A stretch of 64,000 nucleotides of DNA from the NCBI GenBank assembly GCA_963845245.1, contig CAWJRJ010000018.1, forward strand, positions 1 through 64,000, read 5' to 3'. The position numbers and the translations under genes are program-made. The notes below the pieces were generated by a model, which was not told the DNA's origin, ran no database searches, and saw only the letters and a program-made list of their open reading frames with translations. This DNA comes from Nitrospirota bacterium (GTDB taxonomy: Bacteria; Nitrospirota; JACRHJ01). Below are positions 1-64,000 of the stretch, piece after piece (positions within the stretch are counted from its first letter, which is position 1; every line of letters begins with the position of its first letter).

Positions 1-168
1 ATGTTTTGTAGCCACTGGTTCCGTTCTCGTATTGCTACTGTGAGTGTTCCAAGGTATATCTGTGTTACAGCGACAGAAGTAAGTGTCAGCGTGATTAATA
101 GTGCCAGGATATACAGGAATGTCCTGTAGGGGATTATATGATTTTTTTCATTCTCCATTTTTTTAACT

Positions 169-711
169 TTAAGTAATGAGATAGAAGAGGGGAAAGAGAA
201 AGATCCATATAAGGTCGACCAGGTGCCAGTACAATCCGCTATTCTCAAGTAAGACATAATTCTCAGTATTGATTTTTTCCCTGTAAACCTTGACTGTGAT
301 GACACTGATAAATACTAATCCGATGAACCTGAAGAGGCTGATCGAGGGGTGTTCCGCGCGATGCTGCAAGATGTTCTGCTGAACATTGATTCCACAACGA
401 ACGGCGGAGGCGGCCGAGTAGAAAACCGCCATGATGCCGTCTCCGGCGTGTTTGACTTCGCGTCCACTCGCCCCCGTCAGCGCAGCGCGCACGATGCGAT
501 CGTGTACGAGGAGCAGTGTGAGCGCCATTTCGTCTCCGAGGCGCCGCGTCATGTTGGTCGAGCCCACAATGTCCGTGAATAGAATCGTGCGCGTTCCGGG
601 GTCGTGTTGGGATTTTTCGGGAAGAAGCGCGCAGACTGTCGGTTTCGGCGGCGCCCATGAAGGCCTCGGCCACTTCGCCGCCGTCACTTCCATGATCCGC
701 GCGGCGGTCAA
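169..711 (-). pseudogene. Degenerate composite ORF: class III nucleotidyl-cyclase-like fragment (about 366-594) followed by a COX3-like C-terminal helix (169-330)
   Basis: Translation carries FTDIVGST...GDGIMAVF cyclase-type motifs, then ...NSGLYWHLVDLIWIFLFPLFYLIT, which mirrors the C-terminus ([22 protein letters not shown]) of the coxIII ORF at 43715-44317. Bases 1-330 are AT-rich, unlike the rest of the window. It overlaps the N-terminus of the OmpA-like ORF on the other strand. Confidence 0.3.
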
Positions 712-1570
712 GGACCGTGGGCATCGCGGTGCACGGCGTCGGCGGCTTCAGCGCTCGGCGCACCCGGCCAAGGGCCCTGGGGACTCGACCGGGTTCTTCG
801 ACTACGGCGCAGGTGTCCAGTACTTCCTGAGCGAGAACCTTGCAGTCCGCACCGACGTCCGCCACGTTTTAGCGTTCAACGAGGGCGAGAACAACCTCAT
901 GTACACCGCAGGCCTTACCTATTATATGGGCGGTGGCAAACCCGCCCCGGCGCCTGTTGCCGTGACTCCTCCGCCTGCGCCCGCGCCGGAACCGGCACCC
1001 GCTCCCAAGGTTGAGGCCCCCGCGCCCGCGCCGGCCCCGGAGCGCAAGGTTGAAGAGACCCCCGCGCCAGCGCCGGAACCGGTAAAGCCGGCCCCGCTGA
1101 CGAAGGAACTCTGCATAAATGTAAAGGTCGAGTTCGATTTCGACAAGTGGAACATCAGGCCGCAGTATCACGATGAGCTTAAGAAAATAGCGGATTGCCT
1201 CAAGGACTACCCGGAAAACTACGCCGTCCTCGAAGGCCATACCGACAGCAAGGGCACAGTCAAGTACAACCAGAGGCTTTCCGAGAGGCGCGCCAATAGC
1301 GTCAGGGACTACCTTATAAAGAACTTCGGCACGGACGGCTCCAAGCTTTCCGCCGTAGGTTACGGCAAGCTCAGGCCGATAGCCACCAACGATACCGAAG
1401 AAGGCCGTCAGACGAACCGCAGGACGGAGCTTCACATCAAGCCGATAGCCGAGATGTCCAAGGACACCAAGGAGACAAAGCCCGAAGTGAAGAAGGCCAA
1501 GAAGGCAAAAAAGGCGAAGAAGGCCAAGAAGGCAGAGGCCGCTGCTCCTGCCGCAGAAGAGACGAAGTAA
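431..1570 (+). CDS. OmpA-family outer-membrane/peptidoglycan-binding protein with a Pro/Ala-rich linker and a (KKA)n C-terminal tail. The true start is uncertain; only about 780 onward is secure.
   Basis: The C-terminal OmpA_C motifs (NQRLSERRANSVRDYL, TDSKG, RRTELHI) are preceded by a PAPAPEPAPAP linker and barrel-like strands (GAGVQYFLSENLAVRTDVRHVLAF). The N-terminal 120 aa of the ORF are Arg-rich, look like a GC-shadow of the opposite strand, and overlap the minus-strand cyclase-like fragment. Confidence 0.65.
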   Translation: MMPSPACLTSRPLAPVSAARTMRSCTRSSVSAISSPRRRVMLVEPTMSVNRIVRVPGSCWDFSGRSAQTVGFGGAHEGLGHFAAVTSMIRAAVKDRGHRGARRRRLQRSAHPAKGPGDSTGFFDYGAGVQYFLSENLAVRTDVRHVLAFNEGENNLMYTAGLTYYMGGGKPAPAPVAVTPPPAPAPEPAPAPKVEAPAPAPAPERKVEETPAPAPEPVKPAPLTKELCINVKVEFDFDKWNIRPQYHDELKKIADCLKDYPENYAVLEGHTDSKGTVKYNQRLSERRANSVRDYLIKNFGTDGSKLSAVGYGKLRPIATNDTEEGRQTNRRTELHIKPIAEMSKDTKETKPEVKKAKKAKKAKKAKKAEAAAPAAEETK

Positions 1571-1601
1571 ATTACGGCTTCGGCCGTTATGGATAAGAGA
1601 A

Positions 1602-1636
1602 AGGGGCTGCGGAATATTCCGCAGCCCCTTTTTGTT
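1602..1636 (+). terminator. Intrinsic terminator downstream of the OmpA-family gene
   Basis: Perfect hairpin AGGGGCTGCGG-aatatt-CCGCAGCCCCT followed by TTTTTGTTT. Confidence 0.7.
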
Positions 1637-1757
1637 TACAGTTGGTCGTCGTCTTGACCCCGCTTAAAATATATCCCTTCAAAGCGTTAATTTTCTGATA
1701 AAATAATAAAAGAAACAAGAAATGCGGGATGTGCCCTTATCCCGGGCAGGTAGTAAT

Positions 1758-2009
1758 ATGGACGAGAAGGAAAAAGAATACGACCTTGTGGAAGAGGCTC
1801 GCAGGCTCCGGACCTTCCGGTTCCTTACCGACCTCACAGTCCAGAGGCTCTCTGTCGAACGCCTCACGCTTTCTGAAGCCTATGAACTGATAGACGAACT
1901 CAGGCGTGTGTCGGAGTCGTTCTTTCCAGGCAAGTCCAGTGTCTTTGACCTCGTAATTTCGCCACGCCTCAACAGGGTAATAGACGAGCGGTTCTTCAGG
2001 GTAAGCTGA
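1758..2009 (+). CDS. Hypothetical small protein
   Basis: ORF with a coding-like composition (MDEKEKEYDLVEEARRL...); no recognisable domain; weak SD. Confidence 0.3.
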   Translation: MDEKEKEYDLVEEARRLRTFRFLTDLTVQRLSVERLTLSEAYELIDELRRVSESFFPGKSSVFDLVISPRLNRVIDERFFRVS

Positions 2010-2037
2010 CCATGCATTCACACGTAAAGGAGGCACG

Positions 2038-2400
2038 ATGAAAAGGACGGCAATAGCGACTGTACTTTTTTCATTTGTACTTGCAGTACCGGCATTTGCA
2101 GCGGAGGGCGGCCAGCCCCCGCAAGGGCAGGGACAAACCTTTGAGCAGAGGAAGGCCGCTATCCTGAAGATGATCGACGAGCGGATAGCGAACATTCAGG
2201 AAGAGAGAGGTTGCGTGGAGGCCGCAAAGAACGACGACGACCTCAAGGTATGCAGGGATCAGAGCAGGGCCCGGATGGAGAAAGAACGGGAAGGCAGAAG
2301 GCCTTTGGGCGGACAGCGAGGACAGCGTGGGCCTGGAGGACAAGGACCTGGCGGCCAAGGACAGGGTATACAGGCGCCTCCTCCACATCAGGGCCAGTAA
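2038..2400 (+). CDS. Secreted Gly/Gln-rich small protein
   Basis: Strong SD (AAGGAGG) and signal peptide MKRTAIATVLFSFVLAVPAFAAEG; the C-terminus has collagen-like GQRGQRGPGGQGPGGQGQG repeats. Confidence 0.55.
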   Translation: MKRTAIATVLFSFVLAVPAFAAEGGQPPQGQGQTFEQRKAAILKMIDERIANIQEERGCVEAAKNDDDLKVCRDQSRARMEKEREGRRPLGGQRGQRGPGGQGPGGQGQGIQAPPPHQGQ

Positions 2401-2468
2401 AAGCTATCCGGAAAGTTTCTCAGTGTAAAAACATAGGGGCTGCGGCTGTTGCCGTGGCCCTTATTTTA

Positions 2469-3207
2469 TTACAGCTTTCTCACAAACCGTTCCCTGAACT
2501 CCTTCACTTCCTCCGGCGGTACGTTCTTTGAATCCCCGACACGTTTCAGCGCCGCTTCCGGGTCGTCGTGTATTGCCTGAACCACCTTGCTCACGGCCGT
2601 AGCAAAACGGTTTATACGCGCGTCAACCTTATTGGGGAAAAGGTACGCCGCCAGCCTGAAGGCAGCGCCCGCGACCGAGTTGTCCACCATCATGTAGCCC
2701 CTCGCATTGGCCTCGAGGTGGCAGTCCCTACCAGTCCCCGCCTCTTTGTACTCCACTATAAGCGCCATCCGCCCGTTGAGCCTCACGCCCGGCATCAGCT
2801 TCCAGAAGCCCGCGATGTAGTACATCCTCTTGCCCGGCTCGCTTATCACAATGTCCATGTCGCCTACGAGGTTCCCCTTGTCGTCAATGTGGTACGTCCC
2901 AGGTCTCGTCATCGTAATAGCGTATTTGTCGAGCGATTTGTGCAGCTTGCCGGCAAGCGCGACGGACGTGCGCGGCCTGTCCAGCAGGAAGTCGAAGTCC
3001 TCCGAACTGCACGGCATGCCCTTCAGCTCCGTCTTGCGGTAGAGCGTCGGCTTGTCCAGGAGCTCCCGTGGCGGCCGCGCCCTTCTTTTTGGCCAGCACG
3101 TCGAATTCCGGGTCGGCGGCATAAAGGTAACCCGCAAAGGCCGTAAGCATGACGGCCAGCAAAATAGCAAAAGATGCTACCTGCCTGAAACTTGTAACAG
3201 TACTCAT
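2469..3207 (-). CDS. Secreted hypothetical protein with an apparent frameshift near 3080
   Basis: Signal peptide MSTVTSFRQVASFAILLAVMLTAFAGYLYAADPEF in the 2884-3207 ORF continues in another frame (2469-3170) as a well-formed protein ...EEVKEFRERFVRKL. The junction is at a GC run. Confidence 0.5.
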
Positions 3208-3367
3208 TAAAGCCTCTCTTGATGTTGGGTATGACTATTATAAGACGAACGTGGCCTTTTTGCGACTACATTTTTAATGCAACGCCGTGGCATTTATTGG
3301 ACAGAAAACAAAACGGAGGCTATTATTAAGATAGTAAATAATGATTTTTTGATAAAAGGGGGAACGC

Positions 3368-6300
3368 ATGGTATTTAAACGGATACTGGCAATACTTTTG
3401 CGCTTCCAGAAATACATCGCCGCCCTGGCGATATTCCTTGCCGTGGTCTCCGTGGCCGCGGTTATCATACTCCCGCCCATACTCAAGGACGTGCTCACAA
3501 AGAAGCTTGGCGAGGAGCTTCACCGCCCGGTCTCGATCCGTCAGATAATCATGAACCCGTTCGCCCTCTCGGTGACCGTCAAGGGCGTTGAGATAAAGGA
3601 GAAGGGCTCGCCCAAGACCTTCGTCTCCTTCGACGAGCTTTATGTCAACCTGGAGAGCGTTTCCATAGTAAAAGGCGGCTTGGTACTCAGGGAGATAAGC
3701 CTCGTCCACCCGTATGTGAACGTCAAGCGAAACTCTGACCTGTCCTATAACTTTTCAGACCTTCTGGAGAAGAAAGGGCCGCCCAAGAAAGAGTCCAAGC
3801 CGTTCAAGTTCTCTTTCAACAACATAAGCATCAAAGACGGCTCTGCGGATTTCGACGACGGCCCCAAGAAGGTGAAACACAAGGTGACCGGCGTGAACCT
3901 GTCGGTCCCGTTCGTCTCCAACCTGGACTACTACACCGACACCTACGTAAAACCTTCATTCTCGGCAATGGTGAACGGCAGACCTGTGGAGCTTAAGGGA
4001 GAGACGAAGATATTCGCTGACTCCCGCGAGACCAAGTTCAACATAAACATAGAGAACTTCAGCATACCCTATTACCTTGCTTACGTGCCGGTAAAGATGG
4101 GTTTCTCGATACCGTCCGGGCTTGTCGACATTGCGACCAGTGTTTCGTACAAACAGTTCACCGGCGGGAAGAAGCCACAGGTCGTATTGTACGGAAACGT
4201 CGCGTTGAAAAATTTTGCGGTCAATATAAACAAAGACGAGCAGGTATTAAAGCTGCCGCGTGTCGATGTATCAATCATTTCCGTACAGCCCTTTGCCAAA
4301 AGAGTAAAACTCCAGTCGGTCGTTGTTAGTTCCCCGAGCCTGATCGTCATCAGGGACGCGTCAGGTAAGCTTAACCTGCTCTCCATGCTCGGAGAAGGCG
4401 CGCCTCCCGGCCAACCCAAACCTGCGGAAAACGCCGGCGATAAACTTTCGCTCGATATTGGCACTGTAAGGCTCAAGGACGGCAACGTCTCGTTCTCAGA
4501 CCACGCTGTGCCCGGATCTTTCAAGGCGGTGCTTCAGGCCATCGACCTTACGGTTGTGAACTTCAATAACGAAAAAGGCTGGAAGACCTCCATAGAGCTG
4601 GCGCTTGGCACCGATGCCGGTGAGACCGTGAAGTTCAGTGGTGGCGTGATACTCGACCCGCTGGCGTCGGAGGGCAAGGTGGACGTGGCCAATATCCCGC
4701 TGAACAGGTACGCGCCGTACTACAGGGACGCCGTGCTGCTCGACGTCAAGGACGGCATGGCTGGGCCTTAGCACCAGTTTCAGCTATGCCAAAGGCGAAA
4801 ATGGGCCGGATGCGCGGCTGACCGACCTTTCCGTCGGCATAAAGTCGCTTGTACTTAAAAAGAGGGGTGCGGGCAGGGAGTTTTTCAAGCTGCCGGAATT
4901 GAAGATCAGCGGGACCTCATGCGACCTCGCAAAAAAAGAGGTTGTACTCGGTGAGGTGACAAGCAGTGGACGGCTTGTTGGAGGCCTCACGCCTGAAGGA
5001 CGGCAGCATTGACCTGGCCTCGCTGGTAAAGCCTTCCGCCAAAGCCCCGGCAAAGGCTCCAGCGAAGATGGAAAAGCCCTGGGATATCACAGTCAAGAGC
5101 GTATCGATCGATTCGTGGGCCTTTAACTTCAAGGACCAGGTCCCCGCTGAGCCGGTAAACGTCTCTATAAGGAAGATAAAGTTTACAGGCGAGAACCTAT
5201 CGACCGTAAAGAACGCGAAGGGTTCTCAGTCGCTTTCACTGGCCATAAACAAGAAAGGGACTCTTTCCGAGAAAGGGACAGTCAGCATTAACCCGCTGAC
5301 GGCCAACCTGAGGGTCTCGGCGAAGGGCGTCGAGATCACGCCGTTCCAGCCTTATTTCACGGACAAGGTCAGGATCGTCGTTGCCGACGGGAGCATCTCG
5401 GCGGGCGGAAGCGTCTCGGTCGCGCAGAATGCGGGCAAGTTCCGGGCCGCATACAAAGGCGATGTGTCGCTCAACAGCCTCAAGACCTTCGACAAAGAAA
5501 ATGCCGGACGAGGTCCTCAGCTGGGACTCGCTCTTTATCAAAGGCATCGATGCAGGCTACAACCCAGGCTATGCGAGGATAAAAGAGGTAGCGCTTACGG
5601 ACTTCGTCTCGAAGCTTGTCATAAACCAGGACGGCTCCCTTAATGTGCAGTCGATAGTCGTTACGGAGGAAAAACCCAAGGAGGCCGAGACAGCGCAGCC
5701 ACAGGGCCAGGCGACTTCAATAAAGCCGGTAAAGGTGGCCGGCGTCCAGCACCGCCCCTGCACAGAAGGAGCCTTTCCCCGTCAGCATAGAGAAGGTTAC
5801 GGTGCAAGGCGGGCATGTAGACTTCACGGACATGAGCGTCAAGCCCAACTATACTGCGGACCTCTCGGCATTGGCGGGCAGGGTGACCGGCTTGTCCTCA
5901 GAGGCCACGAAGATGGCCGACCTGGACTTGAAATGCATGTTCAACAACTATGCGCCATTGGAGATAACCGGCAGGATAAACCCGCTAAGGGAAGACCTCT
6001 TCGTCGATATCAAGGCAAGGTTCACGGACGTCGACTTAAGCCCGCTCACGCCGTACTCCGGCAAGTACGCCGGGTACACCATCAAGAAGGGCAAGCTATC
6101 TCTCGACCTGAAATATCTCATAGACAAAAAGAAGCTGGACTCAAGCAACGTGGTATTCCTGGACCAGTTCACCTTTGGCGAGAGGGTGGAGAGCGACAAG
6201 GCCACCAAGCTGCCTGTCAGGCTTGCAGTGGCGCTCCTCAAGGACAGGAAGGGCGAGATACACCTCGACCTTCCTGTAACGGGGCGGACTGACGACCCGA

Positions 6301-6968
6301 AGTTCCGCATAGGCGGGCTTATCTTGCAGGTGATCCTGAATATCCTGTCGAAGGCCGCTACTTCTCCCTTCGCCCTTCTGGGCGCCATCTTCGGCGGCGG
6401 CGAGGAACTGGGCTACATGGAGTACGATTACGGCAGGGCGGATTTAGGCGAAGCGGGGATAAAGAAGCTCGACACCCTGGCAAAGGCGCTCTCCGACAGG
6501 CCCGCCCTTAAGCTGTCCATCGAGGGGCATGTCGATATAGAGAAAGACAAGGAAGCCCTGAGGCAGATCATCTTCAATAGGAAGGTCAAGGCGCAGAAGC
6601 TTAAGGACATGATAAGCGAAGGGGAGAAGGCGGTGCCTGTAGACGATGTAACAGTATCTCCGGCCGAGTACGAGAAGTATCTGAGGCTCGCATACAAGGC
6701 CGAGAAGTTCCCGAAACCCAGGAACATAATCGGCTTTGCCAAAAAACTGCCCGTCCCAGAGATGGAAAAGCTGATGTTGACCAATACAGAGGTGACGGAC
6801 AGCGACCTGCGTGCGCTTGCGTCGCAACGCGCGGAAAAGGTAAGGGCGTACATAATCGGTACCGGTAAAGTCGAGTCCGAAAGGGTGTTCATGGCAGAGC
6901 CAAAGACGCTTGCCCCGGAGAAAAAGGATAACCTTAAAGACTCCCGCGCCGTGTTCATACTCAGTTAA
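3368..6968 (+). CDS. Large AsmA-like/DUF748-family envelope protein with an OmpA-like C-terminal region; split by about 5 apparent frameshifts (near 4760, 4960, 5500, 5750)
   Basis: N-terminal TM anchor, then repeated beta-rich segments typical of the AsmA/DUF748 family. The C-terminus reads ...[32 protein letters not shown]. Consecutive ORFs in three frames read as one continuous protein. Confidence 0.6.
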
Positions 6969-6987
6969 ACATAAAGGAAGGGCAGCC

Positions 6988-7419
6988 ATGCTTAAAGAGT
7001 TCAAAGAGTTCGCGCTTCACGGCAACGTCATGGATATGGCCATAGGTATCATCATCGGTGCCGCGTTCGGCAAGCTTGTCACCCTATTTGTCAGCGACGT
7101 CCTCATGCCGCCCATAGGTCTGCTCCTGGGAAAAGTGGATTTCTCCAACCTCTACATAACACTTTCCGGTAACGAGTACGAGACGCTTGCCGCCGCAAAG
7201 GCGGCCGGTGCGGTCACTATAAACTACGGCATCTTCCTGAACGCCGTGATAGATTTTACCATCGTCGCTTTTACTGTATTCCTGCTGGTGCGCTATATAA
7301 ACCGGCTGAAGAGGCCGGAGCCGGCGCCTCAAGCACCGGAGACGAAGGAATGCCGCTTCTGCTTTTCTTCGGTGCCTGCAAAGGCCTCCCGATGCCCGCA
7401 CTGCACTTCCGAAATATAA
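6988..7419 (+). CDS. mscL: Large-conductance mechanosensitive channel MscL with an unusual C-terminal CxxC-x11-CxxC tail
   Basis: The MscL N-terminus ([30 protein letters not shown]...[12 protein letters not shown]) is preceded by SD AAGGAAGGG. The protein ends ...[24 protein letters not shown]. Confidence 0.85.
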
Positions 7420-7439
7420 AAAAACATCGGAGACACGTC

Positions 7440-8843
7440 ATGGAACTGAACGCCAAGACAAAAATATCCACGATACTTGCCGCATATCCGTTCATAAAAG
7501 ACTACCTTGCAGCCATAAACCCGAGCTTCAAGGCGCTCGACAACCCGGTGATGATGAACACGCTGGGCCGCATGGCGACGCTCAGCCAGGTTGCGCTGAT
7601 GGGCGGAGTCGAGCTCGACGTGCTCATTGCCGGTATTGCGGATGAGATTAAAACGAAGACGGGGGAGGAAACAGTTACGGAATCAGATATTGTGGTGCCC
7701 GAACGGCGCCAGGAGATACTGAAGGGTATAATAAGGGACCTTCACAAGGGCGTCGATATAGACATACTGAAGAAGCGGTTTCTCAAACTTATCAAGGACG
7801 TTTCTCCCGCCGAGATCGCATCCATGGAGCAGAAGCTTATGGATGAGGGAATGCCTGAGAGCGAGGTAAAGAGGCTCTGCTCGGTGCATGTGGAGGTCTT
7901 CAGGGAGTCTCTGGAGAAGACGAAGACTATACCAGGCCTGCCTTCCGGCCACCCTGTTCATACGCTGATGCTTGAGAACAGGCACGCGGAGGGTATCCTT
8001 GAAGAGCTGGGCGCTGCAAAGGGGAACAAGGACTTGGCCGCAGTCCTTGACAGGCTGTCCGAGATAGACAAACACTACCTCAGGAAGGAACACCAGCTAT
8101 TCCCCGTCCTCGAGGCGAAAGGGATATCGGGGCCTTCGAAGGTGATGTGGTCGTTGCACGACGATATAAGGTACTTCCTGAAGGATATAAAGGCGACGGC
8201 CAAAACGGCGATGCCGACCGACAACGAGCTGAAGACGCTTGCGTTCATGATAAACGACATGATCTACAAGGAGGAGCATATCCTCTTCCCCATGGCGCTT
8301 GAGACGCTTTCGGACGACGACTGGGCAAGGGTGAAAAAGGGCGAGGAGGAGATAGGGTTCGCATGGCTTGCGTCCGCCGAACCCTTGAAGCCCTCGGGAG
8401 GGGCGCCGCTTCCGCCGCTTCCGGCGGACAGGGTAGGCAGCCTGAACCTGGATACCGGCCAGGTGACGCCCGAGCAGGTCAATCTTATGCTCACACACCT
8501 GCCCGTGGACGTCTCTTTCGTGAACGAGAACGACGAGGTGATATATTACTCGCAGACAAAGGAGAGGATATTCCCGAGGAGCCCCGGCATAATAGGGCGC
8601 AAGGTCCAGAACTGCCACCCGCCCAAGAGCGTGCACGTCGTGGAGGCCATACTGGACGCCTTCAAGAAGGGCGAGAGGGACGTCGCCGAGTTCTGGCTCC
8701 AGATGAAGGGCCGGTTCATCCATATCAGGTATTTCGCCGTCCGGGACGAAGCAGGGACGTACAGAGGCACACTTGAAGTCAGCCAGGACGTGACGGAGAT
8801 ACGGGCCCTGAGCGGCGCCAGAAGATTGCTGGAATGGGATTAG
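7440..8843 (+). CDS. DUF1858/hemerythrin-like/DUF438 protein with a C-terminal PAS domain
   Basis: N-terminal DUF1858-like segment (ISTILAAYPFIKDYLAAINPSF), a central His/Glu-rich hemerythrin-like region, and a C-terminal PAS-like fold (VNENDEVIYYSQTKERIFPRSPGIIGRKVQNCHP...). Confidence 0.6.
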   Translation: MELNAKTKISTILAAYPFIKDYLAAINPSFKALDNPVMMNTLGRMATLSQVALMGGVELDVLIAGIADEIKTKTGEETVTESDIVVPERRQEILKGIIRDLHKGVDIDILKKRFLKLIKDVSPAEIASMEQKLMDEGMPESEVKRLCSVHVEVFRESLEKTKTIPGLPSGHPVHTLMLENRHAEGILEELGAAKGNKDLAAVLDRLSEIDKHYLRKEHQLFPVLEAKGISGPSKVMWSLHDDIRYFLKDIKATAKTAMPTDNELKTLAFMINDMIYKEEHILFPMALETLSDDDWARVKKGEEEIGFAWLASAEPLKPSGGAPLPPLPADRVGSLNLDTGQVTPEQVNLMLTHLPVDVSFVNENDEVIYYSQTKERIFPRSPGIIGRKVQNCHPPKSVHVVEAILDAFKKGERDVAEFWLQMKGRFIHIRYFAVRDEAGTYRGTLEVSQDVTEIRALSGARRLLEWD

Positions 8844-8861
8844 ATTCACCCAAGAAAAAAT

Positions 8862-8893
8862 CTTGACCGGGACTTATATAAAGTATAATCTTG
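8862..8893 (+). promoter_or_regulatory. Sigma70-like promoter candidate (TTGACC-15 nt-TATAAT)
   Basis: TTGACCgggacttatataaagTATAAT in the intergenic region upstream of the flotillin-like gene. Confidence 0.3.
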
Positions 8894-8904
8894 GTGCTTA
8901 TATT

Positions 8905-8960
8905 TTATGAGCACCTCGTAATGCGGCCCACCTCTGCAAACGGGGTGGGCTTTTTTATTA
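8905..8960 (+). ncRNA. Two-hairpin element ending in an intrinsic-terminator-like structure (leader or small-RNA candidate)
   Basis: GGTGCTtatattttatgAGCACC, then GCCCACCtctgcaaacGGGGTGGGC followed by TTTTTTATT. It lies 20 nt before the SD/ATG of the next gene. Confidence 0.3.
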
Positions 8961-8978
8961 ATCTTGGGGGAGGTACCT

Positions 8979-11072
8979 ATGGACGGCCTTATAGGGTTTT
9001 ATGCAGTTTATCTTTATGTTTTGGCAGTTGCTGTAATTATCTTCCTGATCTATAAATCCATAGTCATAGTAGGAGGCACGGAACTCGCTGTTCTGGAGAG
9101 GAAATATTTTGGAAGAAAGATGCCTCAGGGAAGGGTAATCGCCATGGGCGACGAGGTCGGCGTGCAGGCCGGTACCCTCGGGCCGGGCATGCATTTCCTC
9201 ATCCCGTTCCTCTATACCGCCAGGAAGCACCCTTTCACCAGTATAGGAGAGGACGAGATAGGCCTGATAGAGTCGATAGACGGGAATCCCGTGCCTCCGG
9301 GCAAGATATTCGCCAAGGTAGTGGAAGGCCACAACTCCTTCCAGGACGGGGAGGCGTTTCTTGCCAACAGCGGTGAGAAAGGCCCTCAAATACAGATACT
9401 GCCTCCGGGCTCATACAGGATAAACCCGGTCCTCTTTAACGTCATAATTGACGAGTCGGTGATAATAGACAAAGGCAAGGTAGGGCTGGTGACATCCATG
9501 GACGGCAAGCCCATCCCTTCGGGAAGGCTTCTGGCCAGCCATCTTGACGGCCACGCCAACTTCGAGGACGGGCAGGCCTTCCTGAACAACGGAGGACAGA
9601 AAGGCCCGCAGATAGACATACTCCTTCCGGGTACGTACAGGATAAACAAGTCGTTATTCAGGGTGGAGATAGTGGAGGCGACTGTTATCCCGGCGAACAA
9701 GGTCGGGCTTGTCACCGCGCTCGACGGTGCGGTTCTGCCGGAAGGCGAGTACGTCTCAACCTCTGTGACCGGCCACAACGACTACCAGAACGCATCTATG
9801 TTCCTCGACGCGGGTGGCCAGCGCGGCCCGCAGTTCGACGTCCTGCGCCCGGGCACGTACTACATAAACCCGATGATGTTCAAGGTGGAGCTGGACGACG
9901 TCGCCGTTATCGAGAGGGGCCAGGTCGGTGTTGTAGTGTCAAACGTCGGGCGTGAACCGTCGTCGGTCAGGGCGGCAGTGGAGGAGAAGGGCGAGACTGA
10001 GAAAGTGGCCGATGCCGCCGCAGCCAACATCGACGGGAGGCTGGACAAGGGGCTTGAAAGGTACGTCGTAACCAAGGGCTTCAGGGGCATACAGCAGGAG
10101 GTGGTCGGGCCGGGCAGGTATTACCTTAACAGGCGCGCATACATCGCCTACATCATAGACACCACCAATATAACGATAGATTGGGAGAATTCGAAAGAAA
10201 CCCGGTTCGACACCCTGAAGGTAATCTCGAAGGATGGCTTCCCAATCGATGTTTCTGTAAAGGTGGTGGTAAGGATAAGGCCCGATCAGGCGCCGTACAT
10301 GGTGGCAAAGATCGGCTCGATAGACAACCTCATCCTACATGTTATCCACCCGATGATCGATTCCAGTTTCAGGAACCAGGCGTCGTCCACCTCGGCCATG
10401 AATTTCATGCAGGACCGCCAGGAGGAGCAGAAGAAGGCCGAGGACAGGACGAAGATGGAACTCGACAAATACCACGTCGAATGCGTCTCGGTCCTGATAT
10501 GTCAGATAAACCTGCCGCAGGAGCTGATGGATACACAGACCAAGAAGATTATCGCGGAGCAGCAGCGCGCCATGTTCGAAGCCGAACAGCAGGCCGAGCA
10601 GACGAGGATCGCCACGGAGAAGACCCGAGCGGAGGCCAACCAGCAGTCCGCGCTCGTGGCCGCGGAGATCGGCGTGAAGGTCGCCGAGCAGAACAAGCAG
10701 CAGGCGATAAAATTTGCGGAAGGCGAGGGTGAGAGCCTCAGGCTGAAGGCGCAGGGCGAGGCAGCCGGCATAAAGGCGAAGGGCGATGCCGAGGCCTCAA
10801 GGATACTAGCGATAGGCAAGTCCACGGCCGAGGCATACGAGCTTCAGAACAAGGCCATAGGCCAGCAGGGCGTTACCGCAATAGAGATAGCCAAACAGAT
10901 AGCATCCGGCAAAGTCAAGATAACCCCGGACCTCCTCGTCCAGGGAGGCGACAACATGGGCGGGCTGATGTCGGCGTTCATGTCCCAACTTATAACGGGC
11001 GGTGTGTCGGCTCCGGTCAAAAAGCCCGCGCCCGCTGTCGTGCCGGGAGTAGAAAGCCCCGCCGTCAATTAA
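8979..11072 (+). CDS. Flotillin-like SPFH/band-7 membrane protein with three inserted tandem repeats of about 65 aa
   Basis: N-terminal TM, then the start of an SPFH domain, then 3 repeats sharing VG(L/V)V...DG...P.G...GH..(F/Y).(D/N)..(A/S)(F/M)L..GG.(K/R)GPQ...(I/V)L.PGTY.IN...F.V, then a canonical SPFH core. The tail is flotillin-type and Ala/Glu/Gln-rich (AEQQRAMFEAEQQAEQTRIATEKTRAEANQQ). Confidence 0.7.
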   Translation: MDGLIGFYAVYLYVLAVAVIIFLIYKSIVIVGGTELAVLERKYFGRKMPQGRVIAMGDEVGVQAGTLGPGMHFLIPFLYTARKHPFTSIGEDEIGLIESIDGNPVPPGKIFAKVVEGHNSFQDGEAFLANSGEKGPQIQILPPGSYRINPVLFNVIIDESVIIDKGKVGLVTSMDGKPIPSGRLLASHLDGHANFEDGQAFLNNGGQKGPQIDILLPGTYRINKSLFRVEIVEATVIPANKVGLVTALDGAVLPEGEYVSTSVTGHNDYQNASMFLDAGGQRGPQFDVLRPGTYYINPMMFKVELDDVAVIERGQVGVVVSNVGREPSSVRAAVEEKGETEKVADAAAANIDGRLDKGLERYVVTKGFRGIQQEVVGPGRYYLNRRAYIAYIIDTTNITIDWENSKETRFDTLKVISKDGFPIDVSVKVVVRIRPDQAPYMVAKIGSIDNLILHVIHPMIDSSFRNQASSTSAMNFMQDRQEEQKKAEDRTKMELDKYHVECVSVLICQINLPQELMDTQTKKIIAEQQRAMFEAEQQAEQTRIATEKTRAEANQQSALVAAEIGVKVAEQNKQQAIKFAEGEGESLRLKAQGEAAGIKAKGDAEASRILAIGKSTAEAYELQNKAIGQQGVTAIEIAKQIASGKVKITPDLLVQGGDNMGGLMSAFMSQLITGGVSAPVKKPAPAVVPGVESPAVN

Positions 11073-11103
11073 CACCCGAAGATACAAATGTGTCTTGATG
11101 GAA

Positions 11104-11137
11104 GGAACGGGGTTGCGGTATCCTGCAACCCCGTTCC
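11104..11137 (+). terminator. Terminator-like hairpin after the flotillin-like gene (13-bp stem, weak U-tract)
   Basis: GGAACGGGGTTGC-ggtatcct-GCAACCCCGTTCC. Confidence 0.35.
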
Positions 11138-11400
11138 TCCGTTCGAGCTCTTGAGTCAAGAAAATGGCTGATATCATTAAAAGATATTAATATTGCGGCC
11201 TCGAGCCGTTTTTTTTTTCGGCAGGCCATCTCCGGCTAATATTGCAATTAAATCAATAGCATAATCTGGCTATTAATATATCGGTTAATCAGTGATAGCC
11301 TATACCGTATGTTACCTAACCGATTCACTTTATTTAATAATTTGACATTAATATAAATGAGGTATATTTTTGCACATTATTTTATATACAGGAGATAACG

Positions 11401-11589
11401 ATGGCTAAGCCAAAATCTGAGATCGAGAGAAAGTTCTTTGGGTTCAGGCTGAATCCGGCCTTGGTCATAGGCATAAAAATCCTGGCCGCCAAGAGGGAAA
11501 AACCCGTTAATCAATCCCTTGAGGAGGCGATTTCGGAGTATCTGGCCAGAAATGGGGAAAAGTTACAAAACGAGTCAGCTCAACTTTAA
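11401..11589 (+). CDS. Small ribbon-helix-helix (Arc/CopG-like) DNA-binding protein candidate
   Basis: 62 aa: a beta-strand (KFFGFRLNP) followed by two helices (ALVIGIKILAAKREKP / SLEEAISEYLARN). It lies in a 680-bp AT-rich intergenic island with a TTGACA-N15-TATATT promoter upstream (about 11343-11370). Confidence 0.35.
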   Translation: MAKPKSEIERKFFGFRLNPALVIGIKILAAKREKPVNQSLEEAISEYLARNGEKLQNESAQL

Positions 11590-11782
11590 GTGATTAAAGG
11601 TTCGCGCAACTGCCTTTAGAAACCTGCATTCCTTTCAAAGCCAATACCTGAATCAATAAAATATCAAATAATAATGAGTTTTGTTCCGGTGCCGTTTCCA
11701 GGCAGTGGTCAAGGCTCAGTTATCTGTTGACAAACAAGGCATTATCCAATATCGTATCTTCATATTACAATAGAAGGTACCC

Positions 11783-12467
11783 ATGCCCGACTTATCCGTT
11801 TCCGAAAAACCGACCATCCTGATAATCGAAGATTCAATCGACCTGGTCGAGCTATTGAAGCGCCGCTTTGAGTCTGAACATAACCTTTATTACACCCAGG
11901 ACGGCAGCGAGGGCATAAGGCTGTCCAAGGAGCTCAAGCCGGACATAATCCTGCTGGATGTAAACCTGCCGCGCGTTAACGGATTCGATGTATTGAAGGA
12001 GATACGGGTCGCGGACTCGGCGCGGAAGATAGTGGTGCTGATGATAACCGGCCTTTCGGACCCGGACAACATAGTTAAGGCGCTCAGCCTGGGGGCCGAC
12101 GACTATATCATCAAGCCGTTCAACCTGATGGAGTTGTCCGCGCGCATAAAGTCCCACCTTACTATAAAACATCTCCAGAGACAGATTGTAGGCGTGGAGA
12201 GGCTGAATATCCTCCGGGAGGTGGCAGTCAGCTTCAACCACGAAATAAACAACCCGCTCATGTCCATCTCAACTTTTGCATCTTTCCTTAAAAGAGAACT
12301 CGAAGGTTCAAGCGATGAGGCGAAGGAGAGCGTCGAGGGAATACTGGAGGAAGTGGAGCAGGATCGCTGACATAGTAAAGAAGCTTTCCGCGGCGACAAG
12401 GGCCGCCTCTATTGAATATGGCCCCGGAATCAACATGATCGACTTCGAGCACTTGACGGATGATTGA
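11783..12467 (+). CDS. Response-regulator receiver fused to a HisKA (DHp) domain without an ATPase domain; apparent frameshift near 12360
   Basis: The REC domain (ILIIEDS...DIILLDVNLP...GADDYIIKPF) is followed by the H-box SFNHEINNPLMSISTFASFL. The ORF ends at 12467 with no HATPase_c region. Confidence 0.55.
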
Positions 12468-15149
12468 GAAACTGAAATATCCCGGCCGCATACTTATAGC
12501 GGAAGACGAAGACTCTTTAAGAGAGGCACTTGTAGTATTCCTGAAGTCCAGGGGATATGTCACAGCCGAGGCTGCAGACGGTATCACCGCCTTTGAGATG
12601 GCAGGCCTCTCCAGCTATGACCTCCTCATCACTGACCTGAACATGCCGGGGATGTCCGGTGAAGAACTCTTGGACAAGATGGACGAACTTGAATTTGAAC
12701 GGCGTCCTGCGGTAGTGGTGATGACGGGACATAGCACTCTGGACTCCGCGATCAAAGGCATTAATGCCGGGATTAGCGCCTATATCAGGAAGCCGCTTAA
12801 CCTTGTCGAGATAGAAACTTCGATAAAGACGGCCATCGAGAGGCGGAGGCTGGAGAAGGAACTCAGGGGCTATTACAGGGATCTCGACCGCAAGGTGGAG
12901 GAACGCACGCGGGAGCTCTCCCTGATAAACAAGTTCTCGGCCCTGATAAACAGCTCTTTCTCCCTTGAGAAAATACTCGAAGATGCCGTCGAAGACCTTG
13001 TAAAGTCAATGGAAGCCGATGCTGCATGGATATACCTCTCTGAAGGCAAGCCTCCGCTTTACAGGTTGAAGGCGAGCAGGGGTCTTTCAAAAAGTTTCAT
13101 CGGGGCTGCATCATCGATAGACCCAAAGGCCTTTGCCTCCGTTTCCGGCAGGATGGACGGCCCGGCTTCGATGCTTTGCAACGGCCCGCTTCCTCCCGGT
13201 GCCCCTATTTCCGAAGCAGTGCAAGCGGCGGGTTTCACTTCGGCCGTGCATGCCTCCATCCAGTCCGGCAGGCTCCGCATCGGAAGCATGGGAGTGGCGT
13301 CGAAGACCGGTAAACAATTCCAGGAATCCCACCTGCAGCTCATAGCATCCTTCGGAAACCACATCGGCATCGCGATAGAGAAAATAAGGCTTTACCAGAA
13401 AGAGAAGGCAATATCCAAGGACCTTGAGAAGAAGGTCAACCAGCTCCTTGTCATGAACTGGATGGGAAACAGGGCGAGGGTGTCAAAGGGTCTTGAAGAG
13501 ACCGGGAAGATGCTCGTGTCGTCGATAGCCGAAGCGCTCGGCTTTGACAGGGTCTGTCTCTGGGTATTCGACAAGGATGGGCGCACGCTTTACCTCAAGG
13601 CATGCCACGGTTTGGATGCGAGTTTGTATCGCGACTCATGCCGCGTGGACAGTTCTAAAATAACCTCTTTCAGCCTGGACAGGGGAGAGGCTGTGCTGGT
13701 GACAAGCTCGTTCTGTTCCTTCTCGGACGCAAAGGAGATCTTTGGGAGCATCAGGGAGACTGTCGTCGCGCCCCTTGTCGTGCGTAGCGACAAAGGGGGC
13801 GGAACTCAACTGCTGGGAGCATTTCAACTGCGGGCAGAGTTCCTGCAGCGCATACATGAACAGCGGACTCGCCTGCTGGACTCTTACAGAAAGCTGTATG
13901 AAGACGTCCGAAAGGATGAACCTCCTTGACAAGATGGAGGTCTGCAAAAAGTGCGATGTGTACCAGACGAATACGAGCGGCAAGGGGATCGGGCTGATAT
14001 GCGCAGACAACAGCATCGGTGGCAAAGAGATAACCGGCGATGACGTAAAAGTACTGAACGTATTTGCAAACTCTGCCGCGGCCATAATAGAAAACATGAT
14101 GCTGATGGAGAAGCTCCTTGATGACGAGCACTTCATCGACGGCATGATAACCAACATGTCATCCGGCCTGCTTGTGACGGACATTGACGGAAGGGTCAGG
14201 ATCCTGAACAATGCGGGCGCAGAGATATTGAGGACCGAAAGGGAGTCGCTTGAGGGGCAGTTGCTGGCGGACGTCTACCCGGAGGCCGAGGCAATGCTGA
14301 ACATAGTCGGCTCAAAACTCGGCCGCGAAATGGATATTGATGACTCCGGACGGCATGGTGCCTGTCGGTTTTACCAATTCATACCTTGTGGAAAAGGACG
14401 GGACTGACGGCGGCGTCATAGTCGTATTCAAGGACTTGAGCGATATAAGAAAACTTCACGAACAGCTCAGGGAAAGGGAACACTTCTCGGCTATCGGCAA
14501 GGTGGCCGCGGGCGTCGCCCACGAGATACGCAACCCGCTGTTCGGGATAACCTCGGTAGCCCAGATACTCGGGAGGGAGATAAAGGACGATACGCCGCAG
14601 AAGGCGCTTATCGACGCCATGCTCTCAGAGACTTCCAGGCTCAACACCCTTGTAGAGGACATGCTGCTCTACGGCCGTTCAACGAAACTGTCGCCTCAAC
14701 CGGTTGACCTCAACGAACTGATTGAGGGCGTTGTTCGCTTCCACCAGGGCGGTATAACCGAGAAGGGCTTGAAGATACTGAATAATTTTGACAAGGAGCT
14801 GCCCCAGCTAATGCTGGACCAGGGACAGATGAAACAGGTCTTCCTTAACCTTCTTGTCAACGCGGTCGATGCGTCCGTAACGGGCGGCGAAATAATAGTG
14901 AGGACAGGCGTCAAGGGAGAGTCCGCAGTTATAGAGATCGCCGACAACGGGGTGGGTATCCCCGTAGACGACGTCCCTAAGGTGTTCGACCTGTTTTATA
15001 CCACCAAGGAAAAGGGCACCGGGCTCGGGCTCGCCATATGCAGAAAGATTGTCGAGGACCACGGCGGTACCGTTACCATTTCGAGCATGCCCGGGAAGGG
15101 CACATCGATCCGGATAAGACCTACCGTTACAGGCGGCCAGGGTCAGCGG
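12460..15149 (+). CDS. Hybrid sensor histidine kinase: REC-GAF-GAF(with Cys-rich insert)-PAS-HisKA-HATPase; frameshifts near 13797 and 14340; no in-frame stop before the downstream activator
   Basis: N-terminal REC (RILIAEDEDS...DLLITDLNMPGMSG) and two GAF-like regions. The second GAF contains CWEHFNCGQSSCSAYMNSGLACWTLTESCMKTSERMNLLDKMEVCKKCDVYQ. A PAS domain follows, then HisKA (AGVAHEIRNPLFGI) and HATPase (DNGVGIP...GTGLGLAICRKIVEDHGG). Confidence 0.7.
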
Positions 15150-16498
15150 TTGAACAGGACGCTGCTTATCATAGACGACGAAAAGTCTGTCCGCCAGTCT
15201 CTCCGGTATATGTTCAAGAACAAGGGCTACGATATCCATGAGGCCGGCAATGCGGCCGAAGGGGTCGCGGCCGCAAAAGCCGTCCAGCCTGACCTCGCCA
15301 TACTTGACTACAGGCTTCCCGACAAGACAGGCCTCGACGCGCTGGCCGAGTATAAAGGACGCCGCCCCCGACTGCCTTGTCATCATGCTGACCGCTTACG
15401 GGAGCATCCCGGACGCGGTTGTAGCGATGAAAAAAGGCGCCTTCGACTACCTGACCAAACCCGTAGACATCGACATGCTTGAGATAGCCGTGGAAAGGGC
15501 CGCCGGGGTCAGGCTTCTAAAACAGGAAAACGACAACCTGAAAAGCCTGAGCAGGCATGGCCCCGGAAGGGATCATCGGCGAATCGATGGAGGTCCACAA
15601 GCTGCTGCTCATAATAGGGATACTGGCCGAGAACAAGGACACCACCGTCCTCATCGAAGGCGAGTCCGGCACCGGCAAGGAACTGGTCGCAAAGAACATC
15701 CACAATATGAGCGCGCGCAGGGGAAGCCCTTTCGTGGACATCAACTGCGCGTCCCTTTCCGAGAACCTCCTGGAGTCCGAGCTGTTCGGGCACGAAAAAG
15801 GCTCGTTCACGGATGCAAAAGAGGCGAAGAAGGGGCTGGTCGAGATAGCGAACGGCGGCACGCTTTTCCTTGATGAGATAGGCGAGCTTTCGCCTTCCCT
15901 CCAGCCGAAGCTTCTTGAGGGTGCTTGAGACAAAGACGTTCCGCCGGGTAGGGGGGGTCAAGGATATAAAGGTCGACGTCAGGTTCGTGGCTGCCACGAA
16001 CCGCGACCTCGCTGAAGCGGTGGCTGCGAAGCAGTTCAGGGAGGACCTGTACTACCGTCTGCGCGTCATGCCCATCACGATACCCCCGCTGCGCGAAAGG
16101 GGAAAGGATGTACTGGTGCTTGCAAGGCATTTCGTGTCGCTTTTCTCCCGCGGCCTCAAGAAAGATGATCGAGGGGATCTCGCCGGAGTGTGAACCGTTG
16201 CTCCTTTCATATGGCTGGCCGGGCAACATCAGGGAGTTGAAGAACGTCATGGAACGTGCCGTGATCCTTGCCTCCGGCCCGTATATAATGCCTGAACACC
16301 TTGCCCGTGAGCTTACCGACCTCGCGTCTTCCGGCCCGAAGAGCAGGACTGCCGTCCCAAGCCTTGATAGAGATGGAAGCAAAACACATAACAGCGGTAC
16401 TCACAAGCGCCGGCAATAACCACTCTGAGGCCGCAAGGGCGCTAGGCATAAGCCGCACGACCCTCCTGGCAAAGATCAAAAAATTCCGCCTCGACTGA
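15150..16498 (+). CDS. Sigma54-dependent transcriptional activator (NtrC family: REC-AAA+-Fis HTH); about 4 apparent frameshifts; a TTG start is assumed
   Basis: REC ([14 protein letters not shown]...[14 protein letters not shown]), then the AAA+ sigma54-interaction domain ([34 protein letters not shown]), then a C-terminal HTH ([22 protein letters not shown]). It is in the same frame as the upstream kinase, with no stop between them. Confidence 0.7.
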
Positions 16499-16608
16499 CC
16501 CGTTCAATGTAGTGTTTCTGAACAGCCTGCCTGTCCAATTTTTGTACACACAGACACACCGATAATGATCTAAGTATGCATATTGTTGATATATATGTAT
16601 TTTATTTG

Positions 16609-16624
16609 TGGCACGGGACTTGCT
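16609..16624 (+). promoter_or_regulatory. Sigma54 (-24/-12) promoter upstream of the chemotaxis operon
   Basis: TGGCACgggacTTGCT matches TGGCAC-N5-TTGCW exactly. It lies 53 nt upstream of the first che-operon gene and about 110 nt downstream of a sigma54 activator gene. Confidence 0.65.
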
Positions 16625-16676
16625 TTTTCGATAGCCAGTGCAACCGTAGGTGCGTGTTCAAATGCTGGAGGATTAA

Positions 16677-17078
16677 ATGGAGATGACAAAAAGGATATTG
16701 ATTGTCGACGACGAGCCGACCATCCTGCTGAGCCTCTCATACTGCCTGAAGAACGAGCATGTTGAGGTGATAACCTCTTCGAGGATCGAGGCGGCGGAGG
16801 AAGCGCTTTCCAGGTACCCATTCGACCTGGTAATCGCGGACATAAGGATGAGCGGGATGTACGGCATCGAGGGGCTTGAGCTTCTAAGCTATGTGAAAAA
16901 GATCAGGCCGGAGACTGCGGTTATAATAATGACCGCATACGGTTCGGACGAGATAAAGGCGGAGGCTCTTAGACGCGGCGCGTTCTGGTATTACGACAAG
17001 CCGCTGAACATAGAGCACCTGTTGGGAAAGGTAAGCGAACTTGGTATCCCCATCTCAGGCATGGCGTCCTTGAGCTGA
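16677..17078 (+). CDS. Single-domain response regulator (CheY-like)
   Basis: REC domain: ILIVDDEPT...DLVIADIRMSGMYG...GAFWYYDKP. Confidence 0.85.
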   Translation: MEMTKRILIVDDEPTILLSLSYCLKNEHVEVITSSRIEAAEEALSRYPFDLVIADIRMSGMYGIEGLELLSYVKKIRPETAVIIMTAYGSDEIKAEALRRGAFWYYDKPLNIEHLLGKVSELGIPISGMASLS

Positions 17079-17107
17079 TTATCAGCTGGCAAATAACAGG
17101 GGGAAAT

Positions 17108-17497
17108 ATGCTAAAGAAGATTCTTATAGTCGACGACTCATCCCTTTTGCACCAGATGTACAAGCTGGTATTCATGCGCTACAAGGGTTGCAAGGTGATC
17201 TCGGCTATGAACGGGCTGGAAGCGCTCGACAAGCTCTCGCAGGAAGACGGTATAGAGCTTGTGCTGCTGGACATAAACATGCCTGTGATGAACGGGCTTC
17301 AGTTCTTGCAGAACATCCAGGAAGACGGCAATTACAAGGGGCTGCCCATCATAATAGTCAGCACCGAGGGGAAGGAAGAGGATACGCTCAGGGGCCTGTC
17401 CATGGGGGCCAGGGGCTACATCAAAAAGCCGTTCCAGCCCGCCGAGCTGCACACGATGATAGAGAAGATCTTTTCCGGCAGCGCCGTCACCGCATAA
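17108..17497 (+). CDS. cheY: Chemotaxis response regulator CheY
   Basis: REC domain of 129 aa (ILIVDDSS...LVLLDINMPVMNG...GARGYIKKPF), immediately upstream of cheA. Confidence 0.85.
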   Translation: MLKKILIVDDSSLLHQMYKLVFMRYKGCKVISAMNGLEALDKLSQEDGIELVLLDINMPVMNGLQFLQNIQEDGNYKGLPIIIVSTEGKEEDTLRGLSMGARGYIKKPFQPAELHTMIEKIFSGSAVTA

Positions 17498-17506
17498 GAG
17501 GCTAAA

Positions 17507-19186
17507 TTGGAAGAATTCGATACTTCCGGTCTTATACAAGAATACATCGACGACGCCAGGGGGCATCTTGAAAAGCTGGACTCTACGCTCCTTGAGATCG
17601 AGAAAGAGTCGGGCCAGGGGTTAGATGTTGAACTTGTCTCAGACCTGTTGGGCGCGCTTCACACCCTGAAGGGAAATTCGGGGATGATGGGTTTTGAGTC
17701 CCTCCAGAAATACGTCCATGAGCTGGAGAGCGTATTCAAATCACTCCTCGAAGGGAAAAACGGGCTGGATGAGGCGTTCCTGCAGACTCTTTTCGAGGCT
17801 GCCGGTTCTATCCGCGAGACCCTTGAACAGATCGAACGAGACCCGAAGTCCCAACCGGACCTCACCGCGCAAAAGCGCGTCCTTGAAGGACTTGCGGCCA
17901 ACGGCACCACGGGCCAGGCAAAGGCCCCAGCCTCGCCGCAGAAGGTAGACAGCTTTAAATACATAGCAGAAAAATCCAACATATTAAAAGTCGACTTCGA
18001 GCGGCTCGACCACCTTCTGAACCTTGCAGGCGAACTCGTGATACACAGGACGAAGCTTTCGCAGGTCGAGAAAAAGTTCAAGGAGCTGAAGGCCGAAAAG
18101 GAACTTGCCGCAGAGCTGACCGAAGCCAACTTCCTTATACAGAAGGCGGTAACAGAACTCCAGGAAGCGATAATGAAGGTCAGGATGCTTCCTGTACGCC
18201 ATGTATTCCAGCGTTTCCCCAGGATGGTCCGGGACCTCGCAAGGGAACGCGGCAAGGAAATCGAGATAATCTTCAAGGGCGAATCCACCGAACTCGACAA
18301 GACGGTCATCGACGAGATAGGCGAACCACTCCTCCACCTTATCAGAAACTCGGTGGACCACGGGATAGAGATGCCCGATGAACGTGTCAGGAAGAACAAG
18401 TCGCCGGTAGGCGAGATCGTGCTTTCCGCGGCCCAGGAAGGAAACAACATAATCATAACGGCGTCCGATAATGGCGCCGGCATCGACGTGGAGTCGGTCA
18501 GGGCCAAGGCCGCCCACATGTATACCGAGGAATCCCTCGAAGGCATGGCGGAGGATAACGTCCTCGACCTGATATTCGAGCCGGGTTTTACCACCGCAAG
18601 CGAAGTTACCCAGATATCCGGACGCGGCGTCGGGCTCGACGTCGTACGAAAGAGCGTATCGAACCTCGGCGGGATCGTGGAGGTTGCAAGCCAGCGTGGC
18701 ACAGGCACTACTTTCACCATCAAGCTTCCGCTCACCCTGGCGATCATATCGGCACTGCTGGTAAAAGGCGGAGACGAACTGTATGCGCTTCCGCTCTCCT
18801 CTGTTATCGAAAGCCTGAGGTTGGAGCCGTCCGAGTTGCAGACCGTGAACAACCGGGAGGTCATAATGCTCAGGGACAGGGTTCTCCCGCTCGTGCGCCT
18901 TTCTGAACTCTTCCACATTGAAAAGGCGCATGACCTGGGCCGCCTTTATGTCGTTGTCGTTGGCAGGGCCGAAAAAAAGGTCGGGCTTGTCGTGGACTCG
19001 CTCATGGGAAGACAGGAGATAGTCATAAAGACGCTTGGCGATTATGTCGGGGAGAACGCCGGGATTGCCGGCGCCACCATACTCGGAGACGGAAGCGTAG
19101 TGCTTATACTTGATGTCGCGGGCCTTATCGAGAAAAACATGCTCAAGGCCGACAGGAGAAGTTCGATATACAAGGAGGTGACGTAG
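17507..19186 (+). CDS. cheA: Chemotaxis histidine kinase CheA (TTG start)
   Basis: Hpt domain (HTLKGNSGMMGF), dimerisation region, HATPase (DNGAGID, GRGVGLDVV), and a C-terminal CheW-like domain. Confidence 0.9.
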   Translation: MEEFDTSGLIQEYIDDARGHLEKLDSTLLEIEKESGQGLDVELVSDLLGALHTLKGNSGMMGFESLQKYVHELESVFKSLLEGKNGLDEAFLQTLFEAAGSIRETLEQIERDPKSQPDLTAQKRVLEGLAANGTTGQAKAPASPQKVDSFKYIAEKSNILKVDFERLDHLLNLAGELVIHRTKLSQVEKKFKELKAEKELAAELTEANFLIQKAVTELQEAIMKVRMLPVRHVFQRFPRMVRDLARERGKEIEIIFKGESTELDKTVIDEIGEPLLHLIRNSVDHGIEMPDERVRKNKSPVGEIVLSAAQEGNNIIITASDNGAGIDVESVRAKAAHMYTEESLEGMAEDNVLDLIFEPGFTTASEVTQISGRGVGLDVVRKSVSNLGGIVEVASQRGTGTTFTIKLPLTLAIISALLVKGGDELYALPLSSVIESLRLEPSELQTVNNREVIMLRDRVLPLVRLSELFHIEKAHDLGRLYVVVVGRAEKKVGLVVDSLMGRQEIVIKTLGDYVGENAGIAGATILGDGSVVLILDVAGLIEKNMLKADRRSSIYKEVT

Positions 19187-19347
19187 TTGCAGACCCCCGA
19201 CCAGACCCAAAAAGATAGTCCTGCCCTCGTCCGGGCTTGCGGAAGACATACTTGCATCGGTTGCAGGGGTCCAGGGTCTGGCCGAGGCGCAGGCCGCAGC
19301 CATGAAAATTACCCGGACGGCCAAGGAAGAAGCCGACGTGGACGATC

Positions 19348-19779
19348 TTGCACCTTGTAAGCTTCTTGTTGAACAGCGAAGAGTACGCCCTCGATATCTC
19401 GCTGGTCCAGGAGATCATCAAGCTCAGCGGATGGACCAGGGTGCCGAATGCCCCGCGCCACGTAAAGGGCGTCATAAACCTACGCGGGAGAATAATCCCA
19501 GTAGTCGACCCGAAGCTGAAGATGGGGCTCCACGAGTCGCCGCTTGACGGCCGGAATGCCAGGATAATAATAGTCGAGACCGGCGGCCGGGTGATCGGTA
19601 TGGCCGTCGATTCGGTCAACCAGGTACTGAAGCTCCCTGCTGACGTCATAGAGCCCCCGCCGGATACGGTAACAGGGGTGGACGACGGATATATCAAAGG
19701 CGTCGGAAAGCTGTCCGGCAGGATAATAATACTCTTAAACGTTGATAAGGTTTTGGGGAAAGACGAAAAGGCGGCCTGA
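19348..19779 (+). CDS. cheW: Chemotaxis coupling protein CheW (TTG start; the N-terminus may extend upstream via a frameshift)
   Basis: CheW fold motifs: EEYALDISLVQEI, VINLRGRIIPVVD, RIIIV, GMAVDSVNQV. Confidence 0.8.
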   Translation: MHLVSFLLNSEEYALDISLVQEIIKLSGWTRVPNAPRHVKGVINLRGRIIPVVDPKLKMGLHESPLDGRNARIIIVETGGRVIGMAVDSVNQVLKLPADVIEPPPDTVTGVDDGYIKGVGKLSGRIIILLNVDKVLGKDEKAA

Positions 19780-19817
19780 CGAAGGTCTGGTAACGCGTTC
19801 AAAAAAGGAGAAACCCG

Positions 19818-22364
19818 ATGTTCAGAAATCTCAAGATAGGCATACGGCTGGCGATGGCTTTCGGCGTTGTTTTGTTGCTCCTGGCGCTGGTGTCCTGGGA
19901 GGGCCTGCACAGCATGGGCATCATGGACACTGCTGCCATGCACATAGTAAAGAAAAATTACGCCAGGGGAGTGGTTCTCGAACATGCAAATGAGAACCTG
20001 AACGAAATGTACCAGTCTCTTTCGGTTATCATGTCAAGCCGCGACAAGGGCGAGCAGCTAAAAAAGGTCAAGGACCTTGAAACGTCCAGGAAAAACTTTA
20101 ATGACGCGATGGACATTTACGAGAAGACCCAGGACCATCAAGAAGGCCTCGATATGCTCGCAAAGTTTAAAGCGGTTTTAAGTGAATCAATAAAGCCCAT
20201 GGACGAAGTGATAAAACTGTCCCTTGCCAACAAGCCTGAAGATGCAAGGCTTCTTTATCTGAATAAAGTCGAGCCGCAGCAGCACGAAGTACGCAATGTG
20301 TTCGACCCGATGGTGGTATTTGAAGAGCAGAGGATAGACTTCCGCTACAAGCAGACGGTAGACGAATACAGAAGCAGTATCAAGATGATGCTGTTGGTCG
20401 GCGGGATAGCCATAGTCCTTGTAGTTATAATGAGCTTCTTCCTGACCAGGGGTATAACCAAACCGCTCGAAGCTGCGCTCAAGGTGGCCAACAAGGTGTC
20501 TGACGGCGACCTCACCGCCTCGATTGCGGTAAGGTCAAAGGACGAGGTCGGGCAGCTGGGCGATGCCATCAACCGTATGGTGGCGGGACTAAAGGAGATG
20601 GTCGGCACCGTCAACCAGAGCGCTGCCCAGGTGGCTGCCGCCGCCGACCAGGTCAACGCAAGCTCCCACCAGATACAGAAGGGCGCTCAGACTCAGGCGA
20701 GCGCGGCTGACGAGACGTCTTCTAGCATGGAAGAGATGGCGGCCTCCATACAGATGGTCGCCCAGAACGCCGGCGACCTCGCCTCGAACGTGGACGAGAC
20801 CTCGGCTTCGATAAACCAGATGGTCGCATCCATCGAGCAGGTCGCCAGGAACTCCGGCGCAATGGCCTCGTCCGTATCCGAGACCTCCGCGACTGTCGAG
20901 CAGATGGCCGCGTCGATAGACCAGGTTGCAAACGATACGGAAAACCTTTCGGCATCCGTGCAGGAGACATCCGCCACCATCGACCAGATGATGGCATCAA
21001 TCGAACAGGTCGCCAGAAACTCAGACATGCTCTCCGGTACCGTGGCCGAGACGTCCTCGACCGTAGAGGAGATGGCCGCGTCTATCAAACAGGTGGCGGG
21101 CAACGTAGCCGAAGCCGGCCGTATATCCCAGAAGGCAGCCGAGGATGCGGTCGCGGGCGGCGAGGCTGTCGAGCTTACCATCGAGGGCATAAACCGCATA
21201 GCCGATACCATGAAGGTGACCTCGGAAGTGATAGGCAGCCTTGGTAGACGCTCTGAAGAGATAGGCAAGATCATAGGCGTGATTGAGGATATAGCAGACC
21301 AGACCAACCTCCTCGCGCTGAACGCGGCGATAGAGGCTGCCAGGGCTGGTGATGCGGGGCGCGGCTTTGCCGTGGTCGCCGATGAGGTGCGGAAACTGGC
21401 TGAGAGGTCTGTCGTAGCCACCAAGGAGATTGGTGAGGTGATAGAGCAGGTGCAGCTTGAGACCTCGAAAGCCGTTAAAACAGCCGAGGTGGGCGCTGCC
21501 GAAACGCTGGAAGGCAAGAAGCTGGCGGACAAGGCTGGGGCGTCCCTGAAGCGTATCCTCGACAGCGTTGGGGCCACGAACCAGATAATGGCGGAGATAA
21601 ACGATGCGGCCGCCGAGCAGTCATCCGCCGCAAACATGGTGCTCAAGTCCGTGGAGAACATGAACCAGGTCACCGACCAGGTTATAACCGCAGTCAAAGA
21701 GCAGGCGATGGGCTCGAACCAGATAAGGAAGGCCGTAGAGACTATGAACCGCACCACCCAGCAGGTAGCAGGCGCCATGAAGGAGCAGGCTATGGGCGGA
21801 AAGCAGATAAGGGTCGCGGTCGAGGACATGAACAGGGTGACGAACGAGGTGAACATAGCCGCCAAGGAACAGGCGCAGGGCACCGTGCAGATAATGAAGG
21901 CGGTCGAGAATATGAACTCGATGACCCAGCAGGTCGCGAACGCCACCTCTGAGCAGAAGCGCGGCGGAGAACTTGTAGTCAAGGCCGTCGAGAACATCTC
22001 GGACATAGCCCGCGAGAACCTCGCTGCCGTGAAGCAGATGACCGCCGCCTCTGAGAACATCACCTTCCAGGCCGAGTCGCTCCAGCGCGCCATAAGCATG
22101 TTCAAGGTGAGTGACTTGAGCTCGGTCCAGGCCTGCTGGGATATCCTGAACTGCGACATGGCAAACCGGATGAAATGCCCGGCCTACAAGAGCCCCGAGA
22201 AGAGGTGCTGGCTGATAGAGGGCACATGGTGCAAGGGCGTCTTGCAGGGCGACGCGAGGAGCAAGCTGGCGAACTGCATGCACTGCAATGCGTTCAAGGT
22301 CATGCAGGGTGTGAGCTCCCTGCCTGCGGCGAACGTCCGCTCGATAGGCAGCGACAGGTCTTAA
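19818..22364 (+). CDS. Methyl-accepting chemotaxis protein with an extended signalling domain and a C-terminal 7-Cys module
   Basis: TM1, a periplasmic 4-helix-bundle-like region, TM2, and HAMP. The MA domain is very long, with tandem 21-aa repeats ([21 protein letters not shown] x4; AxKEQAxGxxQIxKAVExMN x4) and the [14 protein letters not shown] core. The C-terminus reads [54 protein letters not shown]. Confidence 0.9.
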
Positions 22365-22374
22365 GGAGAGCCGG

Positions 22375-23287
22375 ATGACATTAGTGCTGAGCCCCGAGCT
22401 TTTCGGCAAGTTCCAGGAGATCGTGTACGACAGGAGCGACCTGCATTTCGCCCCCTCAAAAAGGGTGTTCTTCGAACGCCGGCTCCGTGAGAACCTCCTG
22501 ACGGACGGGTTTGAGGATTTCGAGTCGTACTACGCGTCCCTTAAAAGCGATACCGACAAACTCGATGTGCTCGTGCAGGACCTGACCACGAACCAGACGT
22601 TTTTCTTCAGGAACCAGGCACAGTTCGAGGCGTTGCGGGACAAGGTATTTCCGGAACTCATCGAGTCGAAGAACCGCGAGGCCATGAGGTCATGGTCGGC
22701 GCCCACCCAGAACCAGAGTCGGGCCATGGGCCTGAAAATATGGAGCGCGGGCTGCTCGACCGGAGAAGAGGCCTACTCGGTCGCGTTCACTCTCCTCGAA
22801 GTGCTCAAATACCCGAGGGCATGGGACGTCAGGATAATCGGCACCGACATAAAGCGCAGCGCCCTGGCTGCCGCCCAGAGAGGGATTTATGAAGGGCCTT
22901 CACTGAAAGAAACCGACCCCGCCCTGGTGGAGAAGTATATGGAAAAGGTCGACGGCGGTTGGGCAGTAAAAGAGCTTCCCAGGAGCCTCGTACGTTTCGG
23001 AGAGGCAAACCTCAAGGCCCTGTCTCTCTGATAGCGGGCCGCTGCCGCATACGGACGGTGCCGGCGGGAAGGACTATTTCGATATAATCTTCTGCCGGAA
23101 CGTCATGATCTATTTCGACCGCGAAGGCCAGCAGAGGCTTGTGGACAACCTGTATGAACGGCTCGCCCCCGGAGGGTATCTTTTTACGGGCGATTCAGAG
23201 CCGCTCCACCTCTTCCGTCACAGCTTTGTCAAGACGGAAGGTACCGATGCGCTCTATTACAGAAAACCGGATCAGGGAGCCATCTAA
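22375..23287 (+). CDS. cheR: Chemotaxis methyltransferase CheR (apparent frameshift near 23035)
   Basis: CheR N-terminal region (FEDFESYYASLKS, TNQTFFFRN) and SAM-binding site (IWSAGCSTGEEAYS). It continues after a frameshift as FCRNVMIYFDREGQQRLVDNLYERLAPGGYLF. Confidence 0.75.
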
Positions 23288-24936
23288 TGGCCGAGGCTTC
23301 TATGGATTTATTCGAACTGATTGGGTCTTCCGACGACTATGTGCGCCTGAAGGCTATAGAACAGGCGGCGCTTGAGCCGGAGGAAAGGTCGGTCCCGCTT
23401 CTTCTCAGGGCGATGCGTGACGGCGACATAAGGTTGCGGAACATGGCACGCGACCTGACGCTCAAGAAGGAACCGGAGACGCTGCTGCCGTACCTTGAGG
23501 CGGCAATGCGTGACGGCAACGACGCGGACCTGAGAAATGCGGCTATGGACATATACGCAGCCCTCTCGTCCCTGGCCGTGCCGGATTTGAACCGCCTTGT
23601 TACGGACGCCGACCCGGAAATAAGGAACTTCGCCTGCGTCCTCCTGGGGAACATCAGGGACATACAGAGCGTGCCAGCCCTGCTTGGCGCATTAAAAGAC
23701 GAAGAAACCAACGTCAAGCACGCGGCTGCGGAGGCCCTCGGCAAAACCGGGGACCCGTCGGCCGTGCCGGGCCTGCTGGAGGCGCTCGCGAGCGAGGCCG
23801 ACTGGTGGAGCGCATTCCCGATCGTTGCGGCATTGGGGGAACTGAAGGACGAAAGGGCGGTCTACCCGCTGTTGAAGCGCCTTGACGACGAACCGCTGAG
23901 GGTCAGCATCGCCATGGCGCTGGGTGACATAGCAAGCCCGTCCGCCCTTGAGACGATGCTGCCGCTTCTGGACGACGAAGATGACGGCGTGAAGACCCAG
24001 GCCCTCCTTGCAGTGGTCAAGATACAGGAACGCACACTTCGCGAGAACCCCTCAGAAGAATCAGAAACGGCACACTGCAGGTTTCTTGAGAAGATCAACA
24101 CATCCTGGTTAAGGCAGCATCTTCTGGACCTTTTGCCGGCATCCGACCCAGAGATCAAAAGGGCCGCACTGGTCGCGCTCGGCTGGTTGAGGGAGAGCAG
24201 GGCGGTCCCGAGGATGATAGACGCCTTGAAGGATGAGCCGCTTTCGGAGTCGGCCCTCGATGCCCTTGTTTCGATAGGCCTGCCTGCATTGAACGACGTG
24301 GAACTAAGCCTGGAGCACCCGGTCGGGATGGTCCGGCAGGCGCTGGTGAGGTACCTCGGCAGCATACGGCTTCCGTTCAGCGGACCGCCGCTCAGGCAGA
24401 TGCTAAAGGACGAACTCAGCATAGTCAGGGCCCAGGCGGCGCTCGCGCTGGGAAACCTCGGGGACATCGACGCCGCGGACGGGCTCATAGAGGCGCTTGG
24501 AGACGTGAACCCGGAGGTGCAGGAGTCCGCGGTCGCGGCGCTCGCAAACCTGAACCCGCAGATAATATGCGGCAAGCTCCTCCCGTACCTTAACGACAAC
24601 AACCAGCGCTATATCTTCCTGGCGGCCGAGGCCCTCGGCCAGCTCGGGCTCGACGAGGCCATAAACCCGCTGTCAACGTTGCTGATGGACGAACGCGACA
24701 TTATCAGGGAGATGGCGGTAAAGTCGATCGGGCTTATAGGCGGGGCCAACTCGGTCGGCCCGCTCTTCACCGGCCTCGGCGACAAAAGCCCCAGGGTGAG
24801 GCAGCAGGCGATCCAATCGCTTGGAAGGGTCAAAGAAAAGCTTGTGCTCAAGAAGCTGATACTTTTGCTGGAGGAACCGGACGACACCGTAAAATATTTC
24901 GCAATCAGGTCCTTGAAACAGTATGGCTCACGCTGA
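23287..24936 (+). CDS. HEAT-repeat (PBS-lyase type) protein
   Basis: At least 12 repeats of the form AxxALGxxGDxxAVPxLxxxLxDExxxVRxxAAxAL. Confidence 0.7.
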   Translation: MAEASMDLFELIGSSDDYVRLKAIEQAALEPEERSVPLLLRAMRDGDIRLRNMARDLTLKKEPETLLPYLEAAMRDGNDADLRNAAMDIYAALSSLAVPDLNRLVTDADPEIRNFACVLLGNIRDIQSVPALLGALKDEETNVKHAAAEALGKTGDPSAVPGLLEALASEADWWSAFPIVAALGELKDERAVYPLLKRLDDEPLRVSIAMALGDIASPSALETMLPLLDDEDDGVKTQALLAVVKIQERTLRENPSEESETAHCRFLEKINTSWLRQHLLDLLPASDPEIKRAALVALGWLRESRAVPRMIDALKDEPLSESALDALVSIGLPALNDVELSLEHPVGMVRQALVRYLGSIRLPFSGPPLRQMLKDELSIVRAQAALALGNLGDIDAADGLIEALGDVNPEVQESAVAALANLNPQIICGKLLPYLNDNNQRYIFLAAEALGQLGLDEAINPLSTLLMDERDIIREMAVKSIGLIGGANSVGPLFTGLGDKSPRVRQQAIQSLGRVKEKLVLKKLILLLEEPDDTVKYFAIRSLKQYGSR

Positions 24937-24939
24937 AGC

Positions 24940-25697
24940 GGCCCGCCCTCTGATAAAGCTCCTGGACGGGGACTCGCCAAAAAACATCAAAGTATGCCGT
25001 CATAGATGCGCTGGGTGTGATCGGAGACAGGGACGCATGCGGGCGGCTTCTGGAGCTGTCCCACTCTAACGACGCCGACCTGGCCATGGTGGCTATCAAG
25101 TCTCTCGGTGAGCTGGGATGTGCCGATGTAAAAGACGACCTCCTGGGCTTTCTGGCCCACGATGACTGGAGCATAAAGGCTGTCGCGGCCGCATCTCTGG
25201 GACGCGTCGGAGGAGAAGGGGTACTGGATGCTCTGGCCTGCCAGCTCAGCTCGCGTGACAGGGTCATCTGCTCAGGAGCTATAAAGGCGTTGGGCGAGCT
25301 GGGAGACCCTGCAGCCTCAAGGTTCCTTGTGCCGCTGCTTGCGGACGCACAGTTTCAGAAACAGGTGCTGGACTCACTTGCATTGCTGGGGCCAGGTTCA
25401 CTGAAAGGGACCATAGAGGCGCTGCGCGACGCACCGCCTGCTCTGCTCCTGAAGGGTATACGCCTGGTGGGCAAGATGAGAGACCCTGAAGGGGTCGATT
25501 ATCTCGCCGGGCTTCTGCGCCACCCAGACCCATCAATAAGAAAAGCCGCTGCTGCTGCCCTCGGCGACTCATGCCTGCGTGAGGCACTGGATGTCCTGGA
25601 CGAAACCGTCATGAACGACGAGGAACCTATAGTAAGGGACGCAGCCGCGTCAGCGGCATCGATCATAAGGAACCAGGAATTTTTAAATGCTAATTAG
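24940..25697 (+). CDS. Second HEAT-repeat protein; frameshifted at the N-terminus and possibly continuous with the previous gene
   Basis: ARPLIKLLDGDSPK...YAVIDALGVIGDRDACGRLLELSHSNDADLAMVAIKSLGELG, then further HEAT repeats up to 25697. Confidence 0.5.
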
Positions 25698-26589
25698 AAC
25701 TTACTCGGACGAACTAAGCGCAAGGGCGGCAGTGCAGCTGCAGCAGGCGGCGCAGGCGCCCCAACTACAGGATTATGAATTCAGGCTTCTGCGTGACTAT
25801 ATCCACCAGTACTGCGGGATATTTTACGACGACGCAAAGTCCTCCACCCTGGCATCCAGGCTGTCCTTCAGGCTGAAGCTGCTGGGAATCAGTTCTTATT
25901 CGGAATATTACAATTATCTCAAATTCAACCCGCGCTCCGAGGAAGAGATAGAGGACCTGATTCCTCACCTGACGAACAACGAAACGTATTTTTTCAGGGA
26001 GATGAACCAGATATCCTTTCTCATAGATGAACTCGCCGGGAAACTGAAGGAAGGCGGACCGGGAAAAAAGACGTTGAAGGTCCTGTCGTGCGGGTGCTCT
26101 TCAGGCGAAGAGGCATTCACCCTCGCCATGCTCCTTGAGGAGGCGGGCGCGTATTCTGCAGGGCACAGCATAGAGATAACCGGCATAGACATTGACAGGA
26201 AGGTCATAGAAAAGGCCGTGAAAGGCGAATATACGAGCTATTCCCTGAGGGCCGCCGAAAAAGAGCGGATAGACCGCTATTTTAAAAGTGAAGGGGACAA
26301 ATACATCCTTGACAGGCGCATAAGGGACCGTGTGACATTCAAGCGGGGAAACCTCCTCGACCCCGCCACGTTCAATTCGTTCCGGGACGTGGACGCGATA
26401 CTTTGCAGAAACGTGTTCATCTATTTCTCGGACGGCGCAATACGGAGCATAGCAGGCTTTTTCCACGGGATAATATCCGGCAAGGGGCAGCTCTTGCTAG
26501 GGCATTCTGAATCGCTTTCGCGCATAACGGACATATTCAGGCCGGTACGTAACCCGAACGTCATAGTCTACACCAAAAAGGATTTTTAA
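25687..26589 (+). CDS. cheR: Second CheR-type chemotaxis methyltransferase
   Basis: NNETYFFRE, VLSCGCSSGEEAFTLAML, ILCRNVFIYF. Confidence 0.8.
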   Translation: MLIRTYSDELSARAAVQLQQAAQAPQLQDYEFRLLRDYIHQYCGIFYDDAKSSTLASRLSFRLKLLGISSYSEYYNYLKFNPRSEEEIEDLIPHLTNNETYFFREMNQISFLIDELAGKLKEGGPGKKTLKVLSCGCSSGEEAFTLAMLLEEAGAYSAGHSIEITGIDIDRKVIEKAVKGEYTSYSLRAAEKERIDRYFKSEGDKYILDRRIRDRVTFKRGNLLDPATFNSFRDVDAILCRNVFIYFSDGAIRSIAGFFHGIISGKGQLLLGHSESLSRITDIFRPVRNPNVIVYTKKDF

Positions 26590-26593
26590 CCTC

Positions 26594-27661
26594 ATGGCCA
26601 AAAAGATACGTGTCCTTGTCGTAGACGATTCCGCGTTTATGAGGAAGGCCCTGGTCAGGATGCTTTCATCAGACCCGTCGATAGAGGTGCTGGATACGGC
26701 ATCCGACGGCGAGGATGGATACCGGAAGACCATGAAACTGAGGCCGGACGTTGTCACGCTGGACGTGCGCATGCCAGGGATGGACGGGATAACCGCACTG
26801 AGAAAGATAATGTCCGACTGTCCCGTTCCGGTAATAATGCTCTCCTCATTGACCAGCGAGGGTGGCGAGGTCACACTCAGGGCCCTTGACATCGGCGCCG
26901 TGGACATCATCGACAAGTCCAAGGCGCATACCGCCATGGATATTCTGGAGATAGCTGGCGAACTGCTTGACAAGGTGAAGGCGGTCGCTGGTGTGGACGT
27001 GGCCAAGATAGCCCGCAGGGCCGTGTCTGTCCCTGAGGCGCACCAGGATCCTTATTCTCCTCCTCTTCACAGCGGGAAGGTCGACATGATAGTGGTGGGT
27101 GCGTCCACGGGCGGCCCGCCCGCGCTCCAGGATATCCTTACAAAGCTTCCTGCGGACCTCCCGGCCGCGATACTGATAGTGCAGCATATGCCGTTGGGGT
27201 TTACCGCATCGCTGGCTGAAAGGCTGAACAGGCTCGCGCCGATTGCGATCTCGGAAGCGTTCGACGGTAACAGGGTAAAGCCCGGCCGGTGCCTGATCGC
27301 GCCATCCGGCCTGCATATGACCATCAGGAAGGACGACGATGGTGTATTTGTGCGCCTGCTGGAGGAGCCAGTGAAGACCCTTCACCGTCCGTCCGTCGAT
27401 ATCCTGATGTCGTCTGCGGCGGAGGTAGTGGGCAGCAGGGCCCTTGGGGTACTGCTCACAGGCATGGGCGCCGACGGGGCCAAGGGGATGAAGGCGTTGC
27501 ATGATGCGGGTGGCAGGACTATAGCGCAGGACGAAGAGAGCTGCGTGGTATACGGGATGCCCAAGGTGGCGGTCGAACTGGGTGGAGTCGACAGGTCTCT
27601 ACCGCTGCGTCAGATACCCACCGCCATTTTGCAGGAGCTCGGCGCCGTGTCGCTCGGCTGA
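26594..27661 (+). CDS. cheB: Chemotaxis methylesterase CheB (REC plus CheB catalytic domain)
   Basis: REC (VLVVDDSAFMRKAL...DVVTLDVRMPGMDG) and methylesterase domain (VVGASTGGPPAL, HMPLGFT, GMGADGAKG, the S-H-D catalytic context). Confidence 0.9.
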   Translation: MAKKIRVLVVDDSAFMRKALVRMLSSDPSIEVLDTASDGEDGYRKTMKLRPDVVTLDVRMPGMDGITALRKIMSDCPVPVIMLSSLTSEGGEVTLRALDIGAVDIIDKSKAHTAMDILEIAGELLDKVKAVAGVDVAKIARRAVSVPEAHQDPYSPPLHSGKVDMIVVGASTGGPPALQDILTKLPADLPAAILIVQHMPLGFTASLAERLNRLAPIAISEAFDGNRVKPGRCLIAPSGLHMTIRKDDDGVFVRLLEEPVKTLHRPSVDILMSSAAEVVGSRALGVLLTGMGADGAKGMKALHDAGGRTIAQDEESCVVYGMPKVAVELGGVDRSLPLRQIPTAILQELGAVSLG

Positions 27662-27685
27662 CAGCCTGGCAAACCAAAAAGAAAA

Positions 27686-27707
27686 GGGCCGACACATGGG
27701 TCGGCCC
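27686..27707. terminator. Bidirectional hairpin between the convergent cheB and acs genes
   Basis: GGGCCGAC-acatgg-GTCGGCCC; on the minus strand it is followed by a TTTTCTTTTT tract. Confidence 0.55.
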
Positions 27708-27713
27708 CTACAG

Positions 27714-29700
27714 CTAAAGTCTTCCTTCCACCAGGTTGTCTACTACGGTCGGGTCTGCAAGGGTGGAGGTGTCTCCCAGGTTATCAAGCTCGTTTGCGGC
27801 TATCTTCCTGAGTATCCTCCGCATTATCTTGCCGCTTCTGGTCTTTGGCAGTCCGGGGGCGAACTGGAGCTTGTCCGGCGCGGCTATCGGACCGATGACG
27901 GTCCTGACGTGTCCTACGAGTATCTTCTTCAGCTCGTCAGAGGCCGTGAAGCCGTCCTTGAGGGTTACGTAGACGTAGATGCCTTCGCCCTTGATGTCGT
28001 GCGGGTAGCCTACGACCGCGGCCTCCGCGACCGCCTCGTGCGAGACGAGGGCGCTCTCCACCTCGGCGGTACCCAGCCTGTGGCCGGACACGTTGATGAC
28101 GTCGTCGATCCTGCCCATCAGCCAGAAGTCACCGTCCTCGTCAAACCTGGCGCCGTCACCGCTGAAGTAGACGCCCGGGAACCGGCTGAAGTATACTTCC
28201 TTCATGCGGGTATTCTCAGGGTCGCCGTAGGTGCCGCGCAGCATCCCGGGCCAGGGCCTCTCGATTACCAGGTATCCGCCCTCGTTGGCCCCGGCGGGCG
28301 AGCCGTCCTCTCTTATTATCTTTGGCAGTATGCCCGGGAATGGCCTGTTGGCCGAGCCGGGCTTCAGTGTCATTGCGCCGGGTATGGGTGTGATCATGAA
28401 GCCGCCGGTCTCGGTCTGCCACCACGTATCGACGATGGGGAGCTTCCTGCTGCCGATGTTCTTGTGGTACCACATCCAGGCCTCGGGGTTTATGGGTTCT
28501 CCGACCGTGCCGAGCACCCTCAGGGACGAGAGGTCGTAGTTCTGAACCCACTTCTCGCCCTCCTTCATGAGCGCGCGTATGGCGGTCGGTGCGGTGTAGA
28601 ATATGTTCACCCCGAACTTCTCCACTATGTCCCAGAACCTGCCCGGGTTCGGGTAGGTGGGTATGCCCTCGAACATGAGGCTCGTGGCCCCGTTTGAAAG
28701 GGGGCCGTAGACCACGTAGCTGTGGCCCGTTACCCAGCCTATGTCGGCGGTGCAGAAATGTATGTCCTCTTCCTTGTAGTCGAATGTCCACCTGAACGTG
28801 AGGTTCGTATAGAGCAGGTAGCCGCCGGTCGTGTGGAGCACGCCCTTCGGTTTGCCGGTCGAGCCGGACGTGTAGAGGATGAACAGGGGGTCCTCGGCGT
28901 CCATCCATTCCGGTTCGCAGTAGTTGCAGACATGTGCAGTCGTTCATTTCGTCGTGCCACCACGTGTCGCGGCCCGGCGCCATGTCAATGCCGTCCTTGC
29001 CGGTGCGGTTAACGACTATTACGCTTGTCACGGTCGGGCACTCGTTCAAAGACTCGTCCGCGTTGACCTTGAGAGGGACTATCCTGCCGCCCCTGATGCC
29101 AGCGTCGGCGGTGATGAGCATGCTCGACTTGCAGTCCTGGATCCTGTCCCTCAGCGCGCTTGCGGAGAAGCCGCCGAACACTATGCTGTGTATAGCGCCG
29201 ATCCTGGCGCATGCGAGCATCGATATCGCCAGTTCCGGGATCATGGGCAGATATATTGTAACCCGGTCGCCCTTCTTGACGCCCTTCCTCAGCATGACGT
29301 TGGCGAACCTGTTCACCTCGCGGTAGAGCTGCTGGTATGTATAGGTCTTGTACGTGCCGTCGTCGGCCTCCCATATTATGGCGGCCTTGTTCCTGAAGGT
29401 AGGGCTCTGGACGTACCTGTCAAGGCAGTTGTAGGATACGTTGAGCTTGCCGCCCTTGAACCAGTTTATCTCGGGTTTGTGAAAGTCGTATTCAAGGACG
29501 CTGTCCCATTTCTTGTACCACGTAAGGTTCTTTTCGGCCATCTCGGCCCAGAAGTCTTCCGGGTCCTCGATGGACCATTTGTAGAGCTTTTCGTACTCTT
29601 CCATGCTCTTTATATGGGCATTCTTTGAGAATTTCTCGCGTGGCGGGAATGTCCTTGATTCGCTGGAATGTACCTCTATACCCATGTCCGATTCCGACAT
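27714..29700 (-). CDS. acs: Acetyl-CoA synthetase (AMP-forming); apparent frameshift near 28905-28940
   Basis: N-terminal half ([33 protein letters not shown]) and C-terminal half ([48 protein letters not shown]) sit in two overlapping frames. Confidence 0.85.
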
Positions 29701-29799
29701 TGAATTACCTCCTGGTCAGCCGGTTTTATAACATCAAGGACGGCCCACAAGACAACCGGACCGTCCTCTTCTTTATCATTTTTTACTTAAGCTGTCAAA

Positions 29800-31281
29800 C
29801 TAAAACCATATCTGCAGGTGCGTCGTGAAAACCTGATGTCCCTTGAAGCCGTTGTCGTTCTGCTGAAGGGTGAATTTTCTGAGCGCTCCGTCGGCGTGCT
29901 CCATCTCGTAGTCGAACATCAGCCGTGCGTACTTGTTCAGCCAGTAGTTGACGCCCACCGTCGTCTTGGCGCGCGCATTGTCCGGGGTGGCTGTATCCTC
30001 GTCGAACTGCTCATAACGCACGAGCGGTTCAAAATCGTTCACGTACTTCATCATGCCGGTCAGGCCGTTGACCCTATATGCGCCCGTAACATACCAGCCT
30101 TGCGAGTGGACGAACCTCGGGGACTTCATGTCGATTGCGGTCGTGAGGCTGGACAGGGGGTCTATGCCTTGGGTGAAATACCTCCTCTGCCAGAGGTACT
30201 CGCCCCTTATGAAGAGACCCTTGGCGAACCTGGCCGGCTGGAAGTCAAGCTCCGCGCCCCAGCGGTCGTAGTCCGGGTTTAGCTCACTTGCAGTCTTGGT
30301 CTTGTCGAAGTGAGACTTGCCCAGGTACCAGGACCCACCCACGCTCAGGCCGTCCACAAGCGGGTTGACCCAGCCGCGGACCATCACGTCCTTCGCGTCG
30401 TTGTTATCGGCGAAGGACGTGCTCTCAAGGCCGTTTACAAGCGCGGCAGTCAACCCGCCGCCCAATGGGAGGCCCGCCACCTTCGTGGAATACTTGCTGG
30501 CGAGCATAAGGCCGTTAGAGCGCGCGGTCGGTATCTGGACGAACGTCGATGCTATAGCGTAGTTTATCGTCGGCACCTCGAACGGCGCGCGCCAGACCTC
30601 GTCGCCGTATGGGGTGAGGAAACGGCCCAGCGTTACGCGGGTATACGGGATATAGTCGGCCCATACATACGCGTCCCGGAGGATGTTGCCGCTTGTCGGG
30701 GCGGCGTCCACTGCTATCCTGAAGCCAAGCTTCTCCCCAACCGTGCCGTTAAAATAAAGTCTCGCATACCTTACATGAAAGTTGTTGCCGGCAGTCGGCG
30801 CCAGCGCGTTCGCCACACCGGGATAATATGTGGATGAGCCGGAGGAGTCGGTAAGCCAGCCGAGCTCCGTCCAGGTCCCGATCTTCAGTTTGACTGTGTC
30901 GCCGCCAAGCTTGGCGAAACCGTCCTCAACTGCGCTAAACGCCTTGTCGAGCGGCCTGTCCGCCGGGGCGGCAGATGCCGGGGACGCCTGCGGGGTTACC
31001 GCAACCACCGGGGACTTTGCCTGCTCGGCCAGCTTGCTGTATGTGGCATCGTCGAGGATGCCTTTGTTGTGGAGAACATCCACCAGCTTTGAATCGAGGG
31101 CCTGTTCGCCGCCCGTTGCCTGGACGTCCTTAAGGTCGTTGTACGTGATGTCGTCTATGACGCCCTTGCCGTGTAGCGCCTCGACCAGCGCCCCGGATAC
31201 CGACTGGCCGGCCGCCATGGCCGGGACGGACCAGCAGGCCAGTACCAGAAAAAAAGTGCATATTACTCTGATAAAACGCAT
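29800..31281 (-). CDS. OprO/OprP-family anion-selective porin, paralog 1
   Basis: Signal peptide MRFIRVICTFFLVLACWSVPAMAAG, a tandem N-terminal LHxKG(I/V)(I/L)DDxTY motif, a beta-barrel with a terminal aromatic (…HLQIWF), and similarity to the ORF at 53392-54936. Confidence 0.7.
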   Translation of the reverse strand: MRFIRVICTFFLVLACWSVPAMAAGQSVSGALVEALHGKGVIDDITYNDLKDVQATGGEQALDSKLVDVLHNKGILDDATYSKLAEQAKSPVVAVTPQASPASAAPADRPLDKAFSAVEDGFAKLGGDTVKLKIGTWTELGWLTDSSGSSTYYPGVANALAPTAGNNFHVRYARLYFNGTVGEKLGFRIAVDAAPTSGNILRDAYVWADYIPYTRVTLGRFLTPYGDEVWRAPFEVPTINYAIASTFVQIPTARSNGLMLASKYSTKVAGLPLGGGLTAALVNGLESTSFADNNDAKDVMVRGWVNPLVDGLSVGGSWYLGKSHFDKTKTASELNPDYDRWGAELDFQPARFAKGLFIRGEYLWQRRYFTQGIDPLSSLTTAIDMKSPRFVHSQGWYVTGAYRVNGLTGMMKYVNDFEPLVRYEQFDEDTATPDNARAKTTVGVNYWLNKYARLMFDYEMEHADGALRKFTLQQNDNGFKGHQVFTTHLQIWF

Positions 31282-31327
31282 TAGTTCTCTCCTTAAGCAT
31301 CCCGCGATGATTGACGCCACTTTGTTT

Positions 31328-31909
31328 CTAAATCCATGGCCTGCCCACCGGCAGCCTGATCCCCGATTCTGCATATACTGCTGCAGCCATGAGGTACCAC
31401 GCCAGCAGGGCGCATACGATGAGGTCCCATGCCGCGATAGTCCCGGCGACCTGGTTGCCGGCCAGTTCCTTGAGGTCAAGGCCGATAAAGCCGAGCAGCA
31501 GCGTAAGGAAAAGAAGGGCCAGTGCGCTGTGGTGCTTCATCGAGGCTATGAACAGGATAAACGTGAAAAAAGTCCACATGAGAAGGAAGATGCCGAGGCC
31601 GGCAGCGTCGAACTGAAGGACGGGGAAGGCTTTCGCCACTTCTGTATTCGTGCCGAATATCAGATAAAAACACAGTGCAATCCAGAAGGCCCCGTACCCA
31701 GTAAAGGCGCAGAAGCCGAAGTTGTTGCCCGTTTTAAACTCAAGCAGCCCTGCGACTATCTGGGCGCCGCCCCCGAACAGAAGGCCAATCCAGATAACCG
31801 GGCCGAGGCCGACCAGCCCAAGGTTGTGGAACTGCAATATCAGCGTTGTCATCCCGAACCCGCCGAGGCCAACAACCGCCGGGTTACCAAGTTTTAATTC
31901 CTGAGCCAT
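31328..31909 (-). CDS. satP: GPR1/FUN34/YaaH-family acetate/succinate channel (SatP-like)
   Basis: The NPAVVGLGGFGMTT signature and 6 TM helices. Confidence 0.8.
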   Translation of the reverse strand: MAQELKLGNPAVVGLGGFGMTTLILQFHNLGLVGLGPVIWIGLLFGGGAQIVAGLLEFKTGNNFGFCAFTGYGAFWIALCFYLIFGTNTEVAKAFPVLQFDAAGLGIFLLMWTFFTFILFIASMKHHSALALLFLTLLLGFIGLDLKELAGNQVAGTIAAWDLIVCALLAWYLMAAAVYAESGIRLPVGRPWI

Positions 31910-32034
31910 TTATACCTCCCGTACAATCAGATCTGTCGATTTGATGCCCAATACCTCGGGCGTTTTTTTTGAACGCCAAAAATGTAGCCAAAAGAACTTT
32001 TACGTCACCTCCTTCCGGATATATGACTATATTT

Positions 32035-32051
32035 AGCAACAAAGATGCCAG
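32035..32051 (-). promoter_or_regulatory. Sigma54 (-24/-12) promoter upstream of satP-porin-acs
   Basis: The minus strand reads TGGCATctttgTTGCT, about 125 nt upstream of the satP start. Confidence 0.55.
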
Positions 32052-32160
32052 AATATATAACGACGTTTGAGAATTATGTATCTAGTTGATAATAAAGGCG
32101 TAAATTGGGAGGTTTCGCCGTCTGGCGCGTACGGACGAGGCTTTCGGGTTCGGCGAGAGA

Positions 32161-32275
32161 TGTTACTTTAAGTAATGCAGAAATAATCTATTGTTAAATT
32201 CCTTTAAATAACAAGCGAATGCATATGTTACTTATGGTAACGCAGTGGGGTCGGAATAAGTTACTTTTTGTTACA
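32161..32275 (-). promoter_or_regulatory. Cluster of TGTTAC/GTAACA inverted and direct repeats (candidate enhancer sites for the adjacent sigma54 activator)
   Basis: TGTTACtttaaGTAAT (32161), TTGTTA-N12-TAACAA (32191-32214), TGTTACttatgGTAAC (32226-32241), GTTACtttttGTTACA (32260-32275), all between the activator gene and the sigma54 promoter. Confidence 0.4.
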
Positions 32276-33632
32276 AATGGTCGCTTCTTGGTATGCTCCA
32301 GCGCTTGCGTTTCTCCCAGAGGGATTTGCGGGTTATCCCCAGCATGTCCGCAATCTTCTGCTCGGTCATATTCTGCTGGTATTTCAGTATTATTGCTTTC
32401 GTGTACTCCTCTATTGAAAGGGCATCCAAATCAATAGCGGAACTGGTTGTGGCCAGCGGGCTGTTTCTGAGCTTGTCGGGCAGGTGTTCGGGCGTGATCG
32501 AGTTGATGTCGGTGATGAGGACGGCCCTCTCGATTATATTCTTCAGTTCGCGCACGTTTCCCGGCCATGAATATTCCATGAATATCGAGATTACCTCGTC
32601 CGATATGTCCTTTACCGGTTTCCCGAGTTCGGCCGCGTATTTGTCGAGGAAGTGTCGGGCAAGCAGCGGCACGTCTTCCTGCCTCTCCCTGAGCGGGGTC
32701 AGAGCAAGGTTGATCGTGTTTATGCGGTAGTAGAGGTCTTCCCTGAACGAGCCGTCCTTGGTGGCCTTCTGGAGGTCCTTGTTTGTCGCCGTTATGAACC
32801 GCAGGTTTACTTTCAGGCTCTGGTTCCCGCCGACCTGCCTTATCTCCTGGTCCTCTATCACCCGAAGCAGTTTTGACTGGAGCCCCGTGCTCATCTCGCC
32901 GATCTCGTCGAGAAATACGGTGCCGCTGTTCGCTTCTTCAAACAGCCCCTTCTTTGCGGCGACCGCGCCGGTGAAAGCACCCTTTGCATGTCCGAAAAGC
33001 TCTGACTCAAGCAGGTTTTCCGGTATCGCCGAGCAGTTTATGGGCACGAACGGCTTGTCCTTGCGCATGCTGCTGTAGTGTATGGCGCGCGCGATAAGCT
33101 CCTTGCCCGTCCCAGTCTCGCCCACAATCAGGACGTTGCTCTTCGCGTCGGCAATCTTTGTGACCTCGTCCAGTACCTTCCTTATCTTCGGGCAGACGCC
33201 TATTATATGGCTGAAGTCGTACTCCTTCTCTATCTGTTTCCGAAGGATAAGGTTTTCCGTCTGGAGCGAGCGCTGTTTGAGGGCGCTTCGTACCAGCAGT
33301 TTCACCTCTTCATGGATTATGGGCTTCATTATATAGTCGTATGCTCCGGCGCGCAGAGCCTCGACTGCCGTCTCGAGCGAGGCGAATGCGGTCATCAGCA
33401 CGATAAGCTGGTCGGGTTGTCTCTCCCGCACCTTACGGAGCACCTCTATCCCGTCTATCCCGGGCAGGAAGATGTCGCTGATTATCAGGTCGTAGATGGC
33501 CGACCCGGTCAGTTCCAGGGCATCCTCCCCGGTGCCAGTGGTTGTCACGTCGTAACCTTCACGCGTCAGGAGCCGCCCGAGCGACTCGCGGAGCGTCTCC
33601 TCATCGTCTATTATCAGTATCCTCTCAGACAT
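32271..33632 (-). CDS. Sigma54-dependent response regulator (NtrC/CbrB-like)
   Basis: REC (ILIIDDEETLRESL...DLIISDIFLPGIDG), AAA+ ([42 protein letters not shown]), and a C-terminal HTH. Confidence 0.85.
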   Translation of the reverse strand: MSERILIIDDEETLRESLGRLLTREGYDVTTTGTGEDALELTGSAIYDLIISDIFLPGIDGIEVLRKVRERQPDQLIVLMTAFASLETAVEALRAGAYDYIMKPIIHEEVKLLVRSALKQRSLQTENLILRKQIEKEYDFSHIIGVCPKIRKVLDEVTKIADAKSNVLIVGETGTGKELIARAIHYSSMRKDKPFVPINCSAIPENLLESELFGHAKGAFTGAVAAKKGLFEEANSGTVFLDEIGEMSTGLQSKLLRVIEDQEIRQVGGNQSLKVNLRFITATNKDLQKATKDGSFREDLYYRINTINLALTPLRERQEDVPLLARHFLDKYAAELGKPVKDISDEVISIFMEYSWPGNVRELKNIIERAVLITDINSITPEHLPDKLRNSPLATTSSAIDLDALSIEEYTKAIILKYQQNMTEQKIADMLGITRKSLWEKRKRWSIPRSDHL

Positions 33633-36564
33633 CTTTCGCCCCCATCGGCAGACTTATTATGAATGTGGTGCCCTTGCCCTTTTCGCTGTCCACCAGTATC
33701 TTCCCTCCGTGTTCTTTTATTATCCCGTAGCAGATGCTCATCCCAAGACCAGTACCCTTGCCGGGTGACTTGGTCGTGAAGAACGGGTCGAAAACCTTCT
33801 CCGCCGTGTCCTTGTCCATGCCAAGGCCGGTGTCCTTGAATATGATGTCGACATTGTCCTTTGACTGTTTCACCTTTATGGCAAGCCTACCGCCCTCCGG
33901 CATGGCGTCCAGCGCATTCAGCAGCAGGTTCAAGAATACCTGCTGTATCTGGTCTGGGTTTATATTAACGTCCGGGACGGTCTCGATGTCCTGGGTTATC
34001 TCGATCTTCTTGAACTTTTTGTCGTAGCGGGTGAGGTTGAGGGTGCTGTCAAGAACGTCTATTATGTTTGTGCTTACCTTCTCCGGTGTGTAAAGCCTTG
34101 CAAAATCGCCCAGGCTTCGCACTATCCTGACTATCCTCCCGATGTGGTGGTTTATTATATCGAGGGCTTCTTTATGGAACTCCGGGGAGCTTACCTCCTG
34201 TATCTCCTGCACGAGCGAGGATATGGAGGCCAGCGGGTTCCCGATCTCGTGGGATATGCCTGCGGTCAGTTTGCCGATGCTCGCGTATTTCGACGCCTGA
34301 AGGAGTTCTTCCTCCCTCCTCTTGGTCTCGGTGATGTCGTCTATCATCAAGACGAAGCCGCCCTGCGGGTCCTTGAACTGGCTTACGGACACCTTAAGCA
34401 GCGCGGGCGACAGCGATTTCCGGTCGCAGGTGTACTCCCCGCCGGCGATGCCGCCGGAGAAGATGTCCGGCTTTATGCAGTTGAGGAGTTCCTCAATTGG
34501 CCTGCTATGGGCATTGTCTCTTTTGATGTTTGATATAGACTCCATCGCTTTATTCCAGTAAGTGACCCTGTGCTCACGGTCGAGTGTTGCAATGCCCTGA
34601 GGCACGCTCTCGATGATGTTCTGGCTGAACTCCTTCAGGAACGAAAGCTCGACATTTGCCTCCTCAAGCTTCTCCCTCGAAAGCCTGAGCCGGTCGGTTA
34701 TCTGCCTTATCGAGGACGAAAGCTCGTCTGTAAGCACCAGCCTTTTCCTGAGGATCAGGGTGGAGATGGCCGAGCCGAGCGCGCCTGAGAGTATCTTTTC
34801 GGCCTCGTCCCGAAGCTCGACAAGCTGTTCAGGTTTTATCTCCGCCGCGTTTATCTTCCGGCGTTCCATGAACTGCGCTATAGCGGCCCTGGCCTCGTCC
34901 ATCCCTATATAACTTCCCAACAGCCGTTCTACTTCCTCCACACTGTGCAACCCCGGGAAGGATGCGCCGCCGACAGGGTCGTACGACTCCACGAACACGA
35001 AGGCCTGCCTCTCCTCCTCGGCAGACTGTTTAGTGAATATGGAAACGCTTAAATAGAGGCCGAGGTTTATAAGCAGGCTCCAGAACAGCGAGTGGGTCCA
35101 TTTGTCCAGGCCGCCTACACCGAAGAGCGCGTTCGGGTTAAGGGCGGATGAGCTGAAAAGCTGTTGCAGGTACGCGTTCGATATGACGCCCGCCTTCACC
35201 AGCGCAGGTATGAAGAGCGTATACAGCCACACGATAAAGCCCGCGACCAGGCCGGCCATCGCGCCCCTTCTGTTCCCGCCCTTCCAGTAAAGCCCGATGA
35301 GAAGCGACGGCGCAAAGAGCGTCACCGCCTCGAACGACTTCAGCCCCATGTCAACAAGGGAATAGAACTCGCCGACCGAGACCGCGAAGAAATAGCCCAG
35401 GAACACGCAGAACAGTATGACGAGCCTTTTCACATTCAAGACCAGCGCGGGAAAACCCTTGGTCTTGTTGAAGCGGATAAGCACCGGCATGACAAGGCTG
35501 TTCATCACCATCGTGGAAAGCGCGAGCGACTCCACGATTATCATCCCGGTCGCGGCCGAGAAGCCGCCGAGGAATACGAGCAGTGCAAGTGCTGGTTTGC
35601 TCTGTCCCAGCGGGATGGTAAGGAGGAAGCTGTCCGCCTGCGACACCTGTCCGCCCAGCAGCAGCCCGCCGAAGGCGACCGGCAGCACGAATATATTTAT
35701 CAGGAGCATATAGAGCGGGAAGAGCCACATCGCCTTCAGGATGTGCTTAGGGTCGGAGTTCTCCACGACGGCCATGTGGAACTGCCTCGGCAGGAACATT
35801 ATGGCCATCATCGAAAGGAACGTCAGCGAGCCCCACTCGAAATACGAGGTTGGGCTCTCGGTGCCCAAGCTGAAAAGCCTGCCCGAGCCGGTCTCGGCCA
35901 CCCTCTGAAATATGTCGCCGAAGCCGTTGAATATTCCGTATGTAACGAATGCCCCGGCAATCAGGAACGCGAACAGCTTCAGTATGGACTCGAACGCTAT
36001 CGCGAACACCAAGCCCTCGTGCCGCTCCGAGGAGTCCAGCTTCCTCGCTCCGAAAATGATCGCAAATATCCCAAGGAACAGGGCGATGAACCAGCCAGCC
36101 GCCAGGCTTCCCTCCGTATGGCCGGTCATTATTTCGTACGTGGATATTATGGATTTTATCTGGAGGCCGAGGTACGGCGTTATGCCTACGAGCGCCACGA
36201 CCGCTACCAATGCGGAGAGCGAGAGTGACCGGCCATAGCGCGCGCCGATGAAGTCGGCGATGTTCGTTATCCTGTTCTCCTTCGCCACCACAACCATCTT
36301 GCGCAGGATAATCCACCACAGACAGGCCATCAGCGTCGGGCCCAGGTATGTCGTCAGGAAAGAAAGCCCGGATGTGGCGGCCTTGCCGATGCTGCCGTAG
36401 AACGTCCATGAGGTGCAGTATACCGCGAGCGATAGCGAATATATGTAGGGGTTTGAGACAATGCTCCTGCCCGCCTTCTCACGCGCCTCGGCGTAGTATG
36501 CCAGCGCGAACAGCAGGAACAGGTATGCGAGGACGATAATAAATAGTGTGCCGGGGTTGAACAC
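33625..36564 (-). CDS. Sensor histidine kinase with an N-terminal sodium:solute-symporter (SSS) domain (CbrA/CrbS-like)
   Basis: About 13 TM helices (SSS family), coiled coil, PAS, HisKA ([14 protein letters not shown]), HATPase (DTGLGMD...[18 protein letters not shown]). Confidence 0.85.
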
Positions 36565-36744
36565 CTATCCGCCGTCCTCCTCTTTTGATGCCCTGCGGAT
36601 GAAGAGGTAGATGAGCGCGATGAGGAGCAGCCAGGTGGTGTAGAGGTATGCGGGCAGGTGCGAGCCGAAGATGGCCAGGAGTGGCCAGTTCAACGCCAAA
36701 GTACCTATAAAGAAAAGAAAAACCCAGACTTCCTTCGTCTTCAT
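36565..36744 (-). CDS. Small 2-TM membrane peptide translationally coupled to the SSS-kinase (cbrX-like)
   Basis: 59 aa (MKTKEVWVFLFFIGTLALNWPLLAIFGSHLPAYLYTTWLLLIALIYLFIRR...). Its stop abuts the kinase start codon. Confidence 0.4.
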   Translation of the reverse strand: MKTKEVWVFLFFIGTLALNWPLLAIFGSHLPAYLYTTWLLLIALIYLFIRRASKEEDGG

Positions 36745-36794
36745 GTTACCTAATGTAACATTACTAAAAACCTTTGTCAACGGGGAACACGAGC

Positions 36795-37142
36795 CTATGC
36801 CCCGGCCACCCCGCCCCGGAACATGAAATACGCCGCACCTGCCAGACATATCCCAGCCCAGAGGTAATCGAGCCTCAGGGGCTGCTTCATATATAGGTAC
36901 GCGAACCCCGCGAACACCGTCATCGTGATAATCTCCTGAATCACCTTCAACTGCCCCAGGTCGTAATATTTGTATCCAATCCGGTTCGCCGGGACCTGTA
37001 GTGTATACTCAAAGAAGGCGATTCCCCAGCTAACGAGTATCACGAGGATGAGCGGCTTGGTGCTCATCGTCTTTAAATGCCCGTACCAGGCGAAGGTCAT
37101 GAACATGTTGGAAAAGGTTAGAAGGACGATGGTCTTTAACAT
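36795..37142 (-). CDS. Small DMT-superfamily-like 4-TM membrane protein
   Basis: MLKTIVLLTFSNMFMTFAWYGHLK...; hydrophobic; DUF486/EamA-like pattern. Confidence 0.45.
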   Translation of the reverse strand: MLKTIVLLTFSNMFMTFAWYGHLKTMSTKPLILVILVSWGIAFFEYTLQVPANRIGYKYYDLGQLKVIQEIITMTVFAGFAYLYMKQPLRLDYLWAGICLAGAAYFMFRGGVAGA

Positions 37143-37290
37143 GGCTTCCTCAAAAAACTGGTTAATAACATGACGCAATAGGTTATTTTACGCCAAAACC
37201 AGACTAACTGCAAGATATTGCTGACAAAAACATGACACGAAAATGTCGCTTGACATCGAAAAAAAATAGGCATATCTTTATCCCGATTTC

Positions 37291-37467
37291 TGATTGCAGC
37301 CGAGATCCAGTTAACAATGGATGCGGGGGACCCAGATTCCGGGGCGGATTCCTTCTTTTTGAGGATAAGGCACTCCCAAGCCTGAGCCCGACAGCTAACC
37401 TCGTAGGCGTTTGGTGAGCAATGAGCAGTGCGTGAGCCGCTGGTCTTGCCAGTGGTTTTCTTTTTTT
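37291..37467 (+). ncRNA. c-di-AMP (ydaO-type) riboswitch candidate with a terminator expression platform
   Basis: Contains GCGGGGGACCCA, GGGGCGGAUUCC, and GAGCCCGACAGCUAACCUCGUAGGCGUUUGGUGAGC, which resemble the conserved blocks of the ydaO motif. It is followed by the hairpin CCGCTGGtcttgCCAGTGG plus TTTTCTTTTTTT. It is preceded by TTGACA at 37249 and lies about 50 nt upstream of a KimA-like transporter gene. Confidence 0.6.
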
Positions 37468-37514
37468 AAAAAGGGTCTATTGGGTAAGGCCTTCATGAGG
37501 GGGAATTGGTTTAA

Positions 37515-39515
37515 ATGAATGCGCCATCCAATGAACGAAAGACACTTAAAAAGAGGCTTAAAAACCTTGTTATAGGCGGCGGGCGCGACATATTCGACCC
37601 GCAAGTGTTCCACAACATCTCGCTGATAGCCTTCTTTGCCTGGGTAGGTCTTGGCGCCGACGGGCTGTCGTCGTCTTGCTACGGTCCGGAGGAGGCCTTC
37701 CTCGCGCTTCAGGGCCACACGCACCTGGCTGTTTTCATAGCCCTGGCCTCGGGCATCACCGTCTTCGTCATAAGCACCAGCTACTCGCAGATAATCGAGC
37801 TTTTCCCCACCGGCGGCGGCGGATACCTTGTGGCAAGCAAGCTCCTCTCGCCCACCGCTGGCATGGTCTCCGGCTGCGCGCTGCTCATAGACTACGTCCT
37901 CACGATCACGATATCCGTCGCATCTGCTGCGGACGCCATCTTCAGCTTCCTGCCGCCGCACTGGCTTGCTTACAAGCTCGGGTTTGCGGTGATTGCGGTA
38001 CTTGTGCTTACCGTTATGAACCTGCGGGGCGTGAAAGAGTCCGTGCTGCCGCTTGTGCCAATATTCCTCACCTTCATCGCCACGCACGCATTCTTCATCA
38101 TCTATGCGCTTGTGTCGCATGCCGGAAACTTCCCGGAGCTCATCCATTCCACCGGGACCGAGATACAGCGCACGCACACGGAACTCGGGTTTTTCGGGAT
38201 GTTCTTCCTTATAATGCGCGCGTACAGCCTGGGCGCCGGTACCTATACCGGCATCGAGGCGGTCAGCAACGGGCTGCCCATACTTCGTGAGCCGAGGGTA
38301 AAGACCGGCAAAAAGACTATGCATTACATGGCCTTCTCATTGGCCTTCACCGTCATGGGCCTTATGTTCGCCTACCTGCTCTACGGCGTCTCGCACGTGC
38401 CGGGCAAGACCCTCAACGCGGTCCTCTTTGAGAACATAACCAAAGGCTGGGGAGGTTCCGCCTACATTTTAGTGCTGGTCACGCTGATCTCAGAAGGAGT
38501 GCTGCTCCTGGTCGCGGCCCAGGCAGGCTTTTTGGACGGGCCAAGGGTGCTCTCGAACATGGCGCTAGACCGCTGGTTCCCCACGAAGTTCGCGTCATTC
38601 TCGGACCGCCTCGTCACGCAGAAAGGCATACTGATAATGGGTGGCGCCGGGTTGGTAATGATGGTGCTCTCGAAAGGCTCAGTCGGCTTGCTCGTCGTCC
38701 TGTATTCCATCAACGTCTTCATCACATTCTCGATGTCGCAGCTCGGCATGGTGCGCCACTGGTGGCAGGAGCGGGGCAAGGCGGACCACTGGAAGAAGAA
38801 GCTCTTCATCAATGGGCTTGGTCTTTCCATGACCACTTTCATACTCATCTCGGTCGTCATATTGAAGTTCGGGGAGGGCGGATGGATAACGCTTGTAATA
38901 ACCGGCGCTCTCATCGGGCTTTCGCTCCTGATCAAGAGGCACTACCTGAACACCCAGAAGATGCTGGGCAGGCTTGACACCCTTGTCGAGGCGGCAGGGT
39001 ATGACCTCCACACCAAAACAGAACTTGAGGGCGAAGGGTACAAGGTTCAGTACGACCCGAAGTCCAAGACGGCAGTCCTGCTGGTAAACGGATACAACGG
39101 GCTGGGGCTGCATACCCTCCTGAACGTCATACGGCTTTTCGGGGGGATGTTCAGGAACTTTGTGTTCATAGAAGTGGGCATAGTGGACGCAGGCACCTTC
39201 AAGGGCGCGGAAGAGCTTGAGCACCTGAAGAAGAAGGTCAACGGAGACCTGGAGATGTACGTCAATTTCGTCAAGAGCAAGGGCTTCTATGCGGAAGGGT
39301 TTGCAATGATCGGCACGGACGTTGTCGAGGAGGTATCCAAGGTGACGCCCGAGATCATGGATAAATTCGGCAACACGGTATTCTTTGGCGGCCAGCTCGT
39401 ATTCCCGAACCCGTCGATCTTTACGGGCTTCCTGCACAACTACACCATCTTCGCCGTGCAGAGGTATTACTACAACCAGGGCATACCCATAATGATGATG
39501 CCGATACGGGTCTGA
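37515..39515 (+). CDS. APC-superfamily transporter with a C-terminal cytoplasmic domain of about 220 aa (KimA-like K+ importer candidate)
   Basis: 12 TM helices of the APC fold (GGGYLVASKLL, LLIDYVLTITISVA) plus a soluble C-terminal domain; context of a c-di-AMP riboswitch. Confidence 0.65.
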   Translation: MNAPSNERKTLKKRLKNLVIGGGRDIFDPQVFHNISLIAFFAWVGLGADGLSSSCYGPEEAFLALQGHTHLAVFIALASGITVFVISTSYSQIIELFPTGGGGYLVASKLLSPTAGMVSGCALLIDYVLTITISVASAADAIFSFLPPHWLAYKLGFAVIAVLVLTVMNLRGVKESVLPLVPIFLTFIATHAFFIIYALVSHAGNFPELIHSTGTEIQRTHTELGFFGMFFLIMRAYSLGAGTYTGIEAVSNGLPILREPRVKTGKKTMHYMAFSLAFTVMGLMFAYLLYGVSHVPGKTLNAVLFENITKGWGGSAYILVLVTLISEGVLLLVAAQAGFLDGPRVLSNMALDRWFPTKFASFSDRLVTQKGILIMGGAGLVMMVLSKGSVGLLVVLYSINVFITFSMSQLGMVRHWWQERGKADHWKKKLFINGLGLSMTTFILISVVILKFGEGGWITLVITGALIGLSLLIKRHYLNTQKMLGRLDTLVEAAGYDLHTKTELEGEGYKVQYDPKSKTAVLLVNGYNGLGLHTLLNVIRLFGGMFRNFVFIEVGIVDAGTFKGAEELEHLKKKVNGDLEMYVNFVKSKGFYAEGFAMIGTDVVEEVSKVTPEIMDKFGNTVFFGGQLVFPNPSIFTGFLHNYTIFAVQRYYYNQGIPIMMMPIRV

Positions 39516-39554
39516 TAGCCCTGGCCTTTTCTGGTATAATTCAGTGAAGGAGGC

Positions 39555-40007
39555 TTGAACATGTGGCAATGCAGCCGGTACCTCGTAGCGTTACTTTTTA
39601 TCTGCATCCTGCTTTTAGCGCCCGCATCCACGCGTGCAGCCCAGGAAAAAGAGATATGTGTGGCTCAGGGCGAAGTCACGGTCCTGGTGTCGCTTGAACT
39701 GCCGGAAGGCTACGCCATAAGTGATGATGCCCCGTCGAGCGTCAAAACCACGTCTTCAAGCGTCAAGGCCATAAGCTTTGACGGCAAGCCGTCAACAACC
39801 GTAACAAACCCATCCTTCCCCCTGAAACTAAAGGCCAGGGCAAACGGAGGCAAAGCCGACCTGACGCTTGAGTTTAACGTATACTACTGCGGCCACAAGG
39901 ACACCTCTGTGTGCAAGGCCTACCGGAATAAAGTCACGGTCCCGATATCGGTTGCCAAAGGTTCAGGCACCAAAAGCATAAAAATCCACCAGAAAGTCGC
40001 CCTCTAA
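39555..40007 (+). CDS. Secreted hypothetical protein
   Basis: Signal peptide (LVALLFICILLLAPASTRAAQ), SD GAAGGAGG, Ser/Thr-rich. Confidence 0.5.
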   Translation: MNMWQCSRYLVALLFICILLLAPASTRAAQEKEICVAQGEVTVLVSLELPEGYAISDDAPSSVKTTSSSVKAISFDGKPSTTVTNPSFPLKLKARANGGKADLTLEFNVYYCGHKDTSVCKAYRNKVTVPISVAKGSGTKSIKIHQKVAL

Positions 40008-40106
40008 AAACCTGTACCCCGAGTGTCCTGCATCCCTTTGTTAGGGTTGGACATTGATGTTGATTTGTGGTATAAACAAAAAAGGTTTTTTTAGGGGTGC
40101 GTCTTG

Positions 40107-41723
40107 ATGGACCAGACGGAAAAAGAGATGTCAGGTGTGCAGCAGTTCGGCAGCTATGTGTTCTTGCAGAAGTTTGCCGTAGGCGGCATGGCCGAGCTTT
40201 ACAAGGCCAGGAAGAGCGGCGCGAAGGGGTTCCAGAAGCTGTTCGTCGCCAAGAAGATACTGCCTCACCTTGCTATGAACGACGACTTCATCGGCATGCT
40301 TATCGACGAGGCCAAGGTCGCAGCCCTCCTCGACCATCCCAACATAGTCCGCATTTACGACCTGGGCAAGGTCGAAGACTCCTACTGCATAGTAATGGAA
40401 TACGTCCGCGGCCGCGACCTCAGGAAGGTTCTGAACCGGTCGGCAAAGCTGAATACTCCTATCCCGATCGCCGAGGCCTGCCTCATAGCGGCTTCGGTGC
40501 TTGCAGGCCTTTCCAGCGCGCACACAAAAAAATTCAAGGGCAAAGAGCTCGACATAGTACACCGCGACATAAGCCCCCAGAACATCCTGGTCTCTTTTGA
40601 GGGTGAGGTGAAGATCGCCGACTTCGGCATTGCAAAGGCGGCAAACCAGAGTACCGAGACCAAGGCGGGCGTCCTCAAGGGCAAGGTCTCGTACATGTCC
40701 CCCGAACAGGCAAGCGGCCGGCCGCTCGACTGCCGTTCCGACATATTCTCGGCTGGCGTGATACTCTACGAGATGCTCACCGGGAGGAAACTTTTCCACG
40801 GCGAGTCGGATATGGTGACCATCAACAAGGTGCGGATGGCAAAGGTTGACCCGCTGCCGTCGTCGGTCAACCCCTCCGTACCAAAAGAACTTGACGGCAT
40901 CCTCATGAAGGCCCTAGCCAGGGACCCCTCAAAAAGATACCAGACCGCAGCCGAGATGGAGAAGGAAATCTACTGGCTGATGAGGGCCGAAGGGTATACC
41001 GCAGACTCCTATTCTCTCGGGGAGTATGTCTCGGGGATATTCAAGGAAGAACGCGAAGCGGAAATAACCGAGGACGAGGAGTTGTTCGAGGCCGGTGCCA
41101 CTGCCACTGAAGAGAAGATTTTCCAAACCACTATAGATAACGGACCGCTCCATCCCGAGCCCACACAGGAAACACTAAATGCGGCTGTGGAGGTTAAGCC
41201 GCCCGCACAGCCTGTCCGTAACACCCCAAAATGGCACTACGCCGCTGTTGTCGCGGTTGCAGCGTTGGCAATACCCGCCACATTCTTTGTTGCACGTCTT
41301 ACCTACACTGCAAAATCTGTCGCCCAAAAACCGACAGAAGCGCCATTGGCCGTGCCTGCCGTGCAAGCGTCAGTGGCAAAGCTGAAGAAGGCAGTTCAGA
41401 AAAAAACTCCTGCCGTCACAGAGTCGACTGAAGGTCAAGCAGTAGCAAAAGCGTCGATCAGCTCGGAACCAACAGGTGCTGCGGTTTTTGTAGACGGGGG
41501 TTTTGCAGGGAACTCGCCGATCTCGGTGCTCAACCTTAAAGACAGGCATACATACACGGTAAAGGTTGTGAAGGATGGTTATGAGGACTGGTCTGGTACT
41601 CTTGTGACAGACGCAAACGGCTCCGGCGTCTTGAAAGCAGACCTGAAACTAAAGCCTCCCGTGCAGAAAAAGGAAGACATCTGGTCCGACCCGTTCCCGA
41701 AAAGCCCACGCAAACCTAGTTAA
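40107..41723 (+). CDS. Ser/Thr protein kinase with a C-terminal TM helix and extracytoplasmic PEGA domain
   Basis: Kinase subdomains (VAKKIL, HRDISPQNILV, DFGIAKA, SYMSPEQ), TM helix (YAAVVAVAALAIPATFFVA), and PEGA (ISSEPTGAAVFVDGGFAGNSP...YTVKVVKDGYEDW). Confidence 0.85.
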   Translation: MDQTEKEMSGVQQFGSYVFLQKFAVGGMAELYKARKSGAKGFQKLFVAKKILPHLAMNDDFIGMLIDEAKVAALLDHPNIVRIYDLGKVEDSYCIVMEYVRGRDLRKVLNRSAKLNTPIPIAEACLIAASVLAGLSSAHTKKFKGKELDIVHRDISPQNILVSFEGEVKIADFGIAKAANQSTETKAGVLKGKVSYMSPEQASGRPLDCRSDIFSAGVILYEMLTGRKLFHGESDMVTINKVRMAKVDPLPSSVNPSVPKELDGILMKALARDPSKRYQTAAEMEKEIYWLMRAEGYTADSYSLGEYVSGIFKEEREAEITEDEELFEAGATATEEKIFQTTIDNGPLHPEPTQETLNAAVEVKPPAQPVRNTPKWHYAAVVAVAALAIPATFFVARLTYTAKSVAQKPTEAPLAVPAVQASVAKLKKAVQKKTPAVTESTEGQAVAKASISSEPTGAAVFVDGGFAGNSPISVLNLKDRHTYTVKVVKDGYEDWSGTLVTDANGSGVLKADLKLKPPVQKKEDIWSDPFPKSPRKPS

Positions 41724-42570
41724 GCCCCAGCCCCAGGTCCGCAACCACCGCAGCTAGCACAGCGATTATGTAGAATATGGATGCGCCGAAGGCCCGACCG
41801 TACGCACTCTTCTTTACAAGCTGAATGTAATAGAGCGCCAGCAGGGAAATCCCGAGTGAAACCGAAACTACCGCGAAATATACCGAGCAGTAACCAAGGA
41901 GGAAGAGGGATAGCGATAAGGGCAGAAGGGCTGTGGCGTATATGAATATGAAGGTCTTGGTGTATGGCTCGCCCAGCGCTACAGGCATGACGGGTATACC
42001 GGCCGCCGCATACTGCCCGCGGTATTTCAGCGCGAGGGCCAGGAAATGCGGAGGCTGCCAGAGAAGCATCACGAAAAAAAGTATGAACCCGTCCAGCCCT
42101 ATATGCGGTGATACGGCGGAGTAGCCGATGAGCACGGGGAGTGCGCCGGGGATGCCGCCGGTTACTGTGCCATATGGGGATGATTTCTTCAGGTACAACG
42201 TGTAGATAAATACATAGCTCAATACTGCTGCAACTATCAGGATGGCAGTGGCCTTGTTTAAAATAAAATAAGATGCGATAACGGAAGAAACTATAAGTAT
42301 TGCTGCAAGATAGGCCGCCCGTCTCACGCCGATACAAGCAAGTGCCTCAGTCCTTTTGGACACTCTGGGCATGAGGGCGTCAGTATTATATTCAAAGACG
42401 ACGTTTAGGATCGCCGAGCCTGCGGCGGCCAGGACGATGCATATTGTGCATACAAGAAGCGTCCAGCGGTCAGGCAGACCTCTGGCGGCCAGGGCCATGC
42501 CGGCCAACCCGGAAAGTGCGACCCCGCCTGCTATGCCGGGTTTTGTGATTGTCAGGAGTCCGGACCTCAT
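41716..42570 (-). CDS. ctaB: Protoheme IX farnesyltransferase (heme O synthase)
   Basis: UbiA-family TM protein: TKPGIAGG, NVVFEYNTD, QPPHFLALAL. Confidence 0.85.
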   Translation of the reverse strand: MRSGLLTITKPGIAGGVALSGLAGMALAARGLPDRWTLLVCTICIVLAAAGSAILNVVFEYNTDALMPRVSKRTEALACIGVRRAAYLAAILIVSSVIASYFILNKATAILIVAAVLSYVFIYTLYLKKSSPYGTVTGGIPGALPVLIGYSAVSPHIGLDGFILFFVMLLWQPPHFLALALKYRGQYAAAGIPVMPVALGEPYTKTFIFIYATALLPLSLSLFLLGYCSVYFAVVSVSLGISLLALYYIQLVKKSAYGRAFGASIFYIIAVLAAVVADLGLGLN

Positions 42571-43430
42571 TATGAAACTGCCCCTTCTGCTTTGACCTCT
42601 CCAGCCCACATGTTCCCTATCACATAAAGCATCGCCAGTGCGACCGCCAGGTGAAGCGCTGTGGTCATGTAATAAAGCCCCGTCAAGACAACAAGCGCGC
42701 CCACCGAAATCTGGCTGGCGACGAGCAGGAAGAGATAAAAGATTGCGCGCCTGTTCGCCTTTAACCGCTCATCCAGCATGGATGCCGTATAAAGCACCGC
42801 CACTGTAAGCGCTATGAGGTAGGCGAGCGCCCTGTGCGAGAAATGTGCCAGGACATGCGTGTCGAGGTTCGGCGGTATGACCCTGCCAAGGCAGGTGGGG
42901 AAGTCCGGGCAGGCGAGCCCGGAGCCCGAATGCCGCACGTAAGACCCGAGCGCCGCCTGGAAGAAGACGACCGCGCCGAACGCAAGGAAAAGCCCCGCGT
43001 TACCCTTTAGCGGATGGCCGGCCGGACTCGTTTTCCCGTCGAACTCCGCCATCAGGTATACGAGCATGAACACGGAGAGCCCGACCATGAAATGTATGGT
43101 TGTCAGCTGTACCGGCAGCTCGAAAAGCACGACAAAACCGCCCAGAAGGATCGCTGCGGCTACAAGCGCTACAGCCATGAGCGGGATGGCCTTCATCTTG
43201 CCTTTGTAAGCCCTGAACCGTACGTGCGTGAGTATCAGCAGGAGCACGGTGGAAACGGCGGCTATCACCCTGTGCCCGAACTCCATGTAGATGTCCCACC
43301 TGTATGGCGGGAGCACCCTGCCGTGGCAGAGCGGCCAGTCAGGACACCCAAGCCCCGCCTTCATTCCGGCCACAAGGTTGCCCCATACAAGGAGCAGGAA
43401 AAAGAAGCCAAGGGTCAGCCTACCAAGCAT
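42570..43430 (-). CDS. ctaA: Heme A synthase (CtaA/COX15)
   Basis: CPDWPLC motif repeated (GLGCPDWPLCHG; GLACPDFPTCLG); 8 TM helices. Confidence 0.8.
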   Translation of the reverse strand: MLGRLTLGFFFLLLVWGNLVAGMKAGLGCPDWPLCHGRVLPPYRWDIYMEFGHRVIAAVSTVLLLILTHVRFRAYKGKMKAIPLMAVALVAAAILLGGFVVLFELPVQLTTIHFMVGLSVFMLVYLMAEFDGKTSPAGHPLKGNAGLFLAFGAVVFFQAALGSYVRHSGSGLACPDFPTCLGRVIPPNLDTHVLAHFSHRALAYLIALTVAVLYTASMLDERLKANRRAIFYLFLLVASQISVGALVVLTGLYYMTTALHLAVALAMLYVIGNMWAGEVKAEGAVS

Positions 43431-43440
43431 GTTTCCTCCT

Positions 43441-43704
43441 TCAACGGAAAAGGGTGTCGGTCAGAGTACCGGCGATTATAAGGGCCAGAAAAGCCAACGG
43501 GAAAAGTGCGAACGCCCACACGAGCTCCTTTTCATACCGCAGGTGCATGAAGTATAGGGCGACGAGCGAGGCCTTCGCGGACGCGATAAGGAGCGCCACC
43601 ACGGCATTGAATACGCCCAGATGCAGGAAGGATACAGACACCGTGGCCGCCGTGAGCACAAGCAGTGTGAGCCAGACTATAATGTACGTCCTGTATGCCC
43701 GCAT
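43441..43704 (-). CDS. Cytochrome c oxidase subunit IV (prokaryotic caa3-type small subunit)
   Basis: 87 aa, 3 TM helices, LVALYFMHLRYE motif; directly downstream of coxIII. Confidence 0.55.
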   Translation of the reverse strand: MRAYRTYIIVWLTLLVLTAATVSVSFLHLGVFNAVVALLIASAKASLVALYFMHLRYEKELVWAFALFPLAFLALIIAGTLTDTLFR

Positions 43705-43714
43705 AGAAGACTCC

Positions 43715-44317
43715 TCAGCCTATAAGGTAAAGCAACGGGAACAGATAAATCCATACCAGGTCGACGAAATGCCAGTAGATGCCGGTTATCTCGACCGGGG
43801 TCGAATACTCCTCGGAGAATGCGCCCCGGTTCGCCATTATCAGCATGATGGTCAGCGCGGTCATGCCGGCGATGACATGTATCGCATGAAGCCCTGTCAT
43901 CATGTAGTAGAGCGAGAAGAACAGGTTCGTGGAAGGGAGGTCGCCCTGCCCTATATGCTCGGAGTATTCCAGGTACTTGATGAACAAAAATAAAGCCGCC
44001 AGTACGAGGGTTATGACAAGACAGAGCTTCAGTACTGCCTGTTTGCCCGCCTTTATGGCCGCTATGCCTATAGCGACGCTCAGGCTGCTGCATATCAGTA
44101 CGACGGTATTCACCGTGCCGAACGTGCGGTTCAAGTGCAGGTGCTGCTGATAGAACAGGTCAGGATACCTTACCCGGTAGACAGTATATGTGGTGAACAG
44201 GCCGCCGAACAATAGGAGTTCCGTTGCCAGGAAGGCCCATATCCCAAGCTTCGCCTTATCGATAGCCGCGGTCGTGCTTTCCGCAACCTCGTTATTTTCC
44301 GTTGGCATGTCAGCCAT
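43715..44317 (-). CDS. coxC: Cytochrome c oxidase subunit III
   Basis: COX3 fold; C-terminal [22 protein letters not shown]. Confidence 0.85.
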
Positions 44318-45921
44318 TCTCGTCCTTCCGTTTCCCGTAGCTGTACGGCCAGTCCGTCACCACCGGTATCTCTTTGAAGTTGTCCGTGGGAGGCGGAGAG
44401 GGCGTTGTCCACTCAAGCGTCAGCCCGCGCCACGGGTTGGCCGGGGCCATCTCGCCCTTATAGATGCACCTGATGAAGTTATAGAACATAATCAGGATGC
44501 CGGCCGCGAGGATCCATGAACCTACGGTGGAGATTATGTGCTGCGACTGGAATTTTTCAGGGTATGTCGCGTACCGCCTCGGCATCCCCCTGAAACCCAG
44601 GATGAACATGTTGAAGAAGGTGATGTTGAACCCGACGATTATGAAGGCCCAGGCACGCTTCGCCGTCTTCTCGTTCAGCATCCGCCCGGTCATCTTGGGA
44701 AACCAGTAATGCAGCCCTGCAAAAAGCCCCATCACCGTCCCTCCCATTATCGTGTAGTGGAAGTGCGCTACGAGGAAATAGGTCTCGTGCAGGTGCACGT
44801 CCGTGGCAAGCGAGCCCAGGAACGGCCCGGTAAGCCCGCCTATTATAAAAAGGAAAATGAAGGTGAGTGCGTATATCATCGGGGAATCGAGGTTTATCGA
44901 GCCCCTGTACATGGTGGCTATCCAGTTGAACACCTTTATGCCGGTGGGTATGGCGACCGAGAAGGTGAGGAACGAGAATATTATCGTGGCAATGCTCGAC
45001 ATCCCGGCGACAAACATGTGGTGGCCCCATACGAGGAACCCGGCCCCGGCGATTGCAAGGGACGAGTATGCGATGGCCTTGTATCCGAATATCGGTTTTC
45101 GGGTGAATACCGGTATTATCTCGCTTATTATGCCCATCGCGGGGAGTATCATCACGTAGACCACCGGATGCGAATAGAACCAGAAGAAATGCTGGAATAG
45201 CAGCGGGTCTCCCCCCTTGGCCGGGTCAAAGAACCCGAAACCCAGCAGGCGCTCGGACAGTAACATCAGGAACGTCACACCCACCACCGGTGTCGCAAGC
45301 ACGTTTATGATGCTGGTGGCATATATCCCCCAGATAAAAAGCGGCAGCCTGTGCCAGGTCATGCCCGGTGCACGAAGCTTGTGGATCGTCACGATGAAAT
45401 TAAGGCCGGTGAGTATCGACGACATGCCGATAAGGAAAATGCCTAAGGCGACTATGGTAACGCTCGTCGCCGTCCTTGCAGAGTATGGCGTGTAGAACGT
45501 CCAGCCGGTATCTATCGGGTGCACCATCGAGATCATGATGACAAACACGCCCATAACGATAGATCCAGAAGCTGGCAATATTCAGGCGCGGGAAGGCAAC
45601 GTCCCGGGCCCCTATCAGTAGCGGGATTATGAAGTTCCCGAGCGCCGACGGTATGACCGGGATGACGAAAATAAAGATCATGATAACGCCGTGGAGCGTG
45701 AACAGTTCGTTGTAGGTCTGGTTCGATACGAGCCAGTTGCTCGGTTCAAGGAGCTCAAGGCGCACAAGCAGACCCAGCACGCCGCCCACCAGGAAGAAGA
45801 ACAGGATCGTAAGAAGGTACATCACCCCGATCCGCTTATGGTCAAGCGTATATGCCCAGGACCGGAAGCCGGTGGTCTCGTTCAGGTAGTTTTTTTCTAT
45901 GGAAGTCTGTTGTCCGTTCAT
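44310..45921 (-). CDS. coxA: Cytochrome c oxidase subunit I (apparent frameshift near 45570)
   Basis: Heme-copper oxidase motifs: [40 protein letters not shown]. The N-terminal 173-aa ORF (45400-45921) continues in the 44310-45578 frame. Confidence 0.85.
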
Positions 45922-47211
45922 CTATTTCAGGCTCTTTATGTATAAAATAATCGACTGCAGCTCTTCCTCGTTCACCGTCCCCTCGTAAGAGGGCATCACG
46001 GGGCCGAACCCCTTTACCACCTTTGCGCCCGGCTCGTATATGGACTCTCTTATGTACGCATCGTCCGCGGTCACGGTCTTTCCGTCGGAAAGTGTCACCA
46101 CACTACCGTACAGGCCCTTGAACGTCGGGCCAACCTTTATGCTTCCGTCTATGGAATGGCAGCCGATGCAGCCCTTGCCCTCGAACGCGGCCTTCCCCTT
46201 CTGGACGGTCGGCTGGATGGCCTGTTTTGCTGGTGCGGCAGCCGTCGATGGTGCCCCGCCCCTGGTGCTCAGTGTCTGCAGATATGCGATTATCGCCGTG
46301 ATGTCGTCGTCCTTCAGGATGCCCTTGAATGTGGGCATCAGGTTCCTGAACCCAGCCACTATCTTCGCGCCAGGGTCGAGTATAGATTCGTGTATGTAAT
46401 CCGCGTCGGCCGTCACAGTCTTTCCGTCGGCGAGCCTGACAGTGCTTCCGAAGAGGTCCTTGAAGCTGGGTCCCACCTTTATCGTCCCGTCGGTGGAATG
46501 GCAGGCGAGGCAACCGGACTGCTCGACCAGGTTCTTGCCCTTCTGGGCCAGTGGCATCGATTTTTCCGCTTCTTCAACCTGCTTTGCCGCCCATTCCTGG
46601 TACTCGTGCGGCTCCATCACGTAAAGAGTAGCCCGCATCTGTGAATGGCCTACCCCGCAGTACTGCGTGCAATAAATCGTATAAGTTCCGACCCGCTCCG
46701 GTTTCAGCCACAAGTAGGTATAACGTCCGGGCAGTATATCCATCTTTTCGCGCAGTTCCGGCACGAAGAAGGCGTGTATAACGTCCTCGGAGGTCATGGT
46801 GAGCTTTACCGCCTGACCGGCAGGTATACGCAGGTCGTTTACCGTCTCCCTGCCGTCGGGGTACGTGAACTTGAACAGCCACTGGCGCGCCGTAACATGT
46901 ATCTCTTCGGCGTCCGGCATCGGTGTGCGCATATCGTCCCAAACCTTGTATCCGTAAATGAAGATGGACATGACAAGGATGGTGGGTATCGCCACCCATA
47001 CGCCTTCAAGGACCTTGTTGCCCGTTATATACGGCGTCTCGGAATCTTCCTCACCTTTTTTCCTCCTGTACCTGAAGGCGAAGTAGATGAGGGCGCCCTG
47101 GGTTACTATGAAGAAAAAAAGCGCGATCCCGGTTATGAATATATAGACCGAGTCCACCTCGGAGGCTATCTTGGATGCCGCGCCCAATGGACCGTAAGTA
47201 TCAGGCATCAT
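45922..47211 (-). CDS. coxB: Cytochrome c oxidase subunit II fused to two c-type cytochrome domains (caa3-type)
   Basis: CuA site (H...CTQYCGVGHSQM) and two CxxCH motifs (CLACHSTDG, CIGCHSIDG). Confidence 0.85.
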   Translation of the reverse strand: MMPDTYGPLGAASKIASEVDSVYIFITGIALFFFIVTQGALIYFAFRYRRKKGEEDSETPYITGNKVLEGVWVAIPTILVMSIFIYGYKVWDDMRTPMPDAEEIHVTARQWLFKFTYPDGRETVNDLRIPAGQAVKLTMTSEDVIHAFFVPELREKMDILPGRYTYLWLKPERVGTYTIYCTQYCGVGHSQMRATLYVMEPHEYQEWAAKQVEEAEKSMPLAQKGKNLVEQSGCLACHSTDGTIKVGPSFKDLFGSTVRLADGKTVTADADYIHESILDPGAKIVAGFRNLMPTFKGILKDDDITAIIAYLQTLSTRGGAPSTAAAPAKQAIQPTVQKGKAAFEGKGCIGCHSIDGSIKVGPTFKGLYGSVVTLSDGKTVTADDAYIRESIYEPGAKVVKGFGPVMPSYEGTVNEEELQSIILYIKSLK

Positions 47212-48068
47212 GCCTTGCCCCTCTCCTGCTTCCTGAGCGCTATTATCAACACTACAAGCATGACCAGCACCACTGCCCCAACGCCCTTCATGATGTTTAT
47301 CGCGGTTATGGCGTATTTTTTCCCGACCGGGTCGTAGTGGTAGCAGTACAGGATTATTTTGTTGAGCGCGGTCGAGGCGCCTATCTTGCCGTCGGATGCC
47401 TCCAGCAGGGCAAGCCGCAGGTCGTTAGGTTCCTGCTTTATCCCGTACAGGTACCTTGACACCTTCCCGTCGGGGGTCAGGATGATCAAAGCCGAGGGGT
47501 GCGCGAAGTTGGTCTCATCGAGCCTTTTATAACGGAAACCGACCGTACCGGCCAGAGCCTCTATCTCTTTTTCGCCCCCATACAGGAAAGGCCACCAGCC
47601 GGACGGGTTATTGAAGCCCTTGAGCATGGCGTAGGTCTCAGTTGCTTTTTCAGAGGCATCCTTTGCGGTCTCGTCCGGGTTGATGCTGACGGTCAGGATG
47701 CTGAAGTCCTTTCCGGGCTTGAGCCCCTTCATGTCCTCTAGCGTCTTCGCAAGGTTTGCAAATGTGATGGGGCACAGCATCGGGCATTCGTAGTAGTTGA
47801 GCGTGAGGATTACAGGCTTGCCATTGAAGTAGTCCCGCAGCCTGACAGTTCTGCCGCTCTGGTCGGTAAACTTCAGGTCGAGTGGTACGACCGCGCCCGG
47901 CTTTTCGTCCACCCGTATCTCCTTCATGAAGGCGTCCTGTTCGGCCTGGGTCGTGAAGCTGATGGCCAGGGCGTTTGCCGGAAGACATATAAATATTGCC
48001 GCGTAAACTATTGCCACGGCAGTTATTACATGACTTCCGATGTATTTCAATGGGTTAATGGCTCGCAT
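47208..48068 (-). CDS. SCO1/SenC copper chaperone with an extra C-terminal TM segment
   Basis: Thioredoxin-like fold with YECPMLCP (CxxxC) and a downstream His; the start overlaps the coxII stop (ATGA). Confidence 0.7.
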   Translation of the reverse strand: MRAINPLKYIGSHVITAVAIVYAAIFICLPANALAISFTTQAEQDAFMKEIRVDEKPGAVVPLDLKFTDQSGRTVRLRDYFNGKPVILTLNYYECPMLCPITFANLAKTLEDMKGLKPGKDFSILTVSINPDETAKDASEKATETYAMLKGFNNPSGWWPFLYGGEKEIEALAGTVGFRYKRLDETNFAHPSALIILTPDGKVSRYLYGIKQEPNDLRLALLEASDGKIGASTALNKIILYCYHYDPVGKKYAITAINIMKGVGAVVLVMLVVLIIALRKQERGKA

Positions 48069-48187
48069 ATCGCTAAATTATAACATATAAGTTTATAGTC
48101 TGAAGGAGATTTATTAAAAACTGGGTCCAGGCCACCGTCCGATATTGAGCCGTTGACTCGTAAACCTAAAAGACATATAATTTTCGG

Positions 48188-49082
48188 ATGCTTCCAAAAG
48201 AGATTCTAAAGAAGATAAAACGCCTTGAGATAAAGACCTCGAGGCTCGTTGAAGGCCAGCTTGCCGGGAGCTACCTCTCGACGTTCCGGGGCCGGGGCAT
48301 CGAGTTCTCCGAGGTGCGCGAGTACCTGGAAGGCGACGACGTGCGGAGCATAGACTGGAACGTCACCGCCCGGATGAACGCGCCGTTCGTCAAGACGTTC
48401 ATGGAGGAGCGCGACCTCACCGTCATGCTCGCGGTCGATTTTTCCGGCTCGATGGAGTTCGGGACGCTCGCGCAGACGAAGAGGGAGCTTGCGATAGACT
48501 TCTGCGCCGCCGCCGCACTGCTTGCCGCAGGCAACAACGACCGGGTAGGGCTCATCGCGTACGCCGAGGGCATCGAGCTTTTCATACCGCCCAGGAAGGG
48601 CCGCCGGCATGTGCTTAAGCTTCTGGCGGAGCTGTCGGCCCTCAAGCCACGTGGGACGCGGCAGCGGTCATGCTGTCGCGGCAAGCATGCTCATGAGGGT
48701 GCTGAAGACCCGCGCCACGCTGTTCTGGGTGTCTGACTACATGGGTGCCAATGGGGCAAATGGGGGCGCGAAGGGGTTGAAGGCGCTTTCCAGACGCCAC
48801 GAACTTGTGCCGGTGCTGCTAAAGGACGGGCGCGAGACCGTGATGCCGCCCGTGGGCCTTGTTGAGCTTTCAGACCCCGAGACCGGCGACAAGACGCTGG
48901 TGGACACCTCGTCAAAGGAGTTCATGGCCGCATTCGCTGCGTGGATAACGGAGACAGACACATCGCGCGAAGCCCTGTTTAAGTCCCTGAGGGCGGAGCA
49001 CATAGAGATTACAACCGGAGGCTCCCCTGTAACCCCGCTTACCCGCTATTTCCGCCGCAAGGCGAGGCTCGGGAGGCATTAG
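48188..49082 (+). CDS. DUF58-family protein (MoxR-associated vWA-like); frameshift near 48655
   Basis: SYLSTFRGRGIEFSEVREYLEGDDVRSIDWNVTAR...LAVDFSGSM is the DUF58 signature. Confidence 0.7.
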
Positions 49083-49086
49083 TACC

Positions 49087-50071
49087 ATGGAGTTCCTGCA
49101 CCCCGCGCTTTTGTGGTCATGCCTTGCAGTACCGGTCCTCCTTTACTTCAGGCTTACAAAAAAGAAAAAGGCCGTCCCGTTACCCAGGACTGTCCTCATT
49201 CATAAAACTCCCGAAGGCGCGCTTCTCGTCCCTTCCCGTCTCGCTCCTTGCCGTGGCATGCCTTCTCTTTATCATCTCCGCATCCGGCCCGCGCGTCTCC
49301 ATAGGCGAGGAGGAGAAGAAGATCCTGGGCGTGGATGTCGCGCTCGCGATAGATGTGTCCGGGAGCATGCGCGCCGAGGACTTCAAGCCGAACCGTATGG
49401 AGGCCGCAAAGCAGCGCATCAAGGAGTTCGTCAAGGAGTTCAAGCAGGGCCGCATGGCGCTTGTCGCCTTTGCGGGGAGGTCATTCACGCAGTGCCCGCT
49501 CACTACTGACGGCGGCATACTCGACGGCCTTCTCGACCAGCTCGAGGTCGGCTCGGTCGCGATAGACGGCACAGCAATAGGGGATGCGATAATAAACTGC
49601 ATGAACAAGTTCAAGGAAAGCGCGGTCAGCCGGGTGATAATCCTGCTCACGGACGGGGAGAACAACGCGGGCACGGTGGACCCGATAAGCGCGGCGCGCG
49701 CGGCGAAGGACAAGGGCATAAAGATATATACCATAGGCGTCGGCACGCCGGAAGGCGCACGCGTCCCGGTACTTAATGCCGCAGGCGAGAAGTTCTACTT
49801 GAAAGACGAGGCGGGCAACTATGTGCTTGCGAAGGTGGACGAGGCAACGCTCAAGCAGATTGCGGACATAACAGGCGGTACATACTTCAGGGCGAAGGAC
49901 GAGAACGCGCTGAAGGACGTATACACGAAGATCGCTGCGATGGAGAAAAAAGAGATAACGGTGAAGCATATCAAGGGATACAGGGAGCTGTTCCCGTGGT
50001 TCGCGGGCGCGGGCCTGCTGGTGCTCCTTCTGGCGGTGTTCGCCTCGGCAAGGTACAGGGTGCTCGAATGA
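49087..50071 (+). CDS. batA: BatA-type vWA-domain membrane protein; frameshift in the poly-A run near 49180
   Basis: N-terminal TM pair, vWA MIDAS (DVSGSMRAEDFKPNR, LLTDGENNAG), C-terminal TM. Confidence 0.75.
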
Positions 50072-51048
50072 GTCTGGGATACCCGTTGTTCCTGCTCCTT
50101 CTGGCTGTCGTCCCCGCGCTGGCGCTTGTCTACCGCTGGCTGACAATGCGGGACGAGAAGGCCCGTGCCGCGTTCGCGGATGCGGGCATGTCCGCAAGGC
50201 TGGGCTTGGGGAACAAAGGCTGGAGGAAGAAGGTCGCTCCGGTGCTTATTATGCTGGCAGCCGCTCTCGCGGCGATCGCCATCGCGCGCCCGCTCGGCCC
50301 GCCGTCCGGCGACGAGGAGAGGACGGCTGCGATGGACGTTATCGTGGCGCTCGACATCTCGGACAGCATGGGCGTGGCCGACGTGAAACCAAACCGTCTT
50401 ACCGAGGCAAAAGAGTTTGTAAAGAAGCTGGTGCTGGCTGCGCCGAACAACCGCTACGGGCTGGTGTTGTTTTCCGGCGACGCCATAATCACCTGCCCGC
50501 CCACGCTCGACCACGACGCCTTCCTGACATTCGTGGACGACGCCGACTTCCCACGGGCGAACCTGCCCGGCACGGCGATAGGCGAGGCCATACTCACCGC
50601 CGCGACGACGGTTCAAGAAGGACGAGCTTCCGCGCGTGGTGCTGGTTGTGACGGACGGGGAGAACACATATGGCGCGGACCCTGTAAAGGCGGCGGAGAC
50701 CGCGAAGCAGGCCGGGCTGAAGGTCTATGCCGCCGGGGTAGGCACGGCAGAGGGCGGCAGGATACCGGGCTCGTATCGATTTCTACGGGAATATACAGTA
50801 CAAGAAGGACAAGCAAGGCAACATCGTGGTATCCAAACTTGACGAGGACGCCCTGAACAAGATCACTGAGGCGGGCGGCGGCAGGTACTTCGCGGCCTCG
50901 GACGGCTCGTCCGTAAGGGCGCTCGCGAAAGAGCTTACCTCGAAGTCCAAAAAGGCGATAAAGGACCCGTTCCAGGGGGCCAAGGAGTACGGGCCGTGGT
51001 TCGCGCTTGCGGCGGCTGTGCTTGTGGCAATGGCGATAATTAATTTGA
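50068..51048 (+). CDS. batB: BatB-type vWA-domain membrane protein; 2 frameshifts; exact 3' end uncertain
   Basis: ALDISDSMGVADVKPNRL, LVVTDGENTYG, C-terminal TM (WFALAAAVLVAMAII); the start overlaps the batA stop (ATGA). Confidence 0.65.
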
Positions 51049-51829
51049 ATGAATACAAAAACATTAATCGCAATATTATTGATGGTGCCTTTCCTCCTCG
51101 GCGCGACGCCTTTCGCGAGCCCCACCGAGAGAGGTACGCAGGCCTATACCGCCGGGAAGTTCGACGACGCGCTGGAGAACTACCAGAAGGCGGCGGAAGA
51201 CAACCCGGACAAGGCGGAGGCGCACTACAACCTCGGCGGCGCGTACTACAAGAAGGGCGAGTACGACCGCGCGCTCAAGGAGTACGACGAGGCGGTGAAG
51301 CTCGACCCGAAGATGTCGGACGCGTATTACAACTCCGGCGACGCGCTCTACCGCATGGGCATGTACGACAAGGCGCTGGACGCATACAAGAAGGCGGACG
51401 GCCTCAAGAAGGGTGACGCCGACACGCAGCACAATATAAATGTGGTAATGATGAAGGTCAAGCAGGAGAAGGAGAAACAGAAGCAGCAGCAGAACCAGCC
51501 CCAGGGCAAGCAGAAACAGGGCCAGGGCAAGGACGACAAAGGCAAGGGCAGCGGCAAGGACAAGGAGAACGGCGGACAGGGGAGTGCCGGGCAGGGACAG
51601 CAGGGCGGCCAGGACAAAGGGCCGTCCGATGTCCAACGAGGAGATCCAGGCGATGATGGAGCGGCAGAAGAAGGAGGAAAAACAGCTTCGGAACTACTTC
51701 CGCCCCGGCCAGAAGGAGCAGAAGGACGACCGCGAGGCCCAGATACAGCAGATCCTTCGTGCAGCGGGTATGCAGGTTCCCGCGCGCGCGGCCAGGCCCG
51801 GCGCGCCGTACATAGAGAAGGACTGGTAA
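51049..51829 (+). CDS. batC: BatC-type secreted TPR protein with a Gln/Lys/Gly-rich low-complexity tail (frameshift near 51590)
   Basis: Signal peptide, 3 TPR units (AEAHYNLGGAYYKKGEYDRALKEYDEAVKLDPK...), then a KQEKEKQKQQQNQPQGKQKQGQGKDDKGKG tract. Confidence 0.65.
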
Positions 51830-51855
51830 TTTTCCGGGATTCCCTTGACTTAACG

Positions 51856-51884
51856 GCTAATGTTAATTAAAATAAACAGGTTAG
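51856..51884 (+). promoter_or_regulatory. Sigma70-like promoter candidate for tatA (TTGACT-17-TAAAAT)
   Basis: cccTTGACTtaacggctaatgttaatTAAAAT; a 7-bp-stem hairpin (AAACAGG...CCTGTTT) lies in the leader. Confidence 0.3.
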
Positions 51885-51931
51885 GTGGTGATATGGCCTG
51901 TTTGTGTGTTTACATAAATAAGAGGTGAAGT

Positions 51932-52264
51932 TTGTTTGATATCGGGATGTCGGAACTGATACTTATCTTTGTAATAGCCCTCATAGTATTCGGGCCCAAG
52001 AAGCTGCCGGAGATCGGGAAGTCTCTTGGACGCGCGATGCACGAGTTCAAACGCGCCACGAACGAGTTCAAGAACAACTTCGAAAACGAGGTCGGGACCG
52101 CCAATATAAAGGAAGAGCTCCTCAAACAGCAGAAGGATATGCAGGCCACACTCACGGCGGCCACCACCCTGGAAGAGAAGCCCAAGGCGGAAGACCCTTA
52201 CGCGAATGCCGCCGAAGCGGCAAAACCCGCCACCAGACAAAGAAGAGCCAAAGACCAGCCATGA
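51932..52264 (+). CDS. tatA: Twin-arginine translocase TatA/TatB-family protein (TTG start)
   Basis: [36 protein letters not shown]; SD AAGAGGTGA. Confidence 0.8.
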
Positions 52265-53056
52265 GGGATAGAGAAGGCCGGATGCCTATAATGGCCCACC
52301 TTGAGGAGCTCAGAAAGCGCCTGCTCTGGTCGGCCGCCGCCCTGTTCTTAACATTTCTGTTCTGCTTCCAGTACTCCGAGTACCTGCTCAAGTGGCTCCA
52401 GATACCGCTTACGCAGACGCTTAACTTCAAGCTGACGTCGCCTTATGTCTACATGACCTACGTAAAGAACCCGGTCAAGCTTGTTTTCCTTGCCCCCGCC
52501 GAGGCATTCTGGATGTACATGAAGATAGGCTTTATCGCGGGCATCTTCCTGGCCCTGCCGTTTCTTCTTATGCAGGTCTGGCTTTTCATATCGCCGGGGC
52601 TGAAGCCCAGGGAGCGGAGGTACGCGCTGCCCTTCATCATTTCCGGAACTGGCATGTTCGTGCTCGGGGCGCTTTTCTGCCAGTACGTCATACTTCCCTT
52701 TCGCCATGCAGTTCCTGCTGACATACCAGACGTCGCAGCTCACCCCGATGATATCCGTGGGACACTATGTGGACTTCTGCTCCAAGTTCCTGCTTTCGTT
52801 CGGCCTTGTCTTTGAGCTTCCCCTTGTCATAACGCTCCTCTCGAAGCTTGGACTGGTAACGCCGCAGTTCCTTGCCCGCAACCGCAAGTATGCGGTGCTT
52901 ATAGCCTTCATAGTTGCGGCCATCCTCACCCCCACTCCGGACATGTTCAACCAGACACTTATGGCAGCGCCGATACTCGTCCTCTACGAGATCGGCATCA
53001 TAATGGCCAGGCTGGTGGGCGGCAAGAAGGAAGTCCCCGCAGCCGATGAGGCATAA
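52261..53056 (+). CDS. tatC: Twin-arginine translocase subunit TatC (apparent frameshift near 52700)
   Basis: [19 protein letters not shown]...; 6 TM helices; continues in the 52706-53056 frame ([37 protein letters not shown]). Confidence 0.8.
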
Positions 53057-53115
53057 AAGACTAATGATTACAATGACCTGTTGAATTTTATTTGTAAATT
53101 CAAGGCTTTTTTCTG

Positions 53116-53144
53116 TTGACAAGCCATACCGCCTGTTTTATACT
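53116..53144 (+). promoter_or_regulatory. Sigma70-like promoter (TTGACA-17-TATACT) upstream of a long leader
   Basis: TTGACAagccataccgcctgtttTATACT. Confidence 0.4.
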
Positions 53145-53150
53145 CCGGAA

Positions 53151-53391
53151 CAATTTAATATCCTCTGAAGCCGGTACTCCCTAAAGCCTTTCGCAAAGCC
53201 ATGGGGGCCGGCCGACAGGGTCATGCCTGAAAGGACATGGTCTCCCGTTATTTTGGAAAGGAGGTGTGAGCGACCGCAGATACCCGTGTCTTGTCTTGCT
53301 GGAAGAGTATTCTTCTTCCTCTTCTTCGTTTATTTCGTACTATTTTAGCCATTTTCCAGTATATTTATTATCCGTAAAGGGGGATTTTGTA
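53151..53391 (+). other. 240-nt structured 5' leader of the porin/ABC-transporter operon (riboswitch candidate, possibly Moco/Wco-class)
   Basis: GC-rich stems (GCCGG...CCGGC; GGGTCATGCCtgaaaGGACATGGTCTCCC), GAAAGG/GGAAAGGAGG elements, and a polypyrimidine tract before the SD AAGGGGGA. Confidence 0.3.
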
Positions 53392-54936
53392 ATGCGTTTC
53401 ATAGTTACACTGGCTGGTTCTTTATTATTGTCCCTTGCCTTCAGTTTCCAGGCAATGGCGGCGGATTCTGCGGCTCTCCTTGAAGTGTTGCACAACAAAG
53501 GGATCATAGACGACGCGTCCTACTCCGACATAAAGGGCGCCGGGAAGGGGCAGGCAGCCGATAAAAAGCTACTCGATGTCCTACATACCAAGGGCATACT
53601 CGACGACTCGGACTATAACCGTCTAACTGAACATGCTGGCAAGGAGGCCGCGGCGTCAGTAGCGGCATTGCCGCAGTCTTCTCCGGCCCCCGCAGCGCCC
53701 TCCGACGGCTCCAGGCCGTTCGACAAGGCCTTCTCCTCGGTGGAGGAAGGTTTCGCAAGGCTCGGCGGCGACACCATCAAGCTGAAGATCGGTGCGCTCC
53801 TCCAGACGGGCTTTCTTAACGACGACGCGGGTTTTTCGGTGACTTCACCTCCTACTACCAACTTTTCGGCAACTTCCGGCAACCAGTTTTTTGCCAGGCG
53901 CGCGAGGCTGTTCTTTGATGGCATGGTGATGGACAAGGCCGGGTTCAGGATTTCAATCGAGACCTCGGACACCACCGGCAAGATACTCAGGGACGCCTAC
54001 TTCTTCGCGGACTACATACCATATGCGAGGGTTACGGTAGGGCAGTTCAAAGTGCCGTTCGGCGTCGAAGGCGTCGAGTCCATAGGCGCCAACCCGACGG
54101 TAAACCGCTCTTTGGCGACCAATTTTATTCATTACCCGACGCTTCGCGACCTCGGTGTGATGCTCTCAGGCCAGTACCAGAATAAGTTAGGGACTCTCCC
54201 CATCGGAGCGGGTTATGCGGTCGCGGTCGTGGACGGCAATGGCATGAACACAACCGACAACAACGACAACAAGGATGTGTCGGGTCGCGTATGGATTAAC
54301 CCGCTGGTGCCGGGCTTTACGGTTGGTGGCTCGTTTTATAACGGCAAGACGAATACCCTTACATTTGATAAGGGCGACCCCACAAAGATCCCCCCCGTCC
54401 TCCCAGACCCGACCAAGGACAAAGTTAACGACAAGATAAAGAAGGACTGGGACCGCTGGGCTGCTGACGTAGAGTACAGGCCCGCATATATGAAGGGTCT
54501 CCTGCTCCGGGGCGAATTCCTCTGGGCGAGAAAATATTATGCAAAGTACGCATCAGTGGATGTTATCAGCACTACGGATACGTCAAAAAGCCCGCTCCCG
54601 CACGTCAACCGTCAGGCGCACTCATATGGCTGGTACGCACTCGCCGCATACAAGGTGGACGGGCTGCCGGGCTACTGGCGCTATCTGAATGGCTTTGAGC
54701 CTTTGGCGCGGTATGACTACTTTGATGAGGATACCAGCACCCTTACCGCCATCTCACGGCAGGATTCACGCAACCGGGTTACGCTCGGCCTCAACTACTA
54801 CCTGAACAAATACACTATGCTGAAGACCAACTACGAGATAATCCATGCGGATGGTGGGCTTAAGACCGAATCGCTTGAGACGATAGACAATATTGGTCAC
54901 CACCTGTTCACCACACTGGTCCAGGTAAAATTCTAG
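53392..54936 (+). CDS. OprO/OprP-family anion-selective porin, paralog 2
   Basis: Signal peptide MRFIVTLAGSLLLSLAFSFQAMAA, the same tandem LHNKGI(I/L)DD motif, barrel ending LVQVKF; similar to the 29800-31281 ORF. Confidence 0.7.
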   Translation: MRFIVTLAGSLLLSLAFSFQAMAADSAALLEVLHNKGIIDDASYSDIKGAGKGQAADKKLLDVLHTKGILDDSDYNRLTEHAGKEAAASVAALPQSSPAPAAPSDGSRPFDKAFSSVEEGFARLGGDTIKLKIGALLQTGFLNDDAGFSVTSPPTTNFSATSGNQFFARRARLFFDGMVMDKAGFRISIETSDTTGKILRDAYFFADYIPYARVTVGQFKVPFGVEGVESIGANPTVNRSLATNFIHYPTLRDLGVMLSGQYQNKLGTLPIGAGYAVAVVDGNGMNTTDNNDNKDVSGRVWINPLVPGFTVGGSFYNGKTNTLTFDKGDPTKIPPVLPDPTKDKVNDKIKKDWDRWAADVEYRPAYMKGLLLRGEFLWARKYYAKYASVDVISTTDTSKSPLPHVNRQAHSYGWYALAAYKVDGLPGYWRYLNGFEPLARYDYFDEDTSTLTAISRQDSRNRVTLGLNYYLNKYTMLKTNYEIIHADGGLKTESLETIDNIGHHLFTTLVQVKF

Positions 54937-54953
54937 AAACATCCGGGCAGGGA

Positions 54954-54986
54954 AGAAGCCCCACTCGCTGAGTGGGGCTTCTTTAT
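54954..54986 (+). terminator. Intrinsic terminator after porin paralog 2
   Basis: GAAGCCCCACTcgctgAGTGGGGCTTC followed by TTTATT. Confidence 0.6.
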
Positions 54987-55038
54987 TAATGATGCGGACA
55001 AACCCCTTCATGATATCCAACTTAAATCCCGAGTTTAC

Positions 55039-55734
55039 GTGGAAACGATTGCAAATGGATTCGTAAAGGCGTTAAGCCTGATAGCCTCCCTTGACCCGGA
55101 GCTTTATTCCATAATCCTGCTCTCGCTCAAGGTGTCTGGCGGGGCCGTCCTGATAGCCTCCCTTGCCGGTATCCCGCTCGGCGCGGCTTGTGCGCTCAGG
55201 CGATTCCCGGGACGGCGCTCCGTTGTGCTCATCCTGAATACTTTCATGGGTTTCCCTCCTGTAGTTGCGGGTCTCTTGATTTATCTGGTGCTTTCCAGAA
55301 GCGGCCCACTGGGCTTCATGGGCCTGCTTTACTCACCAACCGCTATGGTCATCGCACAGTCAGCCATAGTATTCCCGATAGTTGCAGGGCTGTCCTGGTC
55401 GGCTGCCGCGTCTATCAGCCCACGCATAAGGGAAACCGCGCTGACGCTTGGAGCGTCCGGTTTCGCGGTCGACTGGCGGGTGATTTCAGAGGCCAGGATG
55501 CAGATATTGTCCGCCGTGATTGCCGGCTTTGGAAGGGCCATAGCAGAGGTGGGGGCAGTACTGATAGTCGGAGGTAATATAGCAGGATACACCAGGATGA
55601 TGACGACAGCTATAGCCATGGAGACCGGCAAAGGCACATTCGAGCTTGCGATAGCGCTTGGCATAGTCCTTTTGCTGGTTGCCTTTCTTGTAAATATTCT
55701 GCTGAAGATAGCGCAGGGGGGATTCGGCAGATGA
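55039..55734 (+). CDS. ABC transporter permease, ModB/TupB-type (molybdate/tungstate family)
   Basis: DPELYSIILLSLKVSGGAVLIASLAGIPLG resembles the ModB N-terminus; IVGGNIAGYTRMMTTAIAMETG is a TupB/WtpB-like motif; 5 TM helices. Confidence 0.75.
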   Translation: METIANGFVKALSLIASLDPELYSIILLSLKVSGGAVLIASLAGIPLGAACALRRFPGRRSVVLILNTFMGFPPVVAGLLIYLVLSRSGPLGFMGLLYSPTAMVIAQSAIVFPIVAGLSWSAAASISPRIRETALTLGASGFAVDWRVISEARMQILSAVIAGFGRAIAEVGAVLIVGGNIAGYTRMMTTAIAMETGKGTFELAIALGIVLLLVAFLVNILLKIAQGGFGR

Positions 55735-56460
55735 GCCTCACGGTCGAGTCTCCACGATATAATAAAGGTATACGGCAAAAGGGAGGCACTTGCCGGGACA
55801 TCCTGCCGGTTTCTTCCGGGCAGGATAAACGTCCTCTTGGGTCCGAACGGGAGCGGTAAGACGACGCTCCTGAGGCTCGCCGCGCTTCTTGAGACCCCTG
55901 ACGACGGCACGGTGGTTTTTTCGGAAGGTGACCTGCCCATAGCGCCTGGTACGGCATTGATGCGGAGAATGACGCTCGTGTCCCAGACTCCGGTCCTGTT
56001 CAATACAACCGTCTTTAAGAACATGGCGTACGGCCTGCAACTGAGGGGGTGCGAAGAAGGGGAGGTCAAACACCGGGTCCTCGATGCGCTGGAACTTGTG
56101 GGGATGGGCAATTTCGCCGGCGCCAGGGCCGCATCGCTCTCCGGTGGTGAGGCCCAGCGAGTGGCTATTGCCCGGGCGTATGCGCTTAGGCCGGAATTGC
56201 TTCTCCTTGACGAGCCTTCGTCGAACCTCGACCCTGACGGGGGCGCTGTTTTCGAAGAAATACTCAGAAAAATGAATACGGAACAAGGCACGACAGTAGT
56301 GATTGTGACTCACAACCTGTTTCAGGCAAGGCGGCTTGCGCACGCGGCCTTTTTAATGTACGGTGGAAAGGTGGTGGAGGGCGGAGATGCCGCCGGTTTT
56401 TTCAGCCACCCCCAAAGTGCAGTGACAGCAAAGTTCATCTCGGGCGAAATGGTATTTTAG
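55731..56460 (+). CDS. ABC transporter ATP-binding protein (short TupC/ModC-like); N-terminal frameshift near 55800
   Basis: Walker A (LLGPNGSGKTTLL), signature (LSGGEAQRVAIARA), Walker B (LLLLDEPSSNLD). Confidence 0.75.
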
Positions 56461-56497
56461 TTGACATGGGCTTTTCAATAGGGTTAACCTAATAACT

Positions 56498-56743
56498 ATG
56501 GCTTTACCTATCCGCATTATTATACTCGTTGCCTCCGCGTTCATAATGAATCTCCCGCTCGGCTACCTGAGGAAGGTGACGCGCAAGTTTTCCTTCAAGT
56601 GGTTTCTTTATATCCACCTTTCCATACCGTTTATAATCCTGATAAGGCTCGGTTTGAAGATATCATACTGGTTTATACCGTTTTCCATCGGTTCCGCGGT
56701 TGCGGGTCAGATTATAGGCGCGCGCCTCAGGAAAGTGGATTAA
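56498..56743 (+). CDS. Small hydrophobic membrane protein
   Basis: 81 aa, 2-3 TM helices. Confidence 0.35.
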   Translation: MALPIRIIILVASAFIMNLPLGYLRKVTRKFSFKWFLYIHLSIPFIILIRLGLKISYWFIPFSIGSAVAGQIIGARLRKVD

Positions 56744-56761
56744 CGAGAGGGGGACTAAAGG

Positions 56762-57043
56762 GTGGGAGAGGATTTCCTTCAGGGGAAGAACCTTGATTCG
56801 GTGGCAAAGGATATAGCGGAAGGCTATGTATTCGTGAGCCCGATGTTCCTTAAAAAGTTCAGCCATGACATCCTGAAGAAGCTGCTTGTGTCCGTTAACA
56901 AGACGATGCATCTTATAAGGAACGAAAAATTTCCGACAGGCGATATCGAGGGTATCAAGAGGCGCAATATTCGGCTTTCAAGGCTTAACAATGCCAGCAT
57001 GGTAATAAAATACTTTGCCAAGGAGCGGCGCTGGGTACTATAG
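56762..57043 (+). CDS. Hypothetical protein
   Basis: 93-aa ORF with coding-like composition; no recognisable domain. Confidence 0.3.
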   Translation: MGEDFLQGKNLDSVAKDIAEGYVFVSPMFLKKFSHDILKKLLVSVNKTMHLIRNEKFPTGDIEGIKRRNIRLSRLNNASMVIKYFAKERRWVL

Positions 57044-57173
57044 CGGTACACAGCAGTGCCCCGCCCGGTGCCATCCCTTTTTCCTTGACAAGGAGGGGGG
57101 CATTGGGATATCTATTGTAGTCACTTTAAAAGTACGGTATATAAAACTCTCCGGATGTCGTAAGGAGGTATTC

Positions 57174-57971
57174 ATGCGGTTTTCGTCCCTTGGGAGGAGG
57201 CTGTTTCTGGCTTCTGGTCTGGCTTTTACAGTACTTCTGTCGGGTTGTTTCGCTACAAAGCAGGATCTCGACCCGATAAAAAGTGATATATCGGTGCTTG
57301 AGAAGCAGTTCATGGAGGTACAACGCGATTACGCCAGGGCGAAGGTTGCAGCGGATGATGCAGGGACCTCCGGGGATGGCGCTACAGAAAAACTGGCGTC
57401 CATGGATAAAAGAATCGGCGCGTTGGAGAAAAGGCTGGACACTCTGGATTCCAGGCTGGCCGAGATAAAACAGCCGCAACAACCGATCTTGTCTGAGACG
57501 ATGGCGCCCGAACCGGTCGCTGTCGAGTCCGACCTGGGCACGGCGGGAGGCAAGTCCGAGTCTGAGCCCAAGGCGCCGGCGCCTACTAAAGGCATGGTTG
57601 CCGCTGAGACGAAGTTTAATGAGGCAAAAAACAGCTACACCTCAGGCGACGCGGACAAGGCGGAGGCCGGTTTTAAGGAATTTCTTTCGAGTTACCCCAA
57701 TGACAGGCTTGCGGATGACGCCCGGTATTACCTTGGAGAAATCTATTTTGACCGTAAGGAATATTCCAAGGCATTAACAGAGTATGAAGGAGTCGTAAAC
57801 GGTTACCCGCTTGCTGACAGGGTGCCAGACGCGCTATATAAGGCAGGAGTTGTCAACATCCAGTTGAAGGATAATGCCAAGGCACGCGATTTATTCATGC
57901 GGGTCATGGACAACTATCCTTACAGCGAAGCGGCAAAAAAGGCGAGACAGTCTCTGGATAACCTGAAGTAG
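57174..57971 (+). CDS. cpoB: Tol-Pal-associated periplasmic lipoprotein CpoB/YbgF (coiled coil plus TPR)
   Basis: Lipobox LLSGCF, coiled coil (LEKQFMEVQRDYARAKV...IGALEKRLDTLDSRLAEI), C-terminal TPR (ARYYLGEIYFDRKEYSKALTEYEGVV); SD TAAGGAGGT. Confidence 0.7.
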   Translation: MRFSSLGRRLFLASGLAFTVLLSGCFATKQDLDPIKSDISVLEKQFMEVQRDYARAKVAADDAGTSGDGATEKLASMDKRIGALEKRLDTLDSRLAEIKQPQQPILSETMAPEPVAVESDLGTAGGKSESEPKAPAPTKGMVAAETKFNEAKNSYTSGDADKAEAGFKEFLSSYPNDRLADDARYYLGEIYFDRKEYSKALTEYEGVVNGYPLADRVPDALYKAGVVNIQLKDNAKARDLFMRVMDNYPYSEAAKKARQSLDNLK

Positions 57972-57991
57972 CACTATAAGGGGGGGTAGGT

Positions 57992-59122
57992 ATGAAAATC
58001 GAGGTCAGGCACTTTTCATTGCTCCTGTTCATATCCATTGCGCTTTCGACAGCTCAACCGGCTCTTGCCCAGGATGAGGTGGCGGGAGGCGAGTCGTATA
58101 CCGTAAGAAAAGGCGATACGCTCTGGGATATATCGGCAACAAAGCTTGAGAACCCGTTCAGCTGGTCCCTGATATGGAAACAGAACCCGTCAATAAAGGA
58201 CCCGGACCTCATCTACCCTGGCGAGAAGATAGCGTTGCCTCCCGGTGCAGTTTTGAAGAAGACAGAAGGCGCGCCTGGAGCTGCAGCTGCCGGTGGAGAT
58301 TCAGCTTCAAGGCACGGCTCAGATTCTGAACCGTTTGTGGAGAGCGGCAAGACCATACTTAAGGGCCATGCGGACGGCGGTAAGGTAATAACCATTGATA
58401 CGACGCGTCCGAAAATGCCGATTGCGACGCTTACCGAGATAATGTCCGCCGGGTTTATATCTCCCGAGCTTAAAGGCGCAAGGAAGATTTCCGATGGTTT
58501 GCTGGGCGGGCGTGAAATCTATTCCTTTGGGGACAAGTTATACACGGATGTTGACGGCGTTTCTATAGGGGACGTTTTCCTGATAGCTAGAGAAACCGAC
58601 AAGGTATGCGACCCGGCCAGCGGGGATAAACTAGGGAAGATTGTATTCCCTACAGGTTCTTTTAAAATAACAGAAAAAGTGGACGGCAAGATGGCAGGTG
58701 TCGTAGAGAAATCCTTTACCGAGATAAAGCCTGATGACCTCCTTATCCCGTACACGCAGCCCCAGTTGGTGTACGAGCCGGTACCGCCAAATGACAAGCT
58801 AAACGGCAAGTTCGGCTATGTGGCCGCCGTCAAGGAGGAGAAAGCCACCAGCACCCAGATTGACACGGTGTACCTTGACATGGGCTCGGACATGGGGGTC
58901 AAGCCGGGTGACCGTTTCGTCATCAGGCGCTCGGGCGGTAAGGGCAGGCTCATGGAAGGCATAGATCAAAACGGCTATGCATCGCCCTCTGATTACGTCG
59001 TCCCTGACAAGGCCATCGGCGAGGTGGTTGTGATCTCGGTCCAGCCGAAAAACTCGACCGCGAAGGTTGCTTCGTTCAATGAGGTAATACGGCCGGGCTA
59101 CAGGGCTGTGTATAAAGACTAA
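57992..59122 (+). CDS. LysM-domain secreted protein
   Basis: Signal peptide plus a LysM motif (YTVRKGDTLWDISATKL...LIWKQNP...IYPGEKIALP). Confidence 0.6.
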   Translation: MKIEVRHFSLLLFISIALSTAQPALAQDEVAGGESYTVRKGDTLWDISATKLENPFSWSLIWKQNPSIKDPDLIYPGEKIALPPGAVLKKTEGAPGAAAAGGDSASRHGSDSEPFVESGKTILKGHADGGKVITIDTTRPKMPIATLTEIMSAGFISPELKGARKISDGLLGGREIYSFGDKLYTDVDGVSIGDVFLIARETDKVCDPASGDKLGKIVFPTGSFKITEKVDGKMAGVVEKSFTEIKPDDLLIPYTQPQLVYEPVPPNDKLNGKFGYVAAVKEEKATSTQIDTVYLDMGSDMGVKPGDRFVIRRSGGKGRLMEGIDQNGYASPSDYVVPDKAIGEVVVISVQPKNSTAKVASFNEVIRPGYRAVYKD

Positions 59123-59135
59123 GTCGGGGGGACAG

Positions 59136-60237
59136 ATGGACCCAGTGCCCTGGATAGCGCTGAATTCTATTTCCGGGGTAGGGCGTGTCCTTTATAAAAG
59201 GCTCATACTTCGCTTTGGTTCTCCCGAAGAGGTCTTCAGGGCCCCGGAGGTCGAGCTTTTCAGGGTTGAAGGAGCGAAGCCTGCCTCTGTAAAGGCCATA
59301 AAGGATTTCGGCGGCTGGAGCCTGGCCCGGCGGGAGGCTGATAAGGCCCTTGAAAAGGGGTCCGACATAGTGACCTTCTCCGACCCGCGCTACCCTGCAA
59401 ACCTCCGAGAGACGCATGACCCTCCTCCTTACCTATATGTAAAGGGAAGGCTGGTAGAAGGCGATAAGGTGTCAGTTGCAGTAGTCGGTTCAAGGAAGGC
59501 GACCCAGTACGGGCGGCAGCTGACTAAAAAGATTTCTGGAGACATTGCCGCGAAAGGCATAACCGTAGTCTCCGGAGGTGCAAGGGGGATCGATACCGAG
59601 GCACACAAGGGCGCCATTGCGGCTGGCGGCAGGACGATAGCCGTGCTTGGATGCGGCATAGACGTGGTGTACCCCCCCGAGAATGAGAGCCTTTTTAAAG
59701 CGGTTGCCGAGTCTGGCGCGGTTGTCACAGAGTTCCCCATGGGGACGCCTCCGGATGCCGCGAACTTCCCCCAGAGGAACCGCATAATCAGCGGGATCTC
59801 GATGGGTGTTGTCGTCATGGAGGCGGCGGACGACAGCGGGTCGCTTATCACCGCATCATGTTCGCTCGACCAGGGACGCGAAGTGTATGCAGTGCCTGGC
59901 AGCGTGGACTCCCCGACCAGTCGGGGGACGAACAGCCTGATTAAAAAAGGGGCGAAGCTAGTTGAGGGGCCCGAGGACATACTGGTAGACCTTTTCCCCT
60001 ATATGAAAGGTTATTTGAGGGAACTCGACCTATACAGGAAACCGGAAAGAGAGTTATGGATTTGGGCCGAACGAGAAAGCCCTTTTTGAACTGATAAGTC
60101 TGGAGCCGGCGCATATCGATGCGCTGGCGGAGAAGACGGGGGTCCCGGTCTCAAAGGCGCTTTCCCTGCTTCTCGGCATGGAACTCAAAGGCGCCGTGAG
60201 GCAGGTTGCGGGTATGAACTTCATCCGTGAGGCATGA
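59136..60237 (+). CDS. dprA: DNA-processing protein DprA/Smf (C-terminal frameshift near 60085)
   Basis: Rossmann-like core (VAVVGSRKATQYG, VVSGGARGID, FPQRNRIISG) and a C-terminal DML-type winged-helix region in another frame (LISLEPAHIDALAEKTGVPVSKALSLLLGMELKG). Confidence 0.8.
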
Positions 60238-60745
60238 AGGGACGGATTTGATAAAGGAGCAGGTTTTGAAGGAAGATTTTCTTGATATTGTCGCTGAGAT
60301 TGTAAGACATATGTCCGAGGATGAAGGCGCGACGCCACGGGACAGGAACATCATAGAAGGCCTGTTGGAGGATGGCTATGACCTGCTGGACATCGATGAC
60401 GCACTATCGTGGTTTGAGAGCCTCGGGGGTGGCAGCGAAGAGCTGGACACGTTCGAGTTCTGGCCCGGATTCAGGGGCGTAAGGGTGCAGTCGCGCCACG
60501 AGAAGGAGGCTATGTCTCCGGCCGCGTACTCTTACCTGATGAAGCTGAACGCCGCAGGCTTCCTGAACGACTCCTTCCGTGAGGAGATAATGGACAAGGT
60601 AGTAGACTTGTCTATCGAGGACTTCGGCTTGGACCAGATGAAGGCACTGCTTGGGCTGGTGCTCTATTCGCAGGGCAAGCTGGTGCCGGAGCTGACGCTT
60701 GGCCGCCTGGGTTACCGCGGGCCGGACGACCAGATATTGAACTAA
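60227..60745 (+). CDS. smg: Smg protein (DUF494)
   Basis: Conserved position between dprA and topA; acidic 172-aa protein. Confidence 0.75.
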   Translation: MRHEGTDLIKEQVLKEDFLDIVAEIVRHMSEDEGATPRDRNIIEGLLEDGYDLLDIDDALSWFESLGGGSEELDTFEFWPGFRGVRVQSRHEKEAMSPAAYSYLMKLNAAGFLNDSFREEIMDKVVDLSIEDFGLDQMKALLGLVLYSQGKLVPELTLGRLGYRGPDDQILN

Positions 60746-60851
60746 AAGCCTGTAAACGCAATGGAATAAGCCCGGGGGCGTACTAAGCGCCCCCTGTGGT
60801 TTTTTTGGGGCAATATGGCCCAGTATTTAACAAAGAGGCATCTTAAATAAT

Positions 60852-63127
60852 ATGGGAAAAGATCTGGTTATAGTCGAATCGCCCGCGAAGGCGAAGACGA
60901 TAAACAAATACCTGGGCGACAAATTTGTCGTGAAGGCCTCGATTGGCCATGTGCGCGACCTGCCGAAACAGCGGCTAGCGGTTGACATCGAACATGGGTT
61001 TGCGCCGGAATACGAGGTGATCAAGGGCAAGGCCAAGGTGATTGCCGAGATAAAGAAGGCGGCGAAGTCTGCGGACAAAATATACCTTGCCCCTGACCCG
61101 GACCGCGAAGGAGAAGCGATCGCATGGCACGTGGCCGAGGAACTCGGCGTGTCCGAGGACAAGCTGTTCCGCGTGCTCTTCAATGAAATAACCAAACGGG
61201 GCATTCTTGAAGCCATGGAGCGCCCCGGCAAGATTGACATCAACAAGGTCGACGCACAGCAGGCCAGGCGTGTCCTTGACAGGCTTGTCGGCTATCAAGT
61301 CAGCCCTCTTCTTTGGAACAAGGTGAGGCGCGGCCTCTCCGCGGGGCGCGTGCAGTCAGTGGCTGTCAGGCTTGTCTGCGAGAGGGAGGCCGAGATTCAG
61401 GCCTTCGTCCCGAAGGAGTTCTGGAGCATAACGGCGCACCTGAAGGCAGATGCCCCTCCCCCGTTTATCGCGAAGCTTACAAAAGAGTCCGGTAAAAAAC
61501 TGGAGATAGGTAACGAGGAAGAGTCAAAAAGATATTCCAGTACGTGAAGGACAAGCCCTTCATCGTCTCGAAGGTCGACCGGAAGGAAAAGAAACAGAAC
61601 CCCGTCCCGCCGTTCACCACCAGCAAGCTTCAGCAGGAGGCGGCCCGCAAGCTCCGGTTCACGGCGAAAAAGACGATGGTCGTCGCCCAGCAGCTCTATG
61701 AAGGTCTGGAGATAGGCAAAGAGGGCGCGGTCGGCCTTATAACCTACATGCGTACCGATTCGAACAGGGTCGCACCCGAGGCGGTTCAGGAGGCGCGGGA
61801 ATACATTACCGCAAAATACGGCAAGGAGTCTCTTCCGGCCAAGCCGCCTGTATACGCCGCTCAGAAGAAGGCCCAGGAGGCTCACGAGGCGATACGGCCC
61901 ACGTCTCTCACCCACGAGCCGGACAGCCTCAAGGAATACCTTGAGAAGGACCAGCTCTCCCTCTACAGGCTGATATGGAACCGCTTTATCGCCAGCCAGA
62001 TGTCACCCGCGATACTCGACATGACCGGCGTTGACATCTCCGCCGAAATATACACGTTCCGTGCCACCGGCACTATTGTCAAGTTCCAGGGCTTCATGGC
62101 GGTATACACCGAAGGCAAGGACGAGGAGAAGGCCGAGGACGACTCGGGAGAAGGCGTCAACCTACCAGCTCTCAAGGTGGGGGACCTGCTCAAGGTAGAC
62201 AAGCTCGTACCCAAGCAGCACTTCACCCAGCCGCCGGCGCGCTTTACCGAAGCGAGCCTCGTCAAGGAGCTTGAAGAAAAGGGCATAGGCCGCCCGAGTA
62301 CCTACGCCGCGATCATGTCCACCATAGTCGACCGGGAGTACGTCGAGAAAAAGCAGATATCCTTTTTCCCGACGGAACTCGGCATAATAGTGAACGACCT
62401 GCTCGTGCAGAGCTTTCCCGATATCTTCGACGTCGCGTTCACCGCAAAGATGGAGGACGAGCTCGACGGCATAGAAGAAGGCAAGATGAAGTGGGCGGAT
62501 ACGGTCAAGGAGTTCTACGAGCCGTTCGAGAAGGCGCTCCTCACCGCCCAGAAGGGCATGCGCAACGTGAAGCGCGAGGAGACCCCGACCGACATCGTCT
62601 GCGACAAGTGCGGCAAGATGATGGTCATAAAGTGGGGCAGGAACGGTAAGTTCCTCGCATGCCCCGGCTACCCGGAATGCAAGAACACGCGCGAGCTGCC
62701 GGAGAAAGAGGGCGAAGAGCGCGCCGCGCCGCCCCCGGCAGAGGTGACGGACGAGAAATGCCCGAAATGCGGTAGCCCCATGGTCATAAAGTCCGGACGT
62801 TTCGGCAAGTTCCTGGCCTGCAGCGCATACCCGCAGTGCAAGACGACCAAGCCCATATCGCTTGGCGTGGACTGCCCGAAATGCGGGAAAGGCTTCCTTA
62901 GCGAGAGGCGCACCAAAGGAGGCAAATCCTTCTTCGGTTGCAGCACCTATCCCGCGTGCGACTTCGCATCGTGGGACAGGCCGGTGCCCCGCAAATGCCC
63001 GGACTGCGGTAGCCCCTACCTTGTCGAGAAGTACTCCAAGAAGGACGGCATGAGGGTCATCTGCCCGAACAAGGAGTGCGGGTACAAGGAAGCCCCGGAG
63101 CAGGAGCCTGCCGCGGGCGGGGAATAA
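60852..63127 (+). CDS. topA: DNA topoisomerase I (type IA) with four C-terminal zinc ribbons; frameshift near 61535
   Basis: Toprim N-terminus ([13 protein letters not shown]), catalytic region ([10 protein letters not shown]), C4 zinc ribbons ([11 protein letters not shown]...CPGYPECKN; [11 protein letters not shown]...; CPKCGKG...; [12 protein letters not shown]). Confidence 0.9.
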
Positions 63128-63193
63128 GAAAGCCGCTATTTAACTAACTAAATTTCTTGGGCCGCCTTCTTTTAAAGAAGGCGAGGACTATAA

Positions 63194-63216
63194 AAGGGCT
63201 TACGGCCCTTTTTTGT
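63194..63216 (+). terminator. Intrinsic terminator after topA
   Basis: AAGGGCttacGGCCCTT followed by TTTTTGTT; a second hairpin (CGCCTTCTTT-taa-AGAAGGCG) lies just upstream. Confidence 0.6.
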
Positions 63217-63278
63217 TAGGTTGACTATTGACCGGAAAGCAAATAAAATCAGGTCCGTGTGTTATTTGAAACATAGAA

Positions 63279-63713
63279 GTGAATTTGCACGATAGTGTTT
63301 TCTTTCAGATGGAGACTGGTGTAGTGGACCAGCTTAAGGTGGTTGTGGTCGATGACGACGAGGGCTCACGCGAGATACTGCGCCTTATAATCACAAAAAA
63401 ACTCGGCCATACAGTATTCACGGCCTCTGACGGAAAAGAGGCCCTCGATATTATAAAAAAAGAAAAGCCCGACCTCGTGATCACCGATTTCATGATGGCA
63501 AGGATGAACGGGGTGGAGCTTATAGAAAAGATAAAGGGCCTGGGCGGGCCACACGAGAAGATCGAGGTGATCCTTATTTCCGCCCACGGCAGCATGGAGA
63601 CATACCTCGATGCGATGGCACTCGGGGCCTATGAGATGATCAACAAGCCGTTCCATTCTTCCGAGATCGAACGAGTCATCAGGAAACTGACAGAGAACAA
63701 AGGTAACAAATAA
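63279..63713 (+). CDS. Single-domain response regulator (CheY-like); alternative start at 63309
   Basis: REC domain: [14 protein letters not shown]...[14 protein letters not shown]...[10 protein letters not shown]. Confidence 0.8.
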
Positions 63714-63715
63714 TA

Positions 63716-64000
63716 ATGCAGTCTGAAAATAAATCTTTAACGGTGATCGGCGGTGGGCTTGCGGGTTCCGAGGCCGCGTGGCAGGCGGCGAAGCGTGGCA
63801 TCAAGGTGCGGCTGTACGAGATGCGCCCCGTGAAGAACACCCCCGCGCACCATACCGGGCTTCTGGCCGAGCTTGTTTGTTCAAACTCGCTTCGCTCCGC
63901 CGACGTACACAACGCGGTCGGCCTTTTGAAGGAAGAGATGCGCCGGATGGGTTCGCTCGTTATGGATGCGGCGGACGCGACGAAGGTCCCGGCCGGGAGC
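63716..64000 (+). CDS. trmFO: tRNA (uracil54-C5)-methyltransferase TrmFO/Gid; 5' part, runs off the window end
   Basis: [31 protein letters not shown]...[13 protein letters not shown]. Confidence 0.8.

Follow-up and report, generated by a model that had tools for sequence, protein, structure and literature searches.

[quoted passage not shown] Along the chain, a membrane helix comes first and five SPFH1-type modules follow, of which two are degenerate; behind these lie the SPFH2 core, a helix some 100 residues long and a C-terminal segment that is conserved. The gene lies in a stretch of 64,000 nucleotides from a Nitrospirota bacterium (contig CAWJRJ010000018.1), which was analysed as a whole and is referred to as the window.

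Gene, domain layout and tandem repeats

The likely start codon of the gene is the ATG at position 8979, since the Shine-Dalgarno-like GGGGGAGG lies 5 nt upstream and the resulting length agrees with that of the database protein P0001 (697 aa), which is 100% identical to the product made from this ATG. Residue numbers nevertheless refer throughout to the 702-aa form that begins at TTG, not to the 697-aa form. The terminator-like hairpin in front of the gene would close the preceding gene and thereby separate the two; as terminator-like hairpins are found on both sides, the gene for the SPFH protein looks monocistronic. All features are compiled in Table 1.

Table 1. Positions of the SPFH-protein gene, its flanking signals and the parts of its product within the window
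Feature	Positions	Strand	Basis and remarks
Terminator-like hairpin and T-run upstream of the SPFH-protein gene	8925..8961	+	10-bp stem with 7 GC pairs, then TTTTTATT
Shine-Dalgarno-like GGGGGAGG	8966..8973	+	5 nt upstream of ATG; read from sequence
SPFH-protein gene	8979..11072	+	697 aa; ORF listing begins at TTG 8964, giving 702 aa
N-terminal transmembrane helix, aa 6-32	8979..9059	+	AF2 helix, pLDDT ~85; hydrophobicity of homologs
R0, first, degenerate SPFH1-type module, aa 33-98	9060..9257	+	Weak similarity to R1-R3 (z 3-5); motif GDEVGVQAGTLGPGMHF
Repeat R1, aa 99-172	9258..9479	+	Self dot-plot, alignment, hhalign; AF2 pLDDT >90
Repeat R2, aa 173-246	9480..9701	+	Self dot-plot, alignment, hhalign, AF2
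Repeat R3, aa 247-320	9702..9923	+	Self dot-plot, alignment, hhalign, AF2
R4, last SPFH1-type module, degenerate, aa 321-412	9924..10199	+	Repeat HMM match aa 367-402; hhalign
Pfam Band_7 (SPFH) match, aa 365-546	10056..10601	+	PF01145, E 6.8e-24, 85.3 bits vs cutoff 23.6
Long Ala/Glu/Gln-rich helix, aa 524-631	10533..10856	+	AF2 secondary structure, pLDDT 50-70
C-terminal region, aa 632-702	10857..11069	+	Conserved V.ITPD.LVQGG segment, then Pro/Ala-rich tail
Terminator-like hairpin and T10 downstream of the SPFH-protein gene	11195..11219	+	Sequence scan

An earlier inspection of this DNA, here called the sequence-only reading, had proposed three tandem repeats of about 65 aa. A self dot-plot scored with BLOSUM62 confirms the three copies: apart from the main diagonal, its strongest signals lie 74 and 148 aa off. 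The repeat motif had been written correctly, whereas the period is in fact 74 aa and the proposed boundaries were off by about 30-40 nt. R1, R2 and R3 can be aligned without gaps, with pairwise identities of 39/74, 32/74 and 29/74 (39-53%). In local alignments they score 178-216 and shuffled versions 23-25 ± 4-5 (z = 35-39); at the DNA level the copies are only 54-62% identical. Therefore, the repeats are real, old and in frame.

The array is flanked by two further, degenerate copies, which the sequence-only reading had recognised only in part. R0 and R4 align in register with R1-R3 (z-scores 3-8), and hhalign gives E-values from 1.5e-5 to 0.03 overall. These lie between 1.5e-5 and 2.7e-4 for the pairs R0-R1, R2-R4 and R3-R4, where the alignment covers the shared pattern G..G.Q...(L/V).PG.(Y/H); for example, residues 31-63 of R0 are aligned to residues 39-71 of R1 with E 1.7e-4, and R3 matches R4 with E 1.5e-5. 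R1-R3 are whole extra modules: R0, itself complete, precedes them as the first module, and R4 closes the series. The proposal that an N-terminal SPFH element has been duplicated is supported by the hhalign matches of R0 and R4 to the repeats, but the copies are entire modules and not an insertion into a split hairpin.

The Band_7 profile match begins within R4, at aa 365, and the SPFH2 core comprises approximately aa 413-523. R4 carries a helical insertion of about 35 aa at aa 333-367, the helices being taken from a low-confidence AF2 model. A complete SPFH core followed by a helical tail had been predicted as well, and both are found, the helix again in the low-confidence model. In this model the helix of about 100 residues could be the counterpart of the coiled-coil wall or cap helix; its profile match to the helix region of erlin-2 is weak (E about 0.09). 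In the C-terminal region K652, T654, P655, D656, L658 and G661 are invariant in an alignment of 62 homologs, and this region would act as the cap.

The best-conserved segment of the repeats is the loop GH.(N/D)FQ(D/N)..FL..GGQ(K/R)GPQ, which together with a short helix sits between the first and second strands of each repeat. An alignment of 47 sequences with 36-74% identity to the query shows no or hardly any variation in its G, F and Q columns and in the G.G.Q columns; cyanobacterial-type relatives have Cys instead of His at the GH position (VVECNNFQD). Such strong conservation would be surprising in a loop of a mere spacer. The modules may thus have a binding function as well, or touch each other laterally at specific sites.

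Predicted fold of the repeats

The AF2 monomer model of the full-length protein, based on 62 close homologs, is poor (pLDDT 53). It was used for secondary structure only and never for fold searches, and because of its quality the R0-R1 and R3-R4-SPFH2 junctions as well as the C-terminal cap are only tentative. A second AF2 model covers aa 86-335 and was calculated from a diverse alignment of the three-repeat segments of relatives (36-74% identical to the query). This model reaches a pLDDT of 94.3 and a pTM of 0.86, and in it each repeat consists of about five strands and one short helix.

When the aa 86-335 model was submitted to Foldseek, the top 14 matches were all vault structures. [quoted passage not shown] Therefore, the three modules superpose on three consecutive MVP repeats, and the rod-like stacking is common to both proteins in addition to the fold. 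The predicted model thus shows both the MVP-repeat fold and a linear stacking of modules.

In MVP, the repeats R1-R9 are homologous to SPFH1, the shoulder to SPFH2, and the cap helix to the SPFH coiled coil (PMC12915596, PMC11348225). The predicted fold together with the published equivalence of MVP repeat and SPFH1 (PMC12915596) supports the view that SPFH1 has been duplicated here in an MVP-like manner. Sequence comparisons do not place the protein in the MVP family. Neither the query protein nor 47 segments of its family matched Pfam Vault-repeat or MVP-shoulder at E<=1, and the repeat matches no Pfam family, the hits to CshA_repeat and comparable entries being weak and below threshold. For a direct comparison we used human MVP residues 1-549, which were checked to be identical to PDB 11dr_A. 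Against this sequence a HMMER profile of 470 distinct family repeats scored 0.3 bits, with shuffled sequences reaching 4.7, and the hhalign match of the family repeat was not significant (probability 7.7%, P 0.0045). PDB sequences were also searched, with profiles of the repeat and of the family and with the protein itself, and gave no useful match. The MVP-like layout put forward by the sequence-only reading accordingly stands as far as predicted fold and stacking are concerned, but membership in the MVP family does not follow from sequence.

Family, copy number and gene context

A whole-protein search retrieved more than 4000 clusters at 90% identity, and the best 120 homologs all carry PF01145. 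The order R1-R2-R3 is retained in 107 of these 120, which we take as supporting evidence that the array is under selection. A further nine homologs carry four copies and another three carry five; the additional copies are always of the R1 type. One homolog possibly has an extra R3-type copy. P0004, P0010 and P0003 are natural variants with three, four and five copies. When 1.84 billion representatives were searched with a three-repeat profile, 1230 clusters (50% identity) were found at E<=1e-3, of which 611 remained at E<=1e-10.

The survey of homologs that had been suggested revealed variation in repeat number: 83 complete-looking representatives, drawn from the top 150 matches and thus biased to high copy number, have 2-13 copies, apart from one single-copy form. 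An N-terminal hydrophobic helix is present in 62 of them and lacking in 21. The longest members (P0121, P0122 and P0123) have 11-13 repeats as well as Band_7, and their long helical region is accompanied by a VWA domain at the C-terminus; P0122 has no membrane helix. The 13-repeat protein P0121 (1802 aa) comes from Symploca sp. SIO2E6 (NET58509.1).

The reference genomes yielded 364 loci. Nitrospirota MAGs stand nearest (81% identity); other loci, down to 57%, belong to Ignavibacteria, Acidobacteriota, Bacteroidota, Spirochaetota, Bacillota (Sporomusa, Pelosinus), Geobacteraceae, Nitrotoga, Methylobacter and Oligoflexia. Homologs in cultivable bacteria include those of Sporomusa silvacetica DSM 10669, Solidesulfovibrio aerotolerans DSM 16695 and Geomesophilobacter sediminis. 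Identities of 57-81% across phyla suggest a strong constraint and probably reflect horizontal transfer. The annotations of homologs are generic ('SPFH domain-containing protein', 'YqiK', 'HflC'); JGI calls them 'uncharacterized membrane protein YqiK', which is a source annotation only. A full-text search found no published description of this repeat family, which does not prove that there is none.

Upstream in the window the gene is accompanied by MscL and a DUF1858/DUF438/hemerythrin/PAS protein, downstream by a small ribbon-helix-helix protein and signalling genes. When the ORFs of about 80 related loci were clustered, no neighbour recurred at a constant position, and even the most widespread was shared by at most 12 loci. 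Since there is no conserved partner among these loci, the adjacency of MscL is probably coincidental, and the surroundings of the gene point to no client. PADLOC defence-system profiles matched neither the window protein nor the 13-repeat relative P0121.

Among the best 120 homologs, the 19-residue window of highest hydrophobicity has a mean value of 2.57. The 15 residues before the membrane helix contain on average 0.09 Lys+Arg and the 15 residues after it 3.12; in 117 of the 120, the C-terminal flank carries more of these residues. By the positive-inside rule, this charge bias suggests that the bulk of the protein is cytoplasmic.

Proposed role of the modules and comparison with known systems

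In the solved SPFH proteins and in MVP, laterally packed chains form rings, with the SPFH modules as the lower wall and a dome that is closed by helices and C-termini (PMC11348225, PMC12915596, PMC12624060). The simplest reading is that the protein described here does likewise: many chains would pack into a ring anchored in the membrane by their N-terminal helices, with a stiff beta-wall made of the stacked modules and a dome closed by the helices and C-termini. The extra modules would then serve as spacers that lift the SPFH2 ring and the roof away from the membrane, by inserting three to four wall layers between the two; from vault dimensions we estimate a gain in height of 2-3 nm per module. 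In this way a taller space would be enclosed above a patch of membrane, most likely on its cytoplasmic face. We infer the ring assembly, the orientation and the spacer function, as well as a client enclosed in the chamber.

Among the competing explanations, a rather unlikely one, which is still the best of them, regards the repeats mainly as binding modules that show the GH..FQD...FL..GGQKGPQ loop to a ligand, a lipid head group, a metal or a client, so that copy number would set valency and not height. It draws on the facts that the loop with its short helix is the best-conserved part of the repeat and is absent from the MVP repeat of about 55 aa, and that His is replaced by Cys at the GH position in cyanobacterial-type relatives. 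However, no similarity to known binding domains was found, the conservation of the loop fits lateral ring contacts equally well, as in the vault wall, and binding is compatible with a spacer role. We give far less credit to an extracytoplasmic location, with the protein facing the periplasm or the cell surface and the repeats serving as a stalk of adhesin or Ig type, like those of surface proteins. In its favour one can cite CshA_repeat, matched weakly and below threshold by 22 of the 47 repeat segments (best E 1.7e-6), matches to Big_14, and a peptidoglycan-binding motif in the relative P0148.

Equally improbable is a true orthologue of MVP, or a eukaryotic-type MVP acquired horizontally, that would form a free, closed vault. 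The domain order is the same, the predicted repeat fold matches, and some bacteria are reported to possess bona fide MVP homologues (PMC3762200; bioRxiv 10.1101/872010), among them H6L4P8 of Saprospira and A9AUD4 of Herpetosiphon (PMC3762200). The missing matches to the Pfam vault and MVP-shoulder families, the 0.3 bits and 7.7% probability obtained with human MVP, the repeat length of 74 instead of about 55 aa, the N-terminal membrane helix and the direct Band_7 match all argue against it. Finally, the generic database names of the homologs are all that speaks for an ordinary part of an SPFH protein or a recent or artefactual duplication without function. That the region might be an ordinary SPFH subdomain had been raised in advance, and we consider this whole explanation refuted: Band_7 covers aa 365-546 only, the DNA copies have diverged to 54-62% identity, and each copy is conserved in a position-specific manner in 107 of the 120 best homologs from many phyla.

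Going beyond the spacer function of the single protein, one may speculate that the family of 1230 clusters is a bacterial counterpart of the vault lineage that builds tall, vault-like shells by multiplying SPFH1; we hold this to be a tentative and rather doubtful extension. At one end of the range would stand membrane-attached half-shells of 2-6 modules, like the one encoded in the window, at the other end forms of 11-13 modules. Some of these long forms lack a membrane helix and some have VWA, and such forms could be free or double-shelled particles. The array could have arisen independently of MVP by convergence, or from a shared ancestor beyond the reach of sequence methods.

It is only recently that the vault and the SPFH cages (HflK/C, flotillin, stomatin, prohibitin, erlin) came to be seen as a single architectural family. 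SPFH1 multiplication, the step that separates the vault from an SPFH cage, is present and still varying, through duplication of one particular module, in an abundant bacterial family, whose natural series of 2-13 copies permits a test of how module number relates to cage height and volume. Beyond that, the family supplies candidates for vault-like particles in prokaryotes, and its repeat is a new one, absent from present domain databases. If the speculation is true, it would provide a prokaryotic model for the evolution of the vault from SPFH cages, the prokaryotic ancestry of the vault having been described as unclear (PMC12962969).

Compared with known SPFH proteins, the protein has the customary layout of N-terminal anchor, SPFH1-type modules, SPFH2 and long helix. 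It shares with YqiK/FloT (COG2268) the N-terminal anchor, the Band_7 core and the long Ala/Glu/Gln-rich helical region. In the E. coli and B. subtilis sequences of YqiK/FloT, SPFH1 occurs only once. The layout is therefore unlike the usual one, as noted before, and the relatives carry 2-13 copies. No flotillin-specific profile was matched in Pfam or NCBIfam; Band_7 is the only significant Pfam match, a hit to Pertactin being sub-threshold (E 0.14). A partner gene of the NfeD/YqiJ type is absent from the window, and none was found in about 80 related loci. Two NCBIfam models of the HflC/HflK group gave 12.8 and 14.3 bits, far below their cutoffs of 134.4 and 427, and no FtsH-type partner gene lies near the gene. 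HflK/C, prohibitin, erlin, stomatin and QmcA (PDB 7vhp, 9o9z, 9o9u, 9oh9, 8z5g) have one SPFH1 per chain, and Hinderhofer et al. (PMC2636767) make no mention of such repeats.

With MVP (PDB 3gf5, 4v60, 6bp7) the protein has in common the repeat array, the SPFH-type shoulder, the long helix and a C-terminal segment. The two differ in the length of the repeat (about 55 aa in MVP, 74 aa here), as the GH...GPQ loop and the short helix have no counterpart in the shorter MVP repeat, and in the number of modules, which is nine in MVP and three clear plus two degenerate ones here. In addition, it is Band_7, and not MVP_shoulder, that matches the core. MVP forms a free, two-halved particle, whereas the N-terminus here is a predicted transmembrane helix, which is at odds with a soluble closed particle and would give a membrane-attached half-shell.

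Further parallels come from archaea, for which MVP homologues with five repeats in Asgard archaea (PMC12962969) and 'MVP repeat + SPFH' proteins (PMC13607799) have been reported. Like the protein described here, these have MVP-type modules, one to five in the archaeal proteins, followed by an SPFH domain and a helix; they were identified by reciprocal structural or sequence matches to MVP. By description, the present family differs from them in being bacterial and mostly membrane-anchored, in having its own 74-aa signature and in reaching up to 13 copies. A succession of several SPFH1 modules, SPFH2 and a coiled coil is already known from the vault; what is new here is an abundant, mostly anchored Band_7 family with a 74-aa signature of its own outside Pfam and a variable copy number.

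Conservation across phyla

Members of the family of SPFH proteins that carry the 74-aa repeat share 57-81% identity (e.g. L001-L080, the loci of relatives in reference genomes) across phyla as distant as Nitrospirota, Bacteroidota, Bacillota and Oligoflexia, an unusually high figure for SPFH proteins. The SPFH2 region contains long invariant stretches (HVIHPMIDSSFRNQASSTSAMNFMQDRQEEQ). Together, the cross-phylum identity and these stretches suggest that the family has spread horizontally and that the protein's surface is under very strong constraint.

Surroundings of the SPFH gene

The two genes directly upstream (see table) are probably neighbours by coincidence, since their pairing with the SPFH gene is not conserved among 78 related loci. 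The adjoining mscL gene is still notable, because a link between SPFH proteins and mechanosensitive channels has been made.

Features around the SPFH gene
Feature	Position	Strand	Remark
DUF748/AsmA-like region, two matching ORFs	3368-6968	+	profile match at both profile ends
MscL mechanosensitive channel gene	6910-7419	+	directly upstream of SPFH gene
DUF1858/DUF438/hemerythrin/PAS sensor protein gene	7350-8843	+	directly upstream of SPFH gene
GC-rich inverted repeat, near-perfect (GGAACGGGGTTGC ... GCAACCCCGTTCC)	11104-11137	+	about 30 nt past SPFH stop codon
Small stand-alone ORF, 62 aa	11401-11589	+	sub-cutoff ribbon-helix-helix match
Receiver domain, then partial HisKA	11783-12370	+	HisKA incomplete
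Receiver-GAF protein	12460-13929		downstream of partial-HisKA ORF
HisKA/HATPase/receiver protein	14337-15482		downstream of partial-HisKA ORF
CheA-type kinase	17507-19186	+	chemotaxis cluster
Methyl-accepting chemotaxis protein, 4HB_MCP sensor	19818-22364	+	chemotaxis cluster

Farther upstream, one ORF (3368-4771, +) covers positions 13-371 of the 1037-position DUF748/AsmA-like profile and another (5802-6968, +) covers positions 676-1037, with overlapping ORFs in other frames between them (4966-5643 and 5381-6292). The region looks like a single large AsmA-like gene broken by frameshifts, and would therefore be a pseudogene or an assembly error.

On the 3′ side, the inverted repeat lacks a T-run behind it; the T-rich terminator-like site, at 11195-11209, is a separate element. 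The small ORF matches Pfam 56B_RHH with an E value of 7e-6 and 26.3 bits, slightly under the 27.2-bit cutoff, and the AT-rich spacer 5′ of it holds a good sigma-70-like promoter match (11342-11370). In the ORF with the partial HisKA, the stop is reached after only the first part of that domain, and this ORF may represent a hybrid kinase that has been truncated or frameshifted. The chemotaxis cluster of the window spans 17507-22364 (+).

Long and helix-less relatives

Three relatives from outside the window, P0121 (1802 aa; Symploca sp. SIO2E6, NET58509.1), P0122 (1793 aa) and P0123 (1638 aa), contain 11-13 tandem copies of the family repeat. After these come Band_7, then an extended helical region and, at the C terminus, a von Willebrand A domain. 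An N-terminal hydrophobic helix is absent from several relatives, namely P0122, P0127, P0133 and P0139, which may therefore be soluble and more vault-like.

Follow-up and report, generated by a model that had tools for sequence, protein, structure and literature searches.

Each ingredient of the locus described here has a known relative: che operons driven by sigma54, che clusters with a neighbouring kinase/activator pair, and HEAT-repeat partners all have precedents. Sigma54-regulated che operons are known from Rhodobacter sphaeroides, and sites have been predicted upstream of Geobacter che clusters (PMC2577667). In M. xanthus the gene for the NtrC-like activator CrdA accompanies che3; the kinase CrdS phosphorylates CrdA, and CheA3 removes the phosphate. 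Che3 has no CheY, CrdA is the output and the pathway serves an alternative cellular function (PMC3147164). The Che7 system of M. xanthus includes Cpc7, a HEAT-repeat protein, and CheY7 (Darnell et al. 2014, cited in PMC11514114).

Here we describe a signalling module of about 16 kb, at 11.7-27.7 kb of a 64-kb stretch of DNA from a Nitrospirota bacterium (the whole stretch analysed, hereafter the window); 11 kb of it form a che-like operon. Its hosts are probably Nitrospirota bacteria. As in NtrB/NtrC systems, genes for a kinase and a REC-AAA+-HTH_8 activator lie beside a -24/-12 promoter with two upstream dyads. Unlike in those systems, the pair is predicted to act on a chemosensory operon, the kinase has a REC-GAF-GAF(two-CW)-PAS architecture and the operon that encodes the pair additionally specifies a REC-DHp protein. 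The linkage of a kinase and an NtrC-like activator to a che-like cluster resembles CrdS/CrdA-Che3. However, the cluster encodes two CheY-like single-domain receivers, which sets it apart from that CheY-less system; its sigma54 promoter would drive the che genes themselves, and it has a two-CW domain and a HEAT protein, neither of which figures in the description of Che3 (PMC3147164). The position of a che cluster behind a sigma54 promoter is shared with the Rhodobacter and Geobacter cases, whose descriptions, in the accessible part of PMC2577667, do not include the dedicated adjacent kinase/activator pair with the receptor's sensor domain that is present here. A PBS-lyase-type HEAT protein inside a che-like cluster recalls Che7, a likeness in repeat type and co-location; a difference is that the protein here is about 800 aa long and lies between two cheR genes. 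By analogy, it could plausibly be the partner of a single-domain receiver.

The findings overturn no current ideas. If our reading is correct, the module would be a conserved natural example of one sensor-domain type used at two levels, pathway expression and signalling.

Results

Organisation of the module

Table 1. Features of the signalling module in the window (positions in nucleotides)
Feature	Position	Strand	Basis
Candidate sigma70-like promoter TTGACA-17-TATCGT, ahead of regulatory operon	11727..11755	+	Consensus scan, 10/12 matches; weak
REC-HisKA (DHp only, without ATPase domain), ~227 aa, first gene of regulatory operon	11783..12467	+	Pfam Response_reg + HisKA
Sensor histidine kinase, REC-GAF-GAF(two-CW inserted)-PAS-HisKA-HATPase, 896 aa repaired	12460..15153	+	Pfam; ortholog comparison
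Two-CW domain in hairpin of kinase GAF2	13799..13987	+	NF045718, 27.9 bits; own HMM, 93 bits
NtrC-type sigma54 activator, REC-AAA+(Sigma54_activat)-HTH_8, 447 aa repaired	15150..16498	+	Full-length Pfam domains after repair
Putative upstream activator site 1, dyad TGTAGTGTTTCTGAACA	16508..16524	+	Conserved island, alignment of 6 related loci
Putative upstream activator site 2, dyad TGTCCAATTTTTGTACA	16532..16548	+	Conserved island, same 6-locus alignment
Predicted sigma54 -24/-12 promoter TGGCACgggacTTGCT (also given as TGGCACGGGACTTGCT)	16609..16624	+	Exact consensus match
RR1, single-domain receiver, NtrC-like REC	16677..17078	+	Pfam/profile match; GGAGG at 16667-16671
CheY-like receiver	17108..17497	+	Pfam
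CheA, Hpt-dimerisation-HATPase-CheW, no room for P2	17507..19186	+	Pfam
CheW with N-terminal extension, ~200 aa repaired	19188..19779	+	Pfam; +1 shifts near 19210, 19340
MCP, 848 aa, 4HB-TM-HAMP-MCPsignal-two-CW	19818..22364	+	Pfam + NF045718
Two-CW domain, MCP C-terminus (aa 772-830)	about 22131-22307	+	NF045718, 35.7 bits
CheR1, divergent paralog, ~303 aa repaired	22375..23286	+	Pfam; one +1 shift near 23030
Single HEAT/PBS-lyase-type repeat protein, ~800 aa	23287..25697	+	Pfam; +1 shifts near 24925, 24985
CheR2, the CheR kept in all related clusters	25687..26589	+	Pfam; comparison
CheB, REC-methylesterase	26594..27661	+	Pfam
GC-rich hairpin, likely operon end	27684..27709	. (scan called minus)	Terminator scan: 10-bp stem, 7 GC pairs

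We used Pfam to identify the domains of each gene product (Table 1). The gene order given in the initial annotation of this DNA (kinase, activator, RR1-CheY-CheA-CheW-MCP-CheR-HEAT-CheR-CheB) was borne out, with a single HEAT gene. The two HEAT proteins listed there are one gene, the apparent pair of open reading frames being an artefact of two +1 shifts; orthologs in related loci are single proteins of 794-798 aa. Both CheRs and the HEAT protein are indeed present, but their description as atypical accessory parts needs qualifying, since a HEAT protein in a che cluster has precedent. The module had also been taken to start at 12460, outside which lies most of the REC-HisKA (REC-DHp) gene; this gene belongs to the module as well, its orthologs (221-227 aa) occupying the same position in loci L161-L167.

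CheA, CheW, MCP, CheR, CheB and a CheY-like receiver, the set that defines a Che pathway, are encoded together (CheW and CheR1 after frame repair), and the genes of the operon are closely spaced. RR1 is the best conserved protein of the cluster, with 86% identity to its L161 counterpart and 63-70% to those of L001-L004. The L161 CheW (205 aa) has the stretch KKIVLPSSGLAEDIL in common with the window protein. The signalling hairpin of the MCP is about 72 heptads long, and each arm contains five 28-aa repeats. Adaptation may be organised unusually here, to judge from this very long receptor with its repeated methylation-type units, the presence of two CheRs and the great size of the HEAT protein. 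In the regulatory operon, the second GAF domain of the kinase is genuine: hhalign matched GAF1 to GAF2 without its Cys-rich insertion at 94.8% probability (E 5e-8). The TTG start codon of the activator gene overlaps the kinase stop.

The juxtaposition of kinase, activator and che genes, which the initial annotation had singled out, is conserved. We found the order REC-DHp, kinase, activator, che in five independent lineages beyond the window (L161, L162/163, L164, L165/166 and L167), with an extra PepSY gene between the activator and RR1 genes in L164. In the more distant L001 and L002 the activator gene lies directly upstream of the che operon, and in L004 there is no adjacent activator within 6.5 kb. 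A REC-HD_5 gene is found within the operon in four of the five related lineages and is absent from that of the window.

The predicted sigma54 promoter and upstream dyads

A sigma54 promoter is expected to have GG at -24 and GC at -12 in the spacing TGGCAC-N5-TTGCW, on the coding strand upstream of its target. The perfect promoter motif that had been noted ahead of the che operon is the one place in the window where TGGCACN5TTGCW is matched exactly. On the coding strand, in the 178-bp gap between the activator stop and the RR1 ATG, it ends 52 nt ahead of that ATG; transcription is predicted to start near 16635. The -24/-12 element was found ahead of RR1 in 10/10 related clusters, at distances of 32-80 nt from the start codon, including clusters with CheA identity down to 47%; the weakest copy, in L004, has a degenerate -12 (TTGT).

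Between the activator gene and the promoter lie two 17-bp dyads (TGT-N11-ACA), spaced 24 bp. The motif occurs at these two sites and nowhere else in the window. The same pair, 24 bp apart, is present in the close relatives L161, L162 and L163, and L002 has two tandem copies of TGTCC-N7-GGACA 20 bp apart. In the alignment of related loci the -24/-12 element is an invariant island, and footprinting left only this element, the two dyads and one further short island. The dyads are 61-101 bp upstream of the -24 element, in keeping with the distance of about 80-150 bp from the promoter used to define upstream activator sequences; as binding sites they are predictions. The kinase/activator pair most likely switches on the che operon.

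A cysteine-rich domain in both kinase and receptor

The kinase and the MCP had been reported to share a Cys module, and this proved correct. The module corresponds to the NCBIfam entry NF045718 (two_CW_domain), with seven Cys and two Trp in both proteins in the pattern CW-x4-C-x3-7-C-x9-CW-x6-C-x14-C-x2-C. Against the curated cutoff of 35 bits, the MCP copy scores above and the kinase copy below. Identity between the two copies is low, at about 20%, and they represent different length variants. The two CW motifs and the five further Cys, within about 60 residues, are nevertheless invariant in 114 family members and in 9/9 kinase orthologs. In each related cluster where kinase and MCP genes could both be seen, the kinase has the domain inserted in GAF2 and the MCP has it at its end; it was found in only 11 of the 167 fetched loci.

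About 1,227 representative clusters match the family, and the best 114 of these include 44 MCPs, about 15 kinases and 10 GGDEF proteins, with the domain N-terminal, C-terminal, internal or standing alone. Such a spread over signalling proteins, in varied positions, is the distribution of a sensor module; on this ground two-CW may be an input domain, and its copies in the kinase and the MCP may respond to one and the same cue. From its seven invariant Cys, the likeliest guess is that two-CW coordinates a metal or an Fe-S centre; it would then report a cytoplasmic redox- or metal-related cue. We found no paper or experiment on the domain in the literature, no relative in the PDB by sequence or fold, and no Pfam model, the NCBIfam entry being the only one. 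The locus would offer a functional handle on a domain found in more than 1,000 clusters of MCPs, kinases and c-di-GMP enzymes.

The zinc-binding CZB domain of TlpD is a C-terminal cytoplasmic sensor domain on a chemoreceptor. Like CZB, and like PilZ on Tlp1/Cbp1, the two-CW domain of the MCP is a small extra domain after the signalling hairpin and could feed in a cytoplasmic cue; its Cys pattern is different.

Discussion

Proposed mechanism and alternatives

The reading that we favour, and regard as reasonably probable, is that of a conserved module in which the kinase and the enhancer-binding protein (EBP) activate the sigma54 promoter of a che-like operon, with two-CW domains in both kinase and MCP. 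Onto the gene anatomy we project phosphotransfer routes, ligand and output as follows. The regulatory operon would supply the REC-DHp protein, a cytoplasmic sensor kinase with two-CW in GAF2, and the NtrC-type EBP. The kinase would control EBP phosphorylation, possibly with the REC-DHp protein as a relay step. Phosphorylated EBP would bind the two dyads and activate the promoter, leading to transcription of the 11-kb operon. Its products would build a chemosensory array around the MCP, which ends in the second two-CW domain, and the array would also be served by the two CheRs, CheB, the two single-domain receivers and the HEAT-repeat protein. If two-CW senses redox or metal, a related cue would both induce the pathway and be read by it. 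Other phosphotransfer routes are equally possible, as the proteins of the module contain six to seven receiver domains.

The output is probably not flagellar: the neighbourhood contains no motility genes, and in most sister clusters the operon includes a REC-HD(HD_5) gene. The presence of this gene in sister operons is reminiscent of Wsp-type c-di-GMP pathways and suggests a second-messenger output. Unlike Wsp, the enzyme would by analogy be of the phosphodiesterase type and not a GGDEF cyclase, and the window has no REC-HD gene.

A bolder version of this reading is tentative: two-CW would be a metal/Fe-S redox or metal sensor used twice in a feed-forward arrangement, and the system a distinct array class with extended adaptation and a non-motility output. 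One copy, in the kinase, would license sigma54 transcription, while the other would sit at the tip of a receptor with methylation-helix units repeated about five-fold. That receptor would be served by both CheRs, with the HEAT protein as a scaffold.

We consider it rather unlikely that the locus follows CrdS/CrdA-Che3-type logic, in which the activator is mainly an output common to the kinase and CheA, and CheA or a CheA-fed receiver sets the level of phospho-activator. The M. xanthus precedent speaks for it, and the N-terminal REC of the kinase, the REC-DHp protein and the NtrC-like RR1 could link the two pathways. However, Che3 is without the CheY-like receivers found here, the dyads and promoter stand right before the che operon and nowhere else in 64 kb, and in Myxococcales it is a crdSAB locus into which the che3 genes have been inserted, whereas the present module is kept whole as a unit. 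Under such logic the che pathway would control transcription, which is compatible with autoregulation of the operon.

Less probable still is flagellar chemotaxis under a sigma54 flagellar hierarchy, with the kinase and activator corresponding to FlgS/FlgR or FlrB/FlrC. Elsewhere, sigma54 is documented or predicted to control che and flagellar genes (PMC2577667). L011, a more distant locus, has a che cluster that includes a HEAT protein, and behind it come a kinase, an activator, MotAB, a perfect match to the sigma54 motif, and FlgBC-FliEF. This linkage was seen in L011 only: a Pfam survey of the large open reading frames of the window, and the called genes of L161-L167, gave no flagellar or motor genes. 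The multi-sensor REC-GAF-GAF-PAS kinase, the REC-HD_5 gene of sister operons and the restriction of the dyads to the che operon also argue against this explanation.

Frame disruptions in the module

The kinase and activator genes lie upstream of the che genes, as the initial annotation had it, but neither is an intact open reading frame in the window, the frameshifts in both having been missed. Altogether we found 14 +1 frame disruptions between 11.8 and 25 kb, affecting REC-DHp, kinase, activator, CheW, CheR1 and HEAT. The REC-DHp gene has a 1-nt insertion near 12358, located against L162. The kinase has insertions of 1 nt near 13792, 14337 and 15118, the last of which removes the stop, so that the gene as given is spread over three frames without a stop; intact orthologs (P0152, P0153) have 896 aa and are 87-88% identical. 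The activator, with 1-nt insertions near 15351, 15551, 15914, 16166 and 16369, is split over six frames as given. Removal of these five bases restores complete domains, with the receiver Asp, Walker A and a loop that reads GSFTDA instead of GAFTGA; over its full length the repaired protein shares 50% identity with the L001 activator, and its orthologs are intact (447-451 aa).

Taken at face value, these disruptions describe a dead system in which kinase, activator, CheW, CheR1 and HEAT are true pseudogenes. We regard decay as very improbable. All uncompensated indels relative to L162 in the coding genes of the module are 1-nt insertions in the window, with no deletions. There are no in-frame stops, and the gene fragments are as well conserved as the intact genes. 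Since close relatives at 84-85% DNA identity have intact genes and other genes of the window, housekeeping genes among them, are split in the same way (DUF748, acetyl-CoA synthetase, cytochrome oxidase subunit I and probably topoisomerase I), we infer that the frameshifts are sequence errors. Of what the initial annotation observed, the motif and the gene order thus stand, while the single-ORF regulators, the HEAT pair and the module boundary do not; the wiring it proposed is strengthened by comparison with related loci, though it overlooked the frameshifts and the unity of the HEAT gene.

It is scarcely credible that the sigma54 motif is a chance match and that transcription enters the operon from the regulator genes or starts at a sigma70 promoter, for although 0.12 perfect matches are expected by chance per window and 11/100 shuffled windows had at least one somewhere, the element adjoins the activator gene with the correct strand and position and is kept in all ten clusters where the flanking DNA is not. 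At the other end of the operon, the hairpin 3' of cheB is placed between the convergent cheB and acs genes.

Organization and conservation of the module

Domain matches in Pfam and NCBIfam confirmed the gene order proposed in the initial annotation. The kinase matched REC, GAF, PAS, HisKA and HATPase domains, and the activator REC, Sigma54_activat, AAA lid and HTH_8. The operon encodes, in order, RR1 (a single-domain receiver), CheY, CheA (Hpt-dimerisation-HATPase-CheW in Pfam), CheW, an 848-aa MCP with 4HB, HAMP and MCPsignal domains, CheR, HEAT repeats, CheR and CheB. Genes are tightly packed from 16677 to 27661, and a GC-rich hairpin lies 3' of cheB, ahead of a convergent acetyl-CoA synthetase gene. 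No Rfam elements were found between 11 and 28.5 kb. The conserved first gene of the regulatory operon encodes REC-DHp, a REC-HisKA protein with an H-box but no ATPase domain, which could be a fused Spo0F/Spo0B-like relay or a phosphatase.

Related clusters were recovered by CheA-based and kinase-based searches. L001-L004 come from Nitrospirota-type MAGs and their CheA is about 47% identical to that of the window. In a closer set (L161, L162/163, L165/166, L167 and L164, the last from Nitrospirae MAG GCA_016212105.1) the kinase/activator/che synteny is kept, with the common order REC-DHp, kinase, activator, RR1, CheY, CheA, CheW, MCP, CheR, HEAT, CheR, CheB. Lengths in this set are 221-227 aa for REC-DHp, 884-896 for the kinase, 447-451 for the activator, 133-137 for RR1, about 205 for CheW, 840-850 for the MCP, 308-319 for CheR, 794-798 for HEAT and 300 for the second CheR. 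All relatives share the CheR2 paralog; the closer set also shares CheR1 and the long HEAT protein. The activator gene is directly upstream of the che cluster in L001 and L002 too; none was found within 6.5 kb upstream of that in L004. When metagenomes were scanned with the MCP, most hits were unrelated MCPs and L081-L083 were the only relatives.

In four lineages RR1 is followed by an additional REC-HD_5 gene that neither the window nor L162 has, a hint that the ancestral pathway had a cyclic-nucleotide output. In L164 the activator and RR1 genes are separated by an inserted PepSY-domain gene, itself preceded by a second perfect sigma54 motif, and the activator regulon may be larger there. The interval between a hemerythrin-PAS gene and the REC-DHp gene is about 2.9 kb longer in the window than in L162, the additional stretch containing a gene for a 702-aa SPFH/Band_7 protein.

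Coordinates of features in the window and related loci
Feature	Locus	Position	Strand	Remark
sigma54 -24/-12 motif TGGCACGGGACTTGCT	window	16609-16624	+	exact match to TGGCAC-N5-TTGCW
Dyad 1 (TGT-N11-ACA, 17 bp)	window	16508-16524		conserved island in six-region alignment
Dyad 2 (TGT-N11-ACA, 17 bp)	window	16532-16548		conserved island in six-region alignment
REC-DHp gene	window	11783-12467
MCP gene	window	19818-22364
Stretch extra vs L162	window	8844-11717
SPFH/Band_7 gene	window	8964-11072
Split genes	window	3368-6968; 11783-16498; 19188-19779; 22375-25697
Split genes	window	27714-29700; 44310-45921	-
Second kinase/activator region	window	29800-36564	-
Second kinase	window	33625-36564	-
Second sigma54 activator	window	32271-33632	-	intact
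Near-consensus sigma54 motif TGGCATctttgTTGCT	window	32035-32050	-	after second activator
Phosphate-porin-like gene	window	31909 to 29800	-	beyond TGGCATctttgTTGCT
REC-HD(HD_5) gene	L161	6127-7188		between RR1 and CheY
REC-HD(HD_5) gene	L164	12611-13672		between RR1 and CheY
REC-HD(HD_5) gene	L165	14632-15687		between RR1 and CheY
REC-HD(HD_5) gene	L167	14631-15692		between RR1 and CheY
Second sigma54 motif	L164	10642-10657		upstream of PepSY-domain gene
Stand-alone two-CW ORF	L002	5171-5398		between cheW and MCP gene
Stand-alone two-CW ORF	L003	3654-3914		between cheW and MCP gene
TM-HAMP-GAF(two-CW) kinase	L002	11129-13990		convergent, just 3' of cheB

Frameshifts in the window sequence

Neither the kinase nor the activator forms an unbroken ORF in the window. 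Stop-free segments from 11774 to 16495 pass through frames 2,0,1,2,0,1,2,0,1,2, every change being a +1 step, and the kinase has no stop codon ahead of the receiver domain of the activator. CheW contains two shifts (near 19210 and 19340) and CheR1 one (near 23030). The two HEAT proteins of the initial annotation proved to be one gene: the repeat runs on from frame 1 to frame 0 by way of a brief stretch in frame 2, with the changes near 24925 and 24985, and two separate genes were rejected on this ground.

In L162, 84-85% identical to the window at the DNA level, the regulator, CheW, CheR1 and HEAT genes are all intact. Against L162, uncompensated 1-nt insertions were located at 12358, 13792, 14337, 15118, 15351, 15551, 15914, 16166 and 16369, with no uncompensated deletions in the coding genes of the module. 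Removal of five bases gave an activator of 447 aa, the same length as its L162 ortholog, which matched Pfam over its full length and could be aligned to the L001 activator from one terminus to the other (50% identity). The repaired kinase has 896 aa, as do the orthologs P0152 and P0153 (87-88% identical). Gene fragments contain no internal stops and are as conserved as intact neighbours, and genes for DUF748, acetyl-CoA synthetase and cytochrome oxidase subunit I are split likewise elsewhere in the window. Because the relatives are intact, only insertions are seen against L162, the fragments are conserved and free of stops, and breaks occur elsewhere, the shifts are very probably insertion-type sequence errors and not decay of the locus. 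A natural kinase-activator fusion was rejected, as the absent stop is explained by the 1-nt insertion near 15118 and the orthologous genes are separate or overlap by 4 nt. Throughout the split genes the shifts are +1 along the gene direction, and the assembly looks insertion-prone. The topoisomerase I ORF in the window lacks its N-terminal part.

The sigma54 promoter and upstream dyads

The sigma54 motif claimed upstream of the che operon was confirmed: TGGCACGGGACTTGCT is the only exact match in the window, compared with 0.12 per window in shuffles. Allowing one mismatch added two sites, a count not above chance. TGGCACGGGACTTGCT lies within a gap of 178 bp downstream of the activator gene, and the RR1 ATG (16677), preceded by GGAGG, is 52 nt downstream of it. 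Each of the ten clusters has a TGGCAY-N5-TTGC element 32-80 nt upstream of the RR1 start codon, with a degenerate -12 in the L004 copy alone.

Only four islands proved conserved when the six closest intergenic regions were aligned. Islands 1 and 2 are the two dyads, spaced 24 bp, island 3 is a short stretch not common to the window and L162, and island 4 is the -24/-12 element. The dyad pattern has no further match in the 64 kb; paired dyads occupy the equivalent place in L161, L162 and L163, and L002 carries two tandem copies of TGTCC-N7-GGACA. Dyads and promoter together match the footprint expected of an enhancer-binding protein acting on a sigma54 promoter, which makes the adjacent activator the obvious candidate regulator.

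The two-CW domain in kinase and receptor

The cysteine module said to be shared by kinase and MCP corresponds to NCBIfam NF045718, 'two-CW domain' (35.7 bits for the MCP and 27.9 for the kinase; cutoff 35). That both proteins sense the same cue is a hypothesis, since the two copies share only about 20% identity and their loops are of unequal length. An exhaustive search of 1.84 billion proteins (E <= 1e-3) with a profile built from both copies matched 1,227 representative clusters; a word-indexed search for homologs of the MCP C-terminus gave a single fragment. Across the best 114 members there was no variation in six Cys and the first Trp, and at least 90% conservation of the seventh Cys and second Trp; partner domains included MCPsignal (44), HAMP (31), HisKA/HATPase (about 15) and GGDEF (10), and also PAS, Cache and HD. 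In the best 151 proteins the domain was N-terminal (54), C-terminal (52), alone (25) or internal (20), the distribution of a sensor module.

In the kinase, the two-CW domain interrupts a hairpin of the second GAF domain; without this insert, GAF2 aligned with GAF1 at an hhalign probability of 94.8%. The insert is kept in 9/9 kinase orthologs. A two-CW domain was present in just 11 of the 167 loci fetched; in the related loci, both kinase and MCP carried it wherever both genes were visible. Stand-alone two-CW ORFs of 76-87 aa occur in L002 and L003, and L002 also has a convergent two-CW kinase. Our literature searches for 'two-CW domain' found nothing, and this uncharacterised domain, in both kinase and receptor, is the freshest element of the module.

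Receptor length

The two arms of the MCP hairpin measure about 250 and 253 residues either side of a tip near residue 509, or about 72 heptads, longer than the longest receptor class known to us (64 heptads). Each arm contains five 28-residue repeats (aa 285-424 and about 599-740), several of them bearing EE/EQ-x-x-A/G-S/T methylation-type motifs, at 305, 361, 417, 600, 628 and 684. At the DNA level Tandem Repeats Finder detected none in the MCP gene; the repeats are visible in the protein alone.

Proposed regulation and related systems

In the best-supported reading, the kinase would set the phosphorylation of the activator, perhaps via REC-DHp; the activator would bind the dyads and open the sigma54 promoter, leading to expression of the che-like operon, whose receptor bears the second two-CW domain. 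The strongest rival follows the M. xanthus CrdS/CrdA-Che3 system, in which the che pathway has the NtrC homolog as its output and CheA3 dephosphorylates that homolog (PMC3147164). The module has many receiver domains, enough to allow feedback of this type; Che3 itself, however, lacks CheY, which the window cluster has, and the promoter and dyads point to the che genes themselves.

One study (PMC2577667) describes sigma54 promoters predicted upstream of Geobacter che clusters and reports a sigma54-regulated system in R. sphaeroides. In M. xanthus Che7, a CheY-like protein is known to have a HEAT-repeat protein as partner (PMC11514114). Given these precedents, we regard the module as a well-supported new form of known themes. 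Literature searches for HEAT proteins in Geobacter che clusters returned nothing. Neither the large ORFs of the window nor the related loci showed any flagellar genes; L011, a distant HEAT-containing che cluster, adjoins a kinase, an activator, MotAB and flagellar rod genes.

A second kinase/activator pair is encoded in the window, and the phosphate-porin-like gene beyond the near-consensus motif that follows it is seemingly frameshifted.

What the first reader, a model, noticed from the sequence alone, without database searches (positions are those of the whole stretch)
13795..13966. The same Cys-rich module is inserted into a loop of the second GAF domain of the hybrid histidine kinase
The GAF sequence reads ...SIRETVVAPLVVRSDKG-[52-aa 7-Cys module]-TNTSGKGIGLICADNSIGGKEITGDDVKVLNVFANSAAAIIENMMLMEKL. 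The GAF beta5/beta6 strands flank the insert, so the module is a discrete cassette placed inside a sensory fold rather than a linear tail. That argues it is an autonomous, transferable sensory unit. A G-run frameshift at about 13797 sits exactly at the 5' junction.
Basis: seen in the sequence. Interest (0 to 1): 0.75.

Follow-up and report, generated by a model that had tools for sequence, protein, structure and literature searches.

The report
Cysteine-rich sensor domain nested inside GAF
A 61-residue, seven-cysteine "two-CW" domain, which is catalogued but has no known function, sits inside a hairpin of the second GAF domain of a cytoplasmic histidine kinase; intact relatives show the nesting is real and conserved, and the frameshift at its edge is most likely a sequencing error.

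Summary
Window 13799-13981 encodes a 61-aa module with seven Cys and two Cys-Trp pairs. It lies between the last two beta-strands of GAF2 in a REC-GAF-GAF-PAS-HisKA-HATPase kinase (12460-15153).

- **GAF test:** removing the module restores an end-to-end Pfam GAF match (35.9 bits, positions 2-133 of 133). With the module in place the match is 24.5 bits and stops at position 96.
- **Orthologues:** an 85%-identical metagenomic orthologue (L084) reads through both junctions in one 896-aa ORF. Two orthologues at about 40% identity (L085, L086) do the same.
- **Selection:** dN/dS between the window and L084 is about 0.09.
- **Frameshift:** the surplus base in the A3G5 tract (13792-13799) is one of eight uncompensated +1 insertions in this operon. 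An unrelated gene in the window is also split. An assembly error is the likely cause.

The module is a divergent member of NCBIfam NF045718, the "two-CW domain" (33.7 bits, cutoff 35). That family has at least 1137 50%-identity clusters. Its members attach to chemoreceptors, kinases, GGDEF and HD-GYP proteins at either end, inside the protein, or alone. I found no structure and no paper.

Nesting in a GAF hairpin recurs in two other groups: Nitrospirota HAMP-GAF kinases, and an HD-GYP protein that uses a different hairpin.

A sensory role through a bound metal or Fe-S cluster is inferred, not shown. I rate this a new variant of a known kind, of moderate interest.

The parts
12460..15153 (+). 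Cytoplasmic histidine kinase with the domain order REC, GAF1, GAF2 (carrying the two-CW module), PAS, HisKA, HATPase. In the window it is broken by three +1 insertions, in the A3G5 tract 13792-13799, at about 14340 and at about 15118.
   Evidence: Pfam on the frame-corrected protein gives REC 11-122, GAF 168-307, PAS 560-661, HisKA 679-740 and HATPase 786-885. The intact 896-aa orthologue is L084 5023-7713. The DNA alignment lists the insertions.
13438..13797 (+). N-terminal part of GAF2, from helix 1 through the penultimate beta-strand ...VVAPLVVRSDKG.
   Evidence: Pfam GAF positions 2-96 of 133 match with the insert present. The match becomes full length once the insert is deleted. The PDB GAF chains 3oov and 4mcw match this flank weakly at N-terminal GAF positions.
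13792..13799 (+). A3G5 homopolymer tract holding one surplus base. This frameshift separates the annotated 489-aa fragment from the rest of the gene.
   Evidence: The window reads GACAAAGGGGGCGG and L084 reads GACAAGGGGGTGG. P0001, the 489-aa ORF ending out of frame, and P0158, the 163-aa fragment, are the products called on this contig.
13799..13981 (+). Nested two-CW domain of 61 aa. Cys1 to Cys7 lie at 13811-13954. The pattern is C-W-x4-C-x4-C-x9-C-W-x5-C-x15-C-x2-C.
   Evidence: NF045718 scores it 33.7 bits, E 3.6e-8, against a cutoff of 35. An independent family profile scores it 61.7 bits, against at most 13.8 for shuffles. All Cys are conserved in L084, L001, L085 and L086. dN/dS against L084 is 0.10.
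13982..14116 (+). C-terminal part of GAF2: the last beta-strand KGIGLICADN and the C-terminal helix ...AAAIIENMMLMEKL, which leads into the PAS domain.
   Evidence: It aligns to the last strand and helix of insert-less GAFs. It matches 3oov residues 122-166 and 4mcw residues 128-171. In P0156 the segment after the insert matches Pfam GAF positions 101-133.
11783..12467 (+). Upstream REC-HisKA protein of about 227 aa with no ATPase domain. It is split by a +1 insertion near 12358 and is the first gene of the conserved three-gene unit.
   Evidence: ORFs and frames are. The L084 orthologue 4347-5030 has Response_reg plus HisKA. The insertion is listed.
15147..16498 (+). NtrC-type sigma-54 activator (REC, AAA+, HTH_8), the likely cognate regulator. 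It is broken by four +1 insertions at about 15352, 15551, 15914 and 16369. The start coordinate is approximate.
   Evidence: Three-frame reading is. The L084 orthologue 7710-9053 has Response_reg, Sigma54_activat and HTH_8, and its start overlaps the kinase stop. The insertions are listed.
19818..22364 (+). Methyl-accepting chemotaxis protein of the adjacent che cluster. It carries a canonical two-CW domain at its C-terminus (Cys1 to Cys7 at 22134-22286).
   Evidence: Pfam gives 4HB_MCP, HAMP and MCPsignal. NF045718 scores the C-terminal module 40.7 bits, above the cutoff of 35. The same pairing of a GAF-nested kinase with an MCP carrying two-CW is seen in L005 and L083.

Best explanation
**Shown.**
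- Window 12460-15153 encodes a soluble histidine kinase with the domain order REC, GAF1, GAF2, PAS, HisKA, HATPase.
- A 61-residue two-CW domain is nested in the hairpin between the last two beta-strands of GAF2. It has seven conserved Cys and two Cys-Trp pairs.
- The nested arrangement is one continuous reading frame in orthologues and is under purifying selection.
- The kinase lies in a conserved three-gene unit: REC-HisKA protein, kinase, NtrC-type sigma-54 activator. This unit sits next to a che cluster whose chemoreceptor ends in a canonical two-CW domain.

**Most likely.** The one-base surplus in the A3G5 tract at the 5' junction is an assembly error, not a biological feature.

**Inferred.**
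- The two-CW domain is a cytoplasmic input module that holds a metal centre through its cysteines.
- The metal centre is most likely an Fe-S cluster. The alternative is one or two Zn sites that act as a thiol redox switch.
- A change in that centre (oxidation, loss, or binding of O2 or NO) would move the module's two ends.
- Those ends are welded directly to the last two strands of the GAF sheet. The movement would pass through the last strand into the C-terminal GAF helix, then through the PAS domain to the DHp helices, and so set autokinase activity.
- The output would be sigma-54-dependent transcription through the NtrC-type partner.
- The chemoreceptor with the same domain family would feed a related cue into the che pathway.
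For: **Nesting.**
- The Pfam GAF match rises from 24.5 bits (positions 2-96 of 133) to 35.9 bits (positions 2-133 of 133) when the module is deleted.
- The alignment against insert-less GAFs shows a clean block gap.
- Both flanks hit solved GAF structures, with about 59 surplus residues between them.

**Reading frame.**
- L084 has an intact 896-aa ORF and is 85.3% identical in DNA over 4843 nt.
- L085 and L086 are intact at 40-41% identity.
- L001 has one frame across both junctions.

**Constraint.**
- dN/dS is 0.089 for the kinase and 0.10 for the module, with dS 0.77.
- All seven Cys are invariant across the orthologues.

**Assembly error.**
- There are eight uncompensated +1 insertions and no uncompensated deletions relative to L084.
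- DUF58 is also split, at 48170-49079.
- A related long contig, L083, is similarly fragmented.

**Family and modularity.**
- NF045718 hits both window copies.
- 1137 representatives score E <= 1e-3, with the domain N-terminal, C-terminal, internal or alone.
- Of 102 members scanned, 44 carry MCPsignal, 30 HAMP, about 20 PAS, 15 HisKA/HATPase, 10 GGDEF, 4 GAF and 3 HD-GYP domains.
- N-terminal copies with the same CWEHF[NG]C signature occur in other kinases, L087, L089 and L090.

**Recurrent GAF nesting.** It is seen in L003, L005, P0156 and L083 at the same hairpin. It is seen in P0084 at the first hairpin.

**Link to chemotaxis.** A kinase with GAF-nested two-CW co-occurs with an MCP carrying two-CW in the window, L005 and L083.

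**Precedent.** A redox-active Fe-S cluster in the GAF domain of a kinase is known from CSK/Hik2 (PMC6949291).
Against: - No evidence here addresses the cofactor or the signal.
- The cysteine spacing matches no classical Fe-S motif.
- The only similarity to a solved metal site is a chance-level hit (E about 1) to the AccD Cys4 zinc ribbon, covering the C-terminal half of the module.
- AlphaFold2 gave low-confidence models: pLDDT 36 for GAF2 plus insert from a single sequence, and 57 for the module plus flanking strands with 101 sequences. No fold match followed. Neither the geometry nor the closeness of the module's two ends is therefore shown.
- The kinase copy is a divergent family member. 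It scores 33.7 bits, below the curated cutoff of 35. Cys5 sits one residue early, and the family's G-T and Q-G motifs are lost.
- The indels are denser in this operon than in the neighbouring 2.5-kb chemoreceptor gene, which has none. Recent decay of this operon in this organism is therefore not excluded.
Confidence: 0.55

Rival explanations
1. The kinase operon is a genuine pseudogene array in this organism. The junction frameshift and the seven others are real mutations, so the nested module is a relic here even though it functions in relatives.
For: There are eight frameshifts in 4.8 kb. The adjacent 2.5-kb chemoreceptor gene and several other long ORFs are intact. Several insertions are not in homopolymers, for example at 12358 and 14340.
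Against: All eight uncompensated indels are +1 insertions and none is a deletion. No nonsense codon was seen in the frame-corrected kinase. dN/dS is 0.089 over a dS of 0.77, so any decay would have to be very recent. An unrelated gene, DUF58, is split in the same way. DUF748 is probably split too, but that was not examined. The contig is a 218-kb assembly, and a comparable long contig, L083, is equally fragmented.
Confidence: 0.15
2. The two-CW module is a structural or oligomerisation zinc-binding knob. It has no signal-sensing role. It decorates the GAF hairpin to mediate dimer contacts or partner contacts, for example with the chemoreceptor that carries the same domain.
For: Seven Cys in about 50 residues, ending in C-x2-C, is typical of small zinc-stabilised domains. 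There is a weak resemblance to the AccD zinc ribbon. The domain occurs in tandem and in many positions, as interaction modules do. It co-occurs in a kinase and a chemoreceptor of the same cluster.
Against: The domain is found with signalling output domains in the 102 members scanned, and often where an input domain is expected. This is circumstantial. A zinc site can itself be a redox sensor, so the two readings overlap.
Confidence: 0.25
3. The Cys-rich stretch is a separate small ORF, or a programmed-frameshift product, and not part of the GAF polypeptide.
For: In the window it lies in a different frame from the upstream GAF half. The public gene calls split the region into 489-aa and 163-aa products.
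Against: Three orthologues encode it in one ORF with both GAF halves, with no start or stop at the junctions. The A3G5 tract is in frame in L084. Eight sites in one operon cannot all be programmed shifts, and most lack slippery sequences.
Confidence: 0.02

Closest known systems
NCBIfam NF045718, 'two-CW domain-containing protein'
   Same: It has the same seven-Cys and two Cys-Trp scaffold. The consensus is C-W-[ED]-x3-C-x(4-7)-C-P-A-Y-x6-C-W-L-x2-G-T-x-C-...-Q-G-x4-K-x3-C-x2-C-x-V-F. The window's chemoreceptor copy passes the curated cutoff at 40.7 bits. The kinase copy hits at E 3.6e-8.
   Different: The kinase copy scores 33.7 bits, just under the cutoff of 35. Its Cys5 lies one residue earlier. 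G-T and Q-G are lost, and P-A-Y is S-A-Y. It is nested inside another domain rather than terminal. I found no function, structure or paper for the family.
GAF domains that carry a redox cofactor in sensor kinases: the CSK/Hik2 [3Fe-4S] GAF (PMC6949291); the haem GAF of DosS/DosT (from memory)
   Same: A GAF domain upstream of the kinase core acts as a cytoplasmic redox or gas input. In CSK, a Cys within the GAF contributes to a redox-active Fe-S cluster that switches autokinase activity.
   Different: In those proteins the cofactor sits in the GAF fold itself and uses few cysteines. Here a complete, separately evolving 61-aa Cys-rich domain is spliced into a hairpin. Its cofactor is unknown.
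Cytoplasmic C-terminal sensor add-ons of chemoreceptors: the CZB zinc-binding domain of TlpD and the hemerythrin of DcrH (from memory)
   Same: These are small metal-binding domains appended to the cytoplasmic end of MCPs, and also found on GGDEF proteins and kinases. This parallels the window's MCP carrying two-CW and the family's range of partner domains.
   Different: There is no sequence relationship. No CZB or hemerythrin Pfam hit was found on the module at E <= 1. The Cys pattern differs. Nesting inside a GAF is not, to my knowledge, described for those domains.
Domain-in-domain sensor architectures, such as dCache (from memory)
   Same: One ligand-binding module is inserted into a loop of another, so both ends of the guest connect to the host fold.
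   Different: The host here is a GAF and the guest is a Cys-rich mini-domain. The insertion recurs at two different GAF hairpins in unrelated proteins.

Membership tests
two-CW domain (NCBIfam NF045718) | The score reaches the curated cutoff of 35 bits. | tested here: not met
   The kinase module scores 33.7 bits (E 3.6e-8), just below the cutoff. The window's chemoreceptor module scores 40.7 bits. A family profile built here from 145 other members scores the kinase module at 61.7 bits, against at most 13.8 for 2000 shuffles. It is therefore a homologue, but a divergent one.
two-CW domain (NCBIfam NF045718) | Two Cys-Trp dipeptides and seven conserved cysteines in register. | tested here: met
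   Both Cys-Trp pairs and all seven Cys are present. Six align exactly to the invariant family columns, and Cys5 is displaced by one residue. The same pattern is seen in the orthologues L084, L001, L085 and L086.
two-CW domain (NCBIfam NF045718) | Conserved non-Cys positions: P-A-Y after Cys3, G-T before Cys5, Q-G, and Lys four residues before Cys6. | tested here: inconclusive
   A-Y and the Lys are kept. Pro is replaced by Ser in the window and L084, but is Pro in L001, L085 and L086. G-T and Q-G are absent in this kinase subfamily.
GAF domain (Pfam PF01590) | A full-length profile match above the gathering score for the two flanks taken together. | tested here: met
   With the insert deleted the match is 35.9 bits (cutoff 22.4), profile positions 2-133 of 133. 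With the insert it is 24.5 bits, positions 2-96 of 133.
GAF domain (Pfam PF01590) | The insert lies in a loop between secondary-structure elements, not within one. | tested here: met
   The alignment with insert-less GAFs places the block in the 1-2 residue turn between the penultimate and last strands. No confident 3D model was obtained, pLDDT 36 and 57, so this rests on sequence alignment.
Two-component sensor histidine kinase | A HisKA domain with the phospho-acceptor His, plus a HATPase_c domain. | tested here: met
   HisKA scores 53.1 bits at 679-740 and includes AHEIRNP. HATPase_c scores 97.3 bits at 786-885, on the frame-corrected protein.
Fe-S cluster sensor domains (for example NreB PAS, FNR, CSK GAF) | A bound Fe-S cluster whose state controls the output. 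| not testable with these tools
   Only cysteine conservation is available. No classical Fe-S spacing was seen. There was no sequence hit to any solved Fe-S protein in PDB profile searches.
Eukaryotic zf-CW and bacterial CZB zinc domains | A profile match to the Pfam models. | tested here: not met
   A Pfam scan of the module at E <= 1 returned only a chance hit to Fra10Ac1, and no zf-CW or CZB.

The most novel reading that the evidence does not exclude
The two-CW domain is a previously uncharacterised, widespread cytoplasmic Fe-S or thiol-metal sensor of redox state, O2 or NO. It has been spliced more than once into the distal hairpins of GAF domains. This turns a small-molecule-binding fold into a redox-gated switch. 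In Nitrospirota-like bacteria the same cue would then drive both a sigma-54 transcriptional circuit, through the nested kinase, and a che pathway, through the chemoreceptor that carries the domain.
Probability: 0.3. Interest if true: 0.7.

Novelty: new variant of a known kind. Interest (0 to 1): 0.5.

Why it matters
The two-CW family is large, with at least 1137 clusters at 50% identity. In the members scanned it is attached to signalling output domains. I found no structure, no assigned cofactor and no paper in the library searched, so it is an open target in bacterial signal transduction.

The nested form is useful for experiments. Both ends of the Cys-rich domain are fixed to the GAF sheet that feeds the kinase helices. 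Any cofactor-dependent change should therefore read out directly as kinase activity.

Intact orthologues such as L084 and L086 give clean sequences for expression. Nesting at two different GAF hairpins in unrelated proteins suggests the domain's two ends lie close together. It also suggests that a GAF carrying a two-CW domain is a favoured design.

For annotation, this window shows how assembly indels can hide such an architecture. The public gene calls split the kinase into fragments, and the 489-aa fragment ends in an out-of-frame translation of the module.

Tried and rejected
1. **Word-indexed protein searches.** The kinase segment, the module alignment and the GAF-plus-module alignment returned only 3, 1 and 6 hits. 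They gave too little for a deep alignment.
2. **AlphaFold2, GAF2 plus insert, single sequence.** Mean pLDDT was 36, which is unusable.
3. **AlphaFold2, module plus flanking strands, 101 sequences.** Mean pLDDT was 57. A Foldseek search of the PDB found nothing below E = 8. I make no statement on cysteine geometry or on how close the module's ends are.
4. **PDB sequence and profile searches with the module.** These gave only chance hits: importin-alpha, and AccD at E about 1.
5. **L082, a 514-nt contig from a close relative.** Its alignment stops before the A3G5 tract, so it says nothing about the frameshift.
6. **The window's own genome.** It is not among the GTDB species representatives; the best match is 40% identity. 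The organism is therefore only inferred to be Nitrospirota-like, from the nearest genomes L003-L005.
7. **Shared origin with the Nitrospirota HAMP-GAF(two-CW) domains.** The flanks are no more similar to L005 (E 0.018) than to an insert-less GAF in L027 (E 7e-4), and module identity is 17-23%. Whether the insertions arose once or separately is undecided.
8. **Programmed frameshifting and a separate small ORF.** Both were rejected from the orthologues.
9. **Literature.** Six searches found nothing on this domain. One search turned up the CSK paper used as an analogue.
Full report
**1. What is in the sequence.**

Region 11783-16498 (+) is a row of signalling genes that change reading frame repeatedly. 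Frame 1 from 12460 reads a receiver domain, a GAF domain, and the first two-thirds of a second GAF, ending ...SIRETVVAPLVVRSDKG at 13797.

From 13799, frame 2 reads AELNCWEHFNCGQSSCSAYMNSGLACWTLTESCMKTSERMNLLDKMEVCKKCDVYQTNTSG. It then continues KGIGLICADNSIGGKEITGDDVKVLNVFANSAAAIIENMMLMEKL and enters a PAS domain.

By my coordinates the module is 13799-13981 and Cys1 to Cys7 span 13811-13954. The kinase has 14 Cys in 898 residues, and seven of them lie in this 48-residue stretch.

**2. The module is a known but uncharacterised domain.**

NCBIfam NF045718, the "two-CW domain", matches the kinase module at 33.7 bits (E 3.6e-8, cutoff 35). It matches a second copy, at the C-terminus of the chemoreceptor 19818-22364, at 40.7 bits. 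Pfam has no model for it. The two window copies are 23% identical.

An exhaustive profile search of 1.84 billion cluster representatives found 1137 proteins at E <= 1e-3 and 108 at E <= 1e-10. In the top 150 proteins (161 domain hits), the domain is placed as follows:

| Position | Count |
|---|---|
| N-terminal | 64 |
| C-terminal | 54 |
| Internal or tandem | 21 |
| Alone | 22 |

Of 102 members scanned against Pfam, the partner domains were:

| Partner domain | Members |
|---|---|
| MCPsignal | 44 |
| HAMP | 30 |
| PAS | about 20 |
| HisKA/HATPase | 15 |
| GGDEF | 10 |
| GAF | 4 |
| HD-GYP | 3 |

The family consensus is C-W-[ED]-x3-C-x(4-7)-C-P-A-Y-x6-C-W-L-x2-G-T-x-C-x5-Q-G-x4-K-x3-C-x2-C-x-V-F.

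The kinase copy is divergent. Cys5 lies one residue early, and G-T and Q-G are lost. A profile built only from 145 other members still scores it at 61.7 bits. The best of 2000 shuffles scores 13.8 bits.

There is no solved structure by sequence or profile search. I found no paper on the domain.

**3. It is nested in a GAF hairpin.**

- With the 61 residues deleted, GAF2 matches Pfam GAF at positions 2-133 of 133 with 35.9 bits. With them present, the match stops at position 96 and scores 24.5 bits.
- I aligned the region with insert-less GAFs: GAF1 of the same protein and two GAFs of the related Acidobacteriota kinase L002. The module appears as a clean block of about 65 columns between the penultimate strand (VVAPLVV) and the last strand (GIGLICAD). 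The insert-less domains have a one- or two-residue turn there, for example AVPIRV-EG-VTLGVLDL.
- Both flanks also hit solved GAF domains (3oov, 4mcw) at the expected N- and C-terminal positions. About 59 surplus residues lie between them. These hits are weak, with E of 0.3-0.4.

**4. The frame is continuous in relatives.**

The metagenome scan returned L084 (Ga0316628_100006008). Its DNA is 85.3% identical to window 11719-16551 over 4843 nt. It has a single 896-aa ORF with the order REC, GAF1, GAF2(two-CW), PAS, HisKA, HATPase. That ORF reads ...VVAPLVVRNDKGVELNCWEHFGCGRSSCSAY...TNTSGKGIGLICADN....

L085 and L086 (40-41% identity) are also uninterrupted and keep all seven Cys. L001 (about 50% identity) has one frame across both junctions.

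After frame correction, dN/dS between the window and L084 is 0.089 for the kinase and 0.10 for the module, at dS 0.77. The alternative that the Cys-rich stretch is a separate small ORF is therefore refuted.

**5. The frameshift.**

At the junction the window reads GACAAAGGGGGCGG and L084 reads GACAAGGGGGTGG. One base is surplus in an A3G5 tract, and it cannot be assigned to the A-run or the G-run.

Relative to L084, the window has eight uncompensated single-base insertions and no uncompensated deletion. They lie at about 12358, 13792-13799, 14340, 15118, 15352, 15551, 15914 and 16369. Several are outside homopolymers.

An unrelated gene, DUF58, is split in the same way at 48170-48733 and 48549-49079. 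A related long contig, L083, is equally fragmented. A noisy long-read assembly explains this best.

Recent pseudogenisation is not excluded, because the adjacent chemoreceptor gene is intact. The frameshift's position at the module boundary has no significance.

**6. Context.**

In L084 and L086 the kinase follows a 227- to 247-aa gene, which in L084 is a REC-HisKA protein. It precedes a 447- to 451-aa gene, which in L084 is an NtrC-type sigma-54 activator. In L084 the activator's start overlaps the kinase stop. The C-terminal receiver seen in the window's run-on frame therefore belongs to the next gene.

Downstream lie CheA, CheW, the chemoreceptor with the C-terminal two-CW domain, CheR, HEAT-repeat proteins and CheB.

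**7. The nesting recurs.**

Nitrospirota kinases L003 and L005, together with P0155-P0157 and L083, have a HAMP domain followed by a GAF with a two-CW module at the same last hairpin...AAIPIVSHQVKR[C...CRAF]SVMGLLVAGKDE... The first Cys-Trp there has degenerated to C-T or C-R. L005 and L083 also carry an MCP with two-CW in the same che cluster.

The flanks of those GAFs are no closer to this kinase's GAF2 than generic GAFs are, and the modules are only 17-23% identical. Common origin is therefore undecided.

In P0084, an HD-GYP protein, the module sits in the first GAF hairpin...AAIALIDEDSLLP[CW...]INTRIAALAGID.... From general GAF topology, recalled from memory, both hairpin turns lie at the same distal edge of the sheet. 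That is an inference.

**8. Mechanism (inferred).**

Seven invariant Cys in about 50 residues, on cytoplasmic signalling proteins, point to a bound metal centre. An Fe-S cluster is my first choice. The alternative is a zinc or thiol redox switch. A chance-level resemblance of the C-terminal half to the AccD Cys4 zinc ribbon is only a lead.

Both ends of the module join the last two GAF strands. The last strand runs into the helix that leads to the PAS domain and the DHp helices. A change in the metal centre could therefore be passed on as a change in autokinase activity, and then to the sigma-54 activator.

The closest experimental precedent I read is the redox-active [3Fe-4S] cluster in the GAF domain of CSK/Hik2, which switches autokinase activity (PMC6949291).

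Structure prediction did not help. Mean pLDDT was 36 and 57, and no fold match was found.

**9. Verdict.**

The domain family is already catalogued. What is new is the nested architecture, its conservation under purifying selection, its recurrence at two GAF hairpins, and its pairing with a chemoreceptor that carries the same domain family. I rate it a new variant of a known kind, interest 0.5.

Noticed in passing
L001 202-204 (ENA ERZ27248239 k141_1518589): The roughly 50%-identity orthologue has an in-frame TAG directly after the first Cys-Trp (CW*HF). The window, L084, L085 and L086 have GAG (Glu) there. Gene callers therefore split it into a 67-aa and a 420-aa product. It could be a nonsense mutation, an assembly error or recoding; I did not resolve which.
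   Followed up: partly
window 11719-16551: All eight uncompensated indels relative to the intact orthologue L084 are +1 insertions, and none is a deletion. Several lie outside homopolymers. This operon is hit far more densely than the adjacent 2.5-kb chemoreceptor gene, which has none.
   Followed up: partly
window 48170-49079 and 3356-6965: DUF58 is split across two frames: Pfam positions 1-117 in one frame and 115-212 in the other. A DUF748 protein probably runs through three stop-free segments in different frames. Only the last segment, 5733-6965, was scanned, and it matches the C-terminal part of the profile (positions 653-1037 of 1037). Frameshifts are therefore not confined to the kinase operon.
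   Followed up: partly
window 19818-22364; L005 8346-9146 (-); L083 17293-18057 (-): A chemoreceptor with a C-terminal two-CW domain sits in the same che cluster as a kinase with a GAF-nested two-CW domain. This is seen in three different genomes, even though the kinases have different architectures.
   Followed up: partly
P0084 residues 139-348: An HD-GYP protein with two GAF domains carries a two-CW domain in the first hairpin of its first GAF. This is a different insertion point from the kinase's.
   Followed up: partly
P0005, P0006, P0010, P0023, P0032: Some family members carry two tandem two-CW domains, either after an MCP signalling domain or separated by linkers of about 60 aa.
   Followed up: no
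window 11783-12467; L084 4347-5030: A conserved REC-HisKA protein of about 227 aa with no ATPase domain precedes the kinase. It may be a phosphotransfer or phosphatase partner.
   Followed up: no
window 7173-8840, 45925-47424 (-), 47211-48077 (-): The window also encodes a protein with DUF1858, DUF438, hemerythrin and PAS_10 domains, a cytochrome oxidase subunit II fused to cytochrome c, and SCO1/SenC. This suggests the organism encounters oxygen.
   Followed up: no
L087, L089, L090 (N-termini of 851-883-aa stop-free ORFs): Kinases with PAS, HisKA and HATPase regions (two also end in a receiver, judged from the sequence) start with a two-CW domain that has the same CWEHF[NG]C signature as the nested kinase copy.
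   Followed up: no

Follow-up and report, generated by a model that had tools for sequence, protein, structure and literature searches.

A two-CW domain in the tail of a chemoreceptor and inside a neighbouring sensor kinase: a candidate cytoplasmic metal-thiolate sensor in a conserved che locus

The DNA analysed here, referred to as the window, is a stretch of 64,000 nucleotides from a Nitrospirota bacterium that carries a chemotaxis (che) operon on its forward strand. The operon opens with a gene for a CheY-like receiver (17095–17469), which shows 82% identity in tblastx to the 130-aa REC gene of a related locus (L034) and 82% nucleotide identity to another (L001). It continues with CheA (17507–19186; Hpt, H-kinase_dim, HATPase_c, and CheW-like domains in Pfam), CheW (19348–19779; Pfam CheW, 130 bits), and a chemoreceptor, or MCP (19818–22364). 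The remainder of the operon (22375–27661, assigned with Pfam) encodes a CheR that is split at approximately 23031/23105, a HEAT-repeat protein that is split at 24936/25017, a second CheR (25687–26589), and CheB (26594–27661); L001 and L034 have intact counterparts of these genes. Upstream, on the same strand, lies a gene for a sensor kinase (12460–15140; the 3′ end is an estimate, since the reading frame reaches the next gene without a stop), followed by a gene for an NtrC-type sigma-54 activator with REC-AAA-HTH_8 architecture (15150–16560). The latter is broken by frameshifts in the window, and its open reading frame (ORF) fragments are colinear by tblastx with an intact 451-aa gene of L034. 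This activator is presumably the partner of the kinase.

The chemoreceptor, delimited from the ORF list and Pfam, is 848 residues long and consists of a 4HB_MCP_1 domain (residues 4–166, 65 bits), a second transmembrane segment, a HAMP domain (208–259, 49 bits), a very long MA signalling hairpin (approximately 262–765; MCPsignal, 173 bits), a cysteine-rich module, and a final tail of 22 residues. Both this architecture (MCPsignal, HAMP, and a ligand-binding domain) and the CheA, CheW, CheR, and CheB genes on its flanks identify the protein as a chemoreceptor. The module occupies residues 773–826 (22134–22295), with all seven cysteines falling within 22134–22286, and its translation agrees exactly with the seven-cysteine segment that had been described from the letters alone; profile matches and the translation extend the domain slightly, to 22131–22307 (residues 772–830). 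The domain order likewise bears out the proposal that the module is an additional cytoplasmic unit placed after the MA domain. Both CW dipeptides of the chemoreceptor copy are present (CWDILNC, spanning Cys1–Cys2, and CWLIEG, containing Cys4), and all seven cysteines are in register with the family described below. The tail is better conserved than the rest of the protein, with 81% identity to a Nitrospirae ortholog vs. 60% for the entire protein, and 77% tblastx identity to L034 vs. 39% for the periplasmic domain. No tandem repeats were detected at the DNA level in the chemoreceptor gene; the repeat is seen at the protein level only.

The second, more divergent copy lies at 13811–13963 on the forward strand, within the upstream kinase, and its translation (CWEHFNCGQSSCSAYMNSGLACWTLTESCMKTSERMNLLDKMEVCKKCDVY) is the one reported previously. 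In this copy, CWEHFNC and CWTLTE supply the two CW dipeptides, and all seven cysteines are present. The kinase gene, however, is not continuous in the window: it is distributed over three reading frames (12460–13929, 13742–14407, and from 14337 onwards). One extra G in a run of five (13795–13799) shifts the frame just ahead of the module, and a second single-base frameshift falls in the PAS domain (14330–14345, near 14337), as deduced from the sequence and from repair against an intact 892-aa ortholog (P0271). With both single-base repairs made, the predicted protein (REC-GAF-GAF-PAS-HisKA-HATPase_c, with the module inserted in the second GAF domain) is colinear with that ortholog, sharing 55% identity over 884 columns. 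The statement that the kinase beginning at 12460 contains the module is thus correct for the repaired gene and incorrect for the ORF itself, which ends at 13929 in another frame, the module being encoded in 13742–14407. A programmed frameshift was considered and judged unlikely, given that breaks also affect several neighbouring, unrelated genes whose orthologs in relatives are intact. If the frameshifts are real, the kinase copy in the window may be non-functional.

The kinase module is inserted within a β-hairpin of the second GAF domain, an arrangement shared by P0271 and the L034 kinase. When the module was excised, the flanking halves gave a full-length match to GAF (PF01590; positions 2–133 of 133, 36 bits against a cutoff of 22.4). 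The recovery of this match, together with the nesting of the module in a GAF hairpin, argues that the module folds independently. The characterization of the module as a C-terminal tail therefore applies to the chemoreceptor, in which 22 residues follow it, and not to the kinase, in which it is internal.

The sequence-only reading took the two segments for copies of a single module, and their homology is supported by a direct BLASTP comparison (23% identity, E 2e-5) and by a six-frame scan of the window with a family HMM built from 283 domain copies, both window copies among them. The scan returned exactly two copies, at 78.1 bits for the chemoreceptor and 54.7 bits for the kinase, with the next match at 8 bits (E 0.17). 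The order of the seven cysteines is the same in both copies; their spacing, said to match as well, is alike rather than identical, since Cys2–Cys3, Cys4–Cys5, and Cys5–Cys6 are separated by 7, 7, and 14 residues in the chemoreceptor vs. 4, 6, and 15 in the kinase. A chance resemblance between two cysteine-rich segments, or a kinase segment that is nothing but out-of-frame noise, could be suspected from the low pairwise identity, from the frame of the kinase copy, which differs from that of the upstream ORF, and from a kinase score below the curated NCBIfam cutoff. This suspicion is effectively refuted: the kinase copy has significant profile scores (54.7 bits with the family HMM; E 2.3e-6 with the NCBIfam model), the module, with all seven cysteines, occupies the corresponding position in both P0271 and the L034 kinase, and the rejoining of the GAF halves backs the reading frame.

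Both segments are almost certainly, as judged from profile matches, copies of the two-CW domain, NCBIfam NF045718 ("two-CW domain-containing protein"), a model of type "domain" with 80 positions and a curated cutoff of 35 bits, which has the two CW dipeptides in common with the window copies, as well as their seven cysteines. NF045718 scores 35.7 bits against the whole chemoreceptor and 40.8–41.9 bits against its isolated tail, in each case above the cutoff, and 27.9 bits (E 2.3e-6) against the kinase copy, which is significant yet below it; among 14 diverse homologues, all 14 were matched, with a best E of 3e-32. The window copies represent a short variant that aligns to model positions 2–78 and skips approximately 20 of them, because a GREPGG...ELGxC insert, present in L010–L013, is absent. 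The kinase copy, which we treat as a divergent member of the family, departs further from the model in its sub-threshold score, in its nesting within GAF, and in its fifth cysteine, which stands one residue earlier (TESC vs. GTxC), as it also does in P0271. A significant match of the two segments to a named family is what the sequence-only reading had itself set as its refutation; this part of the earlier claim is largely overturned, and the module can no longer be called undescribed.

The same reading was right to set the module apart from CZB, zinc ribbons, and ferredoxins, none of whose Pfam models matches it. CZB membership is countered further by the lack of a conserved His in the family alignment (the CZB site comprises 3His/1Cys), Fer4 clan membership by the absence of the CxxCxxCxxxCP motif and of any Fer4 HMM match, and zinc ribbon or zf-CW membership by a single CxxC instead of paired knuckles and by the absence of any significant Pfam zinc-finger model. 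A heme-c reading of the CxxC was rejected because no His follows it and the domain is cytoplasmic. Searched with the chemoreceptor tail, Pfam gave no match to the module at E≤0.1 or at E≤10; among 14 family members, two showed a weak, non-significant echo of Zn_Tnp_IS91, a transposase zinc-binding domain (E 0.065). A word-index query with the tail as a single sequence, an insensitive method superseded by the profile searches, recovered just one near-identical fragment (P0001). Against the PDB, a two-sequence profile produced two non-significant sesquiterpene synthase matches (E ~3) and a 14-sequence family profile produced none at E≤10; no solved structure of a two-CW domain was found. AlphaFold2 models of the module were of low confidence (pLDDT 50.3 from a single sequence and 55.9 from a 123-sequence alignment), and a Foldseek search of the PDB with the better one returned a single meaningless match (E 7.8). 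Literature searches on the two-CW domain, NF045718, its CW-cysteine motif, and cysteine-rich or Fe-S chemoreceptor tails yielded nothing relevant, and a review of Geobacter chemotaxis does not mention the module. The two-CW domain is already catalogued, by name only: our searches turned up no account of its function, no Pfam entry, no structure, and no publication.

Across the family, the domain spans approximately 55–80 residues with seven near-invariant cysteines, and its consensus reads CW-x4-C, a variable gap, C-P-A-[YW], a second variable gap, CW-x-I-x-G-T-x-C, approximately 14 residues that include a conserved Lys, and C-x2-C-x-[VA]-[FY]. In the 283 copies, conservation is 100% for Cys1–4, Cys6, and Cys7 and 98% for Cys5, alongside the two Trp residues (98–99%), the Thr preceding Cys5 (98%), and one Lys (96%); the expectation that the cysteine pattern would persist in relatives is thereby confirmed, including both CW dipeptides and the terminal CxxC. 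A profile search at E≤1e-3 collected 1192 representatives at 50% identity. In a scan of 108 of these, MCPsignal was found in 42, HisKA/HATPase in 15–16, GGDEF in 10, and HD-GYP in three, with PAS or GAF domains in many. Many small family proteins are made up of an XRE HTH and a two-CW domain; in two minimal kinases (P0256 and P0180) the two-CW domain is the sole non-output domain, and one protein (P0122) consists of an MA domain and two tandem two-CW modules, with nothing else. Other members include a standalone protein of 66 residues (P0002), the tail of a Thermincola potens chemoreceptor (WP_013119044.1, residues ~615–684), and an HTH-two-CW regulator of Desulfobacter (P0079). The named sources of the genome matches are a Nitrospirae MAG, Desulforudis, Omnitrophota, Desulfobulbaceae, Desulfobacterales, Geobacter, Desulfovibrio, Bathyarchaeia, and Thermincola, almost all of them anaerobic lineages, as judged from a few dozen named sources and a pattern-limited genome scan. 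This anaerobe bias favours an oxygen-labile cofactor.

Genomic context adds a possible link to sulfur metabolism. In 25 of 52 loci encoding HTH-two-CW regulators, a co-directional downstream gene encodes MetY, MetX, MetW, CysK, or LarE; these loci belong to a class of HTH paralogues that are close relatives (52–70% identity) and are not phylogenetically independent. One Desulfobacter locus has cysK and cysE-like genes, with nifS/nifU in the vicinity, and in two related loci the HTH-two-CW gene is divergent from an AhpC/redoxin-NosL-ABC operon. No single unifying neighbourhood was found for the small two-CW proteins, the standalone forms and some HTH forms having varied neighbours. To carry the sulfur connection over from the HTH class to the chemoreceptor tail is our inference. 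In the window itself, the chemoreceptor/kinase pair and the whole che locus are maintained in relatives, and the occurrence of both two-CW copies in one conserved locus of L034 suggests that the two proteins respond to a shared cue.

In our view, the best explanation, to which we would assign a probability of roughly 55%, is that the two-CW domain serves in the cytoplasm as a metal-thiolate sensor, probably of the iron-sulfur type, that reports redox or sulfur status. The suggestion made from the sequence alone, of an Fe-S or Zn site with a redox or metal input, is plausible. A role in sensory input is by itself likely, given the architectures; the iron-sulfur cofactor is a more tentative assignment. 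According to this proposal, the domain would be a self-contained input module built around a metal-thiolate centre. Cys1 and Cys2 together with the CxxC pair (Cys6 and Cys7) would probably close a single four-cysteine site that joins the termini of the module, so that it could be placed at an N-terminus, at a C-terminus, or inside a GAF hairpin, and Cys3–Cys5 would form a second, three-cysteine site. The cofactor would most probably be iron-sulfur, either as one cluster plus a second site or as a 7Fe-like pair, and its gain, loss, or oxidation, driven by oxygen or redox state or by the supply of sulfide, cysteine, or iron, would change the fold of the module. In the chemoreceptor, the MA bundle would then pack differently at its membrane-proximal end, with an effect on the control of CheA; in the kinase, the host GAF domain would be distorted, which would change autophosphorylation towards the adjacent NtrC-type activator. 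A single intracellular cue could in this way be relayed to both behaviour and transcription from one conserved locus. With pLDDT values of 50–56, the AlphaFold2 models lend the proposed cysteine sites no geometric support. Against an iron-sulfur centre, the canonical signatures (CxxCxxCxxxCP and Cx3Cx2C) are absent, and two standard clusters would not be expected to have seven ligands; the conservation would be explained just as well by Zn-Cys sites.

Several other functions merit consideration. A structural zinc module, for example two zinc sites sharing the seven cysteines, might serve dimerization or docking with no sensing at all, as its all-cysteine ligands, terminal CxxC knuckle, and small size are typical of zinc sites, and the sole weak Pfam echoes, although not significant, are of a transposase zinc-binding domain. 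XRE-HTH proteins, moreover, need a C-terminal dimerization element, and many members are HTH plus two-CW alone. We nonetheless consider this function unlikely: chemoreceptors and histidine kinases are already obligate dimers, for which an extra dimerizer would be superfluous, and the two-CW domain is the sole candidate input domain in some kinases and soluble chemoreceptors. Nor would a plain zinc module explain the near-total anaerobic sourcing; the domain has one CxxC knuckle rather than paired knuckles, and AlphaFold2, usually confident on zinc fingers, reached a pLDDT of only 56 here with 123 sequences.

The high cysteine density is also what would be expected of a thiol switch, in which oxidants, polysulfide, or sulfide-derived species would oxidize or persulfidate free or zinc-bound cysteines, this reaction itself being the signal, and no Fe-S cluster would be involved. 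Cysteine-based sensing is found appended to chemoreceptors and cyclases in CZB, and SqrR and CstR are persulfide sensors; HTH-two-CW regulators adjoin both sulfide-consuming enzymes (MetY, CysK, and LarE) and the AhpC/redoxin-NosL-ABC operon. Known thiol switches, however, use two to four cysteines, whereas seven invariant cysteines with two Trp residues and a GT motif point to a fixed, metal-centred fold, and we regard a switch of this kind as quite unlikely. Less probable again, to the point of being a distant prospect, is a metallothionein-like role, in which the domain would directly sense or buffer a thiophilic metal, for example Cu(I), Zn, or Cd. An all-cysteine module would suit it, as would the operon of a NosL (copper chaperone family) and an ABC transporter that is divergent from the HTH-two-CW gene in two loci, but these loci are related and partly syntenic and are therefore not independent evidence. 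The commonest neighbours are methionine and cysteine biosynthesis genes rather than metal efflux genes, and metallothionein-like proteins do not have such rigidly conserved aromatic and Gly-Thr positions.

The proposed metal-thiolate sensor has counterparts among known systems. CZB, a four-helix bundle with a zinc site, is known from E. coli DgcZ and from Helicobacter TlpD, where it is C-terminal. Like the proposed two-CW sensor, it is a cytoplasmic, metal-binding sensory module that can be placed after a chemoreceptor's MA domain and that diguanylate cyclases carry as well, and its metal-thiolate chemistry serves redox and oxidant sensing; with its seven cysteines, the window module is an analogue of CZB and not a member. 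DcrH-type chemoreceptors of Desulfovibrio carry a C-terminal hemerythrin domain thought to sense oxygen or redox state and thus resemble the window protein as anaerobe chemoreceptors with a metal-centre domain (putative in our case) in the cytoplasm after the signalling domain. Hemerythrin, by contrast, is a diiron His/carboxylate helical bundle with no sequence relation to the module, and no Pfam Hemerythrin match was found in the chemoreceptor. The working principle proposed here is that of the FNR N-terminal cluster, the NreB PAS domain, WhiB-like proteins, and IscR, in which the presence or oxidation state of a cysteine-bound cluster sets the output, although these use three or four cysteines in other spacings and host folds and show no detectable sequence similarity to the two-CW domain. 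Finally, 2×[4Fe-4S] and 7Fe ferredoxins are comparable in size (approximately 55 residues), in a Cys-Pro step, and in their seven or eight cysteine ligands, but differ in their CxxCxxCxxxCP motif and Fer4 match.

Taken further, and speculatively, the two-CW domain might be a new-fold Fe-S (or mixed metal-thiolate) sensor through which anaerobes monitor intracellular sulfur or redox status, steering chemotaxis, two-component signalling, and c-di-GMP turnover and, when fused to an XRE-HTH, the transcription of the Met/Cys genes of direct sulfhydrylation (metY-metX-metW, cysK, and larE); the window locus would then exemplify a single cue acting on a Che pathway and a sigma-54 regulon alike. For annotation, GAF-nested copies such as that of the kinase fall under the NF045718 cutoff and will be missed. 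If it is a cofactor-bearing sensor, the two-CW domain would rank among the more widespread uncharacterized input modules of anaerobe signalling, attached to all major output types, and in Desulfobacterota it might turn out to be the missing regulator of methionine and cysteine synthesis. Its cofactor and signal, once defined, would explain what Nitrospirae-like sulfate reducers respond to through a dedicated Che pathway and through a sigma-54 two-component system.

The seven-cysteine module of the chemoreceptor and the upstream sensor kinase belongs to a family that has already been named. Both strings picked out in the sequence-only reading were located in the window, confirming the seven-Cys observation: one at 22134-22295, whose translation (CWDILNC...CMHCNAF) is identical to that reported, in the chemoreceptor (MCP; 848 aa, ORF 19818..22364, + strand), and the other (CWEHFNC...CKKCDVY) at 13811-13963, in the kinase. 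In a profile search against named families, both segments matched NF045718, the curated NCBIfam domain model for the "two-CW domain-containing protein" (cutoff 35 bits). The MCP copy passed at 35.7 bits for the whole protein and 40.8-41.9 bits for the tail alone; the kinase copy fell under the cutoff at 27.9 bits (E 2.3e-6), and is a member in substance, though not at the curated threshold. All 14 diverse homologues that we assembled also matched this model (best E 3e-32). The module is therefore already catalogued and named, and the proposal that it was apparently undescribed does not stand. To this known family, whose function is uncharacterised, the window adds a further NF045718 member and one divergent variant nested in a GAF domain.

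A family HMM built from 283 domain copies, including both from the window, recovered two copies, and no more, when the window was translated in all six frames (78.1 and 54.7 bits; next match 8 bits). The two share only 23% pairwise identity (E 2e-5), so it is the profile that links them. Checks against the CZB, Fer4 and zinc-ribbon families rejected the module as a member of each, in agreement with the original view that it is none of these. A Pfam scan, including the 14 homologues, returned no significant model, a PDB sequence-profile search found no relatives, and literature searches under several names and motifs found no paper on the module in the library covered.

In the MCP, the module occupies residues 773-826, with 22 residues beyond it to the C-terminus, and follows 4HB_MCP_1, TM, HAMP and a signalling (MA) hairpin of ~500 residues; judged from this topology, it is cytoplasmic. 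This tail is among the best-conserved parts of the receptor, with 81% identity to its counterpart in a Nitrospirae MAG (locus L001) versus 60% for the whole protein, and 77% identity to metagenome contig L034 (tblastx) versus 39% for the periplasmic domain. The hairpin itself (window 20600-22110, aa ~262-765, roughly 70 heptads) appears to exceed the usual MCP heptad classes in length. Both of its arms carry a 28-residue (four-heptad) periodicity at the protein level (offset-28 identity 32%), and no DNA-level tandem repeat was detected in the same region.

The kinase had been described as a protein starting at 12460 that contains the module; a coding copy is indeed present, but in a different frame from the ORF that starts there. 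The gene is split across three frames in the window (12460..13929, 13742..14407 and 14337..). Shortening the G5 run at 13795-13799 by one G, together with a one-base repair near 14337, gave a protein colinear with an intact 892-aa metagenomic relative (P0271) at 55% identity over 884 columns; since this alignment spans both repairs, the kinase copy is real coding sequence. The domain order is REC-GAF-GAF-PAS-HisKA-HATPase_c, with the module flanked by VVAPLVVRSDKG and GKGIGLICADN. With the module cut out, the GAF model matches over its whole length (positions 2-133 of 133, 36 bits). The module is thus nested as a domain within a GAF beta-hairpin, an arrangement that implies closely spaced N- and C-termini and autonomous folding. 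In the kinase subfamily the GT motif is missing, and Cys5 is shifted by one residue towards the N-terminus (TESC in the window, DSC in P0271). Downstream, no in-frame stop separates the kinase end from the receiver of the next gene, an NtrC-type regulator (window 15110-15160), and ORF 14337..15482 reads through from one into the other; their L034 counterparts are distinct genes lying 8 nt apart.

The pairing of MCP and kinase copies in one locus is conserved. On L034, a 67-kb contig, the locus genes are intact and co-directional, and both copies are present (85.9 and 49.3 bits), in the order REC-HisKA, two-CW kinase (887 aa), NtrC-type activator, REC, REC-HD-GYP, CheY, CheA, CheW, two-CW MCP (843 aa), CheR, HEAT protein, CheR and CheB. 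The kinase-to-CheA part is found in two further loci (L032, L033) and the cheY-to-cheB part in L001. The window is colinear with L034 over ~11.8 kb to 27.6 kb, except for the REC-HD-GYP gene, which the window lacks (16679-17485 vs L034 5706-7613) and which in L032, L033 and L034 is placed between the two genes for single-domain receivers. Between the two cheR genes, at 23287-25697, the che operon encodes a large PBS-lyase-type HEAT-repeat protein (~797 aa in relatives) that is conserved in L001 and L034. Single-base frameshifts break many locus genes, namely the kinase (twice; 13795-13799 and ~14337), the NtrC-type regulator (15150-16560), the first CheR (22375-23287) and the HEAT-repeat protein (23287-25697). 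At least one lies within a G5 homopolymer, the corresponding genes of L001 and L034 are each intact and in one piece, and the breaks look more like assembly indel error than decay.

When 1.84 billion representatives were searched with a profile made from the window's two copies, 1192 proteins matched at E<=1e-3, of which 113 reached E<=1e-10, and a word-indexed search with 14 modules returned 758 clusters. Across 283 aligned copies, conservation is 100% for Cys1-4, Cys6 and Cys7, 98% for Cys5, 98-99% for both Trp, 91% and 98% for the G and T preceding Cys5, 96% for the Lys preceding CxxC and 89% for the Pro following Cys3. The Cys2-Cys3, Cys3-Cys4 and Cys5-Cys6 loops are of variable length, and a long variant is marked by the insert GREPGG...ELGxC. 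Placement is C-terminal in 126 copies, N-terminal in 71 and internal in 22, with 65 standalone proteins (<=110 aa). Two hits occur in 13 of 271 collected members, among them P0122, P0123, P0158, P0182 and P0195 (two full-length copies in 11, a partial first hit in 2); double copies are often in tandem. Partner domains among 108 representatives were MCPsignal (42), HAMP (29), PAS (~22), HATPase_c (16), HisKA (15), GGDEF (10), GAF (5) and HD-GYP (3), and the top word-index matches were XRE-HTH + two-CW proteins of ~125 aa. Besides the kinase core, the module is the sole domain of P0256 and P0180, and P0122 (505 aa) consists of an MA domain and two tandem modules. A sensory input module would be expected to be distributed in this way. 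The sources that carry names are, with few exceptions, lineages of anaerobes: a groundwater Nitrospirae MAG, Desulforudis, Omnitrophota, Desulfobulbaceae, Desulfobacterales, Geobacter, Desulfovibrio, Bathyarchaeia, Thermincola potens and T. ferriacetica, with the Thermincola MCP sharing the 4HB-HAMP-MA-two-CW architecture of the window's receptor.

The module is thus a family member with an invariant seven-Cys core and an autonomous fold, promiscuously fused to signalling outputs. All-Cys ligation, the Cys-Pro step, small-ferredoxin size and the anaerobe bias suggest that it may hold a metal-thiolate centre, with Fe-S the most probable type and Zn an alternative, and the redox or metal input first suggested for it is plausible; a structural role is the less probable reading. 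The putative centre would signal redox or sulfur status through its assembly or its state of oxidation, and the MA bundle next to it in the MCP, or the host GAF domain in the kinase, would shift conformation in response. Cys1/2 and Cys6/7 could plausibly form a terminus-clamping four-Cys site, and Cys3-5 a three-Cys site. AlphaFold2 models of the module were unusable (pLDDT 50 and 56), and a fold search with the low-confidence model was empty. By presumed function, the closest analogues are metal domains likewise appended after MA, namely the CZB of TlpD and the hemerythrin of DcrH; the Cys-ligated Fe-S sensors FNR, NreB, WhiB and IscR are analogues in principle.

A sulfur theme surrounds the XRE-HTH + two-CW regulators. 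A metagenome scan gave at least 589 confirmed relatives; the best 80 loci were taken, with usable flanks in 62 and a downstream ORF in 52. In 25 of these 52, a co-directional sulfur gene lies <=3 ORFs downstream, encoding O-acetylhomoserine sulfhydrylase (MetY type; TIGR01326, 454 bits), MetX (NF001209, 541 bits), MetW (TIGR02081, 231 bits), CysK (TIGR01139, 456 bits) or the LarE sulfur transferase (TIGR00268, 293 bits). The ~125-aa regulators of L035-L114 and L016-L019 are frequently directly upstream of metY-metX-metW, cysK or larE. In a Desulfobacter genome, the regulator gene is followed by hexapeptide-repeat (cysE-like), PALP (cysK-like) and EamA genes, with nifS/nifU nearby. Elsewhere the neighbours are asd, PHA genes and an AhpC/redoxin-NosL-ABC operon. 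In L020, L023 and L024, which are related and so count as one observation, the regulator gene diverges from an operon of the form (AhpC/redoxin)-NosL-small protein-FtsX permease-ABC ATPase. A tandem-GAF protein (~350 aa) is encoded immediately upstream and co-directionally in L087, L097, L101, L102, L105, L108, L111, L113 and L021/L022, often accompanied by a tandem universal-stress protein.

This link to sulfur is suggestive. It was seen among closely related members of a single regulator class, and we infer its extension to the MCP tail. As a find the two-CW module is not new, but it makes a good target for experiments, and the HTH-two-CW proteins may be a regulator, so far undescribed, of how Desulfobacterota make sulfur amino acids.
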